Shown here: positions 1 to 40,549 of the stretch, piece by piece | How the letters are laid out: every line of letters starts with the position of its first letter | How positions within the stretch are numbered: position 1 is the stretch's first letter | Assembly (NCBI RefSeq): GCF_003334765.1 | Contig: NZ_QOWT01000035.1 | Length of the DNA stretch: 40,549 nucleotides | Reading direction: 5' to 3' (one strand) | Source: Escherichia coli | GTDB lineage: Bacteria > Pseudomonadota > Gammaproteobacteria > Enterobacterales > Enterobacteriaceae | Notes under the pieces: generated by a model | What the model was told of the DNA's origin: nothing | The model's input: the letters and a program-made list of their open reading frames with translations, nothing else | The model's database searches: none | Translations under genes and position numbers: made by a program

Positions 1-102
1 GCTGAACTGTTGCTGGAAGACTACAAAGCCTCCCTGAAATATCTCAGCGATCACCCGAAACTGCAGGGTATTGCCCAACAGAACAGCTTTAAACATACCT
101 GA
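1..102 (+). CDS. gadB: glutamate decarboxylase beta, 3' end only (N-terminus lies upstream of window)
   Basis: Frame 1 translation of 1..99 reads [33 protein letters not shown] followed by TGA at 100-102, matching the GadB C-terminus as I recall it; gadC follows immediately. Confidence 0.85.
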
Positions 103-257
103 TAACGTTTAACGGTAACGGTGTCCCGAAACGAACCCGTTTCGGGACAATTTCCAAAGTCTGTTCACTGGCATTAGCAACGGAAAGTATTGTTCTGAAT
201 ACGCTTCAGAACAAAACAGGTGCGGTTCCGACAGGAATACCGTTTTAGGGGGATAAT

Positions 258-1793
258 ATGGCTACATCAGTACAGACAGGTAAAGCTAAGCAGCTCACAT
301 TACTTGGATTCTTTGCCATAACGGCATCGATGGTAATGGCTGTTTATGAATACCCTACCTTCGCAACATCGGGCTTTTCATTAGTCTTCTTCCTGCTATT
401 AGGCGGGATTTTATGGTTTATTCCCGTGGGACTTTGTGCTGCGGAAATGGCCACCGTCGACGGCTGGGAAGAAGGTGGTGTCTTCGCCTGGGTATCAAAT
501 ACTCTGGGGCCGAGATGGGGATTTGCAGCGATCTCATTTGGCTATCTGCAAATCGCCATTGGTTTTATTCCGATGCTCTATTTCGTGTTAGGGGCACTCT
601 CCTACATCCTGAAATGGCCAGCGCTGAATGAAGACCCCATTACCAAAACTATTGCAGCACTCATCATTCTTTGGGCGCTGGCATTAACGCAGTTTGGTGG
701 CACGAAATACACGGCGCGAATTGCTAAAGTTGGCTTCTTCGCCGGTATCCTGTTACCTGCATTTATTTTGATCGCATTAGCGGCTATTTATCTGCACTCC
801 GGTGCCCCCGTTGCTATCGAAATGGATTCGAAGACCTTCTTCCCTGACTTCTCTAAAGTGGGCACCCTGGTAGTATTTGTTGCCTTCATTTTGAGTTATA
901 TGGGCGTAGAAGCATCCGCAACCCACGTCAATGAAATGAGCAACCCAGGGCGCGACTATCCGTTGGCTATGTTACTGCTGATGGTGGCGGCAATCTGCTT
1001 AAGCTCTGTTGGTGGTTTGTCTATTGCGATGGTCATTCCGGGTAATGAAATCAACCTCTCCGCAGGGGTAATGCAAACCTTTACCGTTCTGATGTCCCAT
1101 GTGGCACCAGAAATTGAGTGGACGGTTCGCGTGATCTCCGCACTGCTGTTGCTGGGTGTTCTGGCGGAAATCGCCTCCTGGATTGTTGGTCCTTCTCGCG
1201 GGATGTATGTCACAGCGCAGAAAAACCTGCTGCCAGCGGCATTCGCTAAAATGAACAAAAATGGCGTACCGGTAACGCTGGTCATTTCGCAGCTGGTGAT
1301 TACGTCTATCGCGTTGATCATCCTCACCAATACCGGTGGCGGTAACAACATGTCCTTCCTGATCGCACTGGCGCTGACGGTGGTGATTTATCTGTGTGCT
1401 TATTTCATGCTGTTTATTGGCTACATTGTGTTGGTTCTTAAACATCCTGACTTAAAACGCACATTTAATATCCCTGGTGGTAAAGGGGTGAAACTGGTCG
1501 TGGCAATTGTCGGTCTGCTGACTTCAATTATGGCGTTTATTGTTTCCTTCCTGCCGCCGGATAACATCCAGGGTGATTCTACCGATATGTATGTTGAATT
1601 ACTGGTTGTTAGTTTCCTGGTGGTACTTGCCCTGCCCTTTATTCTCTATGCTGTTCATGATCGTAAAGGCAAAGCAAATACCGGCGTCACTCTGGAGCCA
1701 ATCAACAGTCAGAACGCACCAAAAGGTCACTTCTTCCTGCACCCGCGTGCACGTTCACCACACTATATTGTGATGAATGACAAGAAACACTAA
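258..1793 (+). CDS. gadC: glutamate:GABA antiporter (APC family), 511 aa
   Basis: 511-aa ORF with multiple hydrophobic transmembrane segments, recognised as GadC; GGG RBS-like sequence just upstream of ATG; located directly downstream of the gadB 3' end. Confidence 0.95.
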
Positions 1794-1818
1794 CCATGTC
1801 TGAATGGTTATAAGACAA

Positions 1819-1846
1819 GGGAGCGATAATTCATCGCTCCCTTTTT
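1819..1846 (+). terminator. rho-independent terminator downstream of gadC
   Basis: Perfect 9-bp inverted repeat GGGAGCGAT / ATCGCTCCC with 5-nt loop followed by TTTTT, 26 bp after the gadC stop. Confidence 0.75.
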
Positions 1847-1923
1847 CGTGCTTGCTGTCGTATTGACTTAACGGGGATAAGTACGAGAATGAGCGCACAT
1901 CTGTTTACCGGAAACCAGCACAT

Positions 1924-3243
1924 ATGGATATCTGCTCCCGAAACAAGAAATTAACGATTAGAAGACCAGCGATACTAGTTGCACTGGCACTTTTACTGTG
2001 TAGTTGTAAAAGCACGCCTCCAGAGTCCATGGTGACACCACCAGCAGGTTCAAAGCCACCAGCCACGACGCAACAATCGTCACAACCGATGCGTGGCATC
2101 TGGCTGGCCACGGTTTCTCGGCTCGACTGGCCACCGGTTTCCTCGGTTAACATTAGTAACCCCACCAGCCGGGCCCGTGTACAACAACAGGCGATGATCG
2201 ACAAACTGGATCATCTGCAACGTCTCGGCATAAACACGGTCTTTTTCCAGGTCAAGCCGGACGGTACCGCCCTGTGGCCATCGAAAATTTTGCCGTGGTC
2301 CGATCTTATGACCGGTAAGATTGGTGAAAATCCGGGTTACGATCCGCTGCAATTTATGCTCGACGAAGCCCACAAGCGTGGGATGAAAGTACACGCCTGG
2401 TTTAACCCCTATCGCGTATCGGTTAATACGAAGCCCAGTACTATCAGGGAACTGAATAGCACTCTGTCTCAACAACCGGCGAGCGTCTATGTGCAACACC
2501 GCGACTGGATCAGAACGTCTGGCGATCGCTTTGTCCTCGACCCGGGCATCCCTGAGGTTCAGGACTGGATCACATCAATAGTCGCAGAAGTGGTTTCCCG
2601 CTATCCCGTAGATGGCGTGCAGTTTGACGACTATTTCTATACGGAGTCACCGGGTTCACGGCTAAATGATAACGAAACGTACCGTAAATACGGAGGCGCA
2701 TTTGCGTCAAAAGCAGACTGGCGGCGCAACAATACTCAGCAGTTAATTGCAAAGGTATCGCACACCATTAAAAGCATTAAGCCGGGAGTCGAATTTGGTG
2801 TTAGCCCGGCAGGCGTGTGGCGTAACCGATCACACGATCCGCTCGGTTCCGATACCCGAGGCGCGGCAGCCTATGACGAATCCTACGCTGACACCCGTCG
2901 ATGGGTGGAACAAGGATTGCTGGATTACATTGCTCCCCAAATTTACTGGCCGTTCTCACGGAGTGCCGCGCGTTATGACGTGTTGGCAAAATGGTGGGCG
3001 GATGTCGTTAAACCGACCAGGACCCGCCTGTATATCGGTATCGCCTTCTATAAAGTGGGTGAACCTTCAAAGATAGAGCCAGACTGGATGATTAACGGCG
3101 GCGTACCGGAACTGAAAAAGCAGCTCGATCTTAACGATGCTGTGCCCGAAATTAGCGGCACCATCTTGTTCCGTGAGGACTATCTGAATAAACCGCAGAC
3201 TCAACAAGCGGTCAGCTATCTGCAAAGTCGCTGGGGCAGTTAA
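1924..3243 (+). CDS. yddW: glycoside-hydrolase-like lipoprotein YddW (DigH), 439 aa
   Basis: 439-aa ORF with an N-terminal signal sequence ending in a Cys-containing lipobox-like motif (LALLLCSC); recognised as YddW; position between gadC and dosC as in K-12. Confidence 0.88.
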   Translation: MDICSRNKKLTIRRPAILVALALLLCSCKSTPPESMVTPPAGSKPPATTQQSSQPMRGIWLATVSRLDWPPVSSVNISNPTSRARVQQQAMIDKLDHLQRLGINTVFFQVKPDGTALWPSKILPWSDLMTGKIGENPGYDPLQFMLDEAHKRGMKVHAWFNPYRVSVNTKPSTIRELNSTLSQQPASVYVQHRDWIRTSGDRFVLDPGIPEVQDWITSIVAEVVSRYPVDGVQFDDYFYTESPGSRLNDNETYRKYGGAFASKADWRRNNTQQLIAKVSHTIKSIKPGVEFGVSPAGVWRNRSHDPLGSDTRGAAAYDESYADTRRWVEQGLLDYIAPQIYWPFSRSAARYDVLAKWWADVVKPTRTRLYIGIAFYKVGEPSKIEPDWMINGGVPELKKQLDLNDAVPEISGTILFREDYLNKPQTQQAVSYLQSRWGS

Positions 3244-3606
3244 ACTCCCATTCTTACTTTGTAACAAGCCGGTGCTTTACCCACCGGCTTGTTACCCTCT
3301 TAAACTATCCCACTAATAATCATGCTTACTTAAGTCAAATTAACCACACTTAGTTAAACAGCCATAAATCCCTAATAAAAATGTATGAATATGAAAAACC
3401 ATACGATATTCGCTGTCACCGAAAAATAATTACGATGGGCTATACTCTTCTGAAGAACAGTAGCGTAGATTGAAACTGTCCTAAATCGCTTATTTCTTTT
3501 CAGTATATCTTCATATTTCAGGAGAATATGGTGCAGTTAGTCGATCTCGCACGTTGCGTTTCATTTTGATTCCGTCTGATTTCCCAGCCTTATAAGGGTG
3601 TGAATT

Positions 3607-4989
3607 ATGGAGATGTATTTTAAAAGAATGAAAGATGAGTGGACCGGACTTGTCGAACAGGCAGATCCGCCCATTCGTGCTAAAGCCGCGGAAATTGCCG
3701 TTGCGCATGCTCATTATCTGAGTATCGAGTTTTATCGAATTGTCCGCATCGACCCGCATGCCGAAGAATTCTTGAGTAATGAACAAGTTGAGCGGCAGTT
3801 GAAGAGTGCGATGGAACGCTGGATTATTAACGTGCTTTCTGCCCAGGTTGACGATGTCGAAAGGCTAATACAAATCCAGCATACCGTCGCGGAAGTGCAT
3901 GCCCGCATAGGAATTCCGGTAGAAATTGTCGAGATGGGGTTTCGGGTGCTGAAAAAAATCCTCTATCCGGTGATCTTCTCTTCGGATTATTCCGCCGCAG
4001 AAAAACTTCAGGTCTACCATTTCTCGATTAACAGTATTGATATCGCGATGGAAGTGATGACTCGCGCGTTTACCTTTAGTGACAGTAGTGCCTCAAAGGA
4101 AGATGAAAACTATCGTATCTTCTCGTTACTGGAAAACGCCGAAGAAGAAAAAGAACGGCAAATAGCCTCAATACTTTCATGGGAAATAGATATTATCTAT
4201 AAAATCCTGCTGGATTCTGATTTAGGCAGTAGTTTGCCTTTAAGCCAGGCTGATTTTGGCCTGTGGTTTAACCATAAAGGTCGACATTATTTTAGTGGTA
4301 TTGCCGAAGTAGGCCATATCTCCCGTCTGATTCAGGATTTCGACGGTATTTTCAATCAAACCATGCGTAACACCAGAAATTTGAATAACAGAAGTCTGCG
4401 GGTGAAATTTTTATTACAGATAAGAAATACCGTATCGCAAATTATTACCTTGCTGCGTGAATTGTTTGAAGAAGTATCGCGCCACGAAGTCGGTATGGAT
4501 GTACTGACGAAATTACTTAACCGCCGTTTCCTACCGACTATCTTCAAACGCGAAATTGCCCATGCCAACCGGACCGGTACACCGCTGTCAGTGCTGATTA
4601 TTGACGTTGATAAATTCAAAGAGATCAACGATACGTGGGGCCATAACACTGGTGATGAAATTCTGCGTAAAGTCTCTCAGGCCTTTTATGACAACGTCCG
4701 CAGTAGTGATTATGTTTTCCGCTACGGGGGCGATGAATTTATCATTGTTTTGACTGAAGCTTCTGAAAACGAAACGTTACGTACCGCAGAACGTATTCGC
4801 AGTCGGGTGGAGAAAACCAAACTGAAAGCCGCAAACGGCGAAGATATTGCCCTCTCACTTTCCATCGGTGCCGCCATGTTTAATGGTCATCCTGACTATG
4901 AGCGCCTCATTCAAATAGCCGATGAAGCTCTGTATATCGCCAAAAGACGAGGTAGAAACCGTGTTGAACTCTGGAAAGCCAGTCTTTAG
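3607..4989 (+). CDS. dosC: globin-coupled diguanylate cyclase (O2 sensor), 460 aa
   Basis: 460-aa ORF; C-terminal GGDEF domain with RYGGDEF motif visible in translation; recognised as DosC (YddV). Confidence 0.93.
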   Translation: MEMYFKRMKDEWTGLVEQADPPIRAKAAEIAVAHAHYLSIEFYRIVRIDPHAEEFLSNEQVERQLKSAMERWIINVLSAQVDDVERLIQIQHTVAEVHARIGIPVEIVEMGFRVLKKILYPVIFSSDYSAAEKLQVYHFSINSIDIAMEVMTRAFTFSDSSASKEDENYRIFSLLENAEEEKERQIASILSWEIDIIYKILLDSDLGSSLPLSQADFGLWFNHKGRHYFSGIAEVGHISRLIQDFDGIFNQTMRNTRNLNNRSLRVKFLLQIRNTVSQIITLLRELFEEVSRHEVGMDVLTKLLNRRFLPTIFKREIAHANRTGTPLSVLIIDVDKFKEINDTWGHNTGDEILRKVSQAFYDNVRSSDYVFRYGGDEFIIVLTEASENETLRTAERIRSRVEKTKLKAANGEDIALSLSIGAAMFNGHPDYERLIQIADEALYIAKRRGRNRVELWKASL

Positions 4990-5013
4990 ATGCGCCAGGA
5001 TGCAGAGGTAATC

Positions 5014-7413
5014 ATGAAGCTAACCGATGCGGATAATGCCGCCGATGGCATTTTTTTCCCCGCCCTTGAGCAAAATATGATGGGTGCGGTGTTAATTAAC
5101 GAAAATGATGAAGTGATGTTTTTCAACCCCGCCGCAGAGAAGCTCTGGGGATACAAACGTGAAGAAGTCATTGGCAATAACATTGATATGCTGATTCCGC
5201 GGGATTTGCGTCCTGCGCATCCTGAATACATTCGTCACAACCGTGAAGGCGGTAAAGCGCGTGTTGAGGGGATGAGTCGGGAGCTGCAGCTGGAGAAAAA
5301 AGACGGCAGTAAAATCTGGACCCGTTTTGCGCTATCGAAAGTGAGCGCCGAGGGGAAAGTTTATTACCTGGCGCTGGTACGGGATGCCAGCGTAGAAATG
5401 GCGCAAAAAGAACAGACCCGACAATTGATTATTGCCGTTGACCATCTCGACCGACCGGTGATTGTCCTCGATCCGGAACGCCATATTGTGCAGTGCAATC
5501 GCGCATTTACCGAAATGTTTGGTTACTGCATTAGCGAAGCCAGCGGTATGCAGCCCGATACACTCCTGAACATTCCTGAATTCCCTGCCGATAACCGCAT
5601 TCGTTTACAACAGTTGCTATGGAAAACCGCCCGCGATCAGGACGAATTTCTGCTGTTGACGCGCACCGGTGAAAAAATCTGGATTAAAGCCTCTATCAGC
5701 CCGGTTTATGACGTGCTCGCGCATCTGCAGAACCTGGTAATGACTTTCTCGGATATCACCGAAGAACGGCAGATTCGCCAGCTTGAAGGCAATATTCTCG
5801 CCGCCATGTGCAGCAGCCCGCCATTTCATGAAATGGGGGAAATCATTTGTCGTAACATCGAATCTGTACTCAACGAATCGCATGTTTCGCTGTTCGCACT
5901 GCGCAACGGGATGCCGATACACTGGGCGTCATCTTCCCACGGTGCAGAAATTCAAAATGCGCAAAGCTGGTCAGCGACCATTCGTCAGCGTGATGGCGCG
6001 CCTGCGGGGATCCTGCAAATTAAAACCTCGTCAGGAGCAGAAACCAGCGCCTTTATCGAACGCGTGGCAGATATCAGCCAGCATATGGCCGCGCTGGCGC
6101 TGGAACAGGAAAAAAGCCGTCAGCATATTGAACAACTCATCCAATTTGATCCGATGACCGGTCTGCCAAATCGCAATAACCTGCACAATTACCTCGATGA
6201 CCTGGTCGACAAAGCCGTCTCTCCCGTGGTGTATCTCATCGGTGTTGACCATATTCAGGATGTGATTGATAGCCTTGGCTATGCGTGGGCCGATCAGGCA
6301 TTGCTGGAAGTGGTCAATCGCTTTCGTGAAAAACTCAAACCGGATCAGTATCTCTGTCGTATCGAAGGTACGCAGTTTGTCCTCGTGAGCCTCGAAAACG
6401 ACGTCAGTAACATTACCCAAATCGCCGATGAGCTACGGAATGTGGTCAGCAAGCCGATAATGATTGACGATAAACCCTTCCCGCTTACCTTGAGTATTGG
6501 CATCAGCTACGACCTGGGTAAAAACCGCGATTACTTGCTCTCCACTGCTCACAATGCAATGGATTATATTCGCAAGAATGGCGGTAACGGCTGGCAGTTC
6601 TTCAGCCCGGCGATGAACGAAATGGTAAAAGAGCGTTTGGTTTTAGGCGCAGCGCTGAAAGAAGCGATTAGCAATAACCAACTGAAACTGGTTTACCAGC
6701 CGCAAATCTTCGCAGAAACGGGTGAACTGTACGGCATCGAAGCCCTTGCTCGCTGGCACGATCCCCTGCATGGTCATGTGCCCCCTTCACGGTTTATTCC
6801 TCTCGCAGAAGAGATTGGTGAAATCGAAAATATTGGGCGCTGGGTCATCGCGGAAGCTTGCCGTCAGTTAGCAGAATGGCGTAGCCAGAATATTCATATC
6901 CCGGCGTTATCCGTGAACTTGTCGGCGCTGCACTTTCGCAGTAATCAACTGCCTAATCAGGTGTCTGATGCAATGCACGCCTGGGGTATTGACGGCCACC
7001 AGCTGACGGTAGAAATCACGGAAAGCATGATGATGGAACACGATACCGAAATCTTTAAGCGCATTCAGATCCTGCGTGATATGGGCGTGGGCTTATCGGT
7101 AGATGATTTTGGTACGGGCTTTTCCGGATTATCCCGCTTAGTCAGTCTTCCGGTAACGGAAATCAAAATTGACAAAAGTTTTGTCGATCGTTGTCTGACC
7201 GAAAAACGCATCCTTGCCTTACTTGAAGCCATTACCAGCATTGGGCAAAGCCTCAATTTAACCGTCGTGGCGGAAGGCGTCGAAACCAAAGAGCAATTTG
7301 AGATGCTACGCAAGATCCACTGTCGCGTTATTCAGGGATATTTCTTTTCCCGCCCCCTACCCGCCGAAGAAATTCCAGGCTGGATGAGCAGCGTGTTACC
7401 GCTGAAAATCTGA
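5014..7413 (+). CDS. dosP: heme-PAS c-di-GMP phosphodiesterase (O2 sensor), 799 aa
   Basis: ORF track gives 4990..7413 (807 aa); the start is placed at the internal ATG (MKLTDADNAADGIFF...) to give the 799-aa length I recall for DosP. EAL motif (YGIEALARW) and a degenerate GGDEF region are visible. Start 25 nt after the dosC stop. Confidence 0.9.
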   Translation: MKLTDADNAADGIFFPALEQNMMGAVLINENDEVMFFNPAAEKLWGYKREEVIGNNIDMLIPRDLRPAHPEYIRHNREGGKARVEGMSRELQLEKKDGSKIWTRFALSKVSAEGKVYYLALVRDASVEMAQKEQTRQLIIAVDHLDRPVIVLDPERHIVQCNRAFTEMFGYCISEASGMQPDTLLNIPEFPADNRIRLQQLLWKTARDQDEFLLLTRTGEKIWIKASISPVYDVLAHLQNLVMTFSDITEERQIRQLEGNILAAMCSSPPFHEMGEIICRNIESVLNESHVSLFALRNGMPIHWASSSHGAEIQNAQSWSATIRQRDGAPAGILQIKTSSGAETSAFIERVADISQHMAALALEQEKSRQHIEQLIQFDPMTGLPNRNNLHNYLDDLVDKAVSPVVYLIGVDHIQDVIDSLGYAWADQALLEVVNRFREKLKPDQYLCRIEGTQFVLVSLENDVSNITQIADELRNVVSKPIMIDDKPFPLTLSIGISYDLGKNRDYLLSTAHNAMDYIRKNGGNGWQFFSPAMNEMVKERLVLGAALKEAISNNQLKLVYQPQIFAETGELYGIEALARWHDPLHGHVPPSRFIPLAEEIGEIENIGRWVIAEACRQLAEWRSQNIHIPALSVNLSALHFRSNQLPNQVSDAMHAWGIDGHQLTVEITESMMMEHDTEIFKRIQILRDMGVGLSVDDFGTGFSGLSRLVSLPVTEIKIDKSFVDRCLTEKRILALLEAITSIGQSLNLTVVAEGVETKEQFEMLRKIHCRVIQGYFFSRPLPAEEIPGWMSSVLPLKI

Positions 7414-7425
7414 CAAATTCCTCTC

Positions 7426-7449
7426 GCCCGCACTCGCGGGTTTTCATTT
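7426..7449 (+). terminator. rho-independent terminator downstream of dosP
   Basis: Inverted repeat CCCGC / GCGGG with short loop immediately followed by TTTTCATTT, starting 13 bp after the dosP stop. Confidence 0.65.
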
Positions 7450-7610
7450 AACGTGACACTGTCACTTAAATACTGTGATTTCAGCTACGATTCCGGGAGA
7501 TTCCTTCCTTAACTTCCCCTCTTGCACCAAAACTGCACTACGCTGCACAAATGTTGATCAAAAGTTAAAAAATATAACTTTAAGCCAGCATTCTGGCGCT
7601 TATCCCGGCA

Positions 7611-7626
7611 TGGCATGAGATCTGCA
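7611..7626 (+). promoter_or_regulatory. candidate sigma54 (-24/-12) promoter for ddpX operon
   Basis: TGGCATGAGATCTGCA matches the sigma54 consensus TGGCACG-N4-TTGCA with correct GG..GC spacing, about 45 bp upstream of the ddpX ATG; TGCAC repeats lie 65-90 bp further upstream. Confidence 0.55.
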
Positions 7627-7670
7627 TAAGCGGAAAGCGCAGCAATTTTTGTCTTATACAGGAACCGTTT

Positions 7671-8252
7671 ATGTCGGATACCACCGAACTGGTTGATTTA
7701 GCCGTAATCTTCCCTGATCTGGAGATCGAATTGAAATACGCCTGCGCTGATAACATCACAGGTAAAGCTATTTATCAGCAAGCGCGTTGTCTGTTACACA
7801 AGGATGCGATTACCGCGCTGGCGAAAAGTATCAGCATCGCCCAGCTGTCAGGGTTACAACTGGTGATTTACGATGCGTATCGCCCACAACAAGCACAGGC
7901 GATGTTGTGGCAAGCCTGCCCAGACCCGCAATATGTTGTTGATGTGACGGTCGGTTCTAATCACAGCCGTGGCACGGCGATCGACCTGACGCTTCGTGAT
8001 GAGCACGGGAACATCCTCGATATGGGCGCAGGGTTCGATGAAATGCACGAGCGCTCCCATGCCTATCACCCTTCCGTCCCGCCCGCCGCTCAGCGCAATC
8101 GGCTGTTGCTGAATGCGATAATGACTGGTGGCGGTTTTGTCGGTATCTCCAGCGAATGGTGGCACTTCGAATTACCCCAGGCAGCGAGTTACCCTCTGCT
8201 CGCTGATCAATTCTCTTGTTTTATATCCCCTGGCACACAGCACGTCAGTTAA
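7671..8252 (+). CDS. ddpX: D-Ala-D-Ala dipeptidase (VanX homologue), 193 aa
   Basis: 193-aa ORF recognised as DdpX; first gene of a six-gene cluster with an ABC dipeptide transporter downstream. Confidence 0.92.
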   Translation: MSDTTELVDLAVIFPDLEIELKYACADNITGKAIYQQARCLLHKDAITALAKSISIAQLSGLQLVIYDAYRPQQAQAMLWQACPDPQYVVDVTVGSNHSRGTAIDLTLRDEHGNILDMGAGFDEMHERSHAYHPSVPPAAQRNRLLLNAIMTGGGFVGISSEWWHFELPQAASYPLLADQFSCFISPGTQHVS

Positions 8253-8265
8253 TCAGGAAACTGTC

Positions 8266-9816
8266 ATGAAGAGATCGATATCGTTTCGTCCCACATTGCT
8301 CGCGCTCGTCCTTGCCACAAATTTCCCGGTTGCGCACGCCGCCGTACCAAAAGATATGCTGGTGATTGGTAAGGCCGCCGATCCACAAACCCTCGACCCG
8401 GCGGTAACAATAGATAATAACGACTGGACAGTGACCTACCCGTCTTATCAGCGGCTGGTTCAGTACAAAACGGACGGTGATAAAGGCTCAACCGACGTTG
8501 AAGGCGATCTGGCAAGTAGCTGGAAAGCGTCTGACGATCAAAAAGAGTGGACGTTCACCCTGAAAGATAATGCTAAATTTGCCGATGGCACACCTGTCAC
8601 TGCCGAAGCAGTAAAACTTTCTTTTGAGCGGCTACTAAAAATCGGCCAGGGGCCAGCAGAAGCATTTCCCAAAGATTTAAAGATTGATGCTCCCGACGAA
8701 CATACGGTGAAGTTTACCCTTAGCCAACCATTCGCACCGTTCCTCTACACGCTGGCGAATGACGGTGCATCCATTATCAATCCGGCGGTCTTAAAGGAAC
8801 ATGCAGCGGATGATGCTCGCGGCTTCCTCGCGCAAAATACCGCCGGTTCCGGACCATTTATGCTGAAAAGCTGGCAAAAAGGTCAGCAATTAGTTCTGGT
8901 GCCAAATCCGCATTACCCAGGCAATAAACCGAACTTCAAACGGGTATCGGTAAAAATTATTGGTGAAAGTGCCTCCCGTCGCCTGCAGCTCTCCCGTGGC
9001 GACATTGACATTGCCGATGCGCTGCCGGTGGATCAACTCAACGCCCTGAAGCAGGAAAATAAAGTCAATGTGGCAGAGTATCCGTCACTGCGCGTTACCT
9101 ATCTGTATCTGAATAACAGCAAAGCGCCTCTTAATCAGGCGGATCTGCGTCGGGCCATTTCCTGGTCTACCGATTATCAGGGCATGGTTAACGGCATTCT
9201 GAGTGGTAACGGAAAACAGATGCGCGGCCCGATTCCGGAAGGCATGTGGGGCTACGATGCGACGGCAATGCAATACAACCATGACGAAACGAAAGCCAAA
9301 GCCGAATGGGATAAAGTGACGAGCAAACCCACCAGCCTGACGTTTCTCTACTCCGATAACGATCCGAACTGGGAGCCTATTGCTCTGGCGACACAATCCA
9401 GTCTCAACAAGCTGGGCATCATTGTGAAGCTGGAAAAGCTGGCGAACGCCACCATGCGCGACAGAGTGGGTAAAGGTGATTACGACATTGCGATTGGCAA
9501 CTGGAGTCCGGATTTTGCCGACCCGTATATGTTTATGAATTACTGGTTTGAGTCAGACAAAAAAGGTCTGCCGGGTAACCGCTCGTTCTATGAAAACAGT
9601 GAGGTCGATAAGTTACTGCGCAATGCGCTTGCGACCACCGACCAGACGCAGCGTACCCGGGACTACCAGCAGGCACAGAAAATCGTCATTGATGACGCTG
9701 CTTATGTGTACCTGTTCCAGAAAAACTACCAACTGGCGATGAACAAAGAGGTGAAAGGCTTTGTGTTCAATCCCATGCTGGAACAGGTCTTCAATATCAA
9801 TACCATGAGTAAATAA
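8266..9816 (+). CDS. ddpA: periplasmic substrate-binding protein of D,D-dipeptide ABC transporter, 516 aa
   Basis: ORF track gives 8128..9816 overlapping ddpX; start placed at the internal ATG giving MKRSISFRPTLLALVLATNFPVAHA signal peptide and the recalled 516-aa length. Confidence 0.9.
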   Translation: MKRSISFRPTLLALVLATNFPVAHAAVPKDMLVIGKAADPQTLDPAVTIDNNDWTVTYPSYQRLVQYKTDGDKGSTDVEGDLASSWKASDDQKEWTFTLKDNAKFADGTPVTAEAVKLSFERLLKIGQGPAEAFPKDLKIDAPDEHTVKFTLSQPFAPFLYTLANDGASIINPAVLKEHAADDARGFLAQNTAGSGPFMLKSWQKGQQLVLVPNPHYPGNKPNFKRVSVKIIGESASRRLQLSRGDIDIADALPVDQLNALKQENKVNVAEYPSLRVTYLYLNNSKAPLNQADLRRAISWSTDYQGMVNGILSGNGKQMRGPIPEGMWGYDATAMQYNHDETKAKAEWDKVTSKPTSLTFLYSDNDPNWEPIALATQSSLNKLGIIVKLEKLANATMRDRVGKGDYDIAIGNWSPDFADPYMFMNYWFESDKKGLPGNRSFYENSEVDKLLRNALATTDQTQRTRDYQQAQKIVIDDAAYVYLFQKNYQLAMNKEVKGFVFNPMLEQVFNINTMSK

Positions 9817-9817
9817 C

Positions 9818-10840
9818 GTGACCTTCTGGAGTATTTTACGCCAACGCTGCTGGGGGCTGGTGCTCGTGGTGGCGGGCGTCTGCGTGATTACGTTTATTAT
9901 CTCGCATCTGATCCCTGGTGATCCGGCGCGGTTACTGGCGGGTGACCGCGCCAGCGATGCTATCGTGGAAAATATTCGCCAGCAACTGGGACTGGACCAG
10001 CCACTGTATGTACAGTTTTACCGCTACGTCAGCGACCTGTTTCATGGTGACCTGGGAACATCCATTCGTACCGGGCGTCCGGTGCTGGAAGAGTTGCGTA
10101 TATTTTTCCCGGCGACGCTGGAGCTGGCTTTTGGTGCCCTGCTGCTGGCACTCCTGATTGGCATCCCGCTGGGCATACTCTCTGCAGTCTGGCGAAATCG
10201 CTGGCTGGATCATCTGGTGCGAATAATGGCCATTACCGGAATCTCCACACCTGCGTTCTGGCTTGGGCTGGGCGTCATTGTGCTGTTTTATGGTCATCTG
10301 CAAATTCTTCCCGGCGGCGGAAGGCTTGATGACTGGCTGGATCCACCAACGCACGTTACCGGCTTTTATCTGCTCGATGCGCTGCTTGAAGGCAACGGTG
10401 AAGTCTTCTTCAATGCGTTGCAACATCTCATCTTACCGGCATTAACGCTGGCGTTCGTTCACCTGGGAATTGTCGCTCGCCAGATCCGCTCAGCGATGCT
10501 GGAACAATTGAGTGAAGACTACATTCGTACCGCCCGGGCCAGCGGCTTGCCCGGCTGGTATATCGTTTTATGTTATGCGCTACCCAATGCGTTGATCCCA
10601 TCGATTACCGTATTGGGTTTGGCGCTGGGCGATTTGTTGTATGGCGCAGTGCTCACCGAAACCGTTTTTGCCTGGCCCGGAATGGGTGCATGGGTAGTAA
10701 CATCAATACAGGCGCTCGACTTCCCGGCAGTGATGGGCTTTGCCGTCGTGGTTTCATTTGCTTATGTGCTGGTCAACCTGGTGGTGGATTTGCTCTATTT
10801 GTGGATTGATCCGCGTATCGGACGTGGAGGTGGTGAATGA
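9818..10840 (+). CDS. ddpB: ABC transporter permease, 340 aa
   Basis: GTG start 1 nt after the ddpA stop; multi-TM permease recognised as DdpB (DppB-like). Confidence 0.9.
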   Translation: MTFWSILRQRCWGLVLVVAGVCVITFIISHLIPGDPARLLAGDRASDAIVENIRQQLGLDQPLYVQFYRYVSDLFHGDLGTSIRTGRPVLEELRIFFPATLELAFGALLLALLIGIPLGILSAVWRNRWLDHLVRIMAITGISTPAFWLGLGVIVLFYGHLQILPGGGRLDDWLDPPTHVTGFYLLDALLEGNGEVFFNALQHLILPALTLAFVHLGIVARQIRSAMLEQLSEDYIRTARASGLPGWYIVLCYALPNALIPSITVLGLALGDLLYGAVLTETVFAWPGMGAWVVTSIQALDFPAVMGFAVVVSFAYVLVNLVVDLLYLWIDPRIGRGGGE

Positions 10841-11733
10841 TGCTAAGCGAGGAAACGTCCGCCGTACGCCCACAAAAACAAACGCGATTTAACGGTGCAA
10901 AACTGGTATGGATGCTGAAAGGCAGTCCGCTCACCGTGACCAGCGCAGTCATCATTGTATTAATGCTATTGATGATGATTTTTTCACCGTGGCTGGCGAC
11001 GCATGATCCCAACGCCATTGATTTAACCGCCCGCCTTTTGCCGCCTTCTGCGGCGCACTGGTTTGGCACCGATGAAGTGGGACGCGATCTGTTTAGCCGC
11101 GTACTGGTCGGCAGTCAGCAATCAATTCTCGCCGGATTAGTCGTGGTTGCCATTGCGGGTATGATTGGTTCGCTACTCGGATGTCTATCCGGTGTGCTTG
11201 GTGGACGCGCAGACGCCATCATCATGCGCATCATGGACATTATGCTGTCGATTCCTTCGTTGGTACTGACAATGGCACTGGCTGCCGCTCTCGGGCCGAG
11301 TTTGTTTAACGCCATGCTGGCTATTGCTATTGTGCGAATTCCCTTTTATGTGCGCCTGGCGCGGGGGCAAGCATTAGTTGTACGCCAGTATACCTATGTT
11401 CAGGCGGCGAAAACCTTTGGCGCGTCTCGTTGGCATCTGATCAACTGGCATATTTTACGTAACTCCCTACCGCCGCTGATCGTGCAGGCATCGCTGGATA
11501 TCGGTAGCGCGATTTTAATGGCCGCCACGTTGGGATTTATTGGCCTGGGTGCTCAACAACCGAGTGCTGAATGGGGCGCGATGGTAGCAAATGGTCGCAA
11601 CTATGTACTCGATCAGTGGTGGTATTGCGCATTTCCGGGGGCAGCGATTTTGCTTACCGCCGTCGGGTTTAATCTCTTTGGTGATGGTATTCGCGATCTG
11701 CTTGACCCGAAAGCAGGAGGAAAGCAGTCATGA
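10837..11733 (+). CDS. ddpC: ABC transporter permease, 298 aa
   Basis: ATGA start/stop overlap with ddpB; DppC-like permease. Confidence 0.9.
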   Translation: MMLSEETSAVRPQKQTRFNGAKLVWMLKGSPLTVTSAVIIVLMLLMMIFSPWLATHDPNAIDLTARLLPPSAAHWFGTDEVGRDLFSRVLVGSQQSILAGLVVVAIAGMIGSLLGCLSGVLGGRADAIIMRIMDIMLSIPSLVLTMALAAALGPSLFNAMLAIAIVRIPFYVRLARGQALVVRQYTYVQAAKTFGASRWHLINWHILRNSLPPLIVQASLDIGSAILMAATLGFIGLGAQQPSAEWGAMVANGRNYVLDQWWYCAFPGAAILLTAVGFNLFGDGIRDLLDPKAGGKQS

Positions 11734-12716
11734 CCCAACCCGTTCTGGACATTCAACAACTGCATTTGAGTTTCCCCGGTTTTAACGGTGATGTTCACGC
11801 GCTCAACAATGTGTCCTTGCAGATTAACCGCGGTGAAATTGTCGGTCTGGTGGGAGAATCCGGCTCAGGTAAATCAGTCACCGCAATGCTGATTATGCGT
11901 CTGCTACCGACGGGCAGTTATTGCGTACATCGGGGGCAGATTTCCCTGCTGGGAGAAGATGTTCTTAACGCGCGGGAAAAACAGCTTCGTCAGTGGCGCG
12001 GCGCACGAGTGGCGATGATCTTTCAGGAACCGATGACCGCCCTCAATCCGACACGTCGAATAGGTCTTCAGATGATGGACGTGATCCGCCATCATCAACC
12101 AATAAGTCGTCGGGAAGCCAGAGCTAAAGCGATTGACCTGCTGGAAGAGATGCAAATCCCGGATGCCGTGGAAGTTATGTCGCGCTATCCGTTTGAGCTT
12201 TCAGGTGGTATGCGCCAGCGGGTAATGATTGCGCTGGCATTCTCCTGCGAGCCGCAATTGATTATTGCCGACGAACCGACTACGGCGCTGGACGTCACGG
12301 TGCAGTTGCAGGTACTGCGTTTGCTTAAACATAAAGCCCGCGCCAGTGGAACTGCGGTTCTGTTCATCAGCCATGATATGGCCGTGGTGTCGCAACTGTG
12401 CGATAGCGTTTACGTGATGTATGCCGGAAGCGTAATTGAAAGCGGCGTGACGGCAGACGTTATCCATCATCCCCGGCATCCGTATACCATTGGTTTGCTG
12501 CAATGCGCACCAGAACATGGAGTACCACGCCAGCTATTACCCGCCATTCCAGGGACGGTACCAAACCTCACCCATTTGCCTGACGGCTGCGCTTTTCGCG
12601 ATCGTTGCTATGCGGCAGGTGCACAGTGTGAAAACGTCCCGGCGCTGACAGCGTGTGGTGACAACAACCAGCGCTGTGCCTGTTGGTATCCGCAGCAGGA
12701 GGTTATAAGTGTCTGA
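11730..12716 (+). CDS. ddpD: ABC transporter ATP-binding protein, 328 aa
   Basis: Walker A GESGSGKS and signature LSGGMRQR visible; ATGA overlap with ddpC. Confidence 0.92.
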   Translation: MTQPVLDIQQLHLSFPGFNGDVHALNNVSLQINRGEIVGLVGESGSGKSVTAMLIMRLLPTGSYCVHRGQISLLGEDVLNAREKQLRQWRGARVAMIFQEPMTALNPTRRIGLQMMDVIRHHQPISRREARAKAIDLLEEMQIPDAVEVMSRYPFELSGGMRQRVMIALAFSCEPQLIIADEPTTALDVTVQLQVLRLLKHKARASGTAVLFISHDMAVVSQLCDSVYVMYAGSVIESGVTADVIHHPRHPYTIGLLQCAPEHGVPRQLLPAIPGTVPNLTHLPDGCAFRDRCYAAGAQCENVPALTACGDNNQRCACWYPQQEVISV

Positions 12717-13635
12717 CACGTTATTAACGTTACGCGACGTCCATATCAATTTCCCGGCCCGTAAAAACTGGCTTGGTAAAACTACGGAACATGTTCATGC
12801 CATTAATGGTATTGATTTACAGATCCGCCGTGGTGAAACCTTAGGGATCGTCGGCGAGTCAGGCTGCGGCAAAAGCACCCTCGCACAGCTTTTAATGGGT
12901 ATGCTGCAACCGAGCCACGGGCAGTACATCCGTTCTGGCTCACAACGCATTATGCAGATGGTGTTTCAGGACCCGCTCTCTTCGCTTAATCCGCGCTTAC
13001 CGGTGTGGCGCATCATCACAGAACCGCTCTGGATAGCTAAGCGTAGTAGTGAACAACAGCGGCGAGCGTTGGCAGAGGAGTTGGCTGTGCAGGTGGGTAT
13101 TCGTCCGGAGTATCTCGACCGCCTGCCTCATGCGTTCTCCGGCGGGCAGCGGCAACGTATCGCCATTGCCAGAGCACTCTCTTCGCAGCCTGACGTGATT
13201 GTGCTTGATGAGCCAACCTCTGCGCTGGATATCTCCGTTCAGGCGCAGATCCTCAATTTACTGGTAACGCTACAGGAAAATCACGGGCTGACCTATGTGC
13301 TGATTTCACACAATGTCTCGGTGATACGTCATATGAGCGATCGGGTGGCGGTGATGTATCTCGGGCAGATTGTAGAACTGGGCGACGCGCAGCAGGTGCT
13401 GACGGCACCTGCACATCCATACACCCGATTATTGCTGGATTCCCTCCCCGCCATTGATAAACCGCTGGAGGAAGAATGGGCATTACGTAAAACGGATCTG
13501 CCGGGAAACCGCACGTTGCCGCAAGGCTGTTTTTTCTACGAACGTTGCCCGCTGGCAACCCACGGATGTGAAGTCCGGCAATCATTAGCAATAAGGGAGG
13601 ACGGACGTGAGCTCCGGTGCTGGCGGGCGCTGTAG
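12709..13635 (+). CDS. ddpF: ABC transporter ATP-binding protein, 308 aa
   Basis: GTG start overlapping the ddpD end by 8 nt; Walker A GESGCGKS and signature FSGGQRQR visible. Confidence 0.9.
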   Translation: MSDTLLTLRDVHINFPARKNWLGKTTEHVHAINGIDLQIRRGETLGIVGESGCGKSTLAQLLMGMLQPSHGQYIRSGSQRIMQMVFQDPLSSLNPRLPVWRIITEPLWIAKRSSEQQRRALAEELAVQVGIRPEYLDRLPHAFSGGQRQRIAIARALSSQPDVIVLDEPTSALDISVQAQILNLLVTLQENHGLTYVLISHNVSVIRHMSDRVAVMYLGQIVELGDAQQVLTAPAHPYTRLLLDSLPAIDKPLEEEWALRKTDLPGNRTLPQGCFFYERCPLATHGCEVRQSLAIREDGRELRCWRAL

Positions 13636-13690
13636 AGATGCTAACAACGCATCAGGCATTCACGCGCCTGACGCGTCATCCGGCAATGCT

Positions 13691-14122
13691 TTACGATTTC
13701 AACTGGTAATCCAGCGTAATTTCCGCTTTCAGTACCTGAGAGACCGGGCATCCTGCTTTTGCTTTCTGGATTATGCCGTCAAAGGTAGAGGCATCAATAC
13801 CCGGCACCGCAACTTCACTCTTCAGTGCGATTTTCGTAATCGCAAAACCGGCATCCACTTTATCCAGCGACACATCGGCGGTGGTATCAATCGATGTTGG
13901 CGTGAATCCCGCTTCCCCCAGCATTAATGAAAGCGCCATTGAGAAACATGCGGCATGCGCTGCGCCAATCAGTTCTTCAGGGTTGGTTCCTTTTTCGCCT
14001 TCAAAACGCGTGTTAAATCCATACGGCTGTTGGTTCAGCACGCCACTCTCGGTGGATACTGTTCCCTTCCCGCGTTTGATATCGCCTTCCCAGTGTGCCT
14101 GACCTTTCTTATGGATTGTCAT
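13691..14122 (-). CDS. osmC: osmotically inducible peroxiredoxin OsmC, 143 aa
   Basis: 143-aa ORF recognised as OsmC (OsmC/Ohr family); convergent with ddpF. Confidence 0.95.
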   Translation of the reverse strand: MTIHKKGQAHWEGDIKRGKGTVSTESGVLNQQPYGFNTRFEGEKGTNPEELIGAAHAACFSMALSLMLGEAGFTPTSIDTTADVSLDKVDAGFAITKIALKSEVAVPGIDASTFDGIIQKAKAGCPVSQVLKAEITLDYQLKS

Positions 14123-14466
14123 TGTTGCTCTCCTGTGGGCTTAAAAAGGAAATTATAGACTACGTGAGAAACAGCACGAGGATAAGCAGGATATTCCGAA
14201 TAAAATCCGGCGAAAATATTACTTCTGCACTTAAATTAAATTCCCACAATAGATTACCGGGAATATATAACCCAAAAGATATTGTATCAATATTAATCGG
14301 ATCATACCAATCACAATCCCTATTAATATCATGGTGTTAAAATATAAAAATCATCAACCAGGACTAATCTTAACAACGAAGCGGCAAATATTTGCCATGC
14401 TGAATGTGCTTTATAAATCTGCGATCCGTAGCAGACACCATAAATACACAGACACGGAGAATCACT

Positions 14467-14682
14467 ATGTTTACTTATTATCAGGCAGAAAATTCAACAG
14501 CAGAACCCGCTCTGGTTAATGCCATTGAGCAAGGCCTTCGGGCACAGCATGGTGTTGTCACTGAAGATGACATTCTCATGGAGCTGACCAAATGGGTTGA
14601 AGCTTCTGATAACGACATCCTCAGTGATATCTACCAGCAAACGATCAATTATGTGGTCAGTGGCCAGCACCCTACGCTTTAA
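14467..14682 (+). CDS. bdm: biofilm-dependent modulation protein Bdm, 71 aa
   Basis: ORF track gives a 92-aa ORF from 14404; the recalled 71-aa Bdm begins at the internal ATG (MFTYYQAENSTAEPALVN...), preceded by GGAG. Confidence 0.85.
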   Translation: MFTYYQAENSTAEPALVNAIEQGLRAQHGVVTEDDILMELTKWVEASDNDILSDIYQQTINYVVSGQHPTL

Positions 14683-14783
14683 GGTGCTATGCTTGATCGG
14701 CAACCTAATTTAGGGGTTTAGCACGTGTTTCTTCGCTACGGCGATGTTGTCCTTAAAACTAGCTACAGGATTGAGGAGTTAAA

Positions 14784-14921
14784 ATGAAATCGAACCGTCA
14801 GGCACGTCATATTCTTGGACTGGACCATAAAATTTCTAACCAGCGCAAAATAGTTACCGAAGGTGACAAATCCAGCGTAGTAAATAACCCAACCGGCAGA
14901 AAACGCCCCGCTGAAAAGTAA
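14784..14921 (+). CDS. sra: stationary-phase ribosome-associated protein Sra (S22), 45 aa
   Basis: Not in the ORF track (below 60 aa). ATG at 14784 preceded by GAGGAG; translation [45 protein letters not shown] then TAA; followed by a strong terminator. Confidence 0.9.
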
Positions 14922-14951
14922 TTCATAACCATCAGTCCTCAATGACGATTA

Positions 14952-14987
14952 AACACCATTGCCTGCGCAATGGTGTTTTTGTTTTTA
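14952..14987 (+). terminator. rho-independent terminator downstream of sra
   Basis: 11-bp inverted repeat AACACCATTGC / GCAATGGTGTT followed by TTTTTGTTTTT. Confidence 0.85.
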
Positions 14988-15077
14988 TCTGCTTTATACT
15001 TGAGGCCGACGCCCTGGCGGTAAAGCAAAGACGATAAAAGCCCCCCAGGGATGGATATTCAAAAAAGAGTGAGTGAC

Positions 15078-16775
15078 ATGGAACCAAAAACAAAAAAACA
15101 GCGTTCGCTTTATATCCCTTACGCTGGCCCTGTACTGCTGGAATTTCCGTTGTTGAATAAAGGCAGTGCCTTCAGCATGGAAGAACGCCGTAACTTCAAC
15201 CTGCTGGGGTTACTGCCGGAAGTGGTCGAAACCATCGAAGAACAAGCGGAACGAGCATGGATCCAGTATCAGGGATTCAAAACCGAAATCGACAAACACA
15301 TCTACCTGCGTAACATCCAGGACACTAACGAAACCCTCTTCTACCGTCTGGTAAACAATCATCTTGATGAGATGATGCCTGTTATTTATACCCCAACCGT
15401 CGGCGCAGCCTGTGAGCGTTTTTCTGAGATCTACCGCCGTTCACGCGGCGTGTTTATCTCTTACCAGAACCGGCACAATATGGACGATATTCTGCAAAAC
15501 GTGCCGAACCATAATATTAAAGTGATTGTGGTGACTGACGGTGAACGCATTCTGGGGCTTGGTGACCAGGGCATCGGCGGGATGGGCATTCCGATCGGTA
15601 AACTGTCGCTCTATACCGCCTGTGGCGGCATCAGCCCGGCGTATACCCTTCCGGTGGTGCTGGATGTCGGAACGAACAACCAACAGCTGCTTAACGATCC
15701 GCTGTATATGGGCTGGCGTAATCCGCGTATCACTGACGACGAATACTATGAATTCGTTGATGAATTTATCCAGGCTGTGAAACAACGCTGGCCAGACGTG
15801 CTGTTGCAGTTTGAAGACTTTGCTCAAAAAAATGCGATGCCGTTACTTAACCGCTATCGCAATGAAATTTGTTCTTTTAACGATGACATTCAGGGCACTG
15901 CGGCGGTAACAGTCGGCACACTGATCGCAGCAAGCCGCGCGGCAGGTGGTCAGTTAAGCGAGAAAAAAATCGTCTTCCTTGGCGCAGGTTCAGCGGGATG
16001 CGGCATTGCCGAAATGATCATCTCCCAGACCCAGCGCGAAGGATTAAGCGAGGAAGCGGCGCGGCAGAAAGTCTTTATGGTCGATCGCTTTGGCTTGCTG
16101 ACTGACAAGATGCCGAACCTGCTGCCTTTCCAGACCAAACTGGTGCAGAAGCGCGAAAACCTCAGTGACTGGGATACCGACAGCGATGTGCTGTCACTGC
16201 TGGATGTGGTGCGCAATGTAAAACCAGATATTCTGATTGGCGTCTCAGGACAGACCGGGCTGTTTACGGAAGAGATCATCCGTGAGATGCATAAACACTG
16301 TCCGCGTCCGATCGTGATGCCGCTGTCTAACCCGACGTCACGCGTGGAAGCCACACCGCAGGACATTATCGCCTGGACCGAAGGTAACGCGCTGGTCGCC
16401 ACGGGCAGCCCGTTTAATCCAGTGGTATGGAAAGATAAAATCTACCCTATCGCCCAGTGTAACAACGCCTTTATTTTCCCGGGCATCGGCCTGGGTGTTA
16501 TTGCTTCCGGCGCGTCACGTATCACCGATGAGATGCTGATGTCGGCAAGTGAAACGCTGGCGCAGTATTCACCATTGGTGCTGAACGGCGAAGGTATGGT
16601 ACTGCCGGAACTGAAAGATATTCAGAAAGTCTCCCGCGCAATTGCGTTTGCGGTTGGCAAAATGGCGCAGCAGCAAGGCGTGGCGGTGAAAACCTCTGCC
16701 GAAGCCCTGCAACAGGCCATTGACGATAATTTCTGGCAAGCCGAATACCGCGACTACCGCCGTACCTCCATCTAA
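15078..16775 (+). CDS. maeA: NAD-dependent malic enzyme, 565 aa
   Basis: ORF track gives 15051..16775 (574 aa); start placed at the internal ATG ([10 protein letters not shown]...) to match the recalled 565-aa MaeA/SfcA; the start at 15051 remains possible. Confidence 0.9.
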
Positions 16776-16781
16776 GCCTGC

Positions 16782-16822
16782 GCCCGGTAGTGAAGGCTAC
16801 CGGGCTATTTCCCTCTCCCTTT
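16782..16822 (+). terminator. terminator-like hairpin downstream of maeA
   Basis: Inverted repeat GCCCGGTAG / CTACCGGGC followed by a T/C-rich tract ending in CCCTTTTTC. Confidence 0.6.
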
Positions 16823-16908
16823 TTCAGATCTCATCCATACTGGGTAGTGGCGAATAAATCTCATTTGCCTCACCTGCTATGCAGAACATCATCCGAAAAG
16901 GAGGAACT

Positions 16909-17919
16909 ATGAAGGCTGCAGTTGTTACGAAGGATCATCATGTTGACGTTACGTATAAAACACTGCGCTCACTGAAACATGGCGAAGCCCTGCTGAAAAT
17001 GGAGTGTTGTGGTGTATGTCATACCGATCTTCATGTTAAGAATGGCGATTTTGGTGACAAAACCGGCGTAATTCTGGGCCATGAAGGCATCGGTGTGGTG
17101 GCAGAAGTGGGTCCAGGTGTCACCTCATTAAAACCAGGCGATCGTGCCAGCGTGGCGTGGTTCTACGAAGGATGCGGTCATTGCGAATACTGTAACAGTG
17201 GTAACGAAACGCTCTGCCGTTCAGTTAAAAATGCCGGATACAGCGTTGATGGCGGGATGGCGGAAGAGTGCATCGTGGTCGCCGATTACGCGGTAAAAGT
17301 GCCAGATGGTCTGGACTCGGCGGCGGCCAGCAGCATTACCTGTGCGGGAGTCACCACCTACAAAGCCGTTAAGCTGTCAAAAATTCGTCCAGGGCAGTGG
17401 ATTGCTATCTACGGTCTTGGCGGTCTGGGTAACCTCGCCCTGCAATACGCGAAGAATGTCTTTAACGCCAAAGTGATCGCCATTGATGTCAATGATGAGC
17501 AGTTAAAACTGGCAACCGAAATGGGCGCAGATTTAGCGATTAACTCACACACCGAAGACGCCGCCAAAATTGTGCAGGAGAAAACTGGTGGCGCTCACGC
17601 TGCGGTGGTAACAGCGGTAGCTAAAGCTGCGTTTAACTCGGCAGTTGATGCTGTCCGTGCAGGCGGTCGTGTTGTGGCTGTCGGTCTACCGCCGGAGTCT
17701 ATGAGCCTGGATATCCCACGTCTTGTGCTGGATGGTATTGAAGTGGTCGGTTCGCTGGTCGGCACGCGCCAGGATTTAACTGAAGCCTTCCAGTTTGCCG
17801 CCGAAGGTAAAGTGGTGCCGAAAGTCGCCCTGCGTCCGTTAGCGGACATCAACACCATCTTTACTGAGATGGAAGAAGGCAAAATCCGTGGCCGCATGGT
17901 GATTGATTTCCGTCACTAA
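16909..17919 (+). CDS. adhP: zinc-dependent alcohol dehydrogenase, 336 aa
   Basis: ORF track gives 16879..17919; start placed at the ATG preceded by GGAGGAAC giving [11 protein letters not shown]...; zinc-ligand motifs (GHEGIG, C-x2-C-x2-C) visible. Confidence 0.93.
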
Positions 17920-18064
17920 GAGGCCTTTGCTGCGACTGCCATGTTCGGGTCGCAGCATCGCACACTCTCCAACATGAAATGGCTAAATGGATTATTGTTG
18001 CGTAGGAAGGAACAATAATGATAGTGTTCCCAGTGAAGAAACGCTACTGAGAGTAAAGACACTA

Positions 18065-18349
18065 ATGAAAATGGCCAATCATCCCCGCCCGGGGGACATT
18101 ATTCAGGAATCACTGGACGAACTTAATGTCAGCCTGCGCGAGTTTGCCAGAGCAATGGAAATTGCTCCCTCAACGGCAAGCCGATTGCTGACAGGAAAAG
18201 CAGCTTTGACGCCAGAAATGGCGATTAAACTTTCCGTGGTGATCGGCAGTTCGCCGCAAATGTGGCTGAATCTGCAAAACGCCTGGAGTCTGGCAGAGGC
18301 AGAAAAAACAGTGGATGTGTCGCGATTACGCCGTCTGGTTACGCAATAA
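18065..18349 (+). CDS. yddM: HigA-like XRE-family HTH protein (putative orphan antitoxin), 94 aa
   Basis: ORF track gives a 120-aa ORF from 17987; the recalled YddM starts at the internal ATG ([17 protein letters not shown]...); helix-turn-helix region ([27 protein letters not shown]) visible. Confidence 0.75.
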
Positions 18350-18737
18350 AAAAATGGCACTTTATAAAGCGCCATTTAGAACTGATGACAAACGCAACAT
18401 TGCCTGATGCGCTACGCTTATCAGGCCTACACGTTCACTGCAATCTATTGGATTTGAAGGGTTTTCATGCCGGATAAGGCGTTCACGCCGCATCCGGCAT
18501 GAACAAAGCCTACGTTGTCTACAATATAAAAATGACGCCTTTTACAGCGCCATTTGAAACTGATGACAAACGCAACATTGCCTGATGCGCTACGCTTATC
18601 AGGCCTACACGTTCACTGCAATCTATTGGATTTGAAGGGTTTTCATGCCGGATAAGGCGTTCACGCCGCATCCGGCATGAACAAAGCCTACGTTGTCTAC
18701 AATATGAAAATGGCGCCTTTTACAGCGCCATTTTCAG
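18350..18737. repeat. tandem array (~2.2 copies of a ~178-bp unit) containing REP palindromic units and terminator-like hairpins
   Basis: Directly visible: 18350-18527 and 18528-18705 are near-identical, and a third partial copy of the AAAATGGCGCC...GCGCCATTTT hairpin lies at 18706-18735. Each unit carries two REP-type palindromes (GCCTGATGCGCTACGCTTATCAGGCCTAC and GCCGGATAAGGCGTTCACGCCGCATCCGGCA). Confidence 0.9.
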
Positions 18738-18755
18738 CTTAAAGTTCAAAAGAGA

Positions 18756-19409
18756 TTATATCCCTTCTTCACTCTCTTTTTTCGCTTCTGCCTTCTCGAT
18801 TTCACGATACCAGCGCGGATGGTGTTTCTTCGCCCAGCGACGACTTACCTTCCCTTCGATCATCCCTTTAATCGATCCTTTCACCCAAAATGCCATATAC
18901 ATATGGATCAGGATGGCGTGGATCAGGATGATACCCGCAGCCGCGTGGATCAGCAGGCTGTAGCGAACAACCTGCATCGGGAAGTACTGCGCAAAGTACG
19001 GACGCCAGATAATCACCCCGGTCACCAGCAGCACGAAAATCATGCTCATGATCGACCAGAACATCATCTTTTGCCCGGCGTTGTACTTACCGACATCCGC
19101 CACTTTATGCTCATTGCCTTTCAATACTTCGACAATGTTCAACAGCCACGGAATATCTTTCTTATCCGGGATGTTGTGATGCACAAAACGCACAAACATA
19201 AACATCAGTGCGACGAAAATCGCAATGCCGAAGAACGGGTGCAAAATGCGTCCCATCTGCGGCGTACCGAAGGTTTGCGTCAGCCATTGCAGCGTCGGGA
19301 AGAAGAACGAAATCCCGGACAGCGCCACCAGGAAGAAGCAAATCACCACGGTCCAGTGACAGGCGCGATCAATAAATTTGGTGCGCACAATCATTTTCGA
19401 CTTACTCAT
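18756..19409 (-). CDS. fdnI: formate dehydrogenase-N gamma subunit (cytochrome b), 217 aa
   Basis: ORF track gives 231 aa from 19451; start placed at [12 protein letters not shown]... to give the recalled 217 aa; overlaps the fdnH end by 8 nt. Confidence 0.9.
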
Positions 19410-20286
19410 GATGATCCTCCTCGTCATCGTCCACTTCCTTATTCGGGCCAATACCGATGTAGTGGAAAATCAACCCGGCAAAAGTGGCAATAAAGCCAGC
19501 CGCTGCCAGCGGTTTCAACGCGCCTTTCCACAGGCTTACCGAGGTGTCGATCTTCGGATCTTTCGGCAGACCGTGATACAGCTCCGGCTGATCGGCGTGA
19601 TGCAGCACGTACATAACGTGCGTACCACCGACCCCTTCCGGGTTGTAGACGCCAGCATGTTCGTAACCACGCGCTTTCAGTTTCGCCACGCGCTGTTCCG
19701 CCAGCTCCAGCATCTCCTTCTTGGTGCCGAAGTGGATAGCCCCGGTCGGACAGGTTTTCACACAAGCCGGTTCCTGGCCGACGCTGACGCGATCGACGCA
19801 GAGCGTGCATTTATATACCCGGTTATCCTCTTTGTTGAGGCGCGGAATATTAAACGGACACCCGGCAATGCAGTAACCACAGCCGATGCAGTTTTCCGAC
19901 TGGAAATCGACAATCCCGTTAGCGTACTGAATGATTGCACCAGCAGACGGGCACGCCTTCAGGCAGCCGGGATCTTCACAGTGCATACAGCCGTCTTTAC
20001 GGATCAGCCACTCCAGCTTGCCGTTCTGTTCGGTTTCGCTAAAGCGCATCACCGTCCAGGACTTGGCGCTCAGATCGGCGGGGTTATCGTAAACCCCGAC
20101 GCAGTGCCCCACTTCATCACGGATGTCGTTCCACTCCGAACACGCCACCTGACAGGCTTTACAGCCGATACAGGTGGAAACGTCGATAAGTTTTGCGACT
20201 TCTGCTTTGTAATCACGCACCTGAGAAGGCGGCGTGATGGAGTTAGTTGCGGACCTTTTGATAATGTCCTGCGTTTCCATAGCCAT
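19402..20286 (-). CDS. fdnH: formate dehydrogenase-N beta subunit (4Fe-4S ferredoxin-type), 294 aa
   Basis: Multiple Cys-x2-Cys-x2-Cys-x3-Cys ferredoxin motifs and a C-terminal membrane anchor; recognised as FdnH. Confidence 0.95.
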
Positions 20287-20298
20287 CTGTTCGCCCCC

Positions 20299-31100: not shown

Positions 31101-31897
31101 ATACCCATCTGGCGCTGCACAAAGAGGACGAGAAGATTCGCTTTCGCGATATTCAGGCGCAGCCGCGTAAAATTATCTCCAGCCCCACCTGGTCCGGTCT
31201 GGAAAGCGATCACGTCTCCTATAACGCGGGATACACCAACGTTCATGAGTTAATTCCGTGGCGCACGCTGTCGGGACGCCAGCAGCTCTATCAGGATCAT
31301 CCGTGGATGCGTGCTTTTGGTGAAAGCCTGGTGGCTTATCGCCCGCCTATCGACACCCGTAGCGTCAGTGAGATGCGCCAGATACCGCCAAACGGCTTCC
31401 CGGAAAAAGCACTTAACTTCCTGACGCCGCACCAGAAATGGGGCATTCACTCAACCTACAGTGAAAACCTGCTAATGCTGACGCTCTCTCGCAGTGGACC
31501 GATTGTCTGGATCAGCGAAACAGATGCCCGAGAACTGACCATTGTCGATAACGACTGGGTGGAAGTATTCAACGCCAACGGCGCGCTGACTGCCCGCGCG
31601 GTGGTCAGCCAACGTGTACCGCCGGGCATGACCATGATGTATCACGCCCAGGAACGCATTATGAATATTCCTGGTTCGGAAGTAACTGGCATGCGCGGCG
31701 GCATTCATAACTCGGTTACCCGCGTTTGCCCGAAACCAACGCATATGATTGGCGGTTACGCGCAGCTGGCCTGGGGCTTTAACTACTACGGCACCGTCGG
31801 ATCGAACCGCGATGAGTTCATCATGATCCGCAAGATGAAGAACGTTAACTGGCTGGATGATGAAGGTCGCGATCAGGTACAGGAGGCGAAAAAATGA
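28157..31897 (+). CDS. narZ: respiratory nitrate reductase Z alpha subunit (molybdopterin), 1246 aa
   Basis: ORF track gives 1265 aa from 28100; start placed at MSKLLDRFRYFKQKG... preceded by GGAGCAGGAG; N-terminal H-x3-C-x3-C cluster motif (HGVNCTGSCSWK). Confidence 0.93.
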   Translation: MSKLLDRFRYFKQKGETFADGHGQVMHSNRDWEDSYRQRWQFDKIVRSTHGVNCTGSCSWKIYVKNGLVTWEIQQTDYPRTRPDLPNHEPRGCPRGASYSWYLYSANRLKYPLIRKRLIELWREALKQHSDPVLAWASIMNDPQKCLSYKQVRGRGGFIRSNWQELNQLIAAANVWTIKTYGPDRVAGFSPIPAMSMVSYAAGTRYLSLLGGTCLSFYDWYCDLPPASPMTWGEQTDVPESADWYNSSYIIAWGSNVPQTRTPDAHFFTEVRYKGTKTIAITPDYSEVAKLCDQWLAPKQGTDSALAMAMGHVILKEFHLDNPSDYFINYCRRYSDMPMLVMLEPRDDGSYVPGRMIRASDLVDGLGESNNPQWKTVAVNTAGELVVPNGSIGFRWGEKGKWNLESIAAGTETELSLTLLGQHDAVAGVAFPYFGGIENPHFRSVKHNPVLVRQLPVKNLTLVDGNTCPVVSVYDLVLANYGLDRGLEDENSAKDYAEIKPYTPAWGEQITGVPRQYIETIAREFADTAHKTHGRSMIILGAGVNHWYHMDMNYRGMINMLIFCGCVGQSGGGWAHYVGQEKLRPQTGWLPLAFALDWNRPPRQMNSTSFFYNHSSQWRYEKVSAQELLSPLADASKYSGHLIDFNVRAERMGWLPSAPQLGRNPLGIKAEADKAGLSPTEFTAQALKSGDLRMACEQPDSSSNHPRNLFVWRSNLLGSSGKGHEYMQKYLLGTESGIQGEELGASDGIKPEEVEWQTAAIEGKLDLLVTLDFRMSSTCLFSDIVLPTATWYEKDDMNTSDMHPFIHPLSAAVDPAWESRSDWEIYKGIAKAFSQVCVGHLGKETDVVLQPLLHDSPAELSQPCEVLDWRKGECDLIPGKTAPNIVAVERDYPATYERFTSLGPLMDKLGNGGKGISWNTQDEIDFLGKLNYTKRDGPAQGRPLIDTAIDASEVILALAPETNGHVAVKAWQALGEITGREHTHLALHKEDEKIRFRDIQAQPRKIISSPTWSGLESDHVSYNAGYTNVHELIPWRTLSGRQQLYQDHPWMRAFGESLVAYRPPIDTRSVSEMRQIPPNGFPEKALNFLTPHQKWGIHSTYSENLLMLTLSRSGPIVWISETDARELTIVDNDWVEVFNANGALTARAVVSQRVPPGMTMMYHAQERIMNIPGSEVTGMRGGIHNSVTRVCPKPTHMIGGYAQLAWGFNYYGTVGSNRDEFIMIRKMKNVNWLDDEGRDQVQEAKK

Positions 31898-33438
31898 AAA
31901 TCCGTTCACAAGTCGGCATGGTGCTTAACCTCGACAAATGTATCGGCTGCCATACCTGTTCGGTGACCTGTAAAAACGTCTGGACCGGGCGCGAAGGCAT
32001 GGAGTACGCATGGTTTAACAACGTCGAAACCAAACCGGGCATTGGTTATCCGAAAAACTGGGAAGATCAGGAAGAGTGGCAAGGCGGCTGGGTGCGTGAT
32101 GTGAATGGCAAGATACGCCCGCGTCTGGGCAACAAGATGGGCGTAATAACCAAAATCTTCGCCAACCCGGTGGTGCCGCAGATTGATGATTACTACGAAC
32201 CTTTCACCTTCGACTACGAACATTTGCATAGCGCACCGGAAGGCAAACATATTCCTACTGCTCGCCCGCGTTCACTGATTGACGGCAAACGGATGGACAA
32301 AGTGATCTGGGGGCCAAACTGGGAAGAACTGCTGGGCGGTGAGTTCGAAAAACGTGCCCGCGACCGCAACTTCGAGGCCATGCAAAAGGAGATGTACGGG
32401 CAGTTTGAAAACACCTTCATGATGTACCTGCCGCGCCTGTGCGAACACTGCCTCAATCCCAGCTGCGTGGCGACCTGCCCAAGCGGCGCTATCTACAAAC
32501 GCGAAGAAGACGGCATTGTGCTGATTGATCAGGATAAATGCCGTGGCTGGCGTTTGTGCATAAGCGGTTGTCCGTACAAAAAAATCTACTTCAACTGGAA
32601 AAGCGGCAAGTCAGAAAAATGCATCTTCTGTTACCCACGAATTGAGTCCGGTCAACCGACCGTGTGCTCAGAAACCTGCGTGGGTCGCATCCGGTATCTG
32701 GGCGTGCTGCTTTACGACGCCGACCGCATCGAGGAAGCGGCGAGCACCGAGCGCGAAGTTGACCTCTATGAACGCCAGTGCGAAGTGTTCCTCGATCCAC
32801 ACGATCCCTCAGTGATCGAGGAAGCCCTGAAACAAGGTATTCCACAAAATGTGATTGACGCTGCCCAGCGTTCGCCAGTCTACAAAATGGCGATGGACTG
32901 GAAACTGGCACTACCGTTGCACCCTGAATACCGCACCCTGCCGATGGTCTGGTACGTTCCTCCGCTGTCACCGATTCAGTCCTACGCAGATGCGGGCGGT
33001 TTGCCGAAAAGCGAAGGCGTGCTGCCCGCCATCGAAAGCCTGCGTATTCCGGTGCAATATCTCGCCAATATGTTGAGTGCCGGCGATACCGGTCCGGTAC
33101 TGCGGGCGCTGAAACGGATGATGGCGATGCGCCACTATATGCGTTCACAAACCGTGGAAGGCGTTACTGATACTCGTGCCATCGACGAAGTAGGCCTGAG
33201 CGTCGCCCAGGTCGAAGAGATGTATCGCTATCTCGCCATTGCCAACTATGAAGATCGTTTTGTTATCCCGACCAGCCATCGGGAAATGGCGGGCGATGCC
33301 TTCGCAGAACGCAACGGCTGCGGTTTTACCTTTGGCGACGGTTGCCACGGTTCGGACAGTAAATTCAACCTGTTCAACAGTAGCCGTATCGATGCCATCA
33401 ACATCACCGAAGTGCGCGACAAAGCGGAGGGCGAATAA
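31894..33438 (+). CDS. narY: nitrate reductase Z beta subunit (Fe-S), 514 aa
   Basis: Four Cys clusters (e.g. CIGCHTCSVTC, CEHCLNPSCVATCP); ATGA overlap with narZ. Confidence 0.95.
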   Translation: MKIRSQVGMVLNLDKCIGCHTCSVTCKNVWTGREGMEYAWFNNVETKPGIGYPKNWEDQEEWQGGWVRDVNGKIRPRLGNKMGVITKIFANPVVPQIDDYYEPFTFDYEHLHSAPEGKHIPTARPRSLIDGKRMDKVIWGPNWEELLGGEFEKRARDRNFEAMQKEMYGQFENTFMMYLPRLCEHCLNPSCVATCPSGAIYKREEDGIVLIDQDKCRGWRLCISGCPYKKIYFNWKSGKSEKCIFCYPRIESGQPTVCSETCVGRIRYLGVLLYDADRIEEAASTEREVDLYERQCEVFLDPHDPSVIEEALKQGIPQNVIDAAQRSPVYKMAMDWKLALPLHPEYRTLPMVWYVPPLSPIQSYADAGGLPKSEGVLPAIESLRIPVQYLANMLSAGDTGPVLRALKRMMAMRHYMRSQTVEGVTDTRAIDEVGLSVAQVEEMYRYLAIANYEDRFVIPTSHREMAGDAFAERNGCGFTFGDGCHGSDSKFNLFNSSRIDAINITEVRDKAEGE

Positions 33439-34133
33439 TGCAGATCCTCAAAGTGATCGGCCTGTTGATGGAGTATCCGGACGAGCTGTTGTGGGAATGC
33501 AAGGAGGACGCGCTGGCGTTGATCCGCCGCGACGCGCCGATGCTTACGGATTTCACCCACAACCTGCTTAACGCGCCGCTGCTGGATAAACAGGCCGAAT
33601 GGTGCGAAGTGTTTGACCGCGGGCGCACCACGTCGCTGCTGCTGTTCGAACATGTTCATGCCGAGTCCCGCGATCGCGGCCAGGCAATGGTGGACCTGCT
33701 GGCGGAGTATGAAAAGGTCGGCCTGCAGCTGGATTGTCGGGAACTGCCCGATTATCTACCGCTGTATCTGGAGTATTTAAGCGTACTGCCTGACGATCAG
33801 GCGAAAGAAGGATTGCTCAATGTTGCGCCGATCCTCGCCCTGCTTGGCGGTCGCTTAAAACAACGCGAGGCACCGTGGTACGCGTTGTTTGATGCTCTGC
33901 TGCAACTGGCGGGAAGCTCCCTTTCAAGTGACAGTGTCACAAAACAAGTAAACAGCGAAGAGCGCGATGACACCCGCCAGGCGCTTGATGCAGTGTGGGA
34001 AGAGGAACAGGTGAAGTTTATTGAAGATAACGCCACGGCGTGTGACAGCTCGCCGCTTAATCAATATCAGCGACGCTTTAGCCAGGATGTCGCGCCGCAA
34101 TATGTCGACATCAGTGCGGGAGGTGGGAAATGA
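33438..34133 (+). CDS. narW: nitrate reductase Z assembly chaperone (NarJ paralogue), 231 aa
   Basis: 231-aa ORF whose ATG overlaps the narY TAA by 1 nt; recognised as NarW. Confidence 0.92.
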
Positions 34134-34810
34134 TTCAGTATCTGAACGTCTTTTTTTACGATATCTACCCGTACATTTGTGCGACGGTGTTTTTCCTCGG
34201 CAGCTGGCTGCGCTACGACTACGGGCAGTACACCTGGCGCGCCTCCTCAAGTCAAATGCTCGATAAACGCGGGATGGTGATATGGTCGAATCTGTTCCAT
34301 ATCGGCATTTTGGGGATTTTCTTCGGGCACTTGTTCGGCATGTTAACGCCGCACTGGATGTACGCGTGGTTTTTGCCAGTGGCAGCGAAACAACTCATGG
34401 CGATGGTGCTCGGCGGTATTTGCGGTGTGTTGACGTTGATTGGCGGCGCAGGACTGCTGTGGCGCAGGCTGACAAATCAGCGCGTGCGTGCCACTTCCAC
34501 TACGCCGGATATCATCATCATGAGCATTTTGCTGATCCAGTGTCTGTTGGGGCTAAGTACCATACCGTTTTCAGCACAGTATCCTGATGGTAGCGAAATG
34601 ATGAAGCTGGTGGGTTGGGCGCAAAGCATTGTCACTTTCCGTGGTGGATCGTCAGAGATGCTCAACGGCGTAGCGTTCGTCTTCCGCCTGCATCTGGTGT
34701 TGGGAATGACCATCTTCCTGCTCTTCCCGTTCACCCGACTGGTGCATGTGTGGAGCGCGCCGTTTGAGTACTTTACTCGTCGATATCAAATTGTGCGTTC
34801 GCGGCGATAA
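34130..34810 (+). CDS. narV: nitrate reductase Z gamma subunit (cytochrome b), 226 aa
   Basis: 226-aa membrane protein; ATGA overlap with narW; recognised as NarV. Confidence 0.93.
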
Positions 34811-34888
34811 TTTCACCCTGGCCGGATAGCCCTTCGCTCTCCGGCCACTTGCAGGCTATGATAGTTCTCCAGTCACAGGAGAACGTTA

Positions 34889-35782
34889 ATGAAACCGCAG
34901 GTGTACCACGTCGATGCTTTTACCTCACAACCGTTTCGCGGCAATTCTGCCGGTGTTGTTTTCCCCGCCGATAATCTTAGCGAAGCGCAAATGCAGCTTA
35001 TCGCCCGCGAGTTAGGCCATTCGGAAACTGCTTTTCTGCTGCACAGCGACGACAGCGATGTGCGCATCCGCTACTTTACGCCAACGGTTGAAGTGCCGAT
35101 TTGCGGTCACGCGACAGTAGCTGCGCACTATGTACGTGCGAAGGTGTTAGGTTTAGGAAATTGCACGATCTGGCAAACATCGCTGGCAGGAAAACATCGC
35201 GTGACTATCGAAAAGCACAACGATGATTATCGTATTTCGCTGGAACAAGGTACGCCGGGCTTTGAGCCACCGCTGGAAGGTGAAACACGTGCGGCGATTA
35301 TCAACGCGCTTCATCTCACTGAGGACGATATTCTGCCAGGCTTGCCAATTCAGGTGGCAACAACAGGACACTCAAAAGTGATGATCCCACTGAAACCGGA
35401 AGTGGATATCGACGCCCTTTCGCCTGACCTTAATGCGCTGACCGCTATCAGCAAAAAGATTGGCTGCAATGGTTTCTTCCCGTTCCAGATCCGCCCAGGC
35501 AAAAACGAAACCGATGGTCGCATGTTCTCGCCTGCGATTGGTATTGTGGAAGATCCGGTGACTGGCAATGCCAATGGCCCGATGGGTGCATGGTTGGTAC
35601 ATCACAACGTATTGCCCCACGATGGCAACGTGTTGCGTGTTAAAGGCCATCAGGGGCGCGCATTGGGGCGTGACGGTATGATTGAAGTGACGGTGACAAT
35701 TCGTGATAACCAACCGGAAAAAGTCACCATTTCAGGCACAGCGGTGATTTTGTTTCATGCCGAATGGGCAATTGAACTCTGA
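34889..35782 (+). CDS. yddE: PhzF-family isomerase-like protein, 297 aa
   Basis: 297-aa ORF recognised as YddE (PhzF superfamily). Confidence 0.88.
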   Translation: MKPQVYHVDAFTSQPFRGNSAGVVFPADNLSEAQMQLIARELGHSETAFLLHSDDSDVRIRYFTPTVEVPICGHATVAAHYVRAKVLGLGNCTIWQTSLAGKHRVTIEKHNDDYRISLEQGTPGFEPPLEGETRAAIINALHLTEDDILPGLPIQVATTGHSKVMIPLKPEVDIDALSPDLNALTAISKKIGCNGFFPFQIRPGKNETDGRMFSPAIGIVEDPVTGNANGPMGAWLVHHNVLPHDGNVLRVKGHQGRALGRDGMIEVTVTIRDNQPEKVTISGTAVILFHAEWAIEL

Positions 35783-35791
35783 AACCGTTGT

Positions 35792-35866
35792 CTGATGCGC
35801 TTCGCCTGTCAGGTCTACAACCGGGCTAATGTATGCCGGATAAGGCGTTTACGCCGCATCCGGCAA
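35792..35866. repeat. pair of REP palindromic units between convergent yddE and nhoA
   Basis: CTGATGCGCTTCGCCTGTCAGGTCTAC and TGCCGGATAAGGCGTTTACGCCGCATCCGGCA are close variants of the REP units seen at 18400-18500. Confidence 0.85.
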
Positions 35867-35877
35867 CCTGACATAAA

Positions 35878-36723
35878 TTATTTTCCCGCCTCCGGGTGCG
35901 TATCAAACGCCGCCATCACCAGCGCTAACTCATCCACGGTAAAGCCATGTTTCGCATCATCCACGCCCAGACCAAACTGTTCTTGCATCACAGCATATAA
36001 TGACGCCACATCCGGTAGATTTCGCTGCTCCACCGCGTGCCCATTTTCATAATGGGTAAAATGAAAATTGGTCAGTGTCAGCTTGCCGCCGTCCGGCAAA
36101 TGGCGGCACATCAGCAAATGATGGCGAAAATGCGACTGCGGCCAGTGCGCCGACCAGAAATTGCCCATCACATAATCGCTTTGTTGCTGCTCGCAGAGAT
36201 CAAAACGGTACATCGACTGCCAATGCTGATGATGATTAAACTGCAACACCCAATCATCACCCTCCTGCAACAACCGATACTCTCCGTGTGGCGTGGTCTG
36301 CACGAGATCGGAAACTAAACGAATCGGCGCGGTTAGCGTCTGCCCACCGAAACCGACATCAGCAATCCATTTTTCCTCTTCCAGTTCCACCAACAGCAAA
36401 CGATGGGTGCGCGGCGGTAATGCTGGCGGATTTGATAACACTACGCGCCCTAACAAGCTGCGAACGTTAAACCCCAGCTCGCGTAACACCCGCTCAAACA
36501 CGCCATTCTGCTCAAAACAGTAACCGCCACGACGGGCTATCACCAGTTTCTCTTCCGGCGATTGATTATCAAGCTGTATTTCCCTCGGCAGCAAAACGTC
36601 GAGGTTTTCAAACGGAATGGTGCAATTGTGTTTCAGGTGCAATGCACGAAGCGTATCAATATTGACCGCAGCAGCTCCCGACCAGTTAATACGGGCAAAA
36701 TAGTGATTCAGAATGGGCGTCAT
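35878..36723 (-). CDS. nhoA: arylamine N-acetyltransferase (N-hydroxyarylamine O-acetyltransferase), 281 aa
   Basis: 281-aa ORF recognised as NhoA; contains the NAT-family catalytic Cys region (RRGGYCFEQN). Confidence 0.93.
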   Translation of the reverse strand: MTPILNHYFARINWSGAAAVNIDTLRALHLKHNCTIPFENLDVLLPREIQLDNQSPEEKLVIARRGGYCFEQNGVFERVLRELGFNVRSLLGRVVLSNPPALPPRTHRLLLVELEEEKWIADVGFGGQTLTAPIRLVSDLVQTTPHGEYRLLQEGDDWVLQFNHHQHWQSMYRFDLCEQQQSDYVMGNFWSAHWPQSHFRHHLLMCRHLPDGGKLTLTNFHFTHYENGHAVEQRNLPDVASLYAVMQEQFGLGVDDAKHGFTVDELALVMAAFDTHPEAGK

Positions 36724-36895
36724 CAGGCGTTTCCCTTAGTGGTTTTCTCAACTTATAACCTGGAATAGACGCCGCACCGGCTATTTTGTGCGATCGCGGA
36801 CATGCATCACGTTCGCAAATCGCCAATCCCGTTAATTTCGTTACTTATTGCGTTACGGACTACGCTTAAAAAAACCTTCTTCGCGAGGCGATACC

Positions 36896-37465
36896 ATGAG
36901 CCGATTCATCCCCATAGAATTACACCATGCCAGCCGTCTGTTAAATCATGGCCCAACGGTCTTGATCACCAGTTTCGATGAGCAATCCCAGCGGCGTAAC
37001 ATTATGGCTGCAGCCTGGTCAATGCCGGTGGAGTTTGAACCTCCACGCGTGGCGATTGTGGTAGATAAATCGACATGGACCAGGGAGTTGATTGAACATA
37101 ACGGTAAATTTGGCATCGTTATCCCGGGCGTTGCAGCAACTAACTGGACGTGGGCGGTGGGAAGTGTGTCGGGGCGTGATGAAGATAAATTTAATTGCTA
37201 TGGCATTCCGGTTGTGAGAGGCCCGGTATTTGGTTTGCCTCTGGTCGAGGAAAAATGTCTGGCGTGGATGGAGTGTCGATTGCTACCTGCGACTTCTGCG
37301 CAAGAAGAATACGACACGCTGTTTGGCGAAGTAGTATCAGCAGCGGCAGACGCACGGGTATTTGTCGAAGGCCGCTGGCAGTTTGATGATGATAAGCTCA
37401 ATACGTTGCATCATTTAGGTGCTGGGACGTTTGTTACCAGCGGCAAGCGTGTTACGGCGGGTTAA
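36896..37465 (+). CDS. yddH: flavin-reductase-like protein, 189 aa
   Basis: ORF track gives 205 aa from 36848; start placed at [11 protein letters not shown]... to give the recalled 189 aa. Confidence 0.85.
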
Positions 37466-37695
37466 GCATTCATGCTATAACCAGGTTTCTTTATCAAAGC
37501 CTCCATTTGGGGCGCGATTTCGGCATCCCAGATAGCTTGCCAAGATTCTGGTTGAATCTGCTGTAGAGCAATGCTTATCGAACTGTCTTTACTGTTCAGA
37601 TGACGAATAATAACGTCGGTAATATCTGCAGCAAGTGCTGCTTTTTGTTGTTCGTCCAGTTCACGCGGAAAACATTTAATGTCGATGTGCGGCAT
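37462..37695 (-). CDS. pptA: tautomerase (4-oxalocrotonate tautomerase family), 77 aa
   Basis: ORF track gives 90 aa from 37734; the recalled PptA starts at [16 protein letters not shown]... with the family's catalytic N-terminal Pro after Met; convergent with yddH and overlapping it by 4 nt. Confidence 0.85.
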
Positions 37696-37781
37696 GATTA
37701 CGCTCCTTTTGAAAGATGTCAGTAAAATTAACACACATTGTGAATGTCATGTGTCCGGTAAAGCGTTTATACGACAATAAT

Positions 37782-39078
37782 GCCCAGGGCAAGATTACGA
37801 AAGCCCGCTCCCCGTAAGGACTGACGCCAGGTAGTTTCTGTCCATGGCTGCTTTTCGCATCTTACGTCTTAACCCTGCCTTGAATACCTTATCATTCGTC
37901 AAAATATTAATAGCAATGTGCCGTATCCCTGAAAATAATTCTGCTGCATTTCCTCTTCTTATTTTGCAGTCGTCTTCATTCATTACCACGTCCAGACGCC
38001 AGTGCAGCTTATTCTCCACGTGCCAGTGATTTCGGATCGCTGTGGCGAATTTCTCAGCGGTTAAATCAGCAGAACTGATATAATATCTGACCGTCATTTC
38101 TGGCTCTTTCTTTTGTTCTGCTATTATGGACCGAAAGGAGACTGCCACGCATAATTTCTTCAGCCCTTTCCATTCAAACGTGAAATCAATAAGTTCATCA
38201 GGGACATCGCAAACAATATGAAGACGGATTTCTTCTCTGCCGTGACTCTTTTCACTCATTGCGTAACTGTCATGCGCTGGATTATTTAATTCTTTCAGCG
38301 GAAATTTTTCCTCAAAGGCTTTATTTAGCCGCCCCTGGTTTCCTTTTACCGCGAATAAATAATCACCTCCCTGTTTTTGTATCTTCTCTGCAATATCTTT
38401 CTGGCAACCCATCGCATCAGTTGTGATGATTTTTCCTTTAATATCCAGCATGTTAAGAAGTTCTGGGATAGCTGTAATCTCATTAGATTTCTCATCCGTC
38501 TTGATCTGTCCGATGACCAGACTGTGCATTGTTGAGAACGCACTAATGACATGAATCGCTCCCCTGCGGCGACTCTTGTCATAAGAGTGCCGGAGCGTTT
38601 TTCCATCAATTGCAATGACGTCTTTATCATCTGAAGAATGGCAGTCACGCATCCAGTTAATAAAGCACTCGTGAAATTTTGCAGGACTGATACAGGATAC
38701 AACTCTGGCAATGGTATCGTGAACAGGAATACCATTTTCAAAATCACCATATTGCTTCAAAAAATCGAGATGTGTTTCCCCAAAATCCTCTATATCTTCC
38801 CAACCTTCTGCACCAGAAATAACGGCACAAATAGTCAACAGTAGAATATCCGATAATTTATGTTCCACTTTCCAGGTTTGTCTGTAATCGGGGATAATAG
38901 AAATATGTTCCATCAATTTTTTAAGTTCCATTTTGTTCTCCTTAATTAGGTAAGGAGTATTTGATCATGTATAAGCAATAAAAAACAGCTTCAGGTAATA
39001 AGGAATATCTCAATTTTTAAACATAAAATGCGAATTATTTAGTGCAAAAAGTGAACTTTTGATGATCTTTCCCTGGCC
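37782..39078 (-). mobile_element. ISAs1-family (H-repeat, H-rpt) insertion element, about 1.3 kb
   Basis: Contains the 378-aa H-rpt transposase; imperfect terminal inverted repeats seen by eye (GCCCAGGGCAAGATTACGAAA at 37782-37802 versus the reverse complement of 39058-39078, GGCCAGGGAAAGATCATCAAA, about 16/21 identical). Boundaries are approximate. Confidence 0.6.
37795..38931 (-). CDS. ydcC: ISAs1-family transposase (H repeat-associated protein), 378 aa
   Basis: 378-aa ORF recognised as the H-rpt protein YdcC of the RhsE locus; stop codon lies inside the terminal inverted repeat. Confidence 0.9.
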
Positions 39079-39176
39079 GTTGACTCGATTGCCGTAGCTC
39101 GAACGCAAGCACTCTTATCATTCAATGCCATATTGTTCAAAATATTAAAAACATTATCTTCGCATTTTTTGCAAAT

Positions 39177-39422
39177 TTATATTTGCCCGAGTATAAATGC
39201 TCCGATATCTCTACGGATATAATTTTTGTCAGTGCAGAATTCAATTGCCAATCTAACAGCGTCTTGCCCCCCTCTTAACTGTAATACTCTGGCAGATGAA
39301 ATCCTTTTCAAGGAATTGCGATCATCAAGTAAGCGAAATAATTCATCATCATTTAGTTTCTTACATTTATTATATAAACCATACTCTTTACTTGCCTTTC
39401 TTTTCTGGTATGTATTTGACAT
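39177..39422 (-). pseudogene. truncated yibA-like HEAT-repeat protein gene (N-terminal ~80 codons only)
   Basis: Translation MSNTYQKRKASKEYGLYNKCKKLNDDELFRLLDDRNSLKRISSARVLQLRGGQDAVRLAIEFCTDKNYIRRDIGAFILGQI closely matches the N-terminus of YibA (rhsA locus) as I recall it, then stops; full-length YibA is about 280 aa. Confidence 0.65.
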
Positions 39423-39526
39423 TGCAGGAACCTCCATAAAGGCTATCTTTTTCTATCGTTTGACTGTCTGGAGTCCTCCACCTACTCTGCCATCAGCGCA
39501 CACGATGTTTGATTATCCTTACATAC

Positions 39527-39910
39527 TTATTTTCCGTGGCCAAAATTCAGAATTCTCCCATCATTTTTGCCTATTTCTATAATAAAAACCCCACCAGCAA
39601 TTTGGTCTGAGTGAATGGTACCTTCAACAACCCAACTTGTTGTTAACTCAGTGATTTCGTATGGTTTTTCTTCTTCTGCGGCATCCTGTCCATAACGATT
39701 CTTAACATATATCTCAGCTAATTCCAATGCTATAGCTTTATTTTTAACCAAATTTCTAACGGTATATTTACCTTCACTTTCATACTTGCGCATTATTTTA
39801 ATATTATTATTACACTGCGCCCATGTGTTGTATGTAAAAACAAACAAAGATACAATGACACAGTTCCTAAACAATATTTTTTTACATATTACCATGAACT
39901 CTGCAGACAT
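39527..39910 (-). CDS. ydcD: hypothetical protein, probable Rhs-tip immunity protein, 127 aa in this sequence
   Basis: AT-rich ORF overlapping the 3' end of the Rhs toxin-tip ORF by 29 nt, the typical toxin/immunity arrangement; hydrophobic N-terminus. No in-frame extension is possible upstream (stop 7 codons before the ATG). Confidence 0.7.

Positions 39911-40549: not shown

Follow-up and report, generated by a model that had tools for sequence, protein, structure and literature searches.

The main system by which E. coli resists extreme acid consists of GadB and GadC, whose operon is widely used in GABA production strains. In the E. coli contig analysed here (a window of 40,549 nucleotides, to which all positions refer), the two genes are separated by a spacer of 155 nt. 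A preliminary description of this DNA had noted a stem-loop in that spacer and suggested that it is an mRNA processing or stability element, or a partial terminator. What does such a hairpin do to the transcripts of the operon? We found no paper in the open-access literature that treats it, its sequence appearing only inside recombineering primers. gadB is unmentioned in the SMRT-Cappable-seq tables and in the tables of Dar and Sorek in PLoS Genetics, gadBC is absent from both the text and the tables of that survey of differential decay (PMC5927463), and the CsrA study of gad mRNAs deals with 5′ leaders only.

A perfect 12-bp stem-loop follows gadB

RefSeq annotation of the E. coli genome identifies the flanking genes as gadB and gadC, in agreement with the intergenic position first assigned to the element (Table 1). 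The gadB stop codon, TGA (100-102), is followed directly by a second in-frame stop, TAA (103-105); the same tandem (TGA TAA) closes gadA. The Shine-Dalgarno sequence of gadC, GGGGG, lies at 248-252.

The inverted repeat GTCCCGAAAC-GAACCC-GTTTCGGGAC is present as described, with arms at 123-132 and 139-148, and thus ends at 148, one base later than the 147 originally given. Its core stem begins at the 21st base past the gadB stop, as had been stated, and is indeed perfect over 10 bp, but that length is an understatement: RNA folding extends the helix by the pairs U122-A149 and G133-C138, giving a perfect 12-bp stem (122-133 with 138-149) that starts 20 nt past the stop codon and carries a 4-nt AACC loop.

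Table 1 Coordinates of features in the gadB-gadC region and of the hairpin behind gadA.
Feature	Position	Strand	Evidence
gadB CDS, 3′ end	1..102	+	Sequence, ORF list; RefSeq annotation, identical locus in BW25113
Hairpin 5′ arm, UGUCCCGAAACG	122..133	+	RNA fold, perfect-stem census; core of the preliminary description 123-132
Hairpin loop, AACC	134..137	+	Hypervariable within E. coli; 8 sampled variant alleles differ only at 133-137
Hairpin 3′ arm, CGUUUCGGGACA	138..149	+	RNA fold; E. albertii compensatory changes; pairing across 10 Escherichia sequences
Short tail, AUUU	150..153	+	Published Term-seq RNA 3′ end at 153 (MG1655 1570594, minus strand)
Second perfect 10-bp hairpin, AU-rich	190..214	+	Perfect-stem census, fold
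gadC CDS	258..1793	+	Sequence, ORF list, RefSeq annotation
Operon terminator 3′ of gadC	1817..1847	+	Hairpin then UUUUU; Term-seq 3′ end 1847 (MG1655 1568900)
gadA hairpin	L090 9477-9519, downstream of gadA in BW25113	minus	Sequence

The folding energy of the hairpin is -20.7 kcal/mol (z = -4.8), and none of 200 dinucleotide shuffles was as stable. When the 155-nt spacer was shuffled 20,000 times, a perfect stem of 12 bp never arose and one of at least 10 bp arose nine times. Our perfect-stem census of the entire 40.5-kb window returned only six perfect hairpins of at least 10 bp: two in the gadB-gadC spacer, one at the gadC terminator and one directly after digH among them. The three outside the spacer and the gadC terminator, of 12-14 bp, lie at 3261-3295, 14951-14978 and 18705-18736, the first of which begins 18 nt past the digH stop (3243); they are probably terminators or 3′-end hairpins of the neighbouring genes.

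A search of window positions 1-2000 against Rfam 15 (E ≤ 10) gave zero matches overlapping 100-260. A stem of 12 bp is too short for RNase III, and on that length we ruled out an RNase III site.

The hairpin has the GC-rich stem-loop of an intrinsic terminator in its 12-bp perfect stem. What follows the stem is different: where a terminator would have a U-rich tract of about 7-8 nt, the tail AAUUUCCA holds 3 U in 8 nt, all in the AAUUUCC region (AAUUUCCAAAG). The sequence shows no A-tract upstream of the hairpin, and a consensus terminator scan did not flag the site. Given this tail and the negative scan, the earlier remark that no U-tract is present was right, and because the U-tract is missing the hairpin is not a canonical intrinsic terminator.

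An RNA 3′ end lies immediately past the stem

In published Term-seq data, a steady-state RNA 3′ end maps immediately past this stable stem-loop. Among the curated 3′ ends in Supplementary file 1 of Adams et al. 2021 (eLife, PMC7815308) is one at MG1655 1570594 (minus strand), and that row gives the gadB hairpin as its flanking sequence. The 3′ end is the 51st base of the 61-base printed string, a convention that we checked on the rows for thrL and for the gadC terminator. On the window it falls at position 153, on the final U of AAUUU; A149 lies 4 nt before it, and the stem as first delimited ends 5 nt before it. In the M63-glucose OD 0.4 sheet (PMC7815308) it has an average read count of 33,816.8, about half of the 70,553 reads at the gadC terminator end (MG1655 1568900, window 1847) in the same sheet, 3′-end counts not being calibrated abundances. 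A lack of 3′ ends near 150, which would have told against the roles originally proposed, is contradicted by this end.

The end is thus already in a public table but unannotated, and Adams et al. 2021 (PMC7815308) leave it undiscussed in their text. There it is labelled an 'orphan' only because it lies 51 nt past the stop codon, the cutoff for a 'primary' 3′ end being 50 nt (PMC7815308). It is known from one growth condition of one data set: neither it nor the gadC terminator end is listed in the two LB Term-seq sheets (PMC7815308), and the absence of both gad ends would fit low gad expression in those cultures. The bicyclomycin data (LB, OD 0.5; PMC7815308) list zero regions near the gadBC locus.

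We consider it likely that a gadB-only mRNA is derived from the gadBC transcription unit and that its 3′ end is defined by the hairpin; if so, the 'orphan' 3′ end of the public table gains a simple explanation. The distance from stem to 3′ end is 4-5 nt at the gadB hairpin and 6 nt at the gadC terminator, and this similarity means that position cannot separate trimming from termination.

Could the element be chiefly a weak, partial intrinsic terminator? The hairpin would then form with AAUUU in the RNA-DNA hybrid, and a fraction of transcripts would be released at U151-U153 while the rest continue into gadC. The GC-rich 12-bp stem is in keeping with this, as is the position of the 3′ end, which coincides with the third of three consecutive U and, much as at the gadC terminator, comes a few nucleotides after the stem. 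The downstream sequence has no C-over-G bias of the kind expected for Rho loading (C/G 0.8-0.94 in windows over 150-327). Not being C-rich, it speaks against Rho loading in the spacer, for which we found the composition unsupportive, and thereby favours release without Rho. U-poor hairpins may also be inefficient intrinsic terminators (Dar and Sorek 2018, PMC6061677). Set against this are the mere three U in the first 8 nt and the negative terminator scan. The d-score of -24, where canonical terminators score above 0, points the same way but is weak evidence, the gadC terminator itself scoring -7.6 in E. coli with the same stem-calling routine; the d-score follows the d'Aubenton-Carafa formula. 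We take partial termination as the chief role seriously as a possibility, without holding it to be the probable one.

The stem is maintained within Escherichia

The hairpin element occurs at one place per genome in 5406 of 5426 complete E. coli genomes, never with more than two differences over 49 bases, and is unique within the window, which rules out a dispersed palindrome of the REP or BIME kind. Twenty complete genomes are without the spacer, and 5 of the 5407 E. coli spacer matches are on plasmid-labelled records.

Over the 49 bases that enclose the hairpin, 1812 of 5407 records (about a third) carry at least one difference from the window allele. We inspected eight variant alleles, sampled across the ranking from about 1800 variant records. 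In all eight the differences are confined to 133-137, the loop and its closing pair, and the other 11 pairs are untouched: the AACC loop of the window is replaced by AAGC, AACA or CACC, the last also in combination with G133A.

Across Escherichia species, the hairpin is the most variable part of an otherwise well-conserved spacer, with E. albertii differing in 13 of 30 hairpin columns versus 11 of 108 columns in the remaining spacer. The arms stay complementary all the same: standard pairs fill 95% of the cells in a ten-sequence Escherichia alignment of the hairpin, and E. albertii shows double, compensatory changes at three pairs (U-A to C-G once and A-U to G-C twice). Three double changes were reached in only 4 of 500 column shuffles, and slid controls gave 0-1. 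All three are in one lineage, E. albertii, and therefore represent one set of evolutionary events rather than three independent ones. Template-switch mutation in quasi-palindromes can give paired changes without selection and could have contributed here. Taken together, these alignments show selection on pairing, and what is selected appears to be the structure of the hairpin rather than its sequence. With the 3′ end at 153, this structure-preserving evolution supports the original suggestion of a processing or stability element or a partial terminator.

The same observations bear on a simpler reading, namely that the hairpin is a by-product or an insulator without effect on the expression ratio, and that 153 marks a decay intermediate such as would accumulate at any stable stem. 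In that case the structure might only separate the gadB and gadC translation units or fold the spacer. Exonucleases do stall at stable stems whatever their purpose (PMC5927463, PMC6061677), and the spacer contains a second perfect hairpin, at 190-214, for which no Term-seq 3′ end is listed. A structure of no consequence, however, sits poorly with a stem that stays constant across the sampled E. coli alleles as the loop changes, with compensatory changes that keep the pairing, and with a read count at 153 of the same order as that at the operon terminator. It also fits badly with the unrelated hairpins that most other gadB-gadC spacers have at this position, as does the region behind gadA (see below). 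We consider this reading improbable.

A perfect 12-bp inverted repeat whose complementary strand folds equally well could also act as DNA, either by binding a dimeric regulator at a palindromic site or by serving in recombination or cruciform formation. A protein site would conserve sequence, whereas the E. albertii arms change yet stay complementary, and the sequences that other genera carry there are altogether different. The element is moreover single-copy, and a sense-strand RNA 3′ end lies right behind it, all of which makes such a role highly improbable. To our knowledge, the hairpin does not resemble the 20-bp gad box.

Unrelated hairpins occupy the same place in other genera and behind gadA

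From one-genome-per-species contigs we collected 80 gadC loci, 68 of which have a same-strand upstream decarboxylase match reaching the C-terminus; the order decarboxylase-spacer-gadC holds in all 68. Eight of these measurable spacers are shorter than 40 nt, too short for the test, which was applied to the 60 spacers of at least 40 nt. Local structure was significant (p ≤ 0.05 against each spacer's own dinucleotide shuffles) in 41 of the 60, with about 3 expected by chance; the p-values, from 200 shuffles, have a floor of 0.005, and high-GC genomes contrast weakly with their shuffles. The 41 structured spacers come from 33 of 50 sequence clusters and share no sequence relationship with the E. 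coli hairpin. Their hairpins start at a median of 19 nt past the stop (interquartile range 14-35), and at least 12 nt past it in 35 of 41. As ribosome footprints indicate, an offset of about 19 nt is just outside the reach of a terminating ribosome.

Like the gadB hairpin, these 41 hairpins at the homologous position have a low-U tail and no preceding A-tract. The T fraction in their 8-nt tails is 0.35, compared with 0.31 in the whole spacer (p = 0.31), five or more T occur in only 4 of the 41 tails, and upstream of the hairpins A makes up a fraction of 0.27. Tails that are not U-enriched over background across genera argue against partial termination as the main function. A true U run behind the hairpin does occur in a few lineages, which would suit a terminator there: in Comamonas, and in Yersinia rohdei and Serratia sp. 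H1w, whose hairpins are just short of significance. In a control using the strongest hairpin behind gadC in the same 58 genomes, at least 5 T of 8 were found in 7 of 60 spacers versus 11 of 58 post-gadC regions (p = 0.31), a comparison blunted by folds that absorb A and U tracts into the stem and by the many genomes with another gene after gadC.

The paralog gadA presents a similar arrangement. Homology between gadA and gadB ends right past TGATAA, at about window position 106, and because of this the hairpins behind the two genes are unrelated in sequence. At the same offset past the near-identical TGATAA stop region, gadA, which lies upstream of gadX, is followed by a 15-bp hairpin (AACCGAAUGCCCAGC / GCUGGGCAUUCGGUU) that starts about 18 nt past the stop. 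It too has a strong stem and a tail, GCUUAUUAAU, without a clear U run. Read-through transcripts from gadA into gadX have been reported. Unlike the gadB hairpin, that of gadA has no 3′ end listed in the Term-seq table of Adams et al. 2021.

That hairpins unrelated in sequence recur at one offset in many genera is the one mildly new point here. It invites a broader idea, in which a U-less hairpin some 20 nt past the decarboxylase stop would be a selected, repeatedly re-invented device of gadB-gadC operons across Proteobacteria, one that fixes the amount of antiporter message per enzyme message or adjusts it to conditions; we regard this as speculative and rather unlikely. On this idea, the share of E. 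coli transcripts that stop at U153 might itself vary with pH or growth phase.

At the loci outside Escherichia (L008-L073), the decarboxylase beside gadC is about 51-64% identical to E. coli GadB, and GadC is about 69-81% identical to its E. coli counterpart. This is the reverse of what might be expected for an enzyme and a transporter, and it may in part reflect how the loci were selected, namely by a ranking on GadC similarity.

Comparison with known 3′ stem-loops and a proposed mechanism

In E. coli, one class of stable stem-loops lacks a uridine-rich tail, marks processed steady-state 3′ ends and is resistant to the exonucleases PNPase and RNase II (Dar and Sorek 2018, Nucleic Acids Res, PMC6061677). 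The gadB hairpin is like these protective structures in its stability, in the 3′ end directly downstream, in its U-low tail and in having no upstream A-tract, and by analogy it may likewise block PNPase and RNase II. The members of that class stand at the ends of Rho-dependent units with a mild downstream C-over-G bias, whereas the gadB hairpin lies between two genes of one operon and the sequence past it is not C-rich.

Its placement is instead that of an intercistronic stabiliser: it occupies the spacer behind the promoter-proximal gene, within a co-transcribed operon. In the model of differential operon decay, the segment of the first gene owes its stability to a hairpin behind it, as with malE-malF (Dar and Sorek 2018, PLoS Genet, PMC5927463). 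Like the REP hairpin of malE-malF, the gadB hairpin is located behind a promoter-proximal, highly needed gene, and in both cases an enzyme or binding protein is followed by a membrane transporter. By this analogy, one would expect a stable upstream segment and a scarcer distal gene for gadBC as well. Unlike the malE-malF hairpin, that of gadB is single-copy and not a REP element.

With the canonical Rho-independent terminator of gadC (1817-1847), the gadB hairpin shares GC-richness, a similar energy and a 3′ end a few nucleotides past the stem on a U. It differs in having three U instead of a 5-8-nt U run, in the absence of an A-tract and in going unflagged by the scan; moreover, the gene past it belongs to the same operon and must be expressed. 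The gadB hairpin is therefore no canonical intrinsic terminator, REP element or Rfam family, and judged by analogy it resembles the known U-less protective stem-loops and intercistronic stabilisers.

We infer the route that makes the 3′ end, and its effect on the GadB:GadC ratio, as follows. RNA polymerase would start at the gadB promoter, and part of the transcripts would reach the terminator past gadC, with their 3′ end at 1847. A second transcript population would end at U153, just beyond the 12-bp hairpin. The hairpin would serve mainly as a barrier against 3′-to-5′ exonucleases (PNPase, RNase II): transcripts cut or prematurely ended downstream would be trimmed back to it, the gadB segment surviving and the gadC segment being lost. 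The AAUUU tail may in addition let a minority of polymerases terminate directly. Either route would yield more gadB than gadC message, which would suit an abundant cytosolic enzyme and a membrane antiporter. Trimming and direct termination are not exclusive: a hairpin that defines the 3′ end may hold back exonucleases, terminate transcription weakly or do both, and we lean slightly towards the barrier.

If the hairpin sets the gadB-only message, constructs with and without the spacer would differ in their enzyme-to-transporter ratio. Most likely the hairpin provides gadB with a stable message of its own, an ordinary, well-known kind of operon tuning. It would add one clear cross-genus example to the known rule that U-tract-less hairpins shape mRNA levels within operons, and leave the rule unchanged.

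The downstream part of the spacer

An internal promoter for gadC was considered and rejected: the sole promoter-like match, at 228-257, would start transcription inside gadC, and the number of matches did not exceed that in shuffles. The second perfect hairpin of the spacer, UUGUUCUGAA-UACGC-UUCAGAACAA, is located about 45 nt before the gadC start and has a folding energy of -12.4 kcal/mol (z = -4.2). In E. whittamii and E. albertii its stem has gained mismatches without compensation.

In a fold of 150-262, AUUUCC (150-155), behind the first hairpin, pairs with GGGGAU (249-254) in the Shine-Dalgarno region of gadC. The modelled pairing, a helix of just 6 bp that includes two G-U pairs, could sequester the ribosome-binding site of gadC.

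Motifs resembling RNase E sites (R-N-W-U-U) are present at 149, 171, 187 and 242. Around the mapped 3′ end, U153, C154 and C155 are invariant across six Escherichia sequences.

Follow-up and report, generated by a model that had tools for sequence, protein, structure and literature searches.

The adjacent genes at positions 3607..7413 of the window, the 40,549-nucleotide stretch of Escherichia coli DNA that was analysed, are almost certainly the dosCP operon of E. coli K-12 (dgcO-pdeO, formerly yddV-dos), whose two haem-based oxygen sensors make and break down the signalling molecule c-di-GMP. The finding is real and already known. Across 3230..7500 the window shows 100% nucleotide identity to b1490, b1489 and their flanks in K-12 MG1655, an identity that covers not only dosC and dosP but also their leader with yddY, the 24-nt spacer between them and the terminator. 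No difference from the MG1655 dosCP locus was detectable, and the neighbours are the same, with gadBC and digH upstream and ddpXABC downstream; RefSeq annotates dosC and dosP at these positions. Because the locus is base-for-base identical to the reference genome, dosCP here is ordinary and known, and a K-12-identical copy contributes nothing new by itself. The pair is a textbook haem-based gas-sensing cyclase and phosphodiesterase that sets local c-di-GMP and affects biofilm matrix production and RNA processing. The marginal gains from the present analysis are two: cross-species conservation backs one particular sigma-S -10 element upstream of dosC, and the start site of the leader ORF yddY, though not its peptide, proves to be conserved. 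Gene identity, domains, key residues and the conservation of both the -10 element and the dosC-dosP adjacency have their direct basis here, while enzymology, O2 regulation, RpoS dependence and association with the degradosome are derived from the literature. The original prediction, that a c-di-GMP-making enzyme is paired here with a c-di-GMP-breaking one, as is well known from K-12, agrees with published work (PMC11543664, PMC5635695).

Domain architecture of DosC and DosP

The dosC gene (dgcO, yddV, b1490; 3607..4989, plus strand, with a TAG stop at 4987..4989) encodes a globin-coupled diguanylate cyclase of 460 residues. Its sensor globin matches Pfam PF11563 (Protoglobin) over residues 27-155 (E 4.7e-10), contains the proximal ligand His98 and the distal ligand Tyr43, and matches PDB 4zva and 4zvb with E values of 1e-96 to 1e-102. 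The middle domain covers the full model of Pfam PF21118 (DosC_2nd; residues 180-289, E 6.8e-49) and is also matched by PDB 4zvc. The C-terminal domain (PF00990, residues 297-452, E 1.7e-50) has the GGDEF motif at 374-378, with RSSD at 365-368, five residues upstream; the motif is intact, and the domain should be catalytically competent. The O2-bound form of DosC is reportedly the active one, as Kitanishi et al. are said to have found in 2010; the effect of O2 on DosC has been described in opposite directions by different laboratories. For enzymatic activity we rely on the literature, according to which DosC makes c-di-GMP in its unliganded form (PMC11543664).

The dosP gene (pdeO, dos, yddU, b1489; 5014..7413, plus strand) encodes a haem-PAS oxygen-sensing c-di-GMP phosphodiesterase of 799 residues. 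Pfam finds two PAS domains, a weak GGDEF domain (386-533, E 1.9e-21) and a strong EAL domain (555-789, E 2.5e-69), and the NCBIfam equivalog model for DosP, NF008467, is hit at 1644 bits, far above its cutoff of 857. In the numbering of the 807-residue form, the haem-PAS residues His77 (proximal), Met95 (distal) and Arg97 are present, the degenerate GGDEF motif reads EGTQF at 459-463, aligned with the GGDEF of DosC, and the EAL motif is intact at 584-586. Residue 195 is Ile both here and in UniProt, whereas the crystallised construct has Thr. The haem-PAS structures PDB 1v9y and 1s66 match with E values of 1e-75 to 1e-92, and matches extend to the full-length structures 9bgv and 9cdr and the EAL-domain structure 4hu3. 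Entries 4zva, 4zvb, 4zvc and 4zve, all named "Diguanylate cyclase DosC", match the dosC product, and the PDB chains named DosC and DosP match the window proteins at E values from 1e-77 down to 0. The domain search that had been suggested as a check found the GGDEF and EAL signatures in DosC and DosP (Pfam, NCBIfam, PDB). Nothing was found against either gene identity, with domain scans, NCBIfam and solved structures in agreement.

The spacer between the genes (4990..5013, plus strand, 24 nt) holds both an alternative in-frame ATG and a GAGG Shine-Dalgarno sequence. RefSeq and UniProt start DosP at ATG 5014 (799 aa), preceded by the GAGG at 5004..5007, whereas structural papers start it at ATG 4990, which directly adjoins the dosC stop and gives the historical 807-aa protein with MRQDAEVI (PMC11543664). 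A globin-GGDEF protein followed by one with haem-PAS, degenerate GGDEF and EAL domains had been read correctly from the sequence, except that the gap, given as 25 nt, is 24 nt to the RefSeq dosP ATG.

Transcription unit and its boundaries

A perfect 14-bp hairpin (GTAACAAGCCGGTG / CACCGGCTTGTTAC, 7-nt loop; 3261..3295, plus strand) with a weak T-run lies directly after the digH stop. Its core, GCCGGTG...CAC(C/T)GG, is kept in all Escherichia lineages, the B2 strain having one C-to-T change in the 3' arm. The hairpin is terminator-like and sets digH apart from the dosC transcription unit. In stationary phase digH mRNA is about 5 log2 units below that of dosC (PMC3923258), and dosC is therefore not expressed by read-through. 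At the opposite end, a hairpin resembling an intrinsic terminator (GCCCGC-ACTC-GCGGGT, then TTTCATTT; 7426..7449, plus strand), found by terminator scan 13 nt after the dosP stop, is likely the 3' end of the operon. The scan gave a strong hit at 7426..7441, a weak one inside dosP at 5035..5052 and none between 4989 and 5014; ddpX, which comes next, begins at 7671, and a separate 5' end has been mapped for it. The two genes thus show the features of an operon: one strand, a 24-nt spacer free of terminators, and a terminator after dosP. A single transcript spanning dosC and dosP is stated in the literature (PMC11543664, PMC5635695), where DgcO and PdeO are described as operon-encoded, RpoS-controlled, induced in stationary phase and bound to RNase E (PMC5635695).

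In the same arrays, dosP mRNA lies about 3.7 log2 units below dosC mRNA (PMC3923258), so the transcript is less abundant in its dosP half than in its dosC half. Substantial expression of dosP from its own promoter inside dosC, which would make the pair something other than a strict single-transcript module, is nevertheless unlikely. Kim et al. 2012 mapped a dosP 5' end to 1564019 (window 4752; 7 reads) with TATCAT at -12 to -7, and a second promoter-like site, at 4688..4716, came up in a consensus scan, but promoter-like matches in the region are rarer than in shuffles (2 vs 7.2 expected). An rpoS mutant changes dosP mRNA little while dosC mRNA drops about 12-fold, a comparison rendered uninformative for dosP because its values of 6.5-7.8 lie close to the floor of the arrays. 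The genomes that have lost dosC, about 21% of E. coli, lack position 4752 and have dosP joined directly to the upstream spacer, in which CTATACT is kept, and the literature describes an operon whose two proteins are induced together in an RpoS-dependent way (PMC11543664, PMC5635695). The published single transcript remains the preferred reading.

Candidate sigma-S promoter upstream of dosC

Expression of dosC most likely starts from a sigma-S-type promoter with the -10 element CTATACT at 3440..3446 (plus strand; C at -13, TATACT at -12 to -7), although the exact promoter and start are inferred. The original prediction had noted this motif in an A+T-rich region; the region 3296..3606 is indeed 64.6% A+T, against 50.5% for the whole window, and the motif is present in single copy, yet at 3440..3446 rather than 3430..3436, off by exactly 10. 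With its C at -13, CTATACT fits the sigma-S -10 consensus CTAYRCT. When the 363-nt spacer was shuffled 20,000 times with dinucleotides preserved, the heptamer arose by chance in 4.2% of the shuffles, so that its occurrence alone is only mildly unusual; its evidential weight comes from conservation. The element is invariant in 10 of the 10 Escherichia sequences examined and is also kept outside that genus, where two Citrobacter carry it as GATGGRCTATACTTTTCAGAAG and the one Phytobacter as AGCTATACTTAG; C. sedlakii has lost it and retains dosC-dosP. In the conservation footprint, the block upstream of it, GTATGAATATGAAAAACCATACGATATT...CACCGAAAAATAATTACGATGGG (3383..3439, plus strand), is nearly invariant in Escherichia, while the spacer 5' of about 3383 is rich in indels and substitutions. 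This block is A/T-rich around -35 to -24 and has no good -35. A sigma-70 consensus scan of 3150..7750 paired no -35 with a -10 element in the spacer upstream of dosC and returned 2 hits overall against 7.2 expected from shuffles; the scan is uninformative about CTATACT because a sigma-S promoter with a poor -35 is at issue. The sigma-S ChIP-chip region SigS_357 (Cho et al. 2014 supplement) corresponds to 3318..3642 of the window and covers CTATACT, published gSELEX places an RpoS peak near yddV, and dosC mRNA falls from log2 11.2-11.35 in the wild type to 6.7-8.4 in an rpoS mutant (PMC3923258 Table S7), a decrease of about 3.6 log2 units, or roughly 12-fold (PMC3923258).

Mapped 5' ends fit this assignment less well. 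Spacing rules predict a dosC start at the purines 3452..3454 (plus strand), 6-8 nt downstream of the -10 element. None of the three published 5' ends retrieved, each with few reads, falls there: Kim et al. 2012 place the start at NC_000913.2 1565293 (window 3478, 2 reads), and Cho et al. 2014 at 1565252 (3519, 5 reads, stationary phase) and 1565225 (3546, 29 reads, heat shock). No dosC start is listed in the supplements of Cappable-seq, Adams 2021 or Peano 2015. Because the retrieved ends differ from the predicted start (~3453), the CTATACT promoter remains a candidate, as originally proposed; motif, conservation, sigma-S ChIP and RpoS-dependent mRNA speak for it, the 5' ends do not.

The main promoter might instead lie further downstream, with transcription starting for example at 3478 from a TAGATT -10 element (3466..3471), or at 3519 or 3546; we consider this possible, if rather improbable. 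The end at 3478 is 7 nt after TAGATT, the Cho et al. 2014 ends come from stationary phase and heat shock, and the stretch 3453..3527 is conserved in Escherichia as well as CTATACT is. The reads are very few, however (2, 5 and 29), and the three maps are mutually inconsistent; in Citrobacter TAGATT is not conserved (the aligned sequence is TAAAAA), whereas CTATACT is. The ends at 3519 and 3546 have no acceptable -10 at the right distance, and the latter is inside yddY and could not express the experimentally detected YddY, so both look like processing products. CTATACT is retained as the most likely -10 element.

The yddY start site in the dosC leader

Within the predicted dosC leader of about 150 nt, and ending 37 nt upstream of dosC, is yddY (b4746; 3520..3569, plus strand, with AGGAG at 3520..3524, ATG at 3528, 13 codons and TGA at 3567..3569), annotated in NC_000913.3. 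The coding sequence (3528..3569) had been missed in the original prediction. A minus-strand open reading frame (3511..3786, 91 aa) overlapping yddY and the start of dosC is unsupported and was rejected as spurious. The 13-residue YddY protein has been detected by chromosomal epitope tagging (PMC6001520); a yddY reporter is induced by low Mg2+ in a PhoQ-dependent manner (preprint PMC11429745), and deletion of yddY has no reported phenotype (PMC11429745). Direct PhoP control was considered and rejected: a search for KGTTTA-N5-KGTTTA with up to three mismatches gave a window-wide count barely above that of shuffles, and the only two-mismatch sites, two overlapping ones on the minus strand at 3355..3381, are in the poorly conserved part of the spacer. 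An indirect route, in which PhoP acts through IraM to stabilise RpoS, would fit a sigma-S promoter.

The Shine-Dalgarno sequence and ATG of yddY, AGGAGAATATG, are invariant in all Escherichia lineages examined, while the reading frame varies in length: it has 13 codons in E. coli proper, 20 where one lineage has lost 5 nt, and 2-3 (MVP, MVR, MVL or MM, then stop) in the cryptic clades, E. whittamii and E. albertii. Judged by sequence comparison, yddY is conserved across Escherichia as a start site and not as a peptide, a small new point. The unit might then be yddY-dosC-dosP, with the yddY initiation site a regulatory uORF that tunes dosC translation or leader stability and encodes no functional peptide. 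We think this unlikely, although YddY is translated (PMC6001520), its loss has no reported phenotype (PMC11429745), AGGAGAATATG persists in the Escherichia lineages whose frame is down to 2-3 codons, and in the MFE fold of K-12 the segment 3494..3516 base-pairs with the region around the dosC start. Citrobacter does not share the SD-ATG, and 11 nt of conservation among close relatives could reflect another constraint. The long-range helix predicted in K-12 to mask the dosC AUG (3494..3516 with 3601..3627) has a z-score of only -2.0 and is not supported: of five Escherichia lineages, two, the E69 clade and E. albertii, carry 2-3 substitutions that break it without compensation, and Citrobacter lacks it and forms a different local hairpin instead. 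More specifically, AGGAG-N3-ATG may be kept as a translation-initiation site, a minimal uORF controlling dosC translation or leader stability, a proposal we hold to be quite doubtful; such a uORF may also connect the reported response of the yddY reporter to low Mg2+ and PhoQ with c-di-GMP signalling that depends on oxygen. An Rfam scan of the dosC leader returned nothing; a sub-threshold hit to rli61 (E 0.094) is just the digH terminator hairpin.

Reported working of the pair

According to the literature, DosC is a dimer in which the helical middle domain connects the haem sensor globin (His98, Tyr43) to an active GGDEF domain that converts two GTP into c-di-GMP. DosP is ordered as haem-PAS, second PAS, a catalytically dead EGTQF domain with the role of a structural relay, and a C-terminal EAL domain, which is active. 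O2 binding at the haem-PAS, where His77 is the proximal ligand, displaces the sixth ligand, Met95, and stimulates hydrolysis of c-di-GMP to pGpG by the EAL domain. The two proteins sense one gas and act oppositely on one second messenger and, since they are reported to come from one transcript, would form a local oxygen-tuned c-di-GMP rheostat, reportedly located on RNase E/PNPase and influencing curli and PNAG production. Expression is RpoS-dependent, in stationary phase, and most likely from the CTATACT promoter, with yddY carried on the ~150-nt leader; transcription probably ends at the hairpin 7426..7449.

Distribution and comparison with known systems

The locus is present in 5414 of 5426 complete E. 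coli genomes; dosC is lost in the ~21% described above, in which dosP is joined to the CTATACT-bearing spacer. The gene dosP directly follows dosC in four genera: Escherichia, Citrobacter, Phytobacter and some Trabulsiella. DosC orthologues of Enterobacter and Kluyvera (67-78% identical) had no adjacent dosP in our survey. Apparent chimeric globin-EAL proteins in E. albertii and strain MS 115-1 (356 and 383 aa) were rejected; because their translations are out-of-frame and truncated, these are pseudogenes, not fusions.

The extended -10 consensus of sigma-S promoters, from the work of Becker and Hengge-Aronis in 2001 and Weber et al. in 2005, is said to be KCTAYRCTTAA. Like such promoters, the dosC candidate has C at -13 with TATACT, a poor -35, an A/T-rich spacer and RpoS-dependent mRNA; unlike them, its hexamer is followed by CTT and not by the preferred TAA.

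Among the proteins, Bordetella pertussis BpeGReg and Pectobacterium carotovorum DgcO/PccGCS share with DosC the architecture of sensor globin, middle domain and GGDEF, but are distant from it in sequence; the globins of PDB 4uii, 4uiq, 6i2z, 6m9a and 9dsf match DosC residues 9-165 with E values of 1e-13 to 1e-20. These other globin-coupled cyclases are not known to be operon-paired with a haem-PAS EAL partner. On the side of DosP, E. coli PdeR (YciR) and Pseudomonas aeruginosa MorA and MucR/RbdA share with it a C-terminal GGDEF-EAL tandem in which the GGDEF is degenerate and the EAL domain active, and PAS-GGDEF-EAL structures (PDB 4rnh, 5m3c) match DosP residues 383-795 with E values of 1e-76 to 1e-80. 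These proteins are without the haem-PAS and its His77/Met95 ligation, by which DosP senses gas directly, and their genes, unlike dosP, are not adjacent to one for a globin-coupled cyclase.

Gene identity and domain architecture

The open reading frame listing places dosC, 460 codons, at 3607..4989 (+), with a second open reading frame, that of dosP, directly after it and ending at 7413. A Pfam search of both proteins, proposed as a check with the original prediction, returned GGDEF and EAL matches with the signature motifs present. DosC carries Protoglobin (residues 27-155), DosC_2nd (residues 180-289) and GGDEF (residues 297-452, E 1.7e-50) domains, and its signature residues are all found: Tyr43, His98, GGDEF at 374-378, and RSSD five residues ahead of GGDEF. 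DosP carries two PAS domains (residues 33-132 and 157-258), a weak GGDEF match (residues 386-533, E 1.9e-21) and a strong EAL match (residues 555-789, E 2.5e-69), together with His77, Met95, Arg97 and EAL at 584-586 in the historical 807-residue numbering. When the two GGDEF-type domains are aligned pairwise, EGTQF in DosP falls opposite GGDEF in DosC; the DosP copy is therefore degenerate, as had been proposed. Structures entitled "Diguanylate cyclase DosC" (PDB 4zva, 4zvb, 4zvc, 4zve) match DosC with E-values from 1e-77 downward, those entitled "Oxygen sensor protein DosP" (PDB 9bgv, 9cdr, 4hu3, 1v9y, 1s66) match DosP with E-values of 1e-75 to 0, and the NCBIfam DosP equivalog model gives DosP 1644 bits, above its cutoff of 857.

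The RefSeq start of dosP, ATG 5014, lies 24 nt past the dosC stop codon, rather than the 25 nt first reported, and is preceded by GAGG at 5004..5007 as its ribosome-binding site. Translation from an in-frame ATG at 4990, directly adjoining the dosC stop codon, gives the 807-residue form of DosP, the form to which the His77/Met95 numbering refers. Kim et al. (2012) assigned to dosP a 5' end with 7 reads at window position 4752 (+), inside dosC; this end is 262 nt upstream of the dosP start, has TATCAT at -12 to -7, and may come from an internal promoter or from RNA processing. Published arrays put dosP mRNA about 3.7 log2 units under dosC.

A candidate sigma-S promoter for dosC

The heptamer CTATACT, originally placed at 3430..3436, actually occupies 3440..3446, in the 363-nt spacer between digH (yddW) and dosC. 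It is an exact match to the sigma-S -10 consensus, which consists of a C at -13 plus TATACT. The heptamer alone is weak evidence for a promoter, appearing in 4.2% of dinucleotide-preserving shuffles of the spacer, and a scan of the spacer for the sigma-70 consensus found no -35/-10 pair.

Comparative evidence came from a scan with DosC as query, one genome per species, that recovered loci from Escherichia, Citrobacter, Kluyvera, Phytobacter, Enterobacter and Trabulsiella. In Escherichia, compared across K-12, one B2 strain, two cryptic-clade genomes, E. whittamii and E. albertii, indels are numerous in the spacer upstream of about 3383, whereas GATGGGCTATACTCTTC(A/T)GAAG hardly varies and the CTATACT core does not vary at all; the heptamer is also unchanged in five more E. 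coli lineages. Farther afield, the motif occurs as GATGGRCTATACTTTTCAGAAG, 257 nt ahead of the ATG, in Citrobacter amalonaticus and a Citrobacter MAG, and as AGCTATACTTAG, 160 nt ahead of the ATG, in Phytobacter; it is lost in C. sedlakii.

Published data agree in outline with a sigma-S promoter at CTATACT. The heptamer lies within a sigma-S ChIP-chip region, window 3318..3642, and dosC mRNA in stationary phase reaches log2 11.2-11.35 in wild type versus 6.7-8.4 in an rpoS mutant. Read-through from digH into dosC is ruled out by digH mRNA near log2 6.2 in published data. The literature describes DgcO (DosC) and PdeO (DosP) as operon-encoded, RpoS-controlled and induced in stationary phase.

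The start predicted from CTATACT is 3452..3454, about 1,567,293-1,567,295 in K-12, whereas three 5' ends mapped in published genome-wide studies fall elsewhere: at 3478 with 2 reads (Kim 2012), at 3519 with 5 reads in stationary phase (Cho 2014), and at 3546 with 29 reads under heat shock (Cho 2014). These maps are mutually discordant, no well-placed -10 was found for 3519 or 3546, a start at 3546 is incompatible with expression of the detected small protein YddY, and TAGATT, which would serve 3478, is without conservation in Citrobacter. For these reasons the three ends are read as low-depth or processed ends. CTATACT, as a candidate promoter element, is probably the principal -10 of dosC.

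Conserved upstream block and dosC leader

A conserved block, GTATGAATATGAAAAACCATACGATATT, lies at window 3383..3410 (+), about 45-70 nt upstream of the predicted start. It holds an imperfect inverted repeat, GTATG...CATAC, and its ATGAAAAAC and CGATATT segments are unchanged throughout Escherichia; the block could be a regulator binding site.

The dosC leader also contains yddY (b4746), missing from the original account of this upstream region. This validated gene for a 13-aa small protein occupies 13 codons at 3528..3569 (+), with a strong AGGAG Shine-Dalgarno sequence at 3520..3524, and sits 37 nt upstream of dosC. Its product has been seen by chromosomal tagging (PMC6001520), and a preprint describes yddY as induced by low Mg2+ in a PhoQ-dependent manner. 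The Shine-Dalgarno sequence and ATG are unchanged across Escherichia, but the peptide is conserved in E. coli proper only, in five of six lineages with two synonymous changes; the remaining lineage has a 5-nt deletion that leaves an open reading frame of 20 codons, and in E. albertii, E. whittamii and the cryptic clades the frame ends at just 2-3 codons. This pattern suggests that the initiation site, not the peptide, may be under constraint. One mechanism tried for such constraint was a helix masking the dosC start codon: in K-12, leader positions 3494..3516 are predicted to pair with 3601..3627 (+) over about 21 bp (MFE -42.6 kcal/mol, z = -2.0). In two lineages substitutions disrupt this long-range helix with no compensating change, and Citrobacter lacks it; given the uncompensated mismatches in sister species, it has no covariation support and is not favored.

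Decay and distribution of the pair

The dosCP operon is frequently eroded. Among complete E. coli genomes, about 21% keep no more than 75% of the region and lack most of dosC; natural isolates that have lost DosC have been described previously. In the B2-type strain E. coli EC65 (comparison locus L003, 3001..5965), dosC is lost from about window 3562 to 4824, leaving a 164-nt 3' remnant. Here dosP is intact and fused to the upstream spacer, which is 92% identical and retains both CTATACT and the yddY initiation site; osmC comes after dosP, and the strain lacks the ddp operon. Independent deletions join dosC to the 3' part of dosP in E. albertii NBRC 107761 (L013, 4001..6080) and E. coli MS 115-1 (L004, 3372..6144). 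The globin-EAL chimeras considered for these two strains proved on translation to be out-of-frame truncations of 356 and 383 aa, and the genes are therefore pseudogenes. In E. coli strain EC2, an IS1 family transposase is inserted in dosC, and the match (NZ_CP058571.1, 2512747..2517693) falls in two pieces, about 777 nt longer than the query.

DosC orthologs in Kluyvera and Enterobacter are 67-78% identical, and no dosP-like gene was found within 4 kb on either side of dosC at six such loci (L011, L014-L018). The make/break pairing is therefore not universal even in Enterobacteriaceae. Trabulsiella has several dosC paralogs, only some adjoining a dosP-like gene. Separately, a 398-nt contig (coverage 0.9) in the assembly of Oceanospirillum linum ATCC 11336 encodes DosC residues 1-79 with 100% identity to E. 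coli, and is almost certainly E. coli contamination.

Correspondence to the K-12 operon

A perfect 14-bp hairpin after digH (3261..3295), seen in the sequence, bounds the transcription unit upstream; a GC-rich hairpin with a T-run (7426..7449), from the terminator scan, bounds it downstream. Elsewhere in the window, at 22706..22764 (-), the Rfam SECIS_3 selenocysteine insertion element is matched at 84 bits (E 9e-19), presumably as part of the formate dehydrogenase-N gene fdnG, expected in this region of the K-12 map.

The dosC-dosP pair is already known in full molecular detail, including full-length structures. According to the literature, the haem of DosC controls its synthesis of c-di-GMP from two GTP, O2-bound DosP cleaves c-di-GMP to pGpG, the two proteins associate with RNase E and PNPase and thereby set c-di-GMP locally, and both affect curli and PNAG production. 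The reading frames and domains bear out the observation of the pair, small coordinate errors aside, and its interpretation as dosC-dosP is upheld by domains, structures, the NCBIfam model and sequence identity: window 3230..7500, covering the spacer, both genes and the 3' flank, is 100% identical to E. coli K-12 MG1655. The neighbors are those of K-12, with gadB, gadC and digH upstream and ddpX and ddpABC downstream, and the locus is present in 5414 of 5426 complete E. coli genomes. It is therefore the reference dosCP operon itself, rather than a relative of it.

Follow-up and report, generated by a model that had tools for sequence, protein, structure and literature searches.

The promoter of ddpX (ddpXp) in Escherichia coli is an already documented sigma54/NtrC-dependent promoter. 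The 17-mer ATGGCATGAGATCTGCA is the intergenic sigma54 ChIP-seq site OS16, which was assigned to ddpX and has its peak centred 4 bp off the middle of the 17-mer, and transcription was predicted to start 34 nt before ddpX, with the status "predicted in EcoCyc" (Bonocora 2015; PMC4591121). The ddpXABCDF operon is also among the 21 NtrC ChIP-seq peaks obtained from nitrogen-starved cells, as peak 6 (Brown 2014; PMC4066584). In a third study, RpoN gSELEX recovers the ddpX promoter site, NtrC and the RpoN holoenzyme each shift a ddpX probe in gels and together produce a supershift corresponding to a ternary complex, and nitrogen depletion raises ddpX mRNA 104.5-fold as determined by RT-qPCR (Shimada 2021; PMC8743547). 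The authors conclude there that activation of ddpX requires both RpoN and NtrC; ddpX was not seen in the searched passages of their table on gSELEX with NtrC alone. These data support the original prediction, which had been made from the letters of the DNA alone and which placed a sigma54/NtrC promoter in front of ddpX and proposed induction of the ddp operon under nitrogen limitation; both statements had already been published. The scavenging of D-Ala-D-Ala for nitrogen, which that prediction also invoked, is a standing proposal in the literature.

The response is not uniform along the operon. According to the literature, ddpF mRNA increases only 2.2-fold on nitrogen depletion, against 104.5-fold for ddpX, and RpoD gSELEX detects only an internal promoter at ddpA/ddpB and none upstream of ddpX. 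This suggests strong polarity or separate control inside the ddp operon.

Other NtrC-dependent promoters of E. coli K-12 provide a scale on which ddpXp can be placed. Twelve of them were used for calibration and were numbered from their published sigma54 motifs, and candidate NtrC sites were compared with the 17-bp dyad consensus TGCACCAnnnTGGTGCA, which has 14 specified positions. The same numbering recovers the NtrC sites of glnAp2 at -140 and -108 and those of glnHp2 at -108 and -121. The promoter glnHp2 uses IHF. The best NtrC match per promoter ranges from 13/14 in glnA, glnH, and nac down to 8-9/14 in argT, patA, gltI, and yeaG.

The DNA analyzed here, referred to as the window, is a stretch of 40,549 nucleotides of the E. 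coli chromosome that includes the dosP-ddpXABCDF region, in which dosP, ddpX, and the genes from ddpA onward all lie on the + strand. The dosP-ddpX intergenic region is 257 bp long and holds the promoter and a block of TGCAC repeats, with the dosP terminator at its left edge. The features of the region are as follows.

4990-7413, + strand: dosP, whose ORF ends at 7413.
7423-7450, + strand: intrinsic terminator of the upstream dosCP operon, with the stem GCCCGC/GCGGGT at 7426-7441 followed by a T-rich tail.
7490-13646, + strand: segment holding the enhancer, the promoter, and ddpXABCDF, which is missing as a block in some E. coli (BLAST).
7523-7539, + strand: candidate NtrC-type site A, TGCACCAAAACTGCACT, centre at -106, with a perfect left half TGCACCA and a degenerate right half.
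7534-7538, + strand: middle TGCAC, sharing bases with the right half of site A.
7544-7560, + strand: candidate NtrC-type site B, TGCACAAATGTTGATCA, centre at -85, matching the consensus at 10/14.
7561-7609, no strand: spacer from the enhancer to the core promoter, AT-rich at its upstream end.
7610-7626, + strand: sigma54 -24/-12 core promoter ATGGCATGAGATCTGCA, identified by weight matrix, ChIP-seq motif, and conservation.
7637, + strand: predicted transcription start, 19 nt downstream of the motif centre at 7618 (Bonocora convention).
7671-8252, + strand: ddpX, encoding D-alanyl-D-alanine dipeptidase, the first gene of ddpXABCDF (ORF of 193 aa, RefSeq annotation).

The ddpX product scores 334.7 bits against the NCBIfam model NF007557, for which the cut-off is 176, and the terminator scan returned 2 terminator-like matches where 0.3 were expected. 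No match to a known RNA element was found in the leader and intergenic region with Rfam at E-values up to 1. Two further features of the intergenic region were observed. A near-perfect palindrome, TTAACGTGACA-c-TGTCACTTAAA, lies at 7448-7470, with the dosP terminator on one side and the ddp deletion junction on the other; it is kept in other Escherichia species and in ddp-less strains, and is absent from other genera. The pentamer TGTGA at 7474-7478, about 45 bp upstream of site A, is among the few stretches outside the enhancer that are invariant in an alignment of Escherichia, Citrobacter, and Enterobacter. It could be a CRP-type half-site, with a poor second half.

Compared with ddpXp as published by Bonocora, Brown, and Shimada, the core 17-mer, the strand, the predicted start, and the assignment to RpoN and NtrC are identical here; what is added is the reading of the enhancer as two sites at -106 and -85, and its conservation footprint across genera. 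Among the calibration promoters, that of glnK-amtB resembles ddpXp in having a weak NtrC-type pair upstream of a consensus -24/-12 element, with matches of 10/14 at -87 and 9/14 at -107 that correspond to 10/14 at -85 and 9/14 at -106 in ddpX. The two differ in that the -87 site of glnK keeps both half-sites as an inverted repeat (TGCACTGTCATAGTGCG), whereas only the left halves are good in ddpX, and in that an additional TGCAC on the same strand overlaps site A in ddpX. With glnAp2 and glnHp2 the predicted ddpX enhancer shares an arrangement of at least two NtrC sites, 85-140 bp upstream of the sigma54 promoter and spaced by whole turns. The sites of glnAp2 and glnHp2, however, match the consensus at 12-13/14, in contrast to 9-10/14 in ddpX. 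As for IHF, the best match to its consensus at ddpX has 2 mismatches, in contrast to glnHp2. Site B, at 10/14, equals the best sites of glnK, rutA, and yhdW, and the quality of the ddpX sites is typical of second-tier NtrC promoters.

The sigma54 element had been predicted as TGGCATGAGATCTGCA at 7611-7626 on the + strand, and it is present there. Its GG at 7612-7613 corresponds to -25/-24 and its GC at 7624-7625 to -13/-12; the two dinucleotides are separated by 10 bp, which is exactly the sigma54 spacing that had been claimed. When compared with TGGCAYG-N4-TTGCW, the sequence has one mismatch among the 12 specified positions (C for T at 7622), and its 3' end lies 44 nt before the ddpX ATG at 7671, in agreement with the distance of about 45 bp given earlier. 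The Bonocora prediction, when K-12 coordinates are mapped onto the window, falls at 7637, the very position that the original prediction had named as the approximate start. A mapped 5' end for ddpX was not found in the searchable literature.

Searches for the consensus with up to one mismatch gave 3 matches in the window, where 1.26 were expected, and 17 of 100 shuffled sequences also reached 3. Position-weight-matrix scoring, which had been proposed as a check, was performed with a leave-one-out matrix from 41 published intergenic ChIP-seq sites that themselves range from 8.7 to 21.6 bits. At 15.9 bits, the 17-mer at 7610-7626 falls on the training-set median, and a stretch of 40.5 kb, both strands included, should contain about 0.38 matches of this quality. 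By itself the motif is therefore not compelling; what makes it so is its strand, together with its position directly before a gene start. The only other sigma54 match of such quality in the window is CTGGCACTACCGTTGCA at 32905-32921 (+ strand), within an ORF of 514 aa. With 16.9 bits it outscores the ddpX site, and it corresponds to the intragenic ChIP-seq site IS19 in narY (Bonocora 2015; PMC4591121). Two further sigma54-like 17-mers, both on the - strand, are ATGGCGTGCTTATTGCG at 21205-21221 (14.0 bits) and ATGGGACGCATTTTGCA at 19240-19256 (13.8 bits); the text of the Bonocora paper (PMC4591121) contains neither of them.

Conservation was examined in 80 ddpX loci of other genera taken from species-representative genomes, with 66 distinct promoter regions; these loci are related to one another, so that the counts given below are not independent. 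Two other Escherichia species carry exactly this sigma54 17-mer. Of the 80 loci of other Enterobacterales, 65 have an element of at least 12 bits heading the operon (ATGGCACGCGTCCTGCA, for example), and in the 1.5 kb upstream of ddpX the coding strand gives 81 sigma54 matches where the control strand gives 17. A stand-alone ddpX next to thyA, without ddpABCDF, is present in some Erwinia, Pantoea, and related genomes (loci L038, L073, and also L042). L038 and L073 have strong sigma54 elements of their own, which score 15.5 and 17.9 bits, and L038 has a recognisable homologue of site B, while L073 has two TGCAC copies 21 bp apart. As these ddpX genes possess their own promoter elements, the promoter module travels with ddpX.

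A different sigma factor might nevertheless be the main one. Expression of DdpX in stationary phase was reportedly found to be sigmaS-dependent by Lessard et al. in 1998. It has also been published that ddpXA is RpoS-dependent in stationary phase in E. coli O157:H7; therefore, at least one further input exists. The main driver of ddpX could then be a sigmaS or sigma70 promoter located between dosP and ddpX, with the sigma54 site being poised or minor. However, no sigma70-type -35/-10 promoter was found in 7380-7700, and RpoD gSELEX gives no promoter upstream of ddpX. The 104.5-fold induction is attributed to RpoN and NtrC, and the conservation of the sigma54 element across genera argues against sigmaS or sigma70 as the main driver. 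We consider this explanation improbable. The effect of RpoS on ddpXA may be indirect, or ddpX may have an additional weak sigmaS promoter, which would be compatible with sigma54 and NtrC as the main explanation.

The block of TGCAC repeats had been described as three copies at 7523-7547. Three copies are indeed present, all on the + strand, at 7523-7527, 7534-7538, and 7544-7548, so that the block extends one base further than described. Among 300 windows simulated with a Markov model, 6 had three TGCAC on the same strand within 22 bp. In the real window, moreover, this pentamer is rarer than expected, with 67 copies found and 105 expected. A cluster by chance is thus unlikely. As NtrC sites, the repeats stand out less. 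Sites A and B match the consensus at 9/14 and 10/14, respectively, and are the top consensus matches of the intergenic region; 16 places in the window match at 10/14 or better. With a small NtrC matrix, site A ranks 20th and site B 47th among 40,533 window positions, and about one pair of sites of such quality with a distance of 18-35 bp is expected per window by chance. Neither the consensus matches, nor the matrix ranks, nor the pair statistic is significant, and we accordingly discarded statistical significance as an argument for sites A and B. Their centres at -106 and -85 are 21 bp apart, a distance of whole helical turns.

When promoters are aligned on the sigma54 element, the block TGCACCAAAA[C/G]TG[A/C]ACTACGCTGCACAAATGTTGATCA..GTTAA shows almost no change all the way from Escherichia to Cronobacter-type loci, and its flanks cannot be aligned. 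The left half of site A, TGCACCA, is found in 40 of the 66 orthologous promoter regions. At least one TGCAC on the promoter strand is present in 58 regions and at least two in 51, with at least three in only 17. A pair of TGCAC 20-22 bp apart, as are the left halves of sites A and B in E. coli (21 bp), occurs in 39 of the 66. Site B hardly varies in Citrobacter, Enterobacter, Lelliottia, and Huaxiibacter, and better dyads are found at its position in Raoultella (TGCACCTTCTTTGTGCA, 12/14) and Serratia (TGCCCAATTGTTGTGCA, 11/14), and at the position of site A in Lonsdalea (TGCACCAACATGGATCG, 11/14). The TGCAC pair lies 66 to 90 bp from the sigma54 element, depending on the region, and this variability is enhancer-like; the E. 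coli spacer is 11 bp shorter than those of Citrobacter and Enterobacter. Strict helical phasing across genera was considered and abandoned, as the offsets of 66, 77, 88, 101, and 114 are not clean multiples of a turn.

The middle copy behaves differently from the other two. Most Citrobacter and Enterobacter loci have TGAAC in its place, and the E. coli 17-mer that begins with it at 7534 scores -3.9 bits with the NtrC matrix, at rank 1116. Together with the presence of at least three copies in only 17 of 66 regions, this led us to reject three equivalent sites. The original prediction is thus retained in that the array has the character of an NtrC-type enhancer and revised in the number of sites, which is two. 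The array can best be described as two weak, degenerate 17-bp NtrC-type sites of which only the left halves are good, and the middle TGCAC is probably a lineage-specific overlap and not an independent site. Our reading is that two NtrC sites would be ancestral, that their right halves would have decayed in the group of Escherichia, Citrobacter, and Enterobacter, and that an extra TGCAC would have been added in a particular lineage. The assignment of NtrC to the bases of sites A and B is inferred from position and conservation. No NtrC footprint of the ddpX promoter was found in the searchable literature, and a full-text literature search with the sequence of site A gave no match.

The NtrC ChIP-seq data do not help to locate the enhancer. 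The ddpX peak of Brown 2014 corresponds to 7590-7670 of the window (centre at -7), about 90 bp downstream of sites A and B. The peaks of all 12 operons checked are centred at -30 to +29 relative to the predicted start. The known or best NtrC dyads are located 85-250 bp upstream, off the peak centres, and the result also holds for operons with strong dyads 108-253 bp upstream. Because the offset is systematic in all 12 operons, the coordinates are uninformative for this purpose, and the ddpX peak neither supports nor contradicts sites A and B. The offset may reflect cross-linking to the polymerase by way of the loop, or it may come from peak calling.

The TGCAC array could also be part of a second sigma54 site, CTTGCACCAAAACTGCA at 7521-7537, with TG in place of GG. 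The sigma54 matrix gives this 17-mer 12.9 bits, which is within the training range of 8.7-21.6 bits and the fifth-best score in the window, and published sigma54 sites with TG at -24 do exist, such as that of potF, TATGCACGTTTATTGCA (PMC4591121). Against this, its "-12 GC" is contributed by the middle TGCAC, which is TGAAC in most Citrobacter and Enterobacter while the block as a whole is conserved. The centre of the sigma54 ChIP-seq peak is about 90 bp away from 7521-7537 and only 4 bp from the centre of the main motif, and 7521-7537 is suitably spaced from a gene start only by way of the main promoter. We regard a second site as very unlikely and, as it is not conserved, rejected it as a functional element. 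Finally, that the sigma54 and NtrC motifs are functionless chance matches, as might be argued from the 0.38 sigma54 matches expected per window and the commonness of 10/14 NtrC matches, has practically no likelihood, as it is already refuted by the published ChIP-seq, gel shift, and expression data, and both elements are conserved in dozens of genera in which the flanking intergenic DNA has diverged.

Toward the upstream end of the spacer, the segment 7549-7590 has an A+T content of 76% and includes an A6 tract and the GTTAA at 7563-7567 that is conserved in close genera. When 7541-7615 was scanned with the IHF consensus WATCAANNNNTTR, the best match was GATCAAAAGTTAA at 7556-7568, with 2 mismatches, while 43 places in the window match this consensus with at most one mismatch. 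An IHF site in the spacer was rejected on the basis of this best match. Intrinsic bending of the spacer, with its 76% A+T, is possible. Sigma54 RNA polymerase would occupy 7610-7626 as a closed complex that is unable to open alone. Upon nitrogen limitation, phosphorylated NtrC would assemble on the weak sites at -106 and -85, which lie on the same face, loop out the AT-rich spacer, and contact the polymerase. ATP hydrolysis by NtrC would then open the promoter, with transcription beginning near 7637. In this scheme, we infer the bases contacted by NtrC, the exact start, and looping without IHF; sigma54 occupancy, NtrC association, and the strong induction on nitrogen depletion come from published experiments. 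Overall, it is likely, and we are confident, that 7523-7637 is a nitrogen-regulated promoter of ddpXABCDF that works by sigma54 together with NtrC at sites A and B.

Outside Escherichia, the same module seems to face a second regulator. A gene for a MurR/RpiR-type regulator of about 285 aa is located directly upstream of ddpX in 65 of the 80 loci of other genera, including Citrobacter, Enterobacter, Serratia, Raoultella, Pantoea, Brenneria, Mixta, and others (for example, L004:2046-2986, L015, and L051). In 65 of the 80 loci, the module of enhancer and sigma54 element precedes the regulator gene, in the same order and orientation as in E. coli, with the sigma54 element about 55-60 nt before the regulator gene (57 nt in Citrobacter youngae). 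The orthologous promoters of Citrobacter, Enterobacter, Serratia, Raoultella, Pantoea, and Brenneria thus resemble that of E. coli in their homologous enhancer block and sigma54 element, and differ in that they drive the regulator gene before ddpX, whereas the E. coli promoter drives ddpX directly. The best NCBIfam model for the regulator is SapR, a name that derives from a surface-attachment regulator of Burkholderia. The enterobacterial proteins score 374-429 bits, below the cut-off of 500 bits for the family, and the function of SapR was for this reason not transferred to them.

A palindrome, TGTTA-N6-TAACA, is found downstream of the -12 element in 60 of the 65 loci with the regulator. In most loci it begins two bases after the TGCA of the -12 element, covering about -9 to +7; the Serratia-type loci have it further downstream, from near +7 onward. 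A second element, TGACAG..TAACA, comes after the palindrome. In Escherichia, neither the regulator gene nor TGTTA-N6-TAACA nor TGACAG..TAACA was found, and the stand-alone ddpX loci L038 and L073 likewise have no palindrome, no TGACAG..TAACA, and no regulator gene. The co-occurrence of palindrome and regulator gene suggests that TGTTA-N6-TAACA is a putative operator for the MurR/RpiR-type regulator. The last 30 nt or so of the E. coli leader (within 7627-7670) weakly resemble, over a short alignment of moderate similarity, the 3' end of the regulator gene and the ribosome-binding region of ddpX. This is a hint that the leader may keep about the last 25 nt of the regulator gene, as would be expected after a deletion.

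This raises the possibility, which we put forward tentatively and would not yet prefer over its contrary, that in most Enterobacterales the ddp promoter has two inputs, activation by NtrC and sigma54 and repression at the palindrome by the SIS-domain MurR/RpiR regulator. Escherichia would have deleted the operator and nearly the whole regulator gene, so that the sigma54 promoter became fused to ddpX and nitrogen limitation became the sole specific input; the extra TGCAC would be part of this remodelling.

The entire module is also absent from part of the species. Approximately 1,175 of 5,392 matching complete E. coli records (about 22%) cover only 7414-7492 of the window, and BLAST homology in ddp-less genomes stops at 7489 and resumes at 13647. 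The left junction of the missing block is 33 bp upstream of the first TGCAC. In the genomes without the block, osmC comes after dosP; in strain CEA212U, for instance, dosP adjoins osmC directly. The gene upstream of dosP in this strain (L094:6411-6575) is annotated only as a partial diguanylate cyclase pseudogene, and therefore the dosC side has also eroded in the lineage of CEA212U.

Our results demonstrate that a reading of the sequence without other information recovered a real promoter, down to its predicted start. That ddpXp is a target of RpoN and NtrC was already known, and the anatomy of the enhancer and the missing second regulator are small additions to this knowledge. The left half-sites at 7523-7529 and 7544-7550 are proposed as the candidate bases contacted by NtrC in an enhancer that has apparently never been footprinted. 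The coordinates of the NtrC ChIP-seq data of Brown 2014 mark the core promoter and not the enhancer, which matters for the finding of NtrC sites. As an evolutionary by-product, the comparison points to a repressor-like second input in other genera and none in E. coli, and to a fifth of E. coli genomes that lack the module.

Follow-up and report, generated by a model that had tools for sequence, protein, structure and literature searches.

Tight gene junctions in the Escherichia coli ddp operon: a standard importer locus in which only ddpB looks dependent on translational coupling

The stretch of Escherichia coli DNA analysed here (40,549 nt of contig NZ_QOWT01000035.1, hereafter the window) carries the standard E. 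coli K-12 ddpXABCDF operon. Its four transporter-internal junctions are tight, probably because the genes share an mRNA, specify the parts of a single complex and are joined by termination-reinitiation. Judging from the start regions, only ddpB looks dependent on such coupling. The overlaps are already known: no bacterial genome has been studied more, and its reference annotation contains them. Being annotated K-12 junctions and the commonest way in which bacteria join genes for the subunits of a complex, they are thus ordinary.

Positions 7671-13635 of the window are 100% identical to K-12 ddpXABCDF (b1488-b1483), within an alignment to MG1655 that spans 6.5 kb, and the flanks match K-12 synteny, with dosP upstream and osmC downstream. 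The coding sequence coordinates (Table 1) agree with both the PGAP annotation of MG1655 and the curated NC_000913.3, and are equal in six further E. coli genomes (96.6-99.7% identity). The operon encodes one D-Ala-D-Ala dipeptidase, followed by an ABC importer of the Dpp/Opp/Nik type. As expected of a PepT importer, a single operon holds the gene for one family-5 binding protein together with a pair each of permease and ATPase genes. The transporter subunits match Dpp, Opp, Nik and Gsi subunits in NCBIfam (E 1e-50 to 1e-101), and a PDB search returned relatives. DdpC is recognised over residues 1-298 of 298 by the D,D-dipeptide permease equivalog NF007376, with 624.1 bits (cut-off 434). The gene identities and junction anatomy given in a preliminary description of this DNA are correct: the 1-nt distance between ddpA and ddpB (TAA-C-GTG), the ATGA overlaps of ddpB/ddpC and ddpC/ddpD and the 8-nt ddpD/ddpF overlap with its GTG start are all exact to the base and the same in both RefSeq annotations.

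Table 1. Coordinates of operon features in the window.
Feature	Position	Strand	Basis or detail
sigma-54 (RpoN) type promoter TGGCATGAGATCTGCA	7611..7626	+	pattern match; 45 nt upstream of ddpX ATG
ddpX, D-alanyl-D-alanine dipeptidase (VanX homologue)	7671..8252	+	annotation, NF007557, alignment to VanX 1R44
ddpA, periplasmic family-5 substrate-binding protein	8266..9816	+	annotation, profile match
ddpA/ddpB junction TAA-c-GTG, +1 nt	9814..9820	+	stop 9814-9816, C 9817, GTG 9818-9820
ddpB, permease, GTG start	9818..10840	+	annotation, profile match, start analysis
GGAGG Shine-Dalgarno site for ddpC	10826..10830	+	in last ddpB codons; -10.6 kcal/mol, top 0.5% of positions
ddpB/ddpC overlap ATGA, -4	10837..10842, including second ATG (ATGATG)	+	TGA 10838-10840, ATG 10837-10839
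ddpC, permease	10837..11733	+	NF007376 equivalog
AGGAGG Shine-Dalgarno site for ddpD	11715..11720	+	inside ddpC; -10.3 kcal/mol
ddpC/ddpD overlap ATGA, -4	11730..11733	+	TGA 11731-11733, ATG 11730-11732
ddpD, ATP-binding subunit	11730..12716	+	annotation, profile match
AGGAGG Shine-Dalgarno site for ddpF	12697..12702	+	inside ddpD; -11.0 kcal/mol, top 0.2% of positions
ddpD/ddpF overlap GTGTCTGA, -8	12709..12716	+	TGA 12714-12716, GTG 12709-12711
ddpF, ATP-binding subunit, GTG start	12709..13635	+	annotation, profile match, start analysis

Among unidirectional E. coli gene pairs, 707 of 2,987 (24%) lie at -8 to +6 nt, and the commonest intergenic distances are -4, -1 and -8 (PMC10666635). In the same window, the narZYWV junctions are -4, -1 and -4 nt, and fdnH/fdnI overlap by 8 nt. 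Four tight junctions in series would have a probability of ~0.003 at the 24% rate if independent; the ddp junctions are not independent, since tight junctions are the rule in this ABC importer family. Furthermore, subunits of heteromeric complexes are 4.5-fold enriched among tight pairs (PMC10666635). An unbroken tight chain that includes the binding protein-permease junction is also seen in K-12 nikABCDE (-1, -4, -1, -4), sapABCDF (-4, -14, -1, +1) and yejABEF (0, -1, +1), although these systems handle other substrates, differ in register and are not preceded by a hydrolase gene. K-12 dppABCDF and oppABCDF share the subunit architecture of ddp, and their D/F junctions overlap too, by 4 nt. 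However, a long spacer (+307 and +85 nt, respectively) follows their binding-protein gene, and B/C and C/D are +9 to +14 nt apart, which makes initiation there independent. The ddp junction chain is typical of its transporter family.

The ddp distances of +1, -4, -4 and -8 all fall within the range of about -8 to +6 nt of coupled pairs, and reinitiation efficiency drops steeply with distance (PMC10666635). Tight translational coupling, as put forward in the preliminary description, can thus reasonably be inferred from the junction distances. When native E. coli pairs with -4 overlaps were tested, four of five were coupled, with a Shine-Dalgarno site contributing in four of five (PMC6728339). 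The termination-reinitiation pairs that Huber et al. examined (2019, with a 2023 follow-up; hyfHI, astDB, ydbH/ynbE, plus menDH) resemble ddp in having -4 overlaps whose Shine-Dalgarno site falls within the upstream gene. The ddp distances lie in the experimentally permissive range; unlike those pairs, ddp also has a -8 overlap and a +1 junction devoid of a Shine-Dalgarno site. A literature search for experiments on ddp translation found none.

ddpC, ddpD and ddpF have the operon's strongest anti-Shine-Dalgarno matches (-10.3 to -11.0 kcal/mol, ranking in the top 0.2-0.7% of its positions), and the ddpC site is kept in orthologues. All three genes have, within the upstream open reading frame, a Shine-Dalgarno site of the kind that assists reinitiation, whereas ddpB does not: no such site is present upstream of its start, and its anti-Shine-Dalgarno energy of -2.2 kcal/mol is equalled or beaten by 61% of operon positions. 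The ddpA start lies 13 nt past the stop of ddpX and is preceded by an AGGA Shine-Dalgarno site. Sequestration of the initiation regions by structure, as in the coupling model of Huber et al., was found to be unsupported (mean P(unpaired) 0.34-0.59, compared to 0.37-0.40 for the context). With such strong sites and no predicted sequestration, ddpC, ddpD and ddpF could therefore also be initiated de novo. For ddpB, with a GTG start 1 nt after a stop and no Shine-Dalgarno site, dependence on reinitiation is the most plausible reading. In the proposed mechanism, a ribosome ending the upstream gene would re-initiate at the adjacent or overlapping start codon, assisted at ddpC, ddpD and ddpF by the embedded Shine-Dalgarno sites. 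These three genes would probably see some independent initiation too, while ddpB would probably depend almost wholly on reinitiation, so that less of the membrane subunits would be made than of the abundant binding protein.

The same strong, predicted unstructured initiation regions could be taken to mean that the ddpC, ddpD and ddpF overlaps reflect genome compaction only, with each gene initiating independently at its own site and depending little or not at all on upstream translation. The bioBF pair, alone among the five E. coli overlap pairs tested, showed no coupling and provides a precedent in which a -4 overlap goes with de novo initiation (PMC6728339), and dpp and opp function well with spacers at B/C and C/D. 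We nevertheless consider this unlikely: the four other tested pairs were coupled although a Shine-Dalgarno site was present (PMC6728339), ddpB wholly lacks such a site, and tightness is retained in orthologues despite changes in register. Among 36 orthologous loci, with starts picked by Shine-Dalgarno strength and start-codon type, blind to the upstream stop, the junction is tight in 35 of 35 cases for B/C, 35 of 36 for C/D and 34 of 35 for D/F (97-100%). The register varies (-8, -4, -1, +1, +2) over gamma-, beta- and alpha-proteobacteria. That tightness is kept while the register shifts suggests proximity itself is maintained.

The ddpA/ddpB junction behaves differently. Apart from the window copy, 32 orthologous loci were scored, and a second Escherichia record is the sole one in which the two genes abut in this way. 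The abutment is specific to Escherichia, a small new point. Outside this genus, ddpA and ddpB are separated by a spacer of 22-191 nt (48 nt in Citrobacter), in most cases with a ribosome-binding site, an ATG and a hairpin of GC-rich, covarying sequence. Tentatively, and with rather less confidence than we place in coupling itself, the ancestral spacer may have been deleted in Escherichia, which would amount to a natural switch between two means of balancing binding protein against membrane subunits. An mRNA hairpin with independent initiation would be the ancestral arrangement, and obligatory, inefficient termination-reinitiation the derived one. The change may also cause the strong mRNA polarity from ddpX to ddpF described below.

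The ddpX gene shows RpoS-dependent stationary-phase expression and serves D-Ala-D-Ala recycling. The window contains two matches to the sigma-54 pattern, where chance would give 0.26. Control of ddpX by NtrC/RpoN is known, and its promoter, which depends on NtrC/RpoN, drives the induction of ddpX as well as of ddpF (PMC8743547). Upon nitrogen depletion, ddpX mRNA rises 104-fold and that of ddpF only 2.2-fold (PMC8743547). Expression thus differs greatly along the operon, and effects at the mRNA level may dominate. Scanning the ddp junctions for a terminator or a sigma-70 promoter revealed neither, and an Rfam search of the window placed no known RNA element in the operon, the sole match being the fdnG SECIS.

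This weak distal induction (PMC8743547) would also suit a view of the abutting ddpB GTG without a Shine-Dalgarno site, and of the GTG rather than ATG start of ddpF, as outcomes of decay or of relaxed selection, rather than of tuned coupling, in an accessory operon that can be dispensed with. The whole operon is deleted, leaving a scar, in ~21% of complete E. coli genomes, and both changes weaken initiation signals compared to all other orthologues. In other Enterobacterales, the -8 D/F overlap reads ATGnCTGA (20 loci). The ddpF start is GTG in all seven E. coli genomes inspected, on which this statement rests, as linked SNPs confound the identity bands of an 80-mer search for the ATG allele over E. 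coli genomes. Decay is nonetheless quite improbable, as all five transporter open reading frames are intact in those seven genomes, an 80-mer over the ddpA/ddpB junction is identical in 4,048 of the 4,234 E. coli genomes holding it, and nik, sap and yej likewise abut the binding-protein gene to a permease gene.

The GTG starts of ddpB and ddpF, together with the adjacent ATG pair of ddpC, might instead suggest mis-annotation, with true starts off the overlaps, the circumstance the preliminary description named as fatal to its claim. The ddpBCDF starts cannot move, because each is forced by the sequence through in-frame stops close upstream and conserved N-termini. The closest upstream in-frame stops lie 3 (ddpB), 0 (ddpC), 8 (ddpD) and 0 (ddpF) codons before the start, leaving no upstream alternatives; for ddpF, the in-frame TAA at 12706-12708 blocks any earlier start. 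Downstream, the next in-frame starts are codon 15 of DdpB, within transmembrane helix 1, codon 2 or 26 of DdpC, codon 13 of DdpD and codon 63 of DdpF, beyond the Walker A motif, so that their use would remove transmembrane helix 1, the first beta-strand or Walker A. The start codons are positionally orthologous to the ATG of other genera, and family profiles align from residues 1-12. The sole freedom is the second in-frame ddpC ATG at 10840-10842, which would give an overlap of 1 nt in place of 4 and is tight either way. Mis-annotated starts are hence extremely improbable, and were rejected.

The preliminary description further took the overlaps to imply that the unit imports and cleaves D-Ala-D-Ala. 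This does not follow, as the substrate assignment rests on DdpX homology, gene linkage and prior literature. Its label of a VanX-like dipeptidase is apt: alignment to VanX (PDB 1R44) shows the zinc and catalytic motifs conserved, and the fold-defining SxHSRGxAID and EWWH are shared with VanX of vancomycin-resistant enterococci. DdpX scores 334.7 bits against its own equivalog NF007557 (cut-off 176) and 93.9 bits against the VanX equivalog NF033115, below the cut-off of 320. Given this score and the conserved motifs, 'VanX-like' is right and 'VanX' wrong, DdpX being a homologue in another genomic and regulatory context rather than VanX proper. ddpX is linked to the transporter genes in 29 of 34 assessable orthologous loci. 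The DdpABCDF transport products are labelled 'putative' in NC_000913.3, and a PDB search for a DdpA structure or ligand returned none. D-Ala-D-Ala is thus the putative DdpABCDF substrate, on the basis of DdpX homology, the conserved linkage and prior literature.

Taken as a whole, ddp illustrates a quantified rule, that genes for the subunits of a complex are joined by overlaps of -4, -1 or -8 nt, and offers a clean textbook example in which all start codons are forced by the sequence. Because relatives keep the hairpin-bearing spacer, ddpA/ddpB could serve as a natural test case in which two means of fixing the proportion of binding protein and permease are compared.

The window from 7400 to 13900 matches E. 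coli K-12 MG1655, and many more strains, at 100% identity, and gene coordinates were converted to window positions from the PGAP annotation of MG1655 and the curated NC_000913.3 record. The annotation places dosP upstream of the ddp operon and osmC, bdm and sra downstream. In NCBIfam, DdpX passes the equivalog cut-off for D-Ala-D-Ala dipeptidase (334.7 bits versus 176) and DdpC, over its full length, the one for D,D-dipeptide permease (624 versus 434); DdpA, DdpB, DdpD and DdpF match Dpp/Opp/Nik/Gsi subunit families. The dipeptidase had been termed 'VanX-like', which is apt because DdpX, at 93.9 bits, is well short of the 320 required by the VanX equivalog, yet the SxHSRGxAID and EWWH motifs of VanX (PDB 1R44) are intact in the aligned protein.

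Features of the ddp region and the wider window (window positions)
Feature	Position	Strand	Details
ddpX	7671-8252		PGAP MG1655 and NC_000913.3
ddpA	8266-9816		PGAP MG1655 and NC_000913.3
ddpB	9818-10840		PGAP MG1655 and NC_000913.3
ddpC	10837-11733		PGAP MG1655 and NC_000913.3
ddpD	11730-12716		PGAP MG1655 and NC_000913.3
ddpF	12709-13635		PGAP MG1655 and NC_000913.3
ddpA/ddpB junction	9814-9820		TAA-c-GTG
ddpB/ddpC overlap	10837-10840		ATGA, then second ATG
ddpC/ddpD overlap	11730-11733		ATGA
ddpD/ddpF overlap	12709-12716		GTGTCTGA
Terminator-like hairpin and T-run	7423-7441	+	just past dosP stop; separates dosCP from ddp
Sigma-54 type promoter	7611-7626	+	TGGCATGAGATCTGCA; 45 nt upstream of ddpX, pattern match
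REP-like imperfect palindrome	13645-13695		GCATCAGGCATTCACGCGCCTGACGCGTCATCCGGCA; between convergent ddpF and osmC stops
SECIS_3	22706-22764	-	selenocysteine insertion element of fdnG; Rfam 84 bits, gathering score 63

The preliminary description had reported a chain of start/stop overlaps through ddpABCDF, from which it drew tight translational coupling and a unit that imports and cleaves D-Ala-D-Ala. The observation is confirmed, with all four junctions reading exactly so in the window sequence, and the interpretation is partly supported. True starts away from the overlaps are ruled out. The nearest upstream in-frame stops lie 3, 0, 8 and 0 codons before ddpB, ddpC, ddpD and ddpF, and no earlier in-frame start exists for any of them. 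Moving downstream removes essential structure, the next in-frame start being codon 15 in DdpB (within the first membrane helix), codon 13 in DdpD (within the first strand) and codon 63 in DdpF (past the Walker A motif). Furthermore, the homologous starts in other genera are ATG codons at the same positions (e.g. MTF for DdpB, MSD/MTD for DdpF). The sole freedom is the choice between the two ddpC ATGs, giving -4 or -1 nt, tight either way.

Compared with the whole E. coli genome, in which 707 of 2,987 unidirectional pairs (24%) fall at -8 to +6 nt and the commonest distances are -4, -1 and -8 (PMC10666635), the junction chain is beyond chance. Against the right reference class, the transporter family, it is not. 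Among the K-12 paralogues, nik (-1, -4, -1, -4), sap (-4, -14, -1, +1) and yej (0, -1, +1) are similarly compact, whereas dpp and opp have spacers everywhere but D/F, at -4. The chain is already known and family-typical. We sampled 80 loci encoding DdpC relatives, choosing starts by Shine-Dalgarno strength and codon type, blind to the upstream stop. Tight junctions were found at B/C in 35/35, C/D in 35/36 and D/F in 34/35 of the 36 orthologous loci, and at 73%, 55% and 75%, respectively, in 42 less closely related operons in the family. This tightness extends from Enterobacterales as far as Pseudomonas, Rhodoferax, Advenella and rhizobia, yet the register shifts among -8, -4, -1, +1 and +2 across orthologues, which argues that proximity itself is maintained rather than frozen by accident.

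Elsewhere in the window, minus-strand narZYWV (~26.7-32.8 kb) is also tight (narZ/Y -4, narY/W -1, narW/V -4), fdnH/fdnI (minus strand, ~17.7-18.6 kb) overlap at -8, and pptA and yddH are annotated in NC_000913.3 with a convergent 4-nt overlap.

The function assigned to the unit does not follow from the overlaps, of which the substrate inference is independent. D-Ala-D-Ala cleavage by DdpX is well supported by the equivalog match, the VanX motifs and enzymology reportedly carried out by Lessard and Walsh. Import by DdpABCDF is putative and suggested by linkage, ddpX adjoining the transporter genes in 29 of the 34 orthologous loci that could be assessed; the subunits are annotated 'putative' in NC_000913.3, and the PDB holds no DdpA structure or ligand.

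Translational coupling appears plausible. Anti-Shine-Dalgarno pairing before ddpC, ddpD and ddpF is -10.6, -10.3 and -11.0 kcal/mol (top 0.2-0.7% of operon positions); before ddpB it is -2.2 kcal/mol, with 61% of positions equally good. The initiation regions have unremarkable predicted accessibility (0.34-0.59), so computation gives no sign of structure blocking independent initiation there. Published experiments on native E. coli gene pairs make coupling more plausible: of five -4 pairs four were coupled, the Shine-Dalgarno site usually contributed, and reinitiation loss was 5-70% with a 2-nt spacer and near-total with 38 nt (PMC6728339; PMC10666635). We found no ddp-specific translation experiments in the literature. 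ddpB would be translated essentially by ribosomes terminating at the ddpA stop alone, and at ddpC, ddpD and ddpF Shine-Dalgarno-assisted reinitiation would be supplemented by a degree of de novo initiation.

ddpX is a known NtrC/RpoN target, and upon nitrogen depletion mRNA rises 104-fold for ddpX versus 2.2-fold for ddpF by RT-qPCR (PMC8743547), which shows strong polarity along the operon. Weak ddpB translation is compatible with this polarity and may be a cause of it. The window also has candidate NtrC half-sites (TGCACC...TGCAC) around 7524-7550 and, at 32906-32921, a second sigma-54 pattern match.

The operon (window 7490-13646) is missing from about 21% of complete E. coli genomes: of 5,411 with a match, just 4,272 cover 80% or more of the query. 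In strain A13 (locus L088), dosP adjoins osmC across a 69-nt scar (1591-1659), in which a stretch of 25 nt is 92% identical to ddpF 13181-13205. This remnant shows a clean ~6.2-kb deletion in A13 rather than insertion in other strains. The REP-like palindrome is kept in genomes with ddp deleted.

The GTG start of ddpF (12709) was present in 7/7 E. coli genomes inspected. It is derived, because D/F reads ATGnCTGA in 20 loci of other Enterobacterales that overlap at -8 (L002-L021 and L025), the divergent Escherichia record L002 among them. Serratia and Rouxiella have TGATG (-1).

Among 32 orthologous loci scored, L002 alone has the TAA-c-GTG of the window at ddpA/ddpB; every other locus has a spacer of 22-191 nt. 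In most non-Escherichia orthologues (L003-L035) the spacer contains a GC-rich stem-loop with a stem of 8-12 bp and a dG of roughly -20 to -50 kcal/mol; a Shine-Dalgarno site and then ATG come after it. The hairpin sequence differs by genus, with stems GCGGAGCC/GGCTCCGC in Citrobacter, CAGGGCC/GGCCCTG in Pantoea and GCCGGGCC/GGCCCGGC in Pluralibacter; in Enterobacter and Lelliottia the spacer is 23 nt and the predicted stem merely weak. An 80-mer across the abutment is identical in 4,048 of the 4,234 E. coli genomes carrying it. As the spacer is present in all non-Escherichia loci scored, the abutment appears to be a lineage-specific deletion, fixed in E. coli. This Escherichia-specific loss of the hairpin spacer would be a small new comparative point, and a testable one.

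Follow-up and report, generated by a model that had tools for sequence, protein, structure and literature searches.

The 45-codon sra gene between bdm and maeA of Escherichia coli, hidden from a length-filtered open reading frame list

Organization of the sra locus

The DNA analysed here, hereafter called the window, is a stretch of 40,549 nucleotides from an Escherichia coli genome, of which positions 1..39075 align gap-free to positions 1570746..1531672 (reverse strand) of strain MG1655 with 99.916% identity. The local gene order is ddpF, osmC (- strand), bdm, sra and maeA. The bdm gene, located at 14467..14682 (+), encodes the biofilm-dependent modulation protein of 71 aa, as indicated by NCBIfam NF008515 (170 bits vs. 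a cut-off of 136) and by RefSeq, and a 101-nt spacer separates it from sra. The sra coding sequence, assigned from its translation, profile matches, RefSeq and orthologs, occupies 14784..14921 (+) and consists of an ATG-initiated run of 45 sense codons (ATG included) closed by TAA. A Shine-Dalgarno sequence, GAGGAG, can be read at 14773..14778 (+), 5 nt (TTAAA) ahead of the ATG. The intrinsic terminator of bdm and sra lies at 14951..14986 (+); its 12-bp stem (AAACACCATTGC/GCAATGGTGTTT, 14951..14978) encloses a 4-nt loop and is followed by a T-run, TTGTTTTT, that extends to 14986. The hairpin lies 29 nt from the sra stop codon, and its predicted fold of -19.1 kcal/mol stands against -8.1 +/- 2.3 kcal/mol for dinucleotide shuffles (z = -4.8), with none of 200 shuffles being as good.

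The translation signals of sra were compared with those of other short frames by transferring the K-12 gene table to the window and enumerating frames of 10-59 codons, which gave 141 start-to-stop frames wholly between genes (3976 intergenic bases collinear with K-12). Only five of the 141 combine an ATG with a Shine-Dalgarno core of at least 4 nt placed 4-10 nt upstream, namely sra, yddY, two nested frames antisense to sra and a 10-codon frame before yddM, and the best Shine-Dalgarno among them is that of sra; because of this rarity, the combination of signals at sra is far from that of typical chance ORFs. The first-pass annotation, which had described a clean ATG-initiated 45-codon frame with a strong GAGGAG Shine-Dalgarno and a textbook terminator, is borne out in all three respects by the frame, the rank of its Shine-Dalgarno and the fold of its terminator.

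Identity and conservation of sra

The 45-aa product matches Sra of E. coli K-12 (b1480 / NP_415997.1) at every residue, and comparison of the translation with Sra/RpsV therefore agrees with the identity first proposed for the frame. Pfam PF08136 SRA_like ("Ribosome hibernation factor SRA") matches residues 1-44 over model positions 1-46 of 46 with an i-Evalue of 2.8e-31 and 108 bits, and the NCBIfam equivalog NF007473 scores 74.5 bits vs. a curated cut-off of 35, so that the family match is full-length and above the curated threshold. The product also carries the hallmarks of the family, that is, a length of about 45 aa, a basic character, the N-terminus MKSNRQARH and the motifs SNQ and GRKR; with 6 Lys and 5 Arg vs. 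2 Asp and 2 Glu among its 45 aa, it is strongly basic, with a net charge of about +7. RefSeq labels this stretch sra in genomes that are identical here. When an 801-base query covering bdm and sra was searched against complete E. coli genomes, it was present in 5413 of 5426, always at >=95% identity. Compared with the K-12 gene (b1480), the gene in the window shows no difference: the 45-aa sequence, the neighbours (osmC, bdm and maeA), the Shine-Dalgarno and the terminator are all the same, whereas 33 positions in the 39 kb around it differ from MG1655.

Relatives of Sra are few, with only 66 clusters among 5.8 billion protein clusters, nearly all of which carry PF08136, and the named relatives belong to Escherichia, Shigella, Salmonella, Citrobacter and Intestinirhabdus, all of them genera of Enterobacteriaceae. 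Residues M1-A7, H9, L11, G12, S18-Q20, K22, G38 and R39 are invariant in 16 Sra homologs. Eight orthologous loci were fetched by exact-protein look-up, which together with the window gave nine sequences for comparison. The order osmC-bdm-sra-maeA is kept in Salmonella and Intestinirhabdus, and the order osmC-sra-maeA without bdm is found in two Citrobacter genomes, E. albertii and one metagenomic contig; in the window, sra occupies the chromosomal position expected in Enterobacteriaceae, between osmC/bdm and maeA. Since bdm is absent from some of these loci, sra is older or more stable than its partner bdm, and there it must have a promoter of its own. The loci with bdm missing between osmC and sra are L007, L009 and L010 (about 2273-2500) and L008, and E. 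albertii retains a 3' remnant of bdm.

At the codon level, sra evolves as protein-coding sequence, with purifying selection acting on the frame. No stop interrupts the frame in any of the nine sequences, pairwise dN/dS against the window ranges from 0.09 to 0.54 over the eight orthologous loci, and third positions dominate the variation (22, 17 and 34 variable columns of 43 at codon positions 1, 2 and 3, respectively). The flanking signals are conserved as well. AGGAG of the Shine-Dalgarno is invariant in 9/9 orthologous loci, and the terminator stem is kept in seven orthologs, in three of which one pair has changed from U-A to C-G in a compensatory manner; by eye, the two most divergent loci (L006 and L010) have unrelated GC-rich inverted repeats with a T-run at the same position.

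Two other readings of the frame were weighed against these data. According to the first, the frame would be a chance ORF in the untranslated 3' tail of the bdm transcript, where the RNA and not the peptide matters. That the frame is short, and that the window's intergenic DNA holds 141 frames of 10-59 codons, would speak for such a tail; however, a frame that stays open in nine of nine sequences with dN/dS well below 1 and a third-position bias, behind an invariant Shine-Dalgarno, and whose translation scores far above threshold with the family HMMs, does not behave as one. In addition, sra persists where bdm is absent, Rfam has no RNA family at the locus, and the Sra protein has been seen on ribosomes by mass spectrometry (PMC9959377, PMC13220301). 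Detection at the protein level, together with conservation at the codon level, refutes this reading, to which we assign almost no probability.

The second reading places the true gene on the opposite strand, as a 59-aa ORF at 14763..14942 (-) or a 41-aa ORF at 14807..14932 (-), both overlapping sra. Both ORFs do exist, the 41-aa ORF has a 4-nt Shine-Dalgarno-like core, and in five of the nine orthologs the antisense frame runs through sra without a stop; against this, it is interrupted in the other four, the pattern of variation fits the + frame, and neither ORF has a family match or an annotation. An open antisense frame is, moreover, a common by-product of a codon-biased sense gene. Broken in 4/9 orthologs, the antisense ORFs across sra were rejected, and a gene on that strand is extremely improbable.

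No evidence against the identity of the gene was found. We consider it virtually certain that this frame of 45 codons is chromosomal sra, earlier called rpsV and its product S22 or protein D, in an E. coli strain that shows about 99.9% identity with K-12 here. According to the literature, the gene is transcribed from two promoters; it is translated from GAGGAG, and its transcript ends at an intrinsic terminator before maeA. It is an already known, textbook-annotated gene, real but ordinary.

Transcription and leader of sra

A candidate promoter element for sra, TGCTATGCT, lies at 14685..14693 (+), immediately behind the stop codon of bdm. This conserved block is shared by E. coli, Salmonella and E. 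albertii, and loci L004 and L005 carry it as TGCTAAGCT. Its sequence resembles an extended -10 element in which a C occupies -13, as is typical of sigma-S promoters. A scan for sigma-70 promoters with two hexamers found none on the + strand between bdm and sra. Judged from its sequence and conservation, TGCTATGCT may be the sigma-S-like promoter element of sra itself, which fits published statements that sra is co-transcribed from the bdm promoter and has its own promoter besides (PMC10746276) and that ppGpp and RpoS are predicted to control it (PMC10502375). CsrA was reported to act as an indirect repressor of sra transcription in exponentially growing cells (PMC10746276). According to the literature, transcription of sra combines read-through from the bdm promoter with initiation at a promoter in the 101-nt spacer; it ends at the intrinsic terminator before maeA, and translation starts from the strong GAGGAG Shine-Dalgarno.

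The leader of sra can also be drawn as a possible hairpin at 14750..14777 (+), whose two arms would be UCCUUAA (14750-14756) and UUGAGGA (14771-14777), so that most of the Shine-Dalgarno would be buried in the stem. This hairpin is present in the minimum-free-energy fold, with an energy z-score of 0.04 for the leader relative to shuffled sequence, and the pairing is possible in all nine orthologs (92.6% of cells paired, a value equalled by 294 of 500 column shuffles). Earlier work modelled a structure that includes the sra Shine-Dalgarno and reported that cadaverine stimulates an sra translational fusion (PMC10917681). It is conceivable, albeit rather unlikely, that the conserved UCCUUAA leader serves as a translational gate, opened for example by polyamines, that helps to restrict Sra synthesis to stationary phase; such a gate, if true, would mean that sra, until now described as transcriptionally regulated, is also controlled post-transcriptionally. 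A scan of the whole window at the Rfam gathering thresholds detected no RNA family near sra, the sole match being the SECIS of fdnG.

Sra protein and the ribosome

For the identical protein of K-12 and B strains, the literature describes binding to the small ribosomal subunit in stationary phase and regulation by growth phase (PMC9959377, PMC13220301, PMC10502375, and Izutsu et al., 2001, as cited therein). Expression of the gene is documented as well: ribosome-protected-fragment evidence is listed for sra (PMC10746276), a review tabulates about 15,800 Sra per cell on the basis of ribosome profiling, and the mass-spectrometry (iBAQ) abundances given there are 1835 in exponential and 5851 in stationary phase (PMC10502375). 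An absence of ribosome occupancy, which the first-pass annotation had named as a finding that would count against the gene, is not what published ribosome profiling shows, since sra is translated (PMC10502375, PMC10746276). The protein was found in stationary-phase ribosomes by quantitative mass spectrometry (PMC9959377), and native mass spectrometry showed that "30S + SRA" predominates among the 30S species of E. coli B ribosomes (PMC13220301).

A search of the PDB (177,635 distinct sequences) gave no chain matching Sra at E <= 1. AlphaFold, run on Sra with a 16-sequence alignment, returned a mean pLDDT of 66 and a pTM of 0.30, and the sole helix of the model is N-terminal (residues 4-11, pLDDT about 79). 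As modelled, Sra has no confident independent fold, and this low-confidence model fits a peptide that would fold on its target. Most likely, Sra is a disordered, strongly basic peptide that becomes ordered on 16S rRNA via its conserved N-terminal segment and GRKR motif, and it may act there as an accessory to ribosome hibernation. Reviews call the function of Sra unknown or obscure (PMC10746276, PMC10502375).

Sra can be compared with RMF (ribosome modulation factor, 55 aa, E. coli), which like Sra is small, basic, induced in stationary phase and ribosome-binding. Both proteins vanish together from ribosomes and from the proteome in prolonged stationary phase (PMC9959377). However, the two have no sequence relationship; RMF drives the formation of 100S dimers and has solved structures, whereas Sra has no structure and, unlike RMF, no known effect on the distribution of ribosomes among states (PMC10746276). 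Sra does not have the properties of a core ribosomal protein either, which would be constitutive, stoichiometric and broadly conserved and would have a defined place in structures. A preprint dates the origin of sra within Enterobacteriaceae (10.1101/2025.11.04.686544), and in current publications Sra is regarded as a ribosome-associated or hibernation factor and not as a true ribosomal protein, with RpsV/S22 being a historical name. Because no solved ribosome structure contains Sra and because the protein is confined to Enterobacteriaceae, the core-protein name S22/RpsV does not fit, and Sra is to be filed as a ribosome-associated factor.

Genes hidden from length-filtered ORF lists

With its 45 codons, sra is absent from the ORF track because the list stops at 60 amino acids; at this cut-off, no ORF overlaps 14710..15040, in agreement with the remark in the first-pass annotation that the gene falls below the limit of the list. 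The accompanying suspicion that other genes of less than 60 aa could have been missed in the same way proved justified. The K-12 annotation holds one further such gene in the window besides sra, namely yddY (b4746), which is present as an exact copy of the K-12 gene at 3528..3569 (+), has 13 codons, is preceded by AGGAG at 3520-3524 and ends 37 nt before dosC. The gene also escapes the ORF tool, whose minimum is 20 aa. Tagging has revealed the yddY product (10.1101/511675), and its induction at low Mg2+ was reported to depend on PhoQP (PMC11429745). Thus, yddY and sra are both sub-60-aa genes that sit in intergenic gaps behind a Shine-Dalgarno in the same window, invisible to length-filtered ORF lists. 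In contrast to sra, yddY is only 13 codons long, PhoQP-dependent, induced by low Mg2+, without known function (PMC11429745) and unrelated to ribosomes, and it belongs to the class of E. coli small proteins found by tagging or by start-site ribosome profiling.

The value of these observations is methodological, in that a 60-aa cut-off hides real expressed genes, including at least two annotated ones (sra and yddY) in a 40-kb window. Beyond correct annotation, the window gains nothing.

Two further features of the window concern such lists. The selenoprotein gene fdnG at 20299..23346 (-) has an in-frame TGA at codon 196 (selenocysteine), followed directly by an Rfam SECIS_3 match at 22706..22764 (-) with 84 bits, and stop-to-stop ORF lists split this gene in two at the UGA codon. 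The 10-codon ATG frame before yddM, located at 18018..18050 (+), has an AGGA Shine-Dalgarno core, ends 14 nt before the yddM start and is unannotated; yddM is a HigA-family antitoxin gene, and no toxin partner is annotated adjacent to it here.

Other features of the window

Just 3' of the sra terminator, the sequence TGCTTTATACT at 14990..15000 (+) is conserved in 7/9 loci and looks like a candidate extended -10 element for maeA. The longest ORF of maeA begins with the ATG at 15051, and the RefSeq start is the ATG at 15078.

The gap between yddM and fdnI is filled by a 178-nt unit that is tandemly repeated 2.2 times (95% match) at 18344..18733 and is also present in K-12. Each unit contains a hairpin-like palindrome (the GGCGCC...GGCGCC region) and the REP-like sequence GCCTGATGCGCTACGCTTATCAGGCCTAC.

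At the far end of the window, collinearity with K-12 stops where the ydcC ISEc1/H-repeat element has its outer edge. The DNA beyond this edge, 39076..40549, encodes the C-terminal tip of an Rhs protein (DPLGLS..., 176 aa), a yhhH-like ORF of 127 aa and a truncated HEAT-repeat/"lyase" ORF, and in other E. coli genomes it adjoins yhhI at the rhsB locus. The junction as it stands in the window was found in only one of 5426 complete genomes (Origami2-DE3). Given this rarity and the location of the DNA at the rhsB locus in other genomes, the data suggest that the junction at 39076 arose by recombination between H-repeat copies, or possibly by an assembly join.

Follow-up and report, generated by a model that had tools for sequence, protein, structure and literature searches.

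In the 40,549-nt stretch of E. coli DNA analysed here (the window), yddM lies within the species' maeA-adhP-yddM-fdnIHG neighbourhood (Table 1). From the end of the adhP stop codon at 17919 to the yddM ATG at 18065 there is a spacer of 145 bp (17920..18064). These coordinates agree with an earlier note on this DNA, which had described a yddM that follows adhP at this distance with no toxin gene between them, and a tblastn search with the cognate HigB toxin likewise gave no match. On the other side, fdnI is the synteny anchor by which the higB-yddM loci in Citrobacter, Pluralibacter, and others are tied to this one. The upstream neighbour adhP has two in-frame ATGs, the annotated start at 16909 (336 aa) and another at 16879 (346 aa).

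Table 1. Features of the adhP-yddM-fdnI region, in positions of the window.
Feature	Position	Strand	Basis
adhP (alcohol dehydrogenase), upstream neighbour	16909..17919	+	ORF track
Hairpin after adhP (GCTGCGAC-N12-GTCGCAGC), in all alleles	17929..17956	+	sequence, alignments
34-nt segment found only in toxin-less alleles, in place of ~87 nt of the toxin-bearing allele	17957..17990	+	alignments
Old higB promoter with candidate operator core, directly 5' of yddM in this allele	17991..18043	+	conservation; binding inferred
Half-site TTGTT	17995-17999	+	conservation
Conserved GTTGCG box	17997-18002	+	conservation
Half-site GGAACA	18009-18014	+	conservation
Half-site TGTTCC	18025-18030	+	conservation
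Half-site GAAACG	18038-18043	+	conservation
Leader and deletion scar; higB ORF of other genomes absent	18044..18064	+	alignments
Weak Shine-Dalgarno GAGAG	18049-18053	+	sequence
yddM, HigA-family antitoxin / XRE HTH, 94 aa	18065..18349	+	profile and structure matches
HTH_3 match in YddM, residues 14-65	18104-18259	+	Pfam
178-bp unit, first tandem copy	18344-18521		REP-like palindromes
178-bp unit, second tandem copy	18522-18699		REP-like palindromes
fdnI, convergent downstream neighbour	18756..19409	-	ORF track

The REP repeats that had been reported 3' of yddM are indeed there, as a 178-bp unit present twice (18344..18699 together). Both units hold the palindromes GCCTGATGCG...CTTATCAGGC and GCCGGATAAGGCG...CGCATCCGGC, which place them with REP/BIME elements, and a hairpin, AAATGGCGC...GCGCCATTT, of which a third copy stands at 18700-18733. 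These hairpins score as bidirectional terminator-like sites, and naRNA4, a REP-derived Rfam family, gave only sub-threshold matches in the repeats. The repeat part (686-732) of our 801-bp query also matches unrelated sites, and the query found a median of 27 places per genome. The copy number of the unit differs between strains (none, two, and apparently one more); in strains without it, yddM ends about 50 nt from fdnI. At three loci in our set (L005, L006, and L054), a gene for an IS200/IS605-family transposase replaces the units between yddM and fdnI.

YddM had been assigned to the HigA type, and a profile search had been named as a way to refute this. The search returned strong HigA membership and the assignment survives: NCBIfam TIGR02607 (antidote_HigA; "HigA family addiction module antitoxin") matches with 93.7 bits, above its curated equivalog cutoff of 47.7, over residues 3-81 of the protein and positions 1-80 of the 81 in the profile. 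The Pfam HTH_3 match (5.1e-9) identifies an XRE/Cro-type helix-turn-helix domain. Among solved structures, the "antitoxin HigA" of E. coli CFT073 (PDB 2ICP/2ICT) is identical to YddM in 94 of 94 residues, the next best relatives being the Proteus vulgaris (Rts1) HigA structures at ~1e-18, and the NCBI annotation at the locus reads "yddM: HigA family addiction module antitoxin". DNA binding has been reported as well, since a ChIP-exo study in K-12 MG1655 counted YddM as a confirmed DNA binder and obtained a motif for it, the motifs given for its confirmed proteins being palindromic (PMC6237786). With respect to the start of the gene, the in-frame ATG at 17987 is present as the earlier note had it, gives a 120-aa ORF, and lies 5' of the conserved promoter/operator core. 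All homologue matches begin at residue 1 (MKMANHP) and the crystallised protein has 94 aa; therefore, we take the 94-aa form as the gene.

When 5,426 complete E. coli genomes were searched with the locus by megablast, many strains turned out to have a gene annotated as "RelE/ParE family toxin" in the space between adhP and yddM. In strains SCU-105, Z0117EC0005, and NRG857c, for example, this space holds a 279-bp ORF of 92 aa whose stop codon overlaps the yddM ATG. Its product matches Pfam PF05015 (HigB-like_toxin) at 1.5e-17 and P. vulgaris HigB (4MCT) at 8e-32, conserves the LHPL histidine and the C-terminal EDYH, and is ~56% identical to the plasmid Rts1-type HigB. When the window is aligned to toxin-bearing loci, the entire toxin ORF is missing from it. 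With the cognate HigB as a tblastn query (E<=1e-3), no HigB-like sequence was found in the whole 40.5-kb window, and no higB remnant in the spacer. A HigB (PF05015) gene immediately upstream of yddM is thus absent from the window and present at the orthologous locus in 1,329 E. coli genomes and at most related loci that we retrieved from other species. Because the toxin gene is absent, the window holds a remnant and not a complete type II toxin-antitoxin module (higBA). The description of yddM as an orphan HigA-type antitoxin gene with no adjoining toxin therefore stands, refined to the remnant of a higB-yddM operon.

To call the change a simple deletion is a simplification, since the spacer has diverged far beyond its flanks and its immediate ancestor was not among the sampled genomes. 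The toxin-less spacer differs from the toxin-bearing promoter and leader by ~35-40%, whereas the flanking genes differ by ~3%, and a chimeric 233-nt query, in which the window-type leader was joined to higB as in such an ancestor, matched no genome end to end. Global alignments of the tail of the spacer (18038..18064) with the type I leader and with the 3' end of higB were no better than those of shuffled sequences (z ~1). A TAATGAA/TGATGAA microhomology was our first guess for the end points, and was set aside, as alignments of this quality cannot fix end points to the nucleotide.

The ancestry of the pair was traced by searching one genome per bacterial species with YddM, followed by tblastn of HigB, AdhP, and FdnI against the returned loci. 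An intact higB directly 5' of the yddM homologue, and by fdnI, was found in E. albertii, two divergent (cryptic) Escherichia, about a dozen Citrobacter species, Pluralibacter, an Enterobacter sp., and "Enterobacteriaceae bacterium 89", and adhP also adjoins the pair in Escherichia and some Citrobacter. Cedecea, Buttiauxella, Erwinia, and Chimaeribacter have the pair too, and even the YddM homologues of distant MAGs, with 32-41% identity, have a HigB homologue upstream. The toxin has also decayed independently at a few other loci, as in Citrobacter sp. FP75, where it has an internal deletion, and in C. portucalensis and Xenorhabdus, where the matches to it are split or partial. The comparison with genomes that pair a yddM homologue with higB, which had been proposed as a check, accordingly found that roughly one in four E. 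coli genomes, as well as related genera, have the operon intact at the adhP/fdnI site. Given the pair at the same site in outgroups, and the pairing of distant homologues, the higB-yddM pair is old, ancestral, and vertically inherited, and the window is a derived deletion allele.

Within E. coli, the 5,426 complete genomes show how the alleles are distributed. DNA of higB is present in 1,329, at most once per genome and only at the adhP/fdnI site, and the window-type spacer (coverage of at least 80%) in 2,837; a B1-type toxin-less spacer variant, typical of O111:H8 and O103, occurs at >=99% identity in ~1,060. The same leader and junction are common to all toxin-less alleles, which suggests one old deletion and subsequent diversification. 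Among 29 sampled full-length higB rows, 12 have a 1-nt deletion (a 278-nt form of the gene), and in the ST131-type genome Ecol_AZ159 (L004 701-978) higB with a 1-nt deletion is annotated as a frameshifted pseudogene beside an intact yddM. The toxin has been lost or inactivated at least two independent times in E. coli, by deletion and, in ST131-type genomes, by frameshift. Minor derivatives include a 29-bp deletion (L005 and L006) that takes the -10/palindrome out of the yddM promoter core and leaves yddM in place, and a Tn3-family insertion that truncates yddM. In E. coli O157:H7 TR01 (L003 602-746) the 145-bp spacer is a mosaic of a toxin-type flank, a toxin-less core, and the last 46 nt of higB, and could reflect either true recombination or an error of assembly. 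We had considered it as a second widespread deletion type and rejected this, as the allele is a singleton (1/5,426) and other apparent O157-type genomes have the window-type spacer.

The promoter/operator core between adhP and yddM ends 21 nt from the yddM start codon. We compared the promoters of higB at 20 toxin-bearing loci, drawn from at least six genera. GTTGCG, AACA, GTTCC, and GGAAC vary little or not at all among them, with the sequence around these elements drifting; the window keeps this core. The half-sites of these loci form overlapping inverted repeats, GGAACA-N10-TGTTCC-N7-GGAACA. A consensus scan called no canonical sigma-70 promoter in the spacer, so the promoter is assigned by cross-species conservation only. 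The fourth half-site is GGAAC in all 20 aligned toxin-bearing loci and in K-12 MG1655, and is changed in the window by G18039A, the sole spacer difference from MG1655 and one seen in only 3 of the 5,426 genomes. Given this change, and given that yddM is kept despite the 29-bp promoter deletion, autoregulation at 17991..18043 is not indispensable. In addition, the T-run CCTGTTTTG that follows the adhP hairpin in toxin-bearing alleles is replaced by ATCGCACAC in the window, and therefore read-through from adhP into yddM may be part of yddM expression. We also observed that positions 17991-18019 (compare L048 493-521) form a perfect 9-bp inverted repeat, ATTATTGTT/AACAATAAT, around an 11-nt loop. 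In B1-type strains (O111:H8, O103; ~1,060 genomes) this loop is exactly inverted, from GCGTAGGAAGG to CCTTCCTACGC, rewriting the GTTGCG box, which looks like a quasi-palindrome template-switch mutation.

Taken together, we consider it highly probable that yddM is the leftover antitoxin of an ancestral chromosomal toxin-first higB-higA operon from which the 279-bp higB has been deleted; its product is most likely an autorepressing dimer that could still neutralise HigB. The deletion would have put yddM directly behind the old higB promoter/operator. There, a YddM dimer may bind, through its XRE-type helix-turn-helix, the inverted TGTT/AACA half-sites over its own promoter and so repress itself. 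Such repression would need no toxin, since in the Rts1 system HigA alone represses Phig via two inverted-repeat operators over the -35/-10 elements and binds more tightly than HigB-HigA does (PMC12266136); by this analogy, autorepression at the half-sites is the most likely activity of YddM. If higB were to re-enter the cell, YddM would presumably still bind and neutralise it, because the protein is identical to the one encoded beside HigB in toxin-bearing strains: the same YddM is found in the window, K-12, O111:H8, ST131, SCU-105, NRG857c, and E. albertii. More tentatively, the orphan could have been kept, intact and with its protein sequence unchanged, while the toxin-less E. coli lineages radiated because it does a job independent of the toxin, either as a transcription factor beyond its own promoter or as standing "anti-addiction" immunity in case higB is acquired again, from toxin-bearing E. 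coli or from plasmids. We regard this as possible, with hints of a wider regulatory role coming from ChIP-exo sites, from genetic interactions with stress genes, and from an uncomplemented Keio mutant hypersensitive to epetraborole.

Orphan antitoxins are commonly read as remnants of degraded toxin-antitoxin modules (PMC7354431), and yddM might be a functionless relic of this kind that has been slowly decaying since the toxin was lost. Regulatory decay is indeed seen, in G18039A, in the 29-bp promoter deletion of some strains, and in the 11-bp inversion of B1-type alleles. The coding sequence, however, has been kept: yddM is present at >=80% of its length in 5,409 of the 5,426 genomes (99.7%), as against 1,329 for higB, none of 18 sampled alleles is frameshifted, and for the 17 genomes below that length the sole disrupted copy fetched was a transposon insertion. 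In 10 toxin-less alleles, non-synonymous diversity is 0.0038 and synonymous diversity 0.060 (on the order of the species-wide value), giving a pN/pS of ~0.06, and the 10 synonymous changes against 4 non-synonymous ones have a binomial P = 3e-4 under neutrality in this small sample. The orphan yddM is retained under purifying selection, and even a sample of this size argues against free decay, which makes a neutral relic improbable. An origin outside any toxin-antitoxin pair, with the toxin gene of other genomes as a later insertion, has nothing in its favour but the look of the window itself. It is contradicted by the pair at the same site in E. albertii, Citrobacter, and Pluralibacter, by the paired distant homologues, and by a toxin-bearing promoter architecture that is conserved across genera, and is almost certainly wrong. 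The stand-alone repressor suggested in the earlier note is thus the better description of the present state of yddM, but not of its origin, as relatives hold the higB-yddM pair.

The same note had also suggested that YddM may act on a toxin encoded elsewhere, and for this we found no support. Encounters with a HigB-type toxin in the same genome are plausible, as HigB homologues of ~56% identity are common on enterobacterial plasmids (99 Escherichia plasmid records). However, the plasmid HigA partners are only ~41-43% identical to YddM, which argues against routine cross-neutralisation, and no HigB-like sequence was found elsewhere in the window, the higB DNA of E. coli genomes being confined to the single adhP/fdnI site. 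Furthermore, the K-12 HigB/YgjN structures were retrieved by neither YddM nor the cognate HigB in a sequence search of the structure database, and in a published TBLASTN survey K-12 and HS had neither parE-2 nor parE-1, the other PF05015 toxin gene (PMC7232551). A trans-acting antitoxin is therefore very unlikely. A small toxin ORF or RNA that escaped annotation in the spacer or the repeats on either side of yddM is less credible still. The proposed small-ORF check of both strands of 17920..18064 did find three ORFs, of 25 aa (+), 48 aa (-), and 28 aa (-). None of them is HigB-like, and none is preserved among toxin-less alleles, the first two being lost or truncated in other such alleles and the 28-aa antisense ORF changing freely. 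The other refuting condition named in the note, a conserved toxin ORF adjoining yddM, is thus not borne out in the window. An Rfam scan of the spacer matched no family, and the strains without the REP unit, with their ~50 nt between yddM and fdnI, speak against a toxin in the repeats.

The antitoxin-only state of K-12 at the yddM locus is already known, annotated, and published (PMC7232551). To this, our analysis adds a wider view of how deep the pair reaches in the phylogeny, the frequencies of the alleles, the purifying selection on the orphan, and the conserved operator-like half-sites. As a matter of annotation hygiene, yddM is better read as a "HigA antitoxin, cognate HigB deleted in this lineage" than as an uncharacterised Xre regulator, and this reading would account for the few targets found in K-12 studies that treat YddM as an orphan transcription factor. 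Within one species, the locus offers a clean natural case of asymmetric toxin-antitoxin decay, and possibly a test case for ideas of anti-addiction and co-option.

The HigB-HigA pair of the P. vulgaris plasmid Rts1 is the founding member of the family. The yddM locus resembles it in the toxin-first order of the pair, in the ~56% identity of the lost HigB, and in the match of YddM residues 7-87 to Rts1 HigA (1.3e-18), and the pair of inverted repeats in the window matches the Rts1 two-operator arrangement. In contrast to Rts1, the locus in the window is chromosomal, vertically inherited, and toxin-less, and its operator sequences differ; the Rts1 proteins show no binding to E. coli hig DNA (PMC12266136). 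P. aeruginosa HigA and P. putida GraA share the fold of YddM and are antitoxins that repress by themselves, the r.m.s.d. of 2ICP superposed on PaHigA being 1.2 A (PMC6987408). Regulation by PaHigA extends to genes beyond its operon, and unlike YddM both of these antitoxins still have their toxins; for YddM, targets beyond its own operon are only hinted at by ChIP-exo. K-12 itself has a second HigA-like XRE protein, YbaQ (PDB 2EBY), a homologue of YddM at 5.6e-9. YbaQ differs in being a distant relative of 113 aa encoded at another locus, and some pathogenic strains encode its PF05015 toxin (parE-1), which K-12 lacks (PMC7232551).

The closest comparison is with the locus itself in other E. coli. 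Bustamante and Vidal (2020) named the pair of the AIEC strain NRG857c TA20 (ParE-2/HigA-2), and reported that HS and K-12 encode only the antitoxin there (PMC7232551); we checked its position, and it lies between adhP and fdnI. A reciprocal pattern has been described at a second site, as K-12 and HS keep a complete higBA (ygjNM) at fadH-rlmG and only the antitoxin at the yddM site, whereas CFT073 and NRG857c keep the toxin at the yddM site and only an orphan higA at fadH-rlmG (PMC7232551). The HigA of CFT073 (2ICP/2ICT) is the HigA-2 of this TA20 pair, with the same 94 of 94 residues as YddM and the same adhP-fdnI site. In CFT073 and NRG857c the gene for the 92-aa toxin is present upstream, whereas in the window it has been deleted and the promoter and leader have strongly diverged.

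Follow-up and report, generated by a model that had tools for sequence, protein, structure and literature searches.

A BIME-1 element and a terminator-like hairpin repeated in tandem between the convergent genes yddM and fdnI of Escherichia coli

The yddM-fdnI spacer and its parts

The window analysed here is a 40,549 bp stretch of an Escherichia coli contig (NZ_QOWT01000035.1, assembly GCF_003334765.1). In it the convergent genes yddM and fdnI are separated, stop codon to stop codon, by a 406 bp spacer that is filled by a repeat array. Tandem Repeats Finder reports 18344–18733 as a tandem array with a period of 178, 2.2 copies, 95% matches, 0 indels and a score of 717, and a gap-free repeat search gives full 178 bp copies at 18344–18521 and 18522–18699 that are 96% identical, with a partial third copy of 34 nt at 18700–18733. 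A chance origin of this repeat is ruled out, and the original prediction, that two near-identical 178 bp units and a partial third fill the space between the two genes, is borne out by these searches and by the open reading frames and their annotation. The window is 100% identical at the array to E. coli strain H3, and K-12 MG1655 has a 406 bp spacer of the same layout, one substitution apart, at 1551992–1552397. An assembly artefact was considered and rejected, because K-12 MG1655 and 946 complete genomes carry the same structure. A CRISPR array, with repeats of about 28–37 bp and unique spacers, was correctly ruled out from the start, since it is the whole 178 bp unit that recurs and no unique spacers are left.

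The sequence of the spacer reads as H1-B-H2-B-H3, in which B is a BIME-1 element and H a copy of a putative bidirectional terminator hairpin. The features are as follows; those given as unstranded carry no strand assignment.

18065–18349, + strand: yddM (HigA-family antitoxin), the left convergent gene, an open reading frame annotated in the identical RefSeq locus and in K-12
18347–18349, + strand: yddM stop codon
18351–18377, unstranded: H1, the first hairpin copy, AAAATGGCAC TTTATAAA GCGCCATTT, terminator-like on the - strand
18378–18530, + strand: BIME-1 copy 1, aligning as a whole element to BIME-1 copies at other loci
18378–18401: left arm of BIME-1 copy 1
18402–18430: z1 REP of BIME-1 copy 1
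18431–18465: L linker of BIME-1 copy 1, with an IHF-like core at 18441–18453
18466–18501: inverted y REP of BIME-1 copy 1
18502–18530: right arm of BIME-1 copy 1
18529–18555, unstranded: H2, the middle hairpin copy, AAAATGACGCC TTTTACA GCGCCATTT
18556–18708, + strand: BIME-1 copy 2, with z1 REP 18580–18608, L linker 18609–18643 and y REP 18644–18679
18705–18736, unstranded: H3, the fdnI-adjacent hairpin, with a perfect 12 bp stem, TGAAAATGGCGC CTTTTACA GCGCCATTTTCA
18756–19409, - strand: fdnI (formate dehydrogenase-N gamma subunit), the right convergent gene, an open reading frame annotated in RefSeq and K-12
18756–18758, - strand: fdnI stop codon

H is a 27 bp stem-loop, AAAATGGCGC(loop)GCGCCATTT, that lies between an A-run and a T-run; the 27 bp repeat copy of H3 alone is 18707–18733, and the longer interval listed above counts its extended 12 bp stem. 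Each unit had been predicted to open with a terminator-like AAAATGGCxC...GCGCCATTT hairpin, and such a hairpin is present, but H1 and H2 have one mismatch each and the stem is perfect only in the third copy. H2 has an H3-type loop (CCTTTTACA) and is fused straight to the left arm of BIME-1 copy 2. B is 153 bp long and is made up of a left arm (AGAACTGATGACAAACGCAACATT), a z-type REP (GCCTGATGCGCTACGCTTATCAGGCCTAC), a 35 nt linker, an inverted y-type REP (...GCCGGATAAGGCGTTCACGCCGCATCCGGC...) and a right arm (...AACAAAGCCTACGTTGTCTACAATATGAA), so that the two REP palindromes predicted for each unit are located in both copies. The "CAATAT" at the start of the unit, as phased by Tandem Repeats Finder, was considered as a copy of the yddM stop region and discarded; alignments place it at the end of the BIME-1 right arm.

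BIME-1 elements have one y and one z1 REP on either side of a long, conserved L linker in which an IHF site is often present (PMC3333891); they are about 140 bp long, and isolates either have the whole element or lack it (PMC1187871). B agrees with this description in having one y and one z1 unit in opposite orientations, in its flanking arms, which align with those of all other copies, in its length of 153 bp against an expected 140–150 bp or so, and in being missing as a whole from yddM-fdnI in about 45% of 5,426 genomes; we infer the label "z1" for the REP at 18402–18430 from the published definition (PMC3333891). When a genome has no B here, the best matches of B's 144 bp core lie at other loci, over 97–99% of the query at about 85% identity. 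Alignment of B with the elements at entD-fepA, yajD-tsx, uvrB-yvcK and ridA-mgtA finds the arms, REPs and linker all similar, with the similarity ending at the hairpins. A scan of metagenome contigs with the 29 nt z REP found 120 loci, at which 64 matches are full elements of the B layout; the 64 group into 27 flank-clusters that represent about 23 distinct loci, and the arm-z1-L-y-arm order is common to the four fetched loci and these 27 further clusters.

B thus shares with the BIME-1 (RIB/RIP) family its architecture, about 85% identity over the whole element, an extragenic position between convergent genes and a presence/absence polymorphism. It differs in number: BIME-1 is described as a single-copy element (PMC3333891, PMC1187871), whereas two copies are present here, 0 to 4 are found across E. 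coli, and the array repeats the element 2 to 4 times together with its flanking hairpin. Its IHF core and the GTAG terminus of its y REP are mutated as well: the core reads TTGGATT against TTGAATT in the family (+ strand), the G being unique among 29 aligned copies, and the y REP ends in TCATGCC against GTAGGCC in 27 other copies, by which the y palindrome becomes longer. The 35 nt L linker aligns with those of the family; in its IHF-like core two positions depart from WATCAANNNNTTR, where the family consensus has a single mismatch. The array had been predicted to bind IHF, and a linker of the IHF-type family is indeed there, but its core is more degenerate than those of the 27 other copies; because of the extra mismatch, binding at the DNA level may be weak, and IHF binding as a property of the BIME-1 family is doubtful for the yddM-fdnI copy. 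An IHF ChIP report (PMC3333857) makes no mention of REPs. Both the kind of element and this instance of it are already catalogued, since EcoCyc annotates the REP core of copy 2 in K-12 as REP120 (1552072–1552168, equal to window 18579–18675; coordinates from the supplement of 10.64898/2026.03.23.713779).

Two observations concern the surroundings of the array. In B2-type strains (L006, 1–206) yddM overlaps at its start with a gene for a RelE/ParE-family toxin; the toxin gene is absent from the window (17920–18064) and from K-12, so yddM is an orphan antitoxin in both. Another REP pair lies at 35792–35865 of the window, where 33 nt match the y REP at 97% and a z-like sequence matches less well.

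Copy number and direction of change

The predicted variation of copy number between strains is seen on comparison of genomes, which have 0 to 4 units. Spacer lengths at the fetched loci differ in steps of whole 178 bp units:

50 bp: H only
228 bp: H-B-H
406 bp: two units
584 bp: three units, e.g. ETEC H10407
762 bp: four units, e.g. NT1W22 and YPE3

An 85 nt query spanning the B/H/B junction has full-length coverage in 946 of 5,426 complete E. coli genomes and matches at least in part in 2,999 of them. Unit number among these genomes is 0 in about 45%, 1 in about 38%, 2 in about 17% and 3–4 in about 0.5%, the last class comprising, as judged by match spans, at least 27 genomes among the matches listed, four of which were verified by sequence. 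A separate query for the empty allele agrees with the share of genomes that have no unit.

Several other arrangements were met at this locus. An allele with a 194 bp spacer (L008, L010) has one BIME-1 and has lost H3 by a 34 bp deletion between short A-rich repeats, which leaves fdnI without a proximal terminator; it accounts for roughly 2–5% of unit-bearing genomes, judged from the tail of the matches to the 85 nt junction query. APEC E12049 (L221), which has no BIME-1 here, carries an IS200C inserted exactly at the A-run 5' of the single terminator hairpin. Escherichia sp. MOD1-EC7003 (L020, 2155–2706) has an extra open reading frame of about 160 codons between yddM and its single hairpin, on the fdnI-sense strand, in whose translation we read by eye a NUDIX-like motif (GGGLEHNESFEEAALRELQEETG). 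In some E. coli genomes (matches H251, H252 and H271) similarity to the empty allele starts only at the hairpin, suggesting that these genomes share the MOD1-EC7003 arrangement.

At the fdnI loci of other species, Citrobacter spp. and Pluralibacter carry one homologous hairpin (AAAAATGGCGC...GCGCCATTTT) beside fdnI, and on this comparison the single hairpin appears to be ancestral. H-B-H is present in E. albertii and in a second Escherichia representative, with left and right hairpins that differ as they do in E. coli, so the occupied state would predate the E. coli-E. albertii split. In Citrobacter (L036, L038, L039) the stretch from yddM to the conserved hairpin contains one REP-like palindrome of its own, and the hairpin is not duplicated there.

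The empty allele could instead be derived, H-B-H having been fixed early in Escherichia and the unit having been lost by precise excision from the 45% of E. coli that now have none. The H-B-H of E. albertii and of the second Escherichia representative fits such a history, 27 bp direct repeats at a distance of 150 bp lend themselves well to deletion by slippage, and the polymorphism has been read in print as "excision of a whole BIME-1", as cited in the relevant passage of PMC1187871. The single hairpin of Citrobacter and Pluralibacter speaks against it, as does the empty-allele hairpin itself, which (loop TTCTTAAA) does not vary between phylogenetically distinct strains, recurs unchanged in Escherichia sp. 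MOD1-EC7003, differs at three positions from H1 and at three from H3, and is not a chimera of the two; indeed 0 chimeric single hairpins occur in a spread sample of about 2,400 genomes with the empty allele. We therefore regard a derived empty allele as unlikely. Because the empty alleles are homogeneous (at least 98.5% identity over 130 nt) and are not H1/H3 chimeras, ancestry of the single hairpin is favoured, and the simplest reading of these sequences would be an old polymorphism between a never-occupied and an occupied allele; some of the single-hairpin alleles may be recent precise excisions.

What lies between yddM and fdnI is very probably an array of BIME-1 and a duplicated terminator that arose by hairpin exchange and acts as a stack of hairpins at the convergent 3' ends. 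Before the separation of E. coli from E. albertii, one BIME-1 would have come into the ancestral spacer and would have ended up between two hairpin copies (H-B-H), and unequal exchange or slippage between the 27 bp hairpin repeats would then have given the 178 bp tandem duplication. H2 appears to be the recombinant junction of that duplication: since its H3-type loop is joined to the left arm of B, it may be the product of an H3 × H1 exchange between chromatids, inside the shared GCGCCATTT. Once two 178 bp units were present, homologous exchange between them would yield 1, 3 or 4 units. The second unit starts GAAACTG and one-unit E. coli alleles start AGAACTG, so the duplication may have involved two different one-unit alleles, or there may have been later changes.

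Tandem repeats of a REP doublet with flanking sequence are known from Pseudomonas fluorescens (Bertels & Rainey 2011, PMC3116915). The REPIN clusters of P. fluorescens SBW25, as described in the passages of that paper examined here, resemble the array here in that an inverted REP doublet and its flank lie head to tail in up to about four copies; they belong to another REP family and host, and duplication of a terminator hairpin is not described in those passages.

Hairpin folding, transcription and likely function

The predicted folding energies of the three hairpins and of the empty-allele hairpin, in kcal/mol, are:

fdnI-sense RNA: H1 -14.8 (then U7), H2 -13.6 (then U5), H3 -20.8 (then UUUUCAUAUU), empty allele -17.6
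yddM-sense RNA: H1 -10.2, H2 -6.4, H3 -18.7, empty allele -16.2

A single G-to-A change in H1, and another in H2, gives an A.C mismatch on the yddM-sense RNA and a G.U pair on the fdnI-sense RNA; in H1 the U7 follows on the latter. A GC-rich stem-loop with a U-run, as expected of an intrinsic terminator, is found in the copies on the fdnI-sense (-) strand, where H1 and H2 are flagged as terminator-like; in the yddM sense, H3 is the one strong hairpin. Compared with shuffled sequences, the whole spacer gives far more stable folds on either strand (z = -10.5 and -8.6). Between convergent genes, bidirectional intrinsic terminators have a GC-rich stem between an A-run and a T-run, and the single-hairpin allele is a textbook case; the array differs from an ordinary one in that the terminator is triplicated and interleaved with BIME-1, and in that H1 and H2, but not H3, have lost strength on the yddM-sense strand alone.

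REPs between convergent genes have general roles as terminators and as blocks to decay (10.64898/2026.03.23.713779). The supplement of the same paper places two features at the locus:

18616–18902 (K-12 1551845–1552131), + strand (yddM-sense RNA): in-vitro Rho-utilisation (rut) peak
18712–19345 (K-12 1551402–1552035), yddM-sense: bicyclomycin-sensitive antisense transcript

The two overlap at the fdnI-proximal end of the array, and their position there suggests that yddM-sense transcription crosses the array and needs Rho to avoid an antisense run into fdnI. From the folding, the U-tracts and the published Rho and REP data, the array is probably a multi-hairpin 3'-end module. The first terminator that the fdnGHI transcript meets is H3, and it would then pass two REPs, H2, two further REPs and H1 in turn. 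Since the three H copies are stable on the fdnI-sense strand and each is followed by a U-run, they would serve on that strand as putative fail-safe terminators and exonuclease barriers. The yddM transcript would pass two weakened hairpins, enter the array and stop at H3 or by Rho. As 45% of strains have the single hairpin only, copy number and extra units are probably neutral or weakly modulatory, and no essential role is implied by a unit that these strains do without. A literature search for 3'-end mapping of yddM and fdnI terminators found nothing relevant to the locus, and neither gene has an entry in the Term-seq supplement of PMC12207403.

A different reading makes the array BIME-2-like, with alternating y and z2 REPs whose main role would be to bind gyrase strongly and be cleaved by it, and so to organise the supercoiling between the convergent genes. 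Tandem inverted REP pairs that include the y type are present, the y REPs in BIME-2 are cleaved by gyrase (PMC6379681), and the tandem REP units in strain-variable number do recall BIME-2 and atypical BIME arrays (y + z2 REPs; S and s/l/r linkers; gyrase; naRNA4/REP325). Unlike these, the array has no z2 REP and no short linkers: a 35 nt L-type linker separates the REPs, both conserved BIME-1 arms are present, and against Rfam naRNA4, a y/z2-based model, the z-type REP scores 20 bits (E = 0.6) and the y REP 35.7 bits. The 178 bp period also takes in a non-BIME sequence, the locus-specific hairpin, and expansion here would be explained by the homology of the duplicated hairpins, in contrast to the BIME-internal repeats of BIME-2 arrays. 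The gyrase-enrichment literature examined documents BIME-2 and does not mention BIME-1. This reading is therefore very improbable, and the predicted gyrase binding does not carry over, because such binding is documented for BIME-2 (PMC6379681, PMC2817692) and the element here is BIME-1. In the same way the description "BIME-like array" is right as to the REP/BIME module, but what is repeated is one BIME-1 with its local hairpin and not an array in the BIME-2 sense.

That the repeat encodes a product, either an sRNA processed from the REP/L region or a protein of 43–50 aa, can be all but dismissed, for although there are matches to Rfam naRNA4 (35.7 bits, gathering score 59.5) and, at the L linker, to Rfam ES036/CssrF (30.9, gathering score 37.6), and open reading frames of 43 and 50 aa on the - strand, every Rfam match is below its gathering score and reflects common REP/BIME sequence, the small frames are translated REP palindromes repeated along with the unit, and the region is absent from nearly half of E. 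coli. The ES036/CssrF match of the L linker (18423–18465 and 18601–18643, - strand) is near threshold, and on account of this score the ES036/CssrF family may be modelled on a BIME-1 linker transcript.

Hairpin duplication around BIME-1 at other loci

At yddM-fdnI, BIME-1 is bracketed by two copies of a hairpin that is single in the empty allele, and the same is seen at uspB-pitA, where the occupied allele, found in 1,942 of the 5,426 genomes, is AAAAAAAGCGGGCCAGTAAACTGACCCGCTC–BIME-1–GCGGGCCAGCTGACCCGCTCGTTTTGG and the empty allele has the single hairpin AAAAAAAGCGGGCCAGTAAACTGACCCGCTCGTTTTGG. Direct repeats of 16–25 bp, each a terminator-like stem-loop, abut both ends of BIME-1 in 11 of the 27 flank-clusters, which correspond to 10 of the roughly 23 loci:

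uspB-pitA (L107, L219, L220): directly repeated hairpins
ridA-mgtA (L017, 377–566): directly repeated hairpins
metagenome loci L105, L111, L116, L121, L124, L146, L150 and L155: directly repeated hairpins

The flanking repeats score 8.5–22, and mismatched pairs of left and right flanks have a mean of 5.3 and a 99th percentile of 8.5 (n = 702). Ten of the remaining clusters have a hairpin at one end of BIME-1 only; at yajD-tsx, which is among them, the other copy is deleted in E. coli. Empty sites were sought at two further loci, and none was found for ridA-mgtA or for L146, which has a perfect 22 bp flanking repeat and is not from E. coli. At ridA-mgtA in strain TOK-001 (L018, 330–785; the arrangement of about 14% of E. 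coli) an unrelated 151-aa open reading frame annotated as "transposase" replaces BIME-1 and the hairpins; it has no NCBIfam match, and its C-terminal half is hydrophobic.

REPs and BIMEs are said to have no MITE signatures (PMC3184786, PMC2817692). Set beside a MITE, which has terminal inverted repeats and a target-site duplication, the element is a long imperfect palindrome and has direct repeats on both sides here and at 10 other loci; these, however, are 16–28 bp long, vary in length and are set by the hairpin structure. In sequence the flanking hairpin duplication looks like a structure-defined target-site duplication. We offer tentatively, as a possibility that falls somewhat short of an even chance, that BIME-1 inserts at intrinsic-terminator hairpins and duplicates the whole stem-loop foot to foot (16–28 bp), giving hairpin-BIME-1-hairpin. 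Staggered single-strand cuts at both feet of an extruded cruciform would produce this geometry, and a hairpin-recognising HUH nuclease such as TnpA-REP is a candidate for the cutter. No description of hairpin duplication around BIME-1 was found in the literature searched, whose scope did not extend to the primary papers of the 1990s, and the pattern may be new.

The array itself is of little weight, being an annotated REP/BIME of the reference E. coli of which nearly half of the strains have no unit. The locus could be used as a small length marker with 0 to 4 copies, and its alleles could provide a natural series in which to test the effects of BIME-1 and of stacked terminators on the 3' ends of fdnGHI and yddM. 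It is also a clear worked example of the duplication, in that the ancestral terminator has been kept in other strains and in Citrobacter and is duplicated around BIME-1 where the site is occupied. If insertion at terminator hairpins is true, the duplicated hairpins would be the first insertion footprint for REP/BIME elements, and would explain the position of BIME-1 at the 3' ends of genes as well as its later precise excision and tandem amplification, as at yddM-fdnI. If the pattern is general and unreported, it would make the spread of REP/BIME elements, a long-standing question, open to test.

Follow-up and report, generated by a model that had tools for sequence, protein, structure and literature searches.

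The window analysed here, a stretch of 40,549 nucleotides of Escherichia coli DNA, holds near its right end a transposable element that lies beside rhs sequence, has imperfect terminal inverted repeats and carries no obvious target-site duplication. The locus raises the question of how this copy came to stand between its present neighbours, and whether it arrived there by transposition.

The element, its gene and its ends

The sole long open reading frame of the region (37795..38931, minus strand) encodes an intact, full-length protein of 378 amino acids and takes up 1137 of the 1291 nt of the element (88%). In a profile search, the NCBIfam model NF033564 (ISAs1 family transposase; cut-off 70 bits) matches this protein with 417.8 bits over profile positions 1–314 of 314, and the Pfam domains DDE_Tnp_1_assoc (PF13808) and DDE_Tnp_1 (PF01609) occupy residues 8–94 and 102–343, respectively. 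PGAP labels near-identical copies as ‘ISAs1-like element ISEc1 family transposase’, under the gene names yhhI or ydcC. Over its 1291 bp, identity to the K-12 copies is 99.6% for yhhI and about 98% for ydcC. What lies here is thus ISEc1 in full length, the member of the ISAs1 family known as the H-rpt (H-repeat) of Rhs loci, in agreement with the original prediction of an ISAs1-family (H-rpt) element with a 378-aa transposase. A megablast with the interval 37782–39078 as the query matches 5343 of the 5426 complete E. coli genomes (98%), at a median of five places per genome. ISEc1/H-rpt has long been described as a part of Rhs loci, and there is nothing new about the element as such. We note that PGAP assigns part of the ydcC alleles to the ‘ISEc5 family’ and the rest to the ‘ISEc1 family’, though they are about 98% identical. 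Between the upstream inverted repeat and the transposase ATG lies a 144-nt leader, on the minus strand of which a simple scan found no match to the sigma-70 consensus.

The element had been delimited at 37782–39078. It is indeed located there, but its ends lie 3 bp further inside on each side, at 37785 and 39075 (1291 bp, minus strand, CAGGG...CCCTG), and the outer 3 bp are flanking DNA. These limits are those of the homology with the K-12 copies ydcC, yhhI and ybfL in local BLAST. The megablast matches of other copies in the 5343 genomes cover query positions 3/4 to 1293–1297 of the wider interval and, when the flanks are included in the query, homology to the RhsB locus begins at 37785 and homology to the ydcC locus ends at 39074/39075. 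In RhsC, three H-rpt copies with the same ends abut base to base in tandem. The ends are fixed because this copy-to-copy homology, the abutting tandem copies of RhsC and a copy in strain EC12 that is bracketed by a 10-bp duplication (described below) all place them there.

The inverted repeat at the 3' end of the transposase gene (IRR, 37785..37803) and the one upstream of the gene (IRL, 39057..39075) read CAGGGCAAGATTACGAAAG and CAGGGAAAGATCATCAAAA, and agree at 14 of 19 positions. Counted from the corrected ends, the match is 10/11 and 14/19, with a binomial P of about 1e-5, the ends having been fixed independently. The earlier count of 16 of 21 matching positions is reproduced exactly when 37782–37802 is set against 39058–39078, and in a repeat search of the region no inverted pair is longer than this end pair (24 nt at 75%). 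In the EC12 and ybfL copies the inverted repeats match better, at 11/11 and 16/19 positions. The TAA stop codon of the transposase gene (37795–37797) forms nucleotides 11–13 from the element end and thus lies inside the IRR, as had been proposed.

No target-site duplication brackets the element, and the original prediction had likewise seen no obvious one: in transposase orientation, the outer 10 nt next to CAGGG are AGTCAACGGC, and those next to CCCTG are GGCATTATTG. Comparison of flanks gives the same negative result for the two copies from which the window element is built, ydcC and yhhI (see below). Because neither of these parental copies has a duplication, their present flanks probably reflect a later deletion or recombination and not a simple insertion. 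In ISfinder, the ISAs1 family has CAGGG ends and target duplications ranging from 0 to 10 bp, and 10-bp duplications have been reported for IS1358. Since the range of the family includes 0, the absence of a duplication here is no bar to ISAs1 membership. A published inventory lists ISEc1 copies of 1290–1291 bp with no matching flanking repeats (PMC6963479). In the literature searched, rearrangements of ydcC/yhhI and the ends and duplications of the ISAs1 family receive passing mentions only.

Flanks and alleles from two loci

To the left of the element lies pptA (37462..37695, minus strand; named after the annotation of the identical HSP425 sequence). To the right follow, all on the minus strand, a yibA-like HEAT-repeat pseudogene (39072..39422; K-12 RhsB-locus PGAP annotation mapped onto the window, together with its translation), yhhH (39527..39910; an open reading frame assigned by Pfam to the Imm-NTF2-2 family), situated beside rhsB, and the 3' end of rhsB itself (39882..40549), which comprises 171 nt of core up to the DPLGL motif followed by a DUF4329 tip. 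The classical association of H-rpt with rhs is thus borne out, with the element placed distal to the rhsB tip and its immunity gene, in the order rhsB tip (DUF4329), yhhH (Imm-NTF2-2), HEAT pseudogene, element. The HEAT pseudogene contains an internal stop, and its C-terminus is missing at the upstream inverted repeat of the element. No remainder of the gene is found on the other side of the element in the RhsB locus. The H-rptB copy thus truncates this rhs-associated gene.

The adjoining rhs sequence had been called an Rhs remnant. The rhs sequence is there, but it is no remnant: the rhsB frame remains open as far as the final nucleotide of the window, so that the gene is cut by the contig end and not degraded, and sister contigs carry the full rhsB gene of 1411 aa. 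The window is in fact an entire draft contig (QOWT01000035.1 of GCA_003334765.1, 40549 bp), which an exact look-up of the transposase returns and which has the length of the window and 0 differences from it over the 6755 bases compared. It starts (1–102) with the last 33 codons of gadB, 99 nt inside that gene, and its other end (40379–40549) takes in 171 nt of conserved rhs core, on the upstream side of DPLGL. Each contig end falls in a paralogous repeat (gadA/gadB on one side, the rhs cores on the other), where short-read contigs break. Elsewhere in the window, secondary BLAST hits mark two overlapping stretches of about 214 nt in 18344–18733, which are 178 nt apart, about 95% alike and surround yddM, between adhP and fdnI.

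The two flanks belong to different loci. The left flank (yddH-pptA) is that of the RhsE/ydcC locus, with the gene order yddH, pptA, ydcC, yncI, ydcD, rhsE', and the right flank is that of the RhsB/yhhI locus, with the order yhhJ, yhhI, HEAT pseudogene, yhhH, rhsB. With 36800–40549 as the query, the flanks are separate in 5425 of the 5426 complete genomes and stand at one place in a single genome. In HSP425, H3 and BS74R-D, the two loci are 2.1–2.3 Mb apart (2.3 Mb in HSP425) on the same strand, such that their H-rpt copies are direct repeats. HSP425, the nearest complete relative, has the standard RhsE layout and differs from the window by one SNP in the 35.8 kb of the left flank and by none in the right flank outside the element. 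Over the 5 kb beside the element, K-12, HSP425 and the window are identical, and SNPs of the flank therefore cannot separate K-12-derived drafts from the lineage of the window. The two-locus origin of the flanks also means that the missing duplication says nothing about this copy. A comparison with strains lacking the insertion, which had been suggested as a way to find the empty site, loses its meaning here, with flanks that belong to two loci about 2 Mb apart and thus offer no single empty site.

Two further features of the ydcC side deserve mention. The H-rpt pseudogene yncI, which stands beside ydcC at RhsE (6587–7640 and 37018–38162 of two extracted loci), is a different member of the ISAs1 family and not a tandem copy of ISEc1. 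What lies upstream of the pptA-linked H-rpt differs from lineage to lineage, in drafts as well as in complete genomes.

The same division runs through the element. Its parental copies ydcC and yhhI agree at about 98% of positions, with long stretches of exact identity. The segment next to pptA (37785..37831) has the ydcC-locus (RhsE) alleles at 37815 and 37831. It is followed by 188 bp (37832..38019) that are identical in both parental copies, and within this stretch the element switches from ydcC to yhhI. Sites 38020–38102 and 38501–39059 have yhhI alleles, and sites 38257–38339, compared with yhhI in HSP425 and K-12, are of the ydcC type. All 13 informative sites of the last segment (38716..39075) have yhhI-locus (RhsB) alleles, which continue into the RhsB flank. 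Measured against the yhhI allele of CPF6 and ESY003, a type present in 16 complete genomes, the window element differs at 37815 and 37831 only, and its transposase differs from the corresponding YhhI solely at residue 373, T for A.

A comparable interior occurs in PG20180054 (NZ_CP043205.1), a K-12 derivative deposited as complete. Its ydcC and yhhI copies share one interior over 37832–38715, which is also the interior of the window element, and the SNPs linked to the flanks remain specific to each copy. Unlike PG20180054, MG1655 and the sister isolate PG20180050 have distinct ydcC and yhhI alleles. The pattern may reflect repeat homogenisation during hybrid assembly or polishing, or recurrent gene conversion. 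Three conversions in opposite directions within a laboratory strain are implausible, and a collapsed repeat node is the simpler explanation. The ydcC-side copy of PG20180054 lies at positions 41049–42339 of the extracted locus, and its altered yhhI allele is also present in J53-p1-pV-hybrid-1, which we take to be K-12-derived, and in 14 other complete genomes.

Assembly join or chromosomal rearrangement

Rather than one physical copy of the element, the window most likely shows the join, made in short-read assembly, of two resident H-rpt copies, an explanation to which we assign a probability of nearly four in five (about 0.78). One source would be H-rptE (ydcC), which adjoins pptA, and the other H-rptB (yhhI), which adjoins the HEAT pseudogene, yhhH and rhsB. 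SNPs within a k-mer of either flank would stay with that flank, the interior would be collapsed or swapped between paths, and a contig entering the repeat on one side would leave it by the wrong exit. The observations fit such a course in several respects. The flanks are non-adjacent in finished relatives, allele switches fall solely within long stretches of exact identity, and the interior is that of PG20180054. A role of yncI, whose H-rpt sequence might have looped the assembly graph and caused the mis-join, was considered and rejected: over 640 nt, yncI reaches only 67.5% identity to ISEc1, and it shares no long k-mers with the element.

The one genome labelled ‘complete’ that contains the join, Origami2-DE3 (NZ_CP084529.1), resembles concatenated contigs. 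There, the join is part of exactly the block that the window represents, with 78 nt of gadB at one end and 645 nt of rhsB at the other, and the block is placed between yjdN/phn and lnt, with truncated gene fragments at both joins. The record looks like a set of short-read contigs concatenated in arbitrary order, and the element within it is a three-way mosaic, some of whose alleles are otherwise confined to the RhsC copies ybfL and ybfD. Origami2-DE3 is presumably a K-12 derivative, and near asnB it lists more genes in its tRNA Gln/Met/Leu cluster than the cluster of K-12 probably has.

Draft genomes add further combinations of the same two alleles. A second hybrid, with its switch in the other long identical stretch (38103–38500), occurs in draft contigs with the RhsB flank. 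The reciprocal of this hybrid is also found in drafts, and some contigs carry patches of one or two SNPs of the other allele. The hybrid protein is encoded on 39 contigs and its reciprocal on 6. Such an imbalance is expected of a misassembly, because the interior of the repeat then goes to one contig, whereas a reciprocal exchange in the chromosome predicts equal numbers of both forms, and the ratio of 39 to 6 speaks against it.

Several observations pull the other way. The same junction is present in at least ten independent NCBI drafts, the sequence of the element being identical in seven of the loci compared, and a 191-kb contig runs through nikA-R, a full-length rhsB, yhhH, the element, pptA and narZ. 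A recurrent and identical junction would also fit one real ancestral event that was inherited by a clone. Moreover, paired-end assemblers should usually bridge an identical stretch of 188 bp, which counts against an assembly join. The absence of the join from 5425 complete genomes is not statistically decisive, because the roughly 40–80 hybrid contigs among public drafts would, for a real join, predict only about one joined complete genome. As a separate observation, three draft contigs with the same junction have yhhH called as 88, 106 or 130 aa instead of 127 aa. An ungapped comparison loses register at yhhH in these drafts, which suggests putative indels in or near the immunity gene.

Of the explanations that take the join as real, homologous recombination between H-rptE and H-rptB, with a crossover within 37832..38019 that fused the rhsB side to the pptA side, survives best, and we consider it unlikely. 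Given their direct orientation and their distance of about 2 Mb, one exchange between the copies would divide the chromosome in two, and a viable product requires a second one. A putative crossover between gadA and gadB would provide it by swapping two segments of roughly 40 kb while keeping one circle. The layout of the loci is favourable to such a swap, both reading rhs, H-rpt, about 40 kb and gadB or gadA in the same orientation (in K-12, gadA presumably lies about 40 kb beyond yhhI). Recombination would further account for the identity of the junction sequence in many independent drafts, the 191-kb contig included, and for the exact reciprocal (rhsE', ydcD, yncO, element, yhhJ, rbbA), which other drafts contain, switched within the same 188 bp. 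Starting from the CPF6-type yhhI allele of the 16 complete genomes, one crossover suffices to generate the window element. Against this, the join occurs in no complete genome of long-read quality, and the two reciprocal junctions are never seen in the same assembly and differ in number (39 versus 6). The other switch points and the SNP patches would need several independent double events, and K-12-derived assemblies show the same mosaics, whereas the finished MG1655 sequence does not. As for the putative second crossover, the contigs read stop at gadB, the longer hybrid contigs (103 kb and 411 kb) having been read up to gadB. If the join were nevertheless real, it would represent a swap between the terminus-proximal RhsE and the origin-proximal RhsB loci in a natural phylogroup A lineage, and H-repeats would serve as portable homology that reshuffles the chromosome, which is ‘rearrangement hot spot’ behaviour in the wild.

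A tandem duplication of the roughly 2-Mb segment from RhsE to RhsB, by unequal exchange between the direct H-rpt copies, is very improbable. The rhs (rearrangement hot spot) loci owe their name to events of this kind, and a join of rhsB side, hybrid element and pptA side fits the geometry of direct repeats. However, the duplication would span nearly half the chromosome and be unstable, which makes its identical recurrence in many isolates unlikely. It would leave the parental pptA-ydcC junction in place, so that the assembly graph would be expected to fork shortly after entering the element instead of passing through it, and it does not yield the reciprocal junction contigs that do exist. Equally hard to credit is a correct assembly of a lineage in which the pptA-side locus naturally holds a second module, namely an extra copy of yhhH and the rhsB tip at RhsE, for although the upstream side of the pptA-linked H-rpt is variable as noted above, the 191-kb contig, which extends for about another 142 kb on that side, has nikA-R before its full-length rhsB, which identifies the RhsB locus itself, and HSP425 keeps the standard arrangement at RhsE.

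An assembly join of H-rptE and H-rptB is thus the reading that we prefer, and it has practical consequences. Because the flanks of the window copy come from two loci, no insertion site, empty site or target duplication can be inferred from it. The mis-join would have reached public drafts as well as genomes labelled complete, with a homogenised H-rpt interior in at least one assembly, and conclusions drawn from such assemblies at the level of alleles or synteny near Rhs loci need long-read checking.

Mobility of the family and comparison with known systems

If the window copy is silent on its own insertion, a related copy is more informative. In EC12 (NZ_CP070229.1), an ISEc1-type copy that is 96.9% identical to the window element splits an IS200/IS605 tnpA gene between gnd and ugd. 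This copy has the same CAGGG...CCCTG ends and is bracketed by a perfect 10-bp direct repeat, GTACTACGTC, a duplication that is missing from the window copy and from both parental copies. It adjoins O-antigen genes and lies at positions 2502–3792 of the extracted locus. At the level of sequence, the 10-bp duplication is direct evidence that ISEc1-type elements have transposed, and it contrasts with the statement in the literature that H-rpt transposition has not been observed (PMC3032704). Because the open reading frame is full length and a 97% identical copy has a fresh 10-bp duplication elsewhere, the family appears to be, or recently to have been, active, and there is no sign that the window copy itself has moved. 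By analogy with the family, the transposase would bind both inverted repeats, cleave at the CAGGG ends and make staggered cuts 10 bp apart in the target, leading to insertion with a 10-bp target duplication. Another arrangement of interest is found in PKF11 (NZ_CP156706.1, 3814–6296 of the extracted locus), where a full ISEc1 copy lies beside an ISEc1 copy that is interrupted by a group II intron (ltrA). This H-rpt cluster adjoins yafV/ivy, and no annotated rhs gene is present within the 6.3 kb examined.

The window can be compared with three known systems. As in the collapse or swapping of repeats in de Bruijn graph assembly, it ends at paralogous repeats, the SNPs linked to its flanks are preserved and the interior of the repeat is homogenised. 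It departs from such misassemblies in that its join recurs in many assemblies, and the chimeric reading is itself built on assembled sequences. Like the members of the ISAs1 family (ISAs1 of Aeromonas salmonicida and IS1358 of Vibrio cholerae), the element in the window has a single DDE open reading frame and imperfect inverted repeats, and its length falls within the family range of about 1.2–1.5 kb (1291 bp for ISEc1). With ISEc1 as found in K-12 (yhhI in RhsB and ydcC in RhsE), it shares the same ends, the 378-aa open reading frame and the association with an rhs C-terminal tip and immunity module. The window is unusual solely in its pairing of flanks and in its mosaic of alleles from ydcC and yhhI; the element itself is no different from ISEc1.

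Follow-up and report, generated by a model that had tools for sequence, protein, structure and literature searches.

The Escherichia coli pseudogene yrhC as the probable 5' remnant of an orphan yibA-type gene of the rhsB locus

An open reading frame (ORF) on the minus strand of an E. coli contig is identified here, by its sequence and by its gene order, as the E. coli K-12 pseudogene yrhC (b4552), which is already annotated and thus nothing new. We read yrhC as the decayed 5' 41% of an orphan yibA-type gene that most likely yields no functional protein and whose history would comprise three steps, and we assign this reading as a whole a probability of about 0.88. The proposed steps are displacement of an older toxin/immunity pair, a deletion bounded by an insertion sequence (IS) and point inactivation, which would make yrhC a tidy example of Rhs-locus decay, of little weight by itself. 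Coordinates refer to the analysed window, the whole 40,549-nt stretch of contig NZ_QOWT01000035.1.

The ORF runs on the minus strand from an ATG at 39422 to a TAA at 39179–39177 (39177..39422) and comprises 246 nt, that is, 81 sense codons plus the stop; the initial annotation had recognized a real ORF and miscounted it as 80 codons. Its product aligns end to end with residues 1–81 of YibA (PDB 1oyz), 78/81 residues being identical (96%, E = 6e-47) and the differences being Q19K, H35R and S64T, so the description of the ORF as an almost residue-for-residue copy of the YibA N-terminus was accurate. The pairwise alignment with the rhsA–yibA region, suggested at the same time, was run against K-12 and gave 97% DNA identity across 402 nt (window 39474..39073), not the lack of significant similarity that would have spoken against a yibA origin. 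A chance ORF, considered as another candidate, is ruled out by the E-value of the protein match and by DNA identities of 97–100%. The correspondence with yrhC is exact: in MG1655 the pseudogene occupies 3623887–3624132 and its 246 nt equal window 39422..39177, while the 399-nt yibA-type segment as a whole shows 0 differences (100% identity) from MG1655 3623835–3624233. Gene order agrees as well, the fragment lying between a rhsB tip with yhhH on one side and an ISAs1-family element on the other, as in MG1655, BL21-AI and HSP425. In other genomes, PGAP labels the same feature 'HEAT repeat domain-containing protein; internal stop; missing C-terminus'. In K-12, yrhC sits between yhhH and yhhI in the rhsB locus, and the window copy shares with it the ORF, the TAA, the H-rpt junction and the upstream rhsB tip and yhhH, the fragment itself being without any difference; what differs is the far side of the IS, which in the window is the RhsE-locus flank (pptA, yddH, nhoA) and not yhhJ. 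In the literature, the name yrhC was found in one genome announcement only, with no product reported.

The DNA homology to yibA is longer than the ORF on both sides, spanning 39474..39076. Upstream of the ATG it extends for 52 nt to 39474 and includes a yibA-type leader (39423..39442, minus strand), recognized by reading the sequence and by alignment with the K-12 yibA leader, with a ribosome-binding site (GGAGG, 8 nt 5' of the ATG). Ahead of the leader, the alignment with the K-12 rhsA–yibA locus places a 3'-terminal relic of an rhsA-type toxin ORF, 32 nt long and including the stop codon (39443..39474, minus strand): on that locus (L007), homology starts at 5286 and the rhsA coding sequence ends at 5317. 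Judged by this alignment, the 32-nt relic marks the left edge of the yibA-type homology. On the other side, translation and alignments reveal an in-frame yibA continuation made up of codons 83–115 and 2 nt of codon 116 (39076..39176, minus strand); past the TAA, the frame runs for 34 more codons to 39076 and matches YibA perfectly (ICKKCEDNVFNILNNMALNDKSACVRATAIEST). True truncation thus falls at codon 116, with 347/843 nt (41%) of yibA retained. At the breakpoint (window 39040–39076, minus strand), the yibA frame runs into the IS end for 11 codons (RERSSKVHFLH) before reaching a stop, a fusion tail that is fortuitous and without significance given the upstream TAA.

The neighbourhood of the fragment is that expected of a displaced immunity gene. 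On the same strand an rhsB-type rhs gene, interrupted by the edge of the window, contributes its 3' end (39882..40549, minus strand), which consists of the end of the core and a DUF4329 C-terminal tip. NCBIfam RHS_core and Rhs_assc_core match its residues 1–57 (the last ~57 core codons), Pfam DUF4329 is recorded on the same rhs gene in related contigs, and the part present is 99.7–100% identical to rhsB of K-12 and HSP425. There follows yhhH (39527..39910, minus strand), which encodes a 127-aa protein of the Imm-NTF2-2 family, is annotated as yhhH / PF15631 in K-12 and other genomes and is presumed to be the cognate immunity gene of the rhsB tip. According to the account of Vlazny & Hill (1995) given in PMC3150448, YibA, encoded directly downstream of rhsA, neutralizes the growth block caused by the RhsA C-terminus. 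C-terminal displacement has been described in Rhs loci, where a new tip/immunity cassette displaces the older pair and orphans the old immunity gene (Jackson et al. 2009, PMC2935791).

The fragment occupies the position expected of such an orphan, following the rhsB tip and yhhH, with 39474..39443 matching the 3' end of K-12 rhsA, and the vestige of the rhsA-type toxin ORF is the signature expected of C-terminal displacement. With the orphan arrays of Rhs and CDI systems (PMC2935791, PMC3150448) it shares a location downstream of an active tip/immunity pair, a toxin-ORF vestige ahead, related arrays at other loci or in other strains, and disruption by IS elements. It departs from them in that the immunity gene is not intact, interrupted as it is by the nonsense codon at position 82 and the truncation at codon 116, and in that the toxin-tip remainder is no longer than 32 nt. 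Set against YibA itself (b3594; PDB 1oyz), it has in common the in-frame homology to residue 115/116, the leader and the last 32 nt of rhsA, but it keeps only 41% of the gene, stops at codon 82 and has another toxin tip ahead of it (DUF4329 / yhhH). Alignment and gene order therefore bear out the original description, in which an Rhs element holds the orphaned 5' part of a yibA-type gene. As a first step, an rhsB-type tip with its yhhH cassette would have arrived by C-terminal displacement upstream of an rhsA-tip/yibA pair, leaving the last 32 nt of the old toxin ORF and yibA as an orphan. The boundaries of this replacement come directly from the comparison with the rhsA–yibA locus, and the order of events is what we infer from them.

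The 3' boundary of the fragment coincides with an ISAs1-family H-rpt/ISEc1 element of 1291 bp (37785..39075, minus strand). Its 11-bp terminal inverted repeats are CAGGGAAAGAT and CAGGGCAAGAT, the right end reads ...ATCTTGCCCTG, and its transposase ORF is intact (378 aa, 38931..37795; NCBIfam transpos_ISAs1, E = 2.7e-125). Homology to yibA stops exactly at the left inverted repeat, at 39076/39075, where ...TCAACGGC on the yibA side is directly joined to CAGGGAAAG on the IS side; in the longer read of the junction, ...TCAACGGC continues into CAGGGAAAGATC, with CAGGGAAAGAT as the left terminal inverted repeat. The earlier suggestion that the gene was broken at the adjacent ISAs1-family element is supported by this exact coincidence. 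The arrangement is that of an IS-bounded truncation beside the H-rpt elements of Rhs loci (ISEc1: yhhI, ydcC), the homology ending at the first base of the terminal repeat and the transposase ORF being intact, as in those elements. It differs from a simple H-rpt/ISEc1 insertion in that the window has neither a target duplication nor a remaining 3' half of yibA.

A simple insertion of H-rpt at yibA codon 116, with the downstream half lost later by recombination between H-rpt copies, would equally place the junction exactly at the IS terminal repeat, and H-rpt copies do recombine or interchange, as the mosaics among them attest. We nevertheless regard this course of events as unlikely. A search of both flanks for a target-site duplication found no shared repeat around the element, and the rest of yibA is not found across the IS, where canonical genomes have yhhJ-side DNA and the window has pptA; because both the duplication and the 3' half are missing, the junction is not a simple insertion allele. 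The intermediate that such an insertion would have produced, an H-rpt right end beside the 3' part of yibA, occurs in 0/5,426 complete genomes. Finally, strains in which a full-length yibA still lies 2.2 kb left of the IS have the same right IS junction at the rhsB locus.

Those strains also show what the locus carried in longer form. Strains 631 and Z0117EC0051 carry at their rhsB locus, in this order, yhhH', yibA, rhs', sel1, IS630', ISAs1' (an H-rpt remnant) and yhhJ; the H-rpt right junction with the yhhJ side is as in K-12, whereas the left junction differs. Some 2.18 kb that separate yibA nt 347 from the left end of the IS in strain 631 are missing from the type found in K-12 and in the window. 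The idea of a longer ancestral cassette is thereby substantiated, since other strains carry yhhH, full-length yibA, an orphan rhs fragment and a sel1 gene. In the second step, accordingly, a stretch of about 2.2 kb ending precisely at the left inverted repeat of a resident H-rpt/ISEc1 would have been deleted, with loss of yibA codons 117–280 and about 1.7 kb of orphan DNA (the rhs fragment and the sel1-type gene). That the IS was in place before the loss is suggested by its right junction, which is common to strains with full-length yibA lying 2.2 kb to the left. Both the junction and the longer relatives can be seen in the genomes themselves; for the mechanism, IS-mediated adjacent deletion is favoured because of the shared right junction, the loss of ~2.18 kb and the absence of any H-rpt right end beside the yibA 3' part. 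No direct deletion intermediate was found.

The junction is widespread. The combination of yhhH, fragment and IS junction is present in 1,815/5,426 complete E. coli genomes (about a third), and yhhH followed by full-length yibA in 1,185/5,426. In strains 204446 and O104:H4, yhhH and full-length yibA lie at the rhsA locus. There, the main rhs gene with its rhsB-type tip is annotated in both strains as a pseudogene carrying a frameshift or internal stop (L002 2409–6645 in 204446 and L010 2711–6946 in O104:H4), and the downstream full-length yibA is annotated as frameshifted in 204446 and as intact in O104:H4.

The end of the ORF is a separate lesion. It is created by a substitution at codon 82, which reads TAA here and AAA (Lys82) in all full-length yibA genes examined, and the nonsense codon lies 101 nt before the truncation point at 39076. 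The ORF is thus terminated by a point nonsense mutation and not, as had been proposed, by the rearrangement. Because yibA-like sequence continues past it, the stop appears to be a secondary lesion in an already truncated gene. In-frame similarity beyond 39177 had been anticipated in the initial annotation as a possible observation and is indeed found, yet the inference of a sequencing frameshift drawn from it is mistaken: no frameshift exists, and the stop is a substitution common to many independent assemblies. The TAA is also present in MG1655, BL21-AI and HSP425 and is carried by almost every one of the roughly 1,750 complete genomes that have the junction, a frequency obtained with an AAA version of the junction query, to which the sampled junction genomes were 99.3% identical (one mismatch) and only the top record 100% identical. 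This distribution indicates that the stop is not a sequencing error.

We consider it next to impossible, in consequence, that the stop at 39177–39179 is an error of sequencing or assembly and the gene really longer or intact. Such an error would explain why yibA similarity goes on in frame past the stop, and one complete genome, AS19-RrmA-, does have AAA at codon 82. Against it stand the TAA in the three genomes named above (with yrhC annotated in MG1655 as exactly 246 nt), the single mismatch left by the AAA query in all sampled junction genomes other than the top-ranked record, and the fact that, even without the stop, the gene would end at codon 116 against the IS. The exceptional record, the single 100% match to the AAA query, is a mutagenized B strain whose relatives have TAA; its yrhC remnant (NZ_CP027430.1, L012, locus 1279–1629) carries AAA apparently as a secondary reversion, because the other B strains have TAA.

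The nonsense mutation belongs to a third step, in which the dead copy would have gathered AAA to TAA at codon 82 together with 3 missense and 4 synonymous changes. In its coding part, the fragment departs from full-length yibA at 8 sites (3 missense, 1 nonsense, 4 synonymous), all private to the truncated copy; at each of them, three full-length copies taken from different loci and strains are the same. The best full-length matches stay at about 98%, which again marks the 8 substitutions as private. A comparison of the 4 synonymous with the 4 non-synonymous or nonsense changes involves too few sites to show relaxed selection.

As regards function, family similarity is clear and full-length similarity is lacking. 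The product matches NCBIfam NF007244 (PRK09687, HEAT-repeat 'putative lyase') with E = 2.8e-31; the score is 108.9 bits against a cutoff of 275, and the match covers only profile positions 1–81 of 285. On the conceptual product of 116 residues, Pfam HEAT_2 gives a weak match (E = 0.001). By these profile matches, the fragment is a gene remnant and not a functional member of the YibA family, and yrhC most likely has no functional protein; folding or toxin binding is unlikely for 81 of the 280 residues of a HEAT solenoid.

An 81-aa peptide could nonetheless be made, since the ribosome-binding site and the ATG are intact and no terminator is predicted after yhhH: a promoter/terminator scan gave nothing above shuffled expectation and no terminator-like site between yhhH and the ORF on the same strand. 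If co-transcribed with rhsB–yhhH, the 81-codon ORF might then act as a mini-protein, whether as a partial antidote, a decoy or a regulator. Its retention with the same sequence in about one-third of complete E. coli genomes fits such a role, as does the finding, in related systems, that immunity genes left as orphans can still be expressed (Poole et al. 2011, PMC3150448). This role seems very improbable to us, given how little of a solenoid protein is left and that the homology past the stop marks the stop as a secondary lesion; the literature search, moreover, found no report of a product. Wide conservation of yrhC is explained by its linkage to rhsB–yhhH and by recent common ancestry. We therefore retain the reading of yrhC as a remnant.

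The remnant may have played a passive part in the exchange of cassettes between Rhs loci. Compared with the rhsA-locus cassette of strain 204446, the first 1,179 nt, a block that runs from the end of the Rhs core through the tip, yhhH and the spacer to nt 54 of the ORF, contain 2 differences in the window and none in K-12, against 8 differences in the last 293 nt (Fisher p = 7e-5, with the boundary chosen post hoc). Zero divergence sets in within the Rhs core, about 350 nt from its end. In strain 204446, the 3 leader SNPs match yrhC, and from the start of the coding sequence onwards the type is that of the K-12 rhsA locus. From the distribution of SNPs relative to the 204446 cassette, a recombination breakpoint would lie in the interval 39369..39436 (minus strand). 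This pattern is most simply read as the rhsB and rhsA loci having exchanged the tip/yhhH cassette once, the left crossover falling in the conserved core and the right one in the 5' end of yibA/yrhC (window 39436..39369). That the 5' homology of yrhC served, perhaps recurrently, as the crossover site, a passive homology arm, for exchange of the rhsB-type tip and yhhH between the two loci seems to us about evenly balanced. The initial annotation had called such orphan modules raw material for Rhs tip/immunity shuffling; the SNP pattern lends this indirect support as far as a homology arm in cassette exchange is concerned, and not as far as a reusable module is meant. Read in this manner, the pattern would offer a concrete case in which a dead remnant of an immunity gene supplies the downstream homology arm when two Rhs loci exchange a tip/immunity cassette.

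The context of the fragment in the window requires caution on the far side of the IS. Window 40547..37785 corresponds to the rhsB locus and 39075..36800 to the RhsE locus (ydcC, pptA, yddH), the overlap being the IS. Beyond the IS, the RhsE side carries pptA, yddH, nhoA and nar, and the rhsB side carries the rhsB tip, yhhH and yrhC. A join of rhsB and RhsE DNA across the IS was found in 1/5,426 complete genomes, that of Origami2-DE3 (NZ_CP084529.1). In that genome (L003, locus 11890–12001), ~110 nt of an IS5 left end are fused to the 3' part of an rhs core beside lnt, and the fused rhs fragment is followed by yhhH, yrhC, IS and pptA; the IS5/rhs fusion is either an odd rearrangement or a misassembly. 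The closest complete relatives of the window, HSP425, H3, BS74R-D and OZ547038, are 100% identical to it in both flanks, yet have canonical rhsB and RhsE loci.

The IS of the window, a mosaic of the two copies found at these loci in K-12, alternates in four blocks, resembling in turn the rhsB copy, the RhsE copy, the rhsB copy and the RhsE copy, and the three switches fall in the three longest stretches in which the two copies are identical (239, 155 and 189 nt). A majority consensus of all H-rpt copies, considered as another origin of this IS sequence, is ruled out by so specific a mosaic. No complete genome has an identical IS together with the pptA flank, the best reaching 99.4%. In the assembly collection, the exact transposase protein occurs in at least 41 blocks; among the matches listed, 9/10 have the same chimeric order, and 7 of these 9 places have an identical IS. 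The places with chimeric order are mostly draft contigs of 40.4–43 kb that end inside the rhs gene, and one lies in a background 1% diverged. The first position of the window lies 99 nt ahead of the gadB stop, in the gadA/gadB repeat (window 1–257), and its last position about 120 nt into the conserved Rhs core repeat (40429–40549), so that, with both ends in repeats, the window looks like a whole short-read contig bounded by them.

We regard it as quite probable that the rhsB/RhsE join arose when the assembly was led through a repeat present in two copies; were the two directly repeated IS copies really joined, some 2.1–2.3 Mb would have to be duplicated. Locus-level statements drawn from the window, such as 'inside this Rhs locus' or 'next to pptA/nhoA', are therefore not to be trusted, whereas the fragment and the left IS junction are unaffected, since both are confirmed in complete genomes. 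Elsewhere in the window (20299–23346, minus strand), two adjacent ORFs of 195 and 803 aa stand where matching genomes have fdnG, a pattern that we take to be the one expected from the in-frame TGA selenocysteine codon of formate dehydrogenase-N and not from a broken gene.
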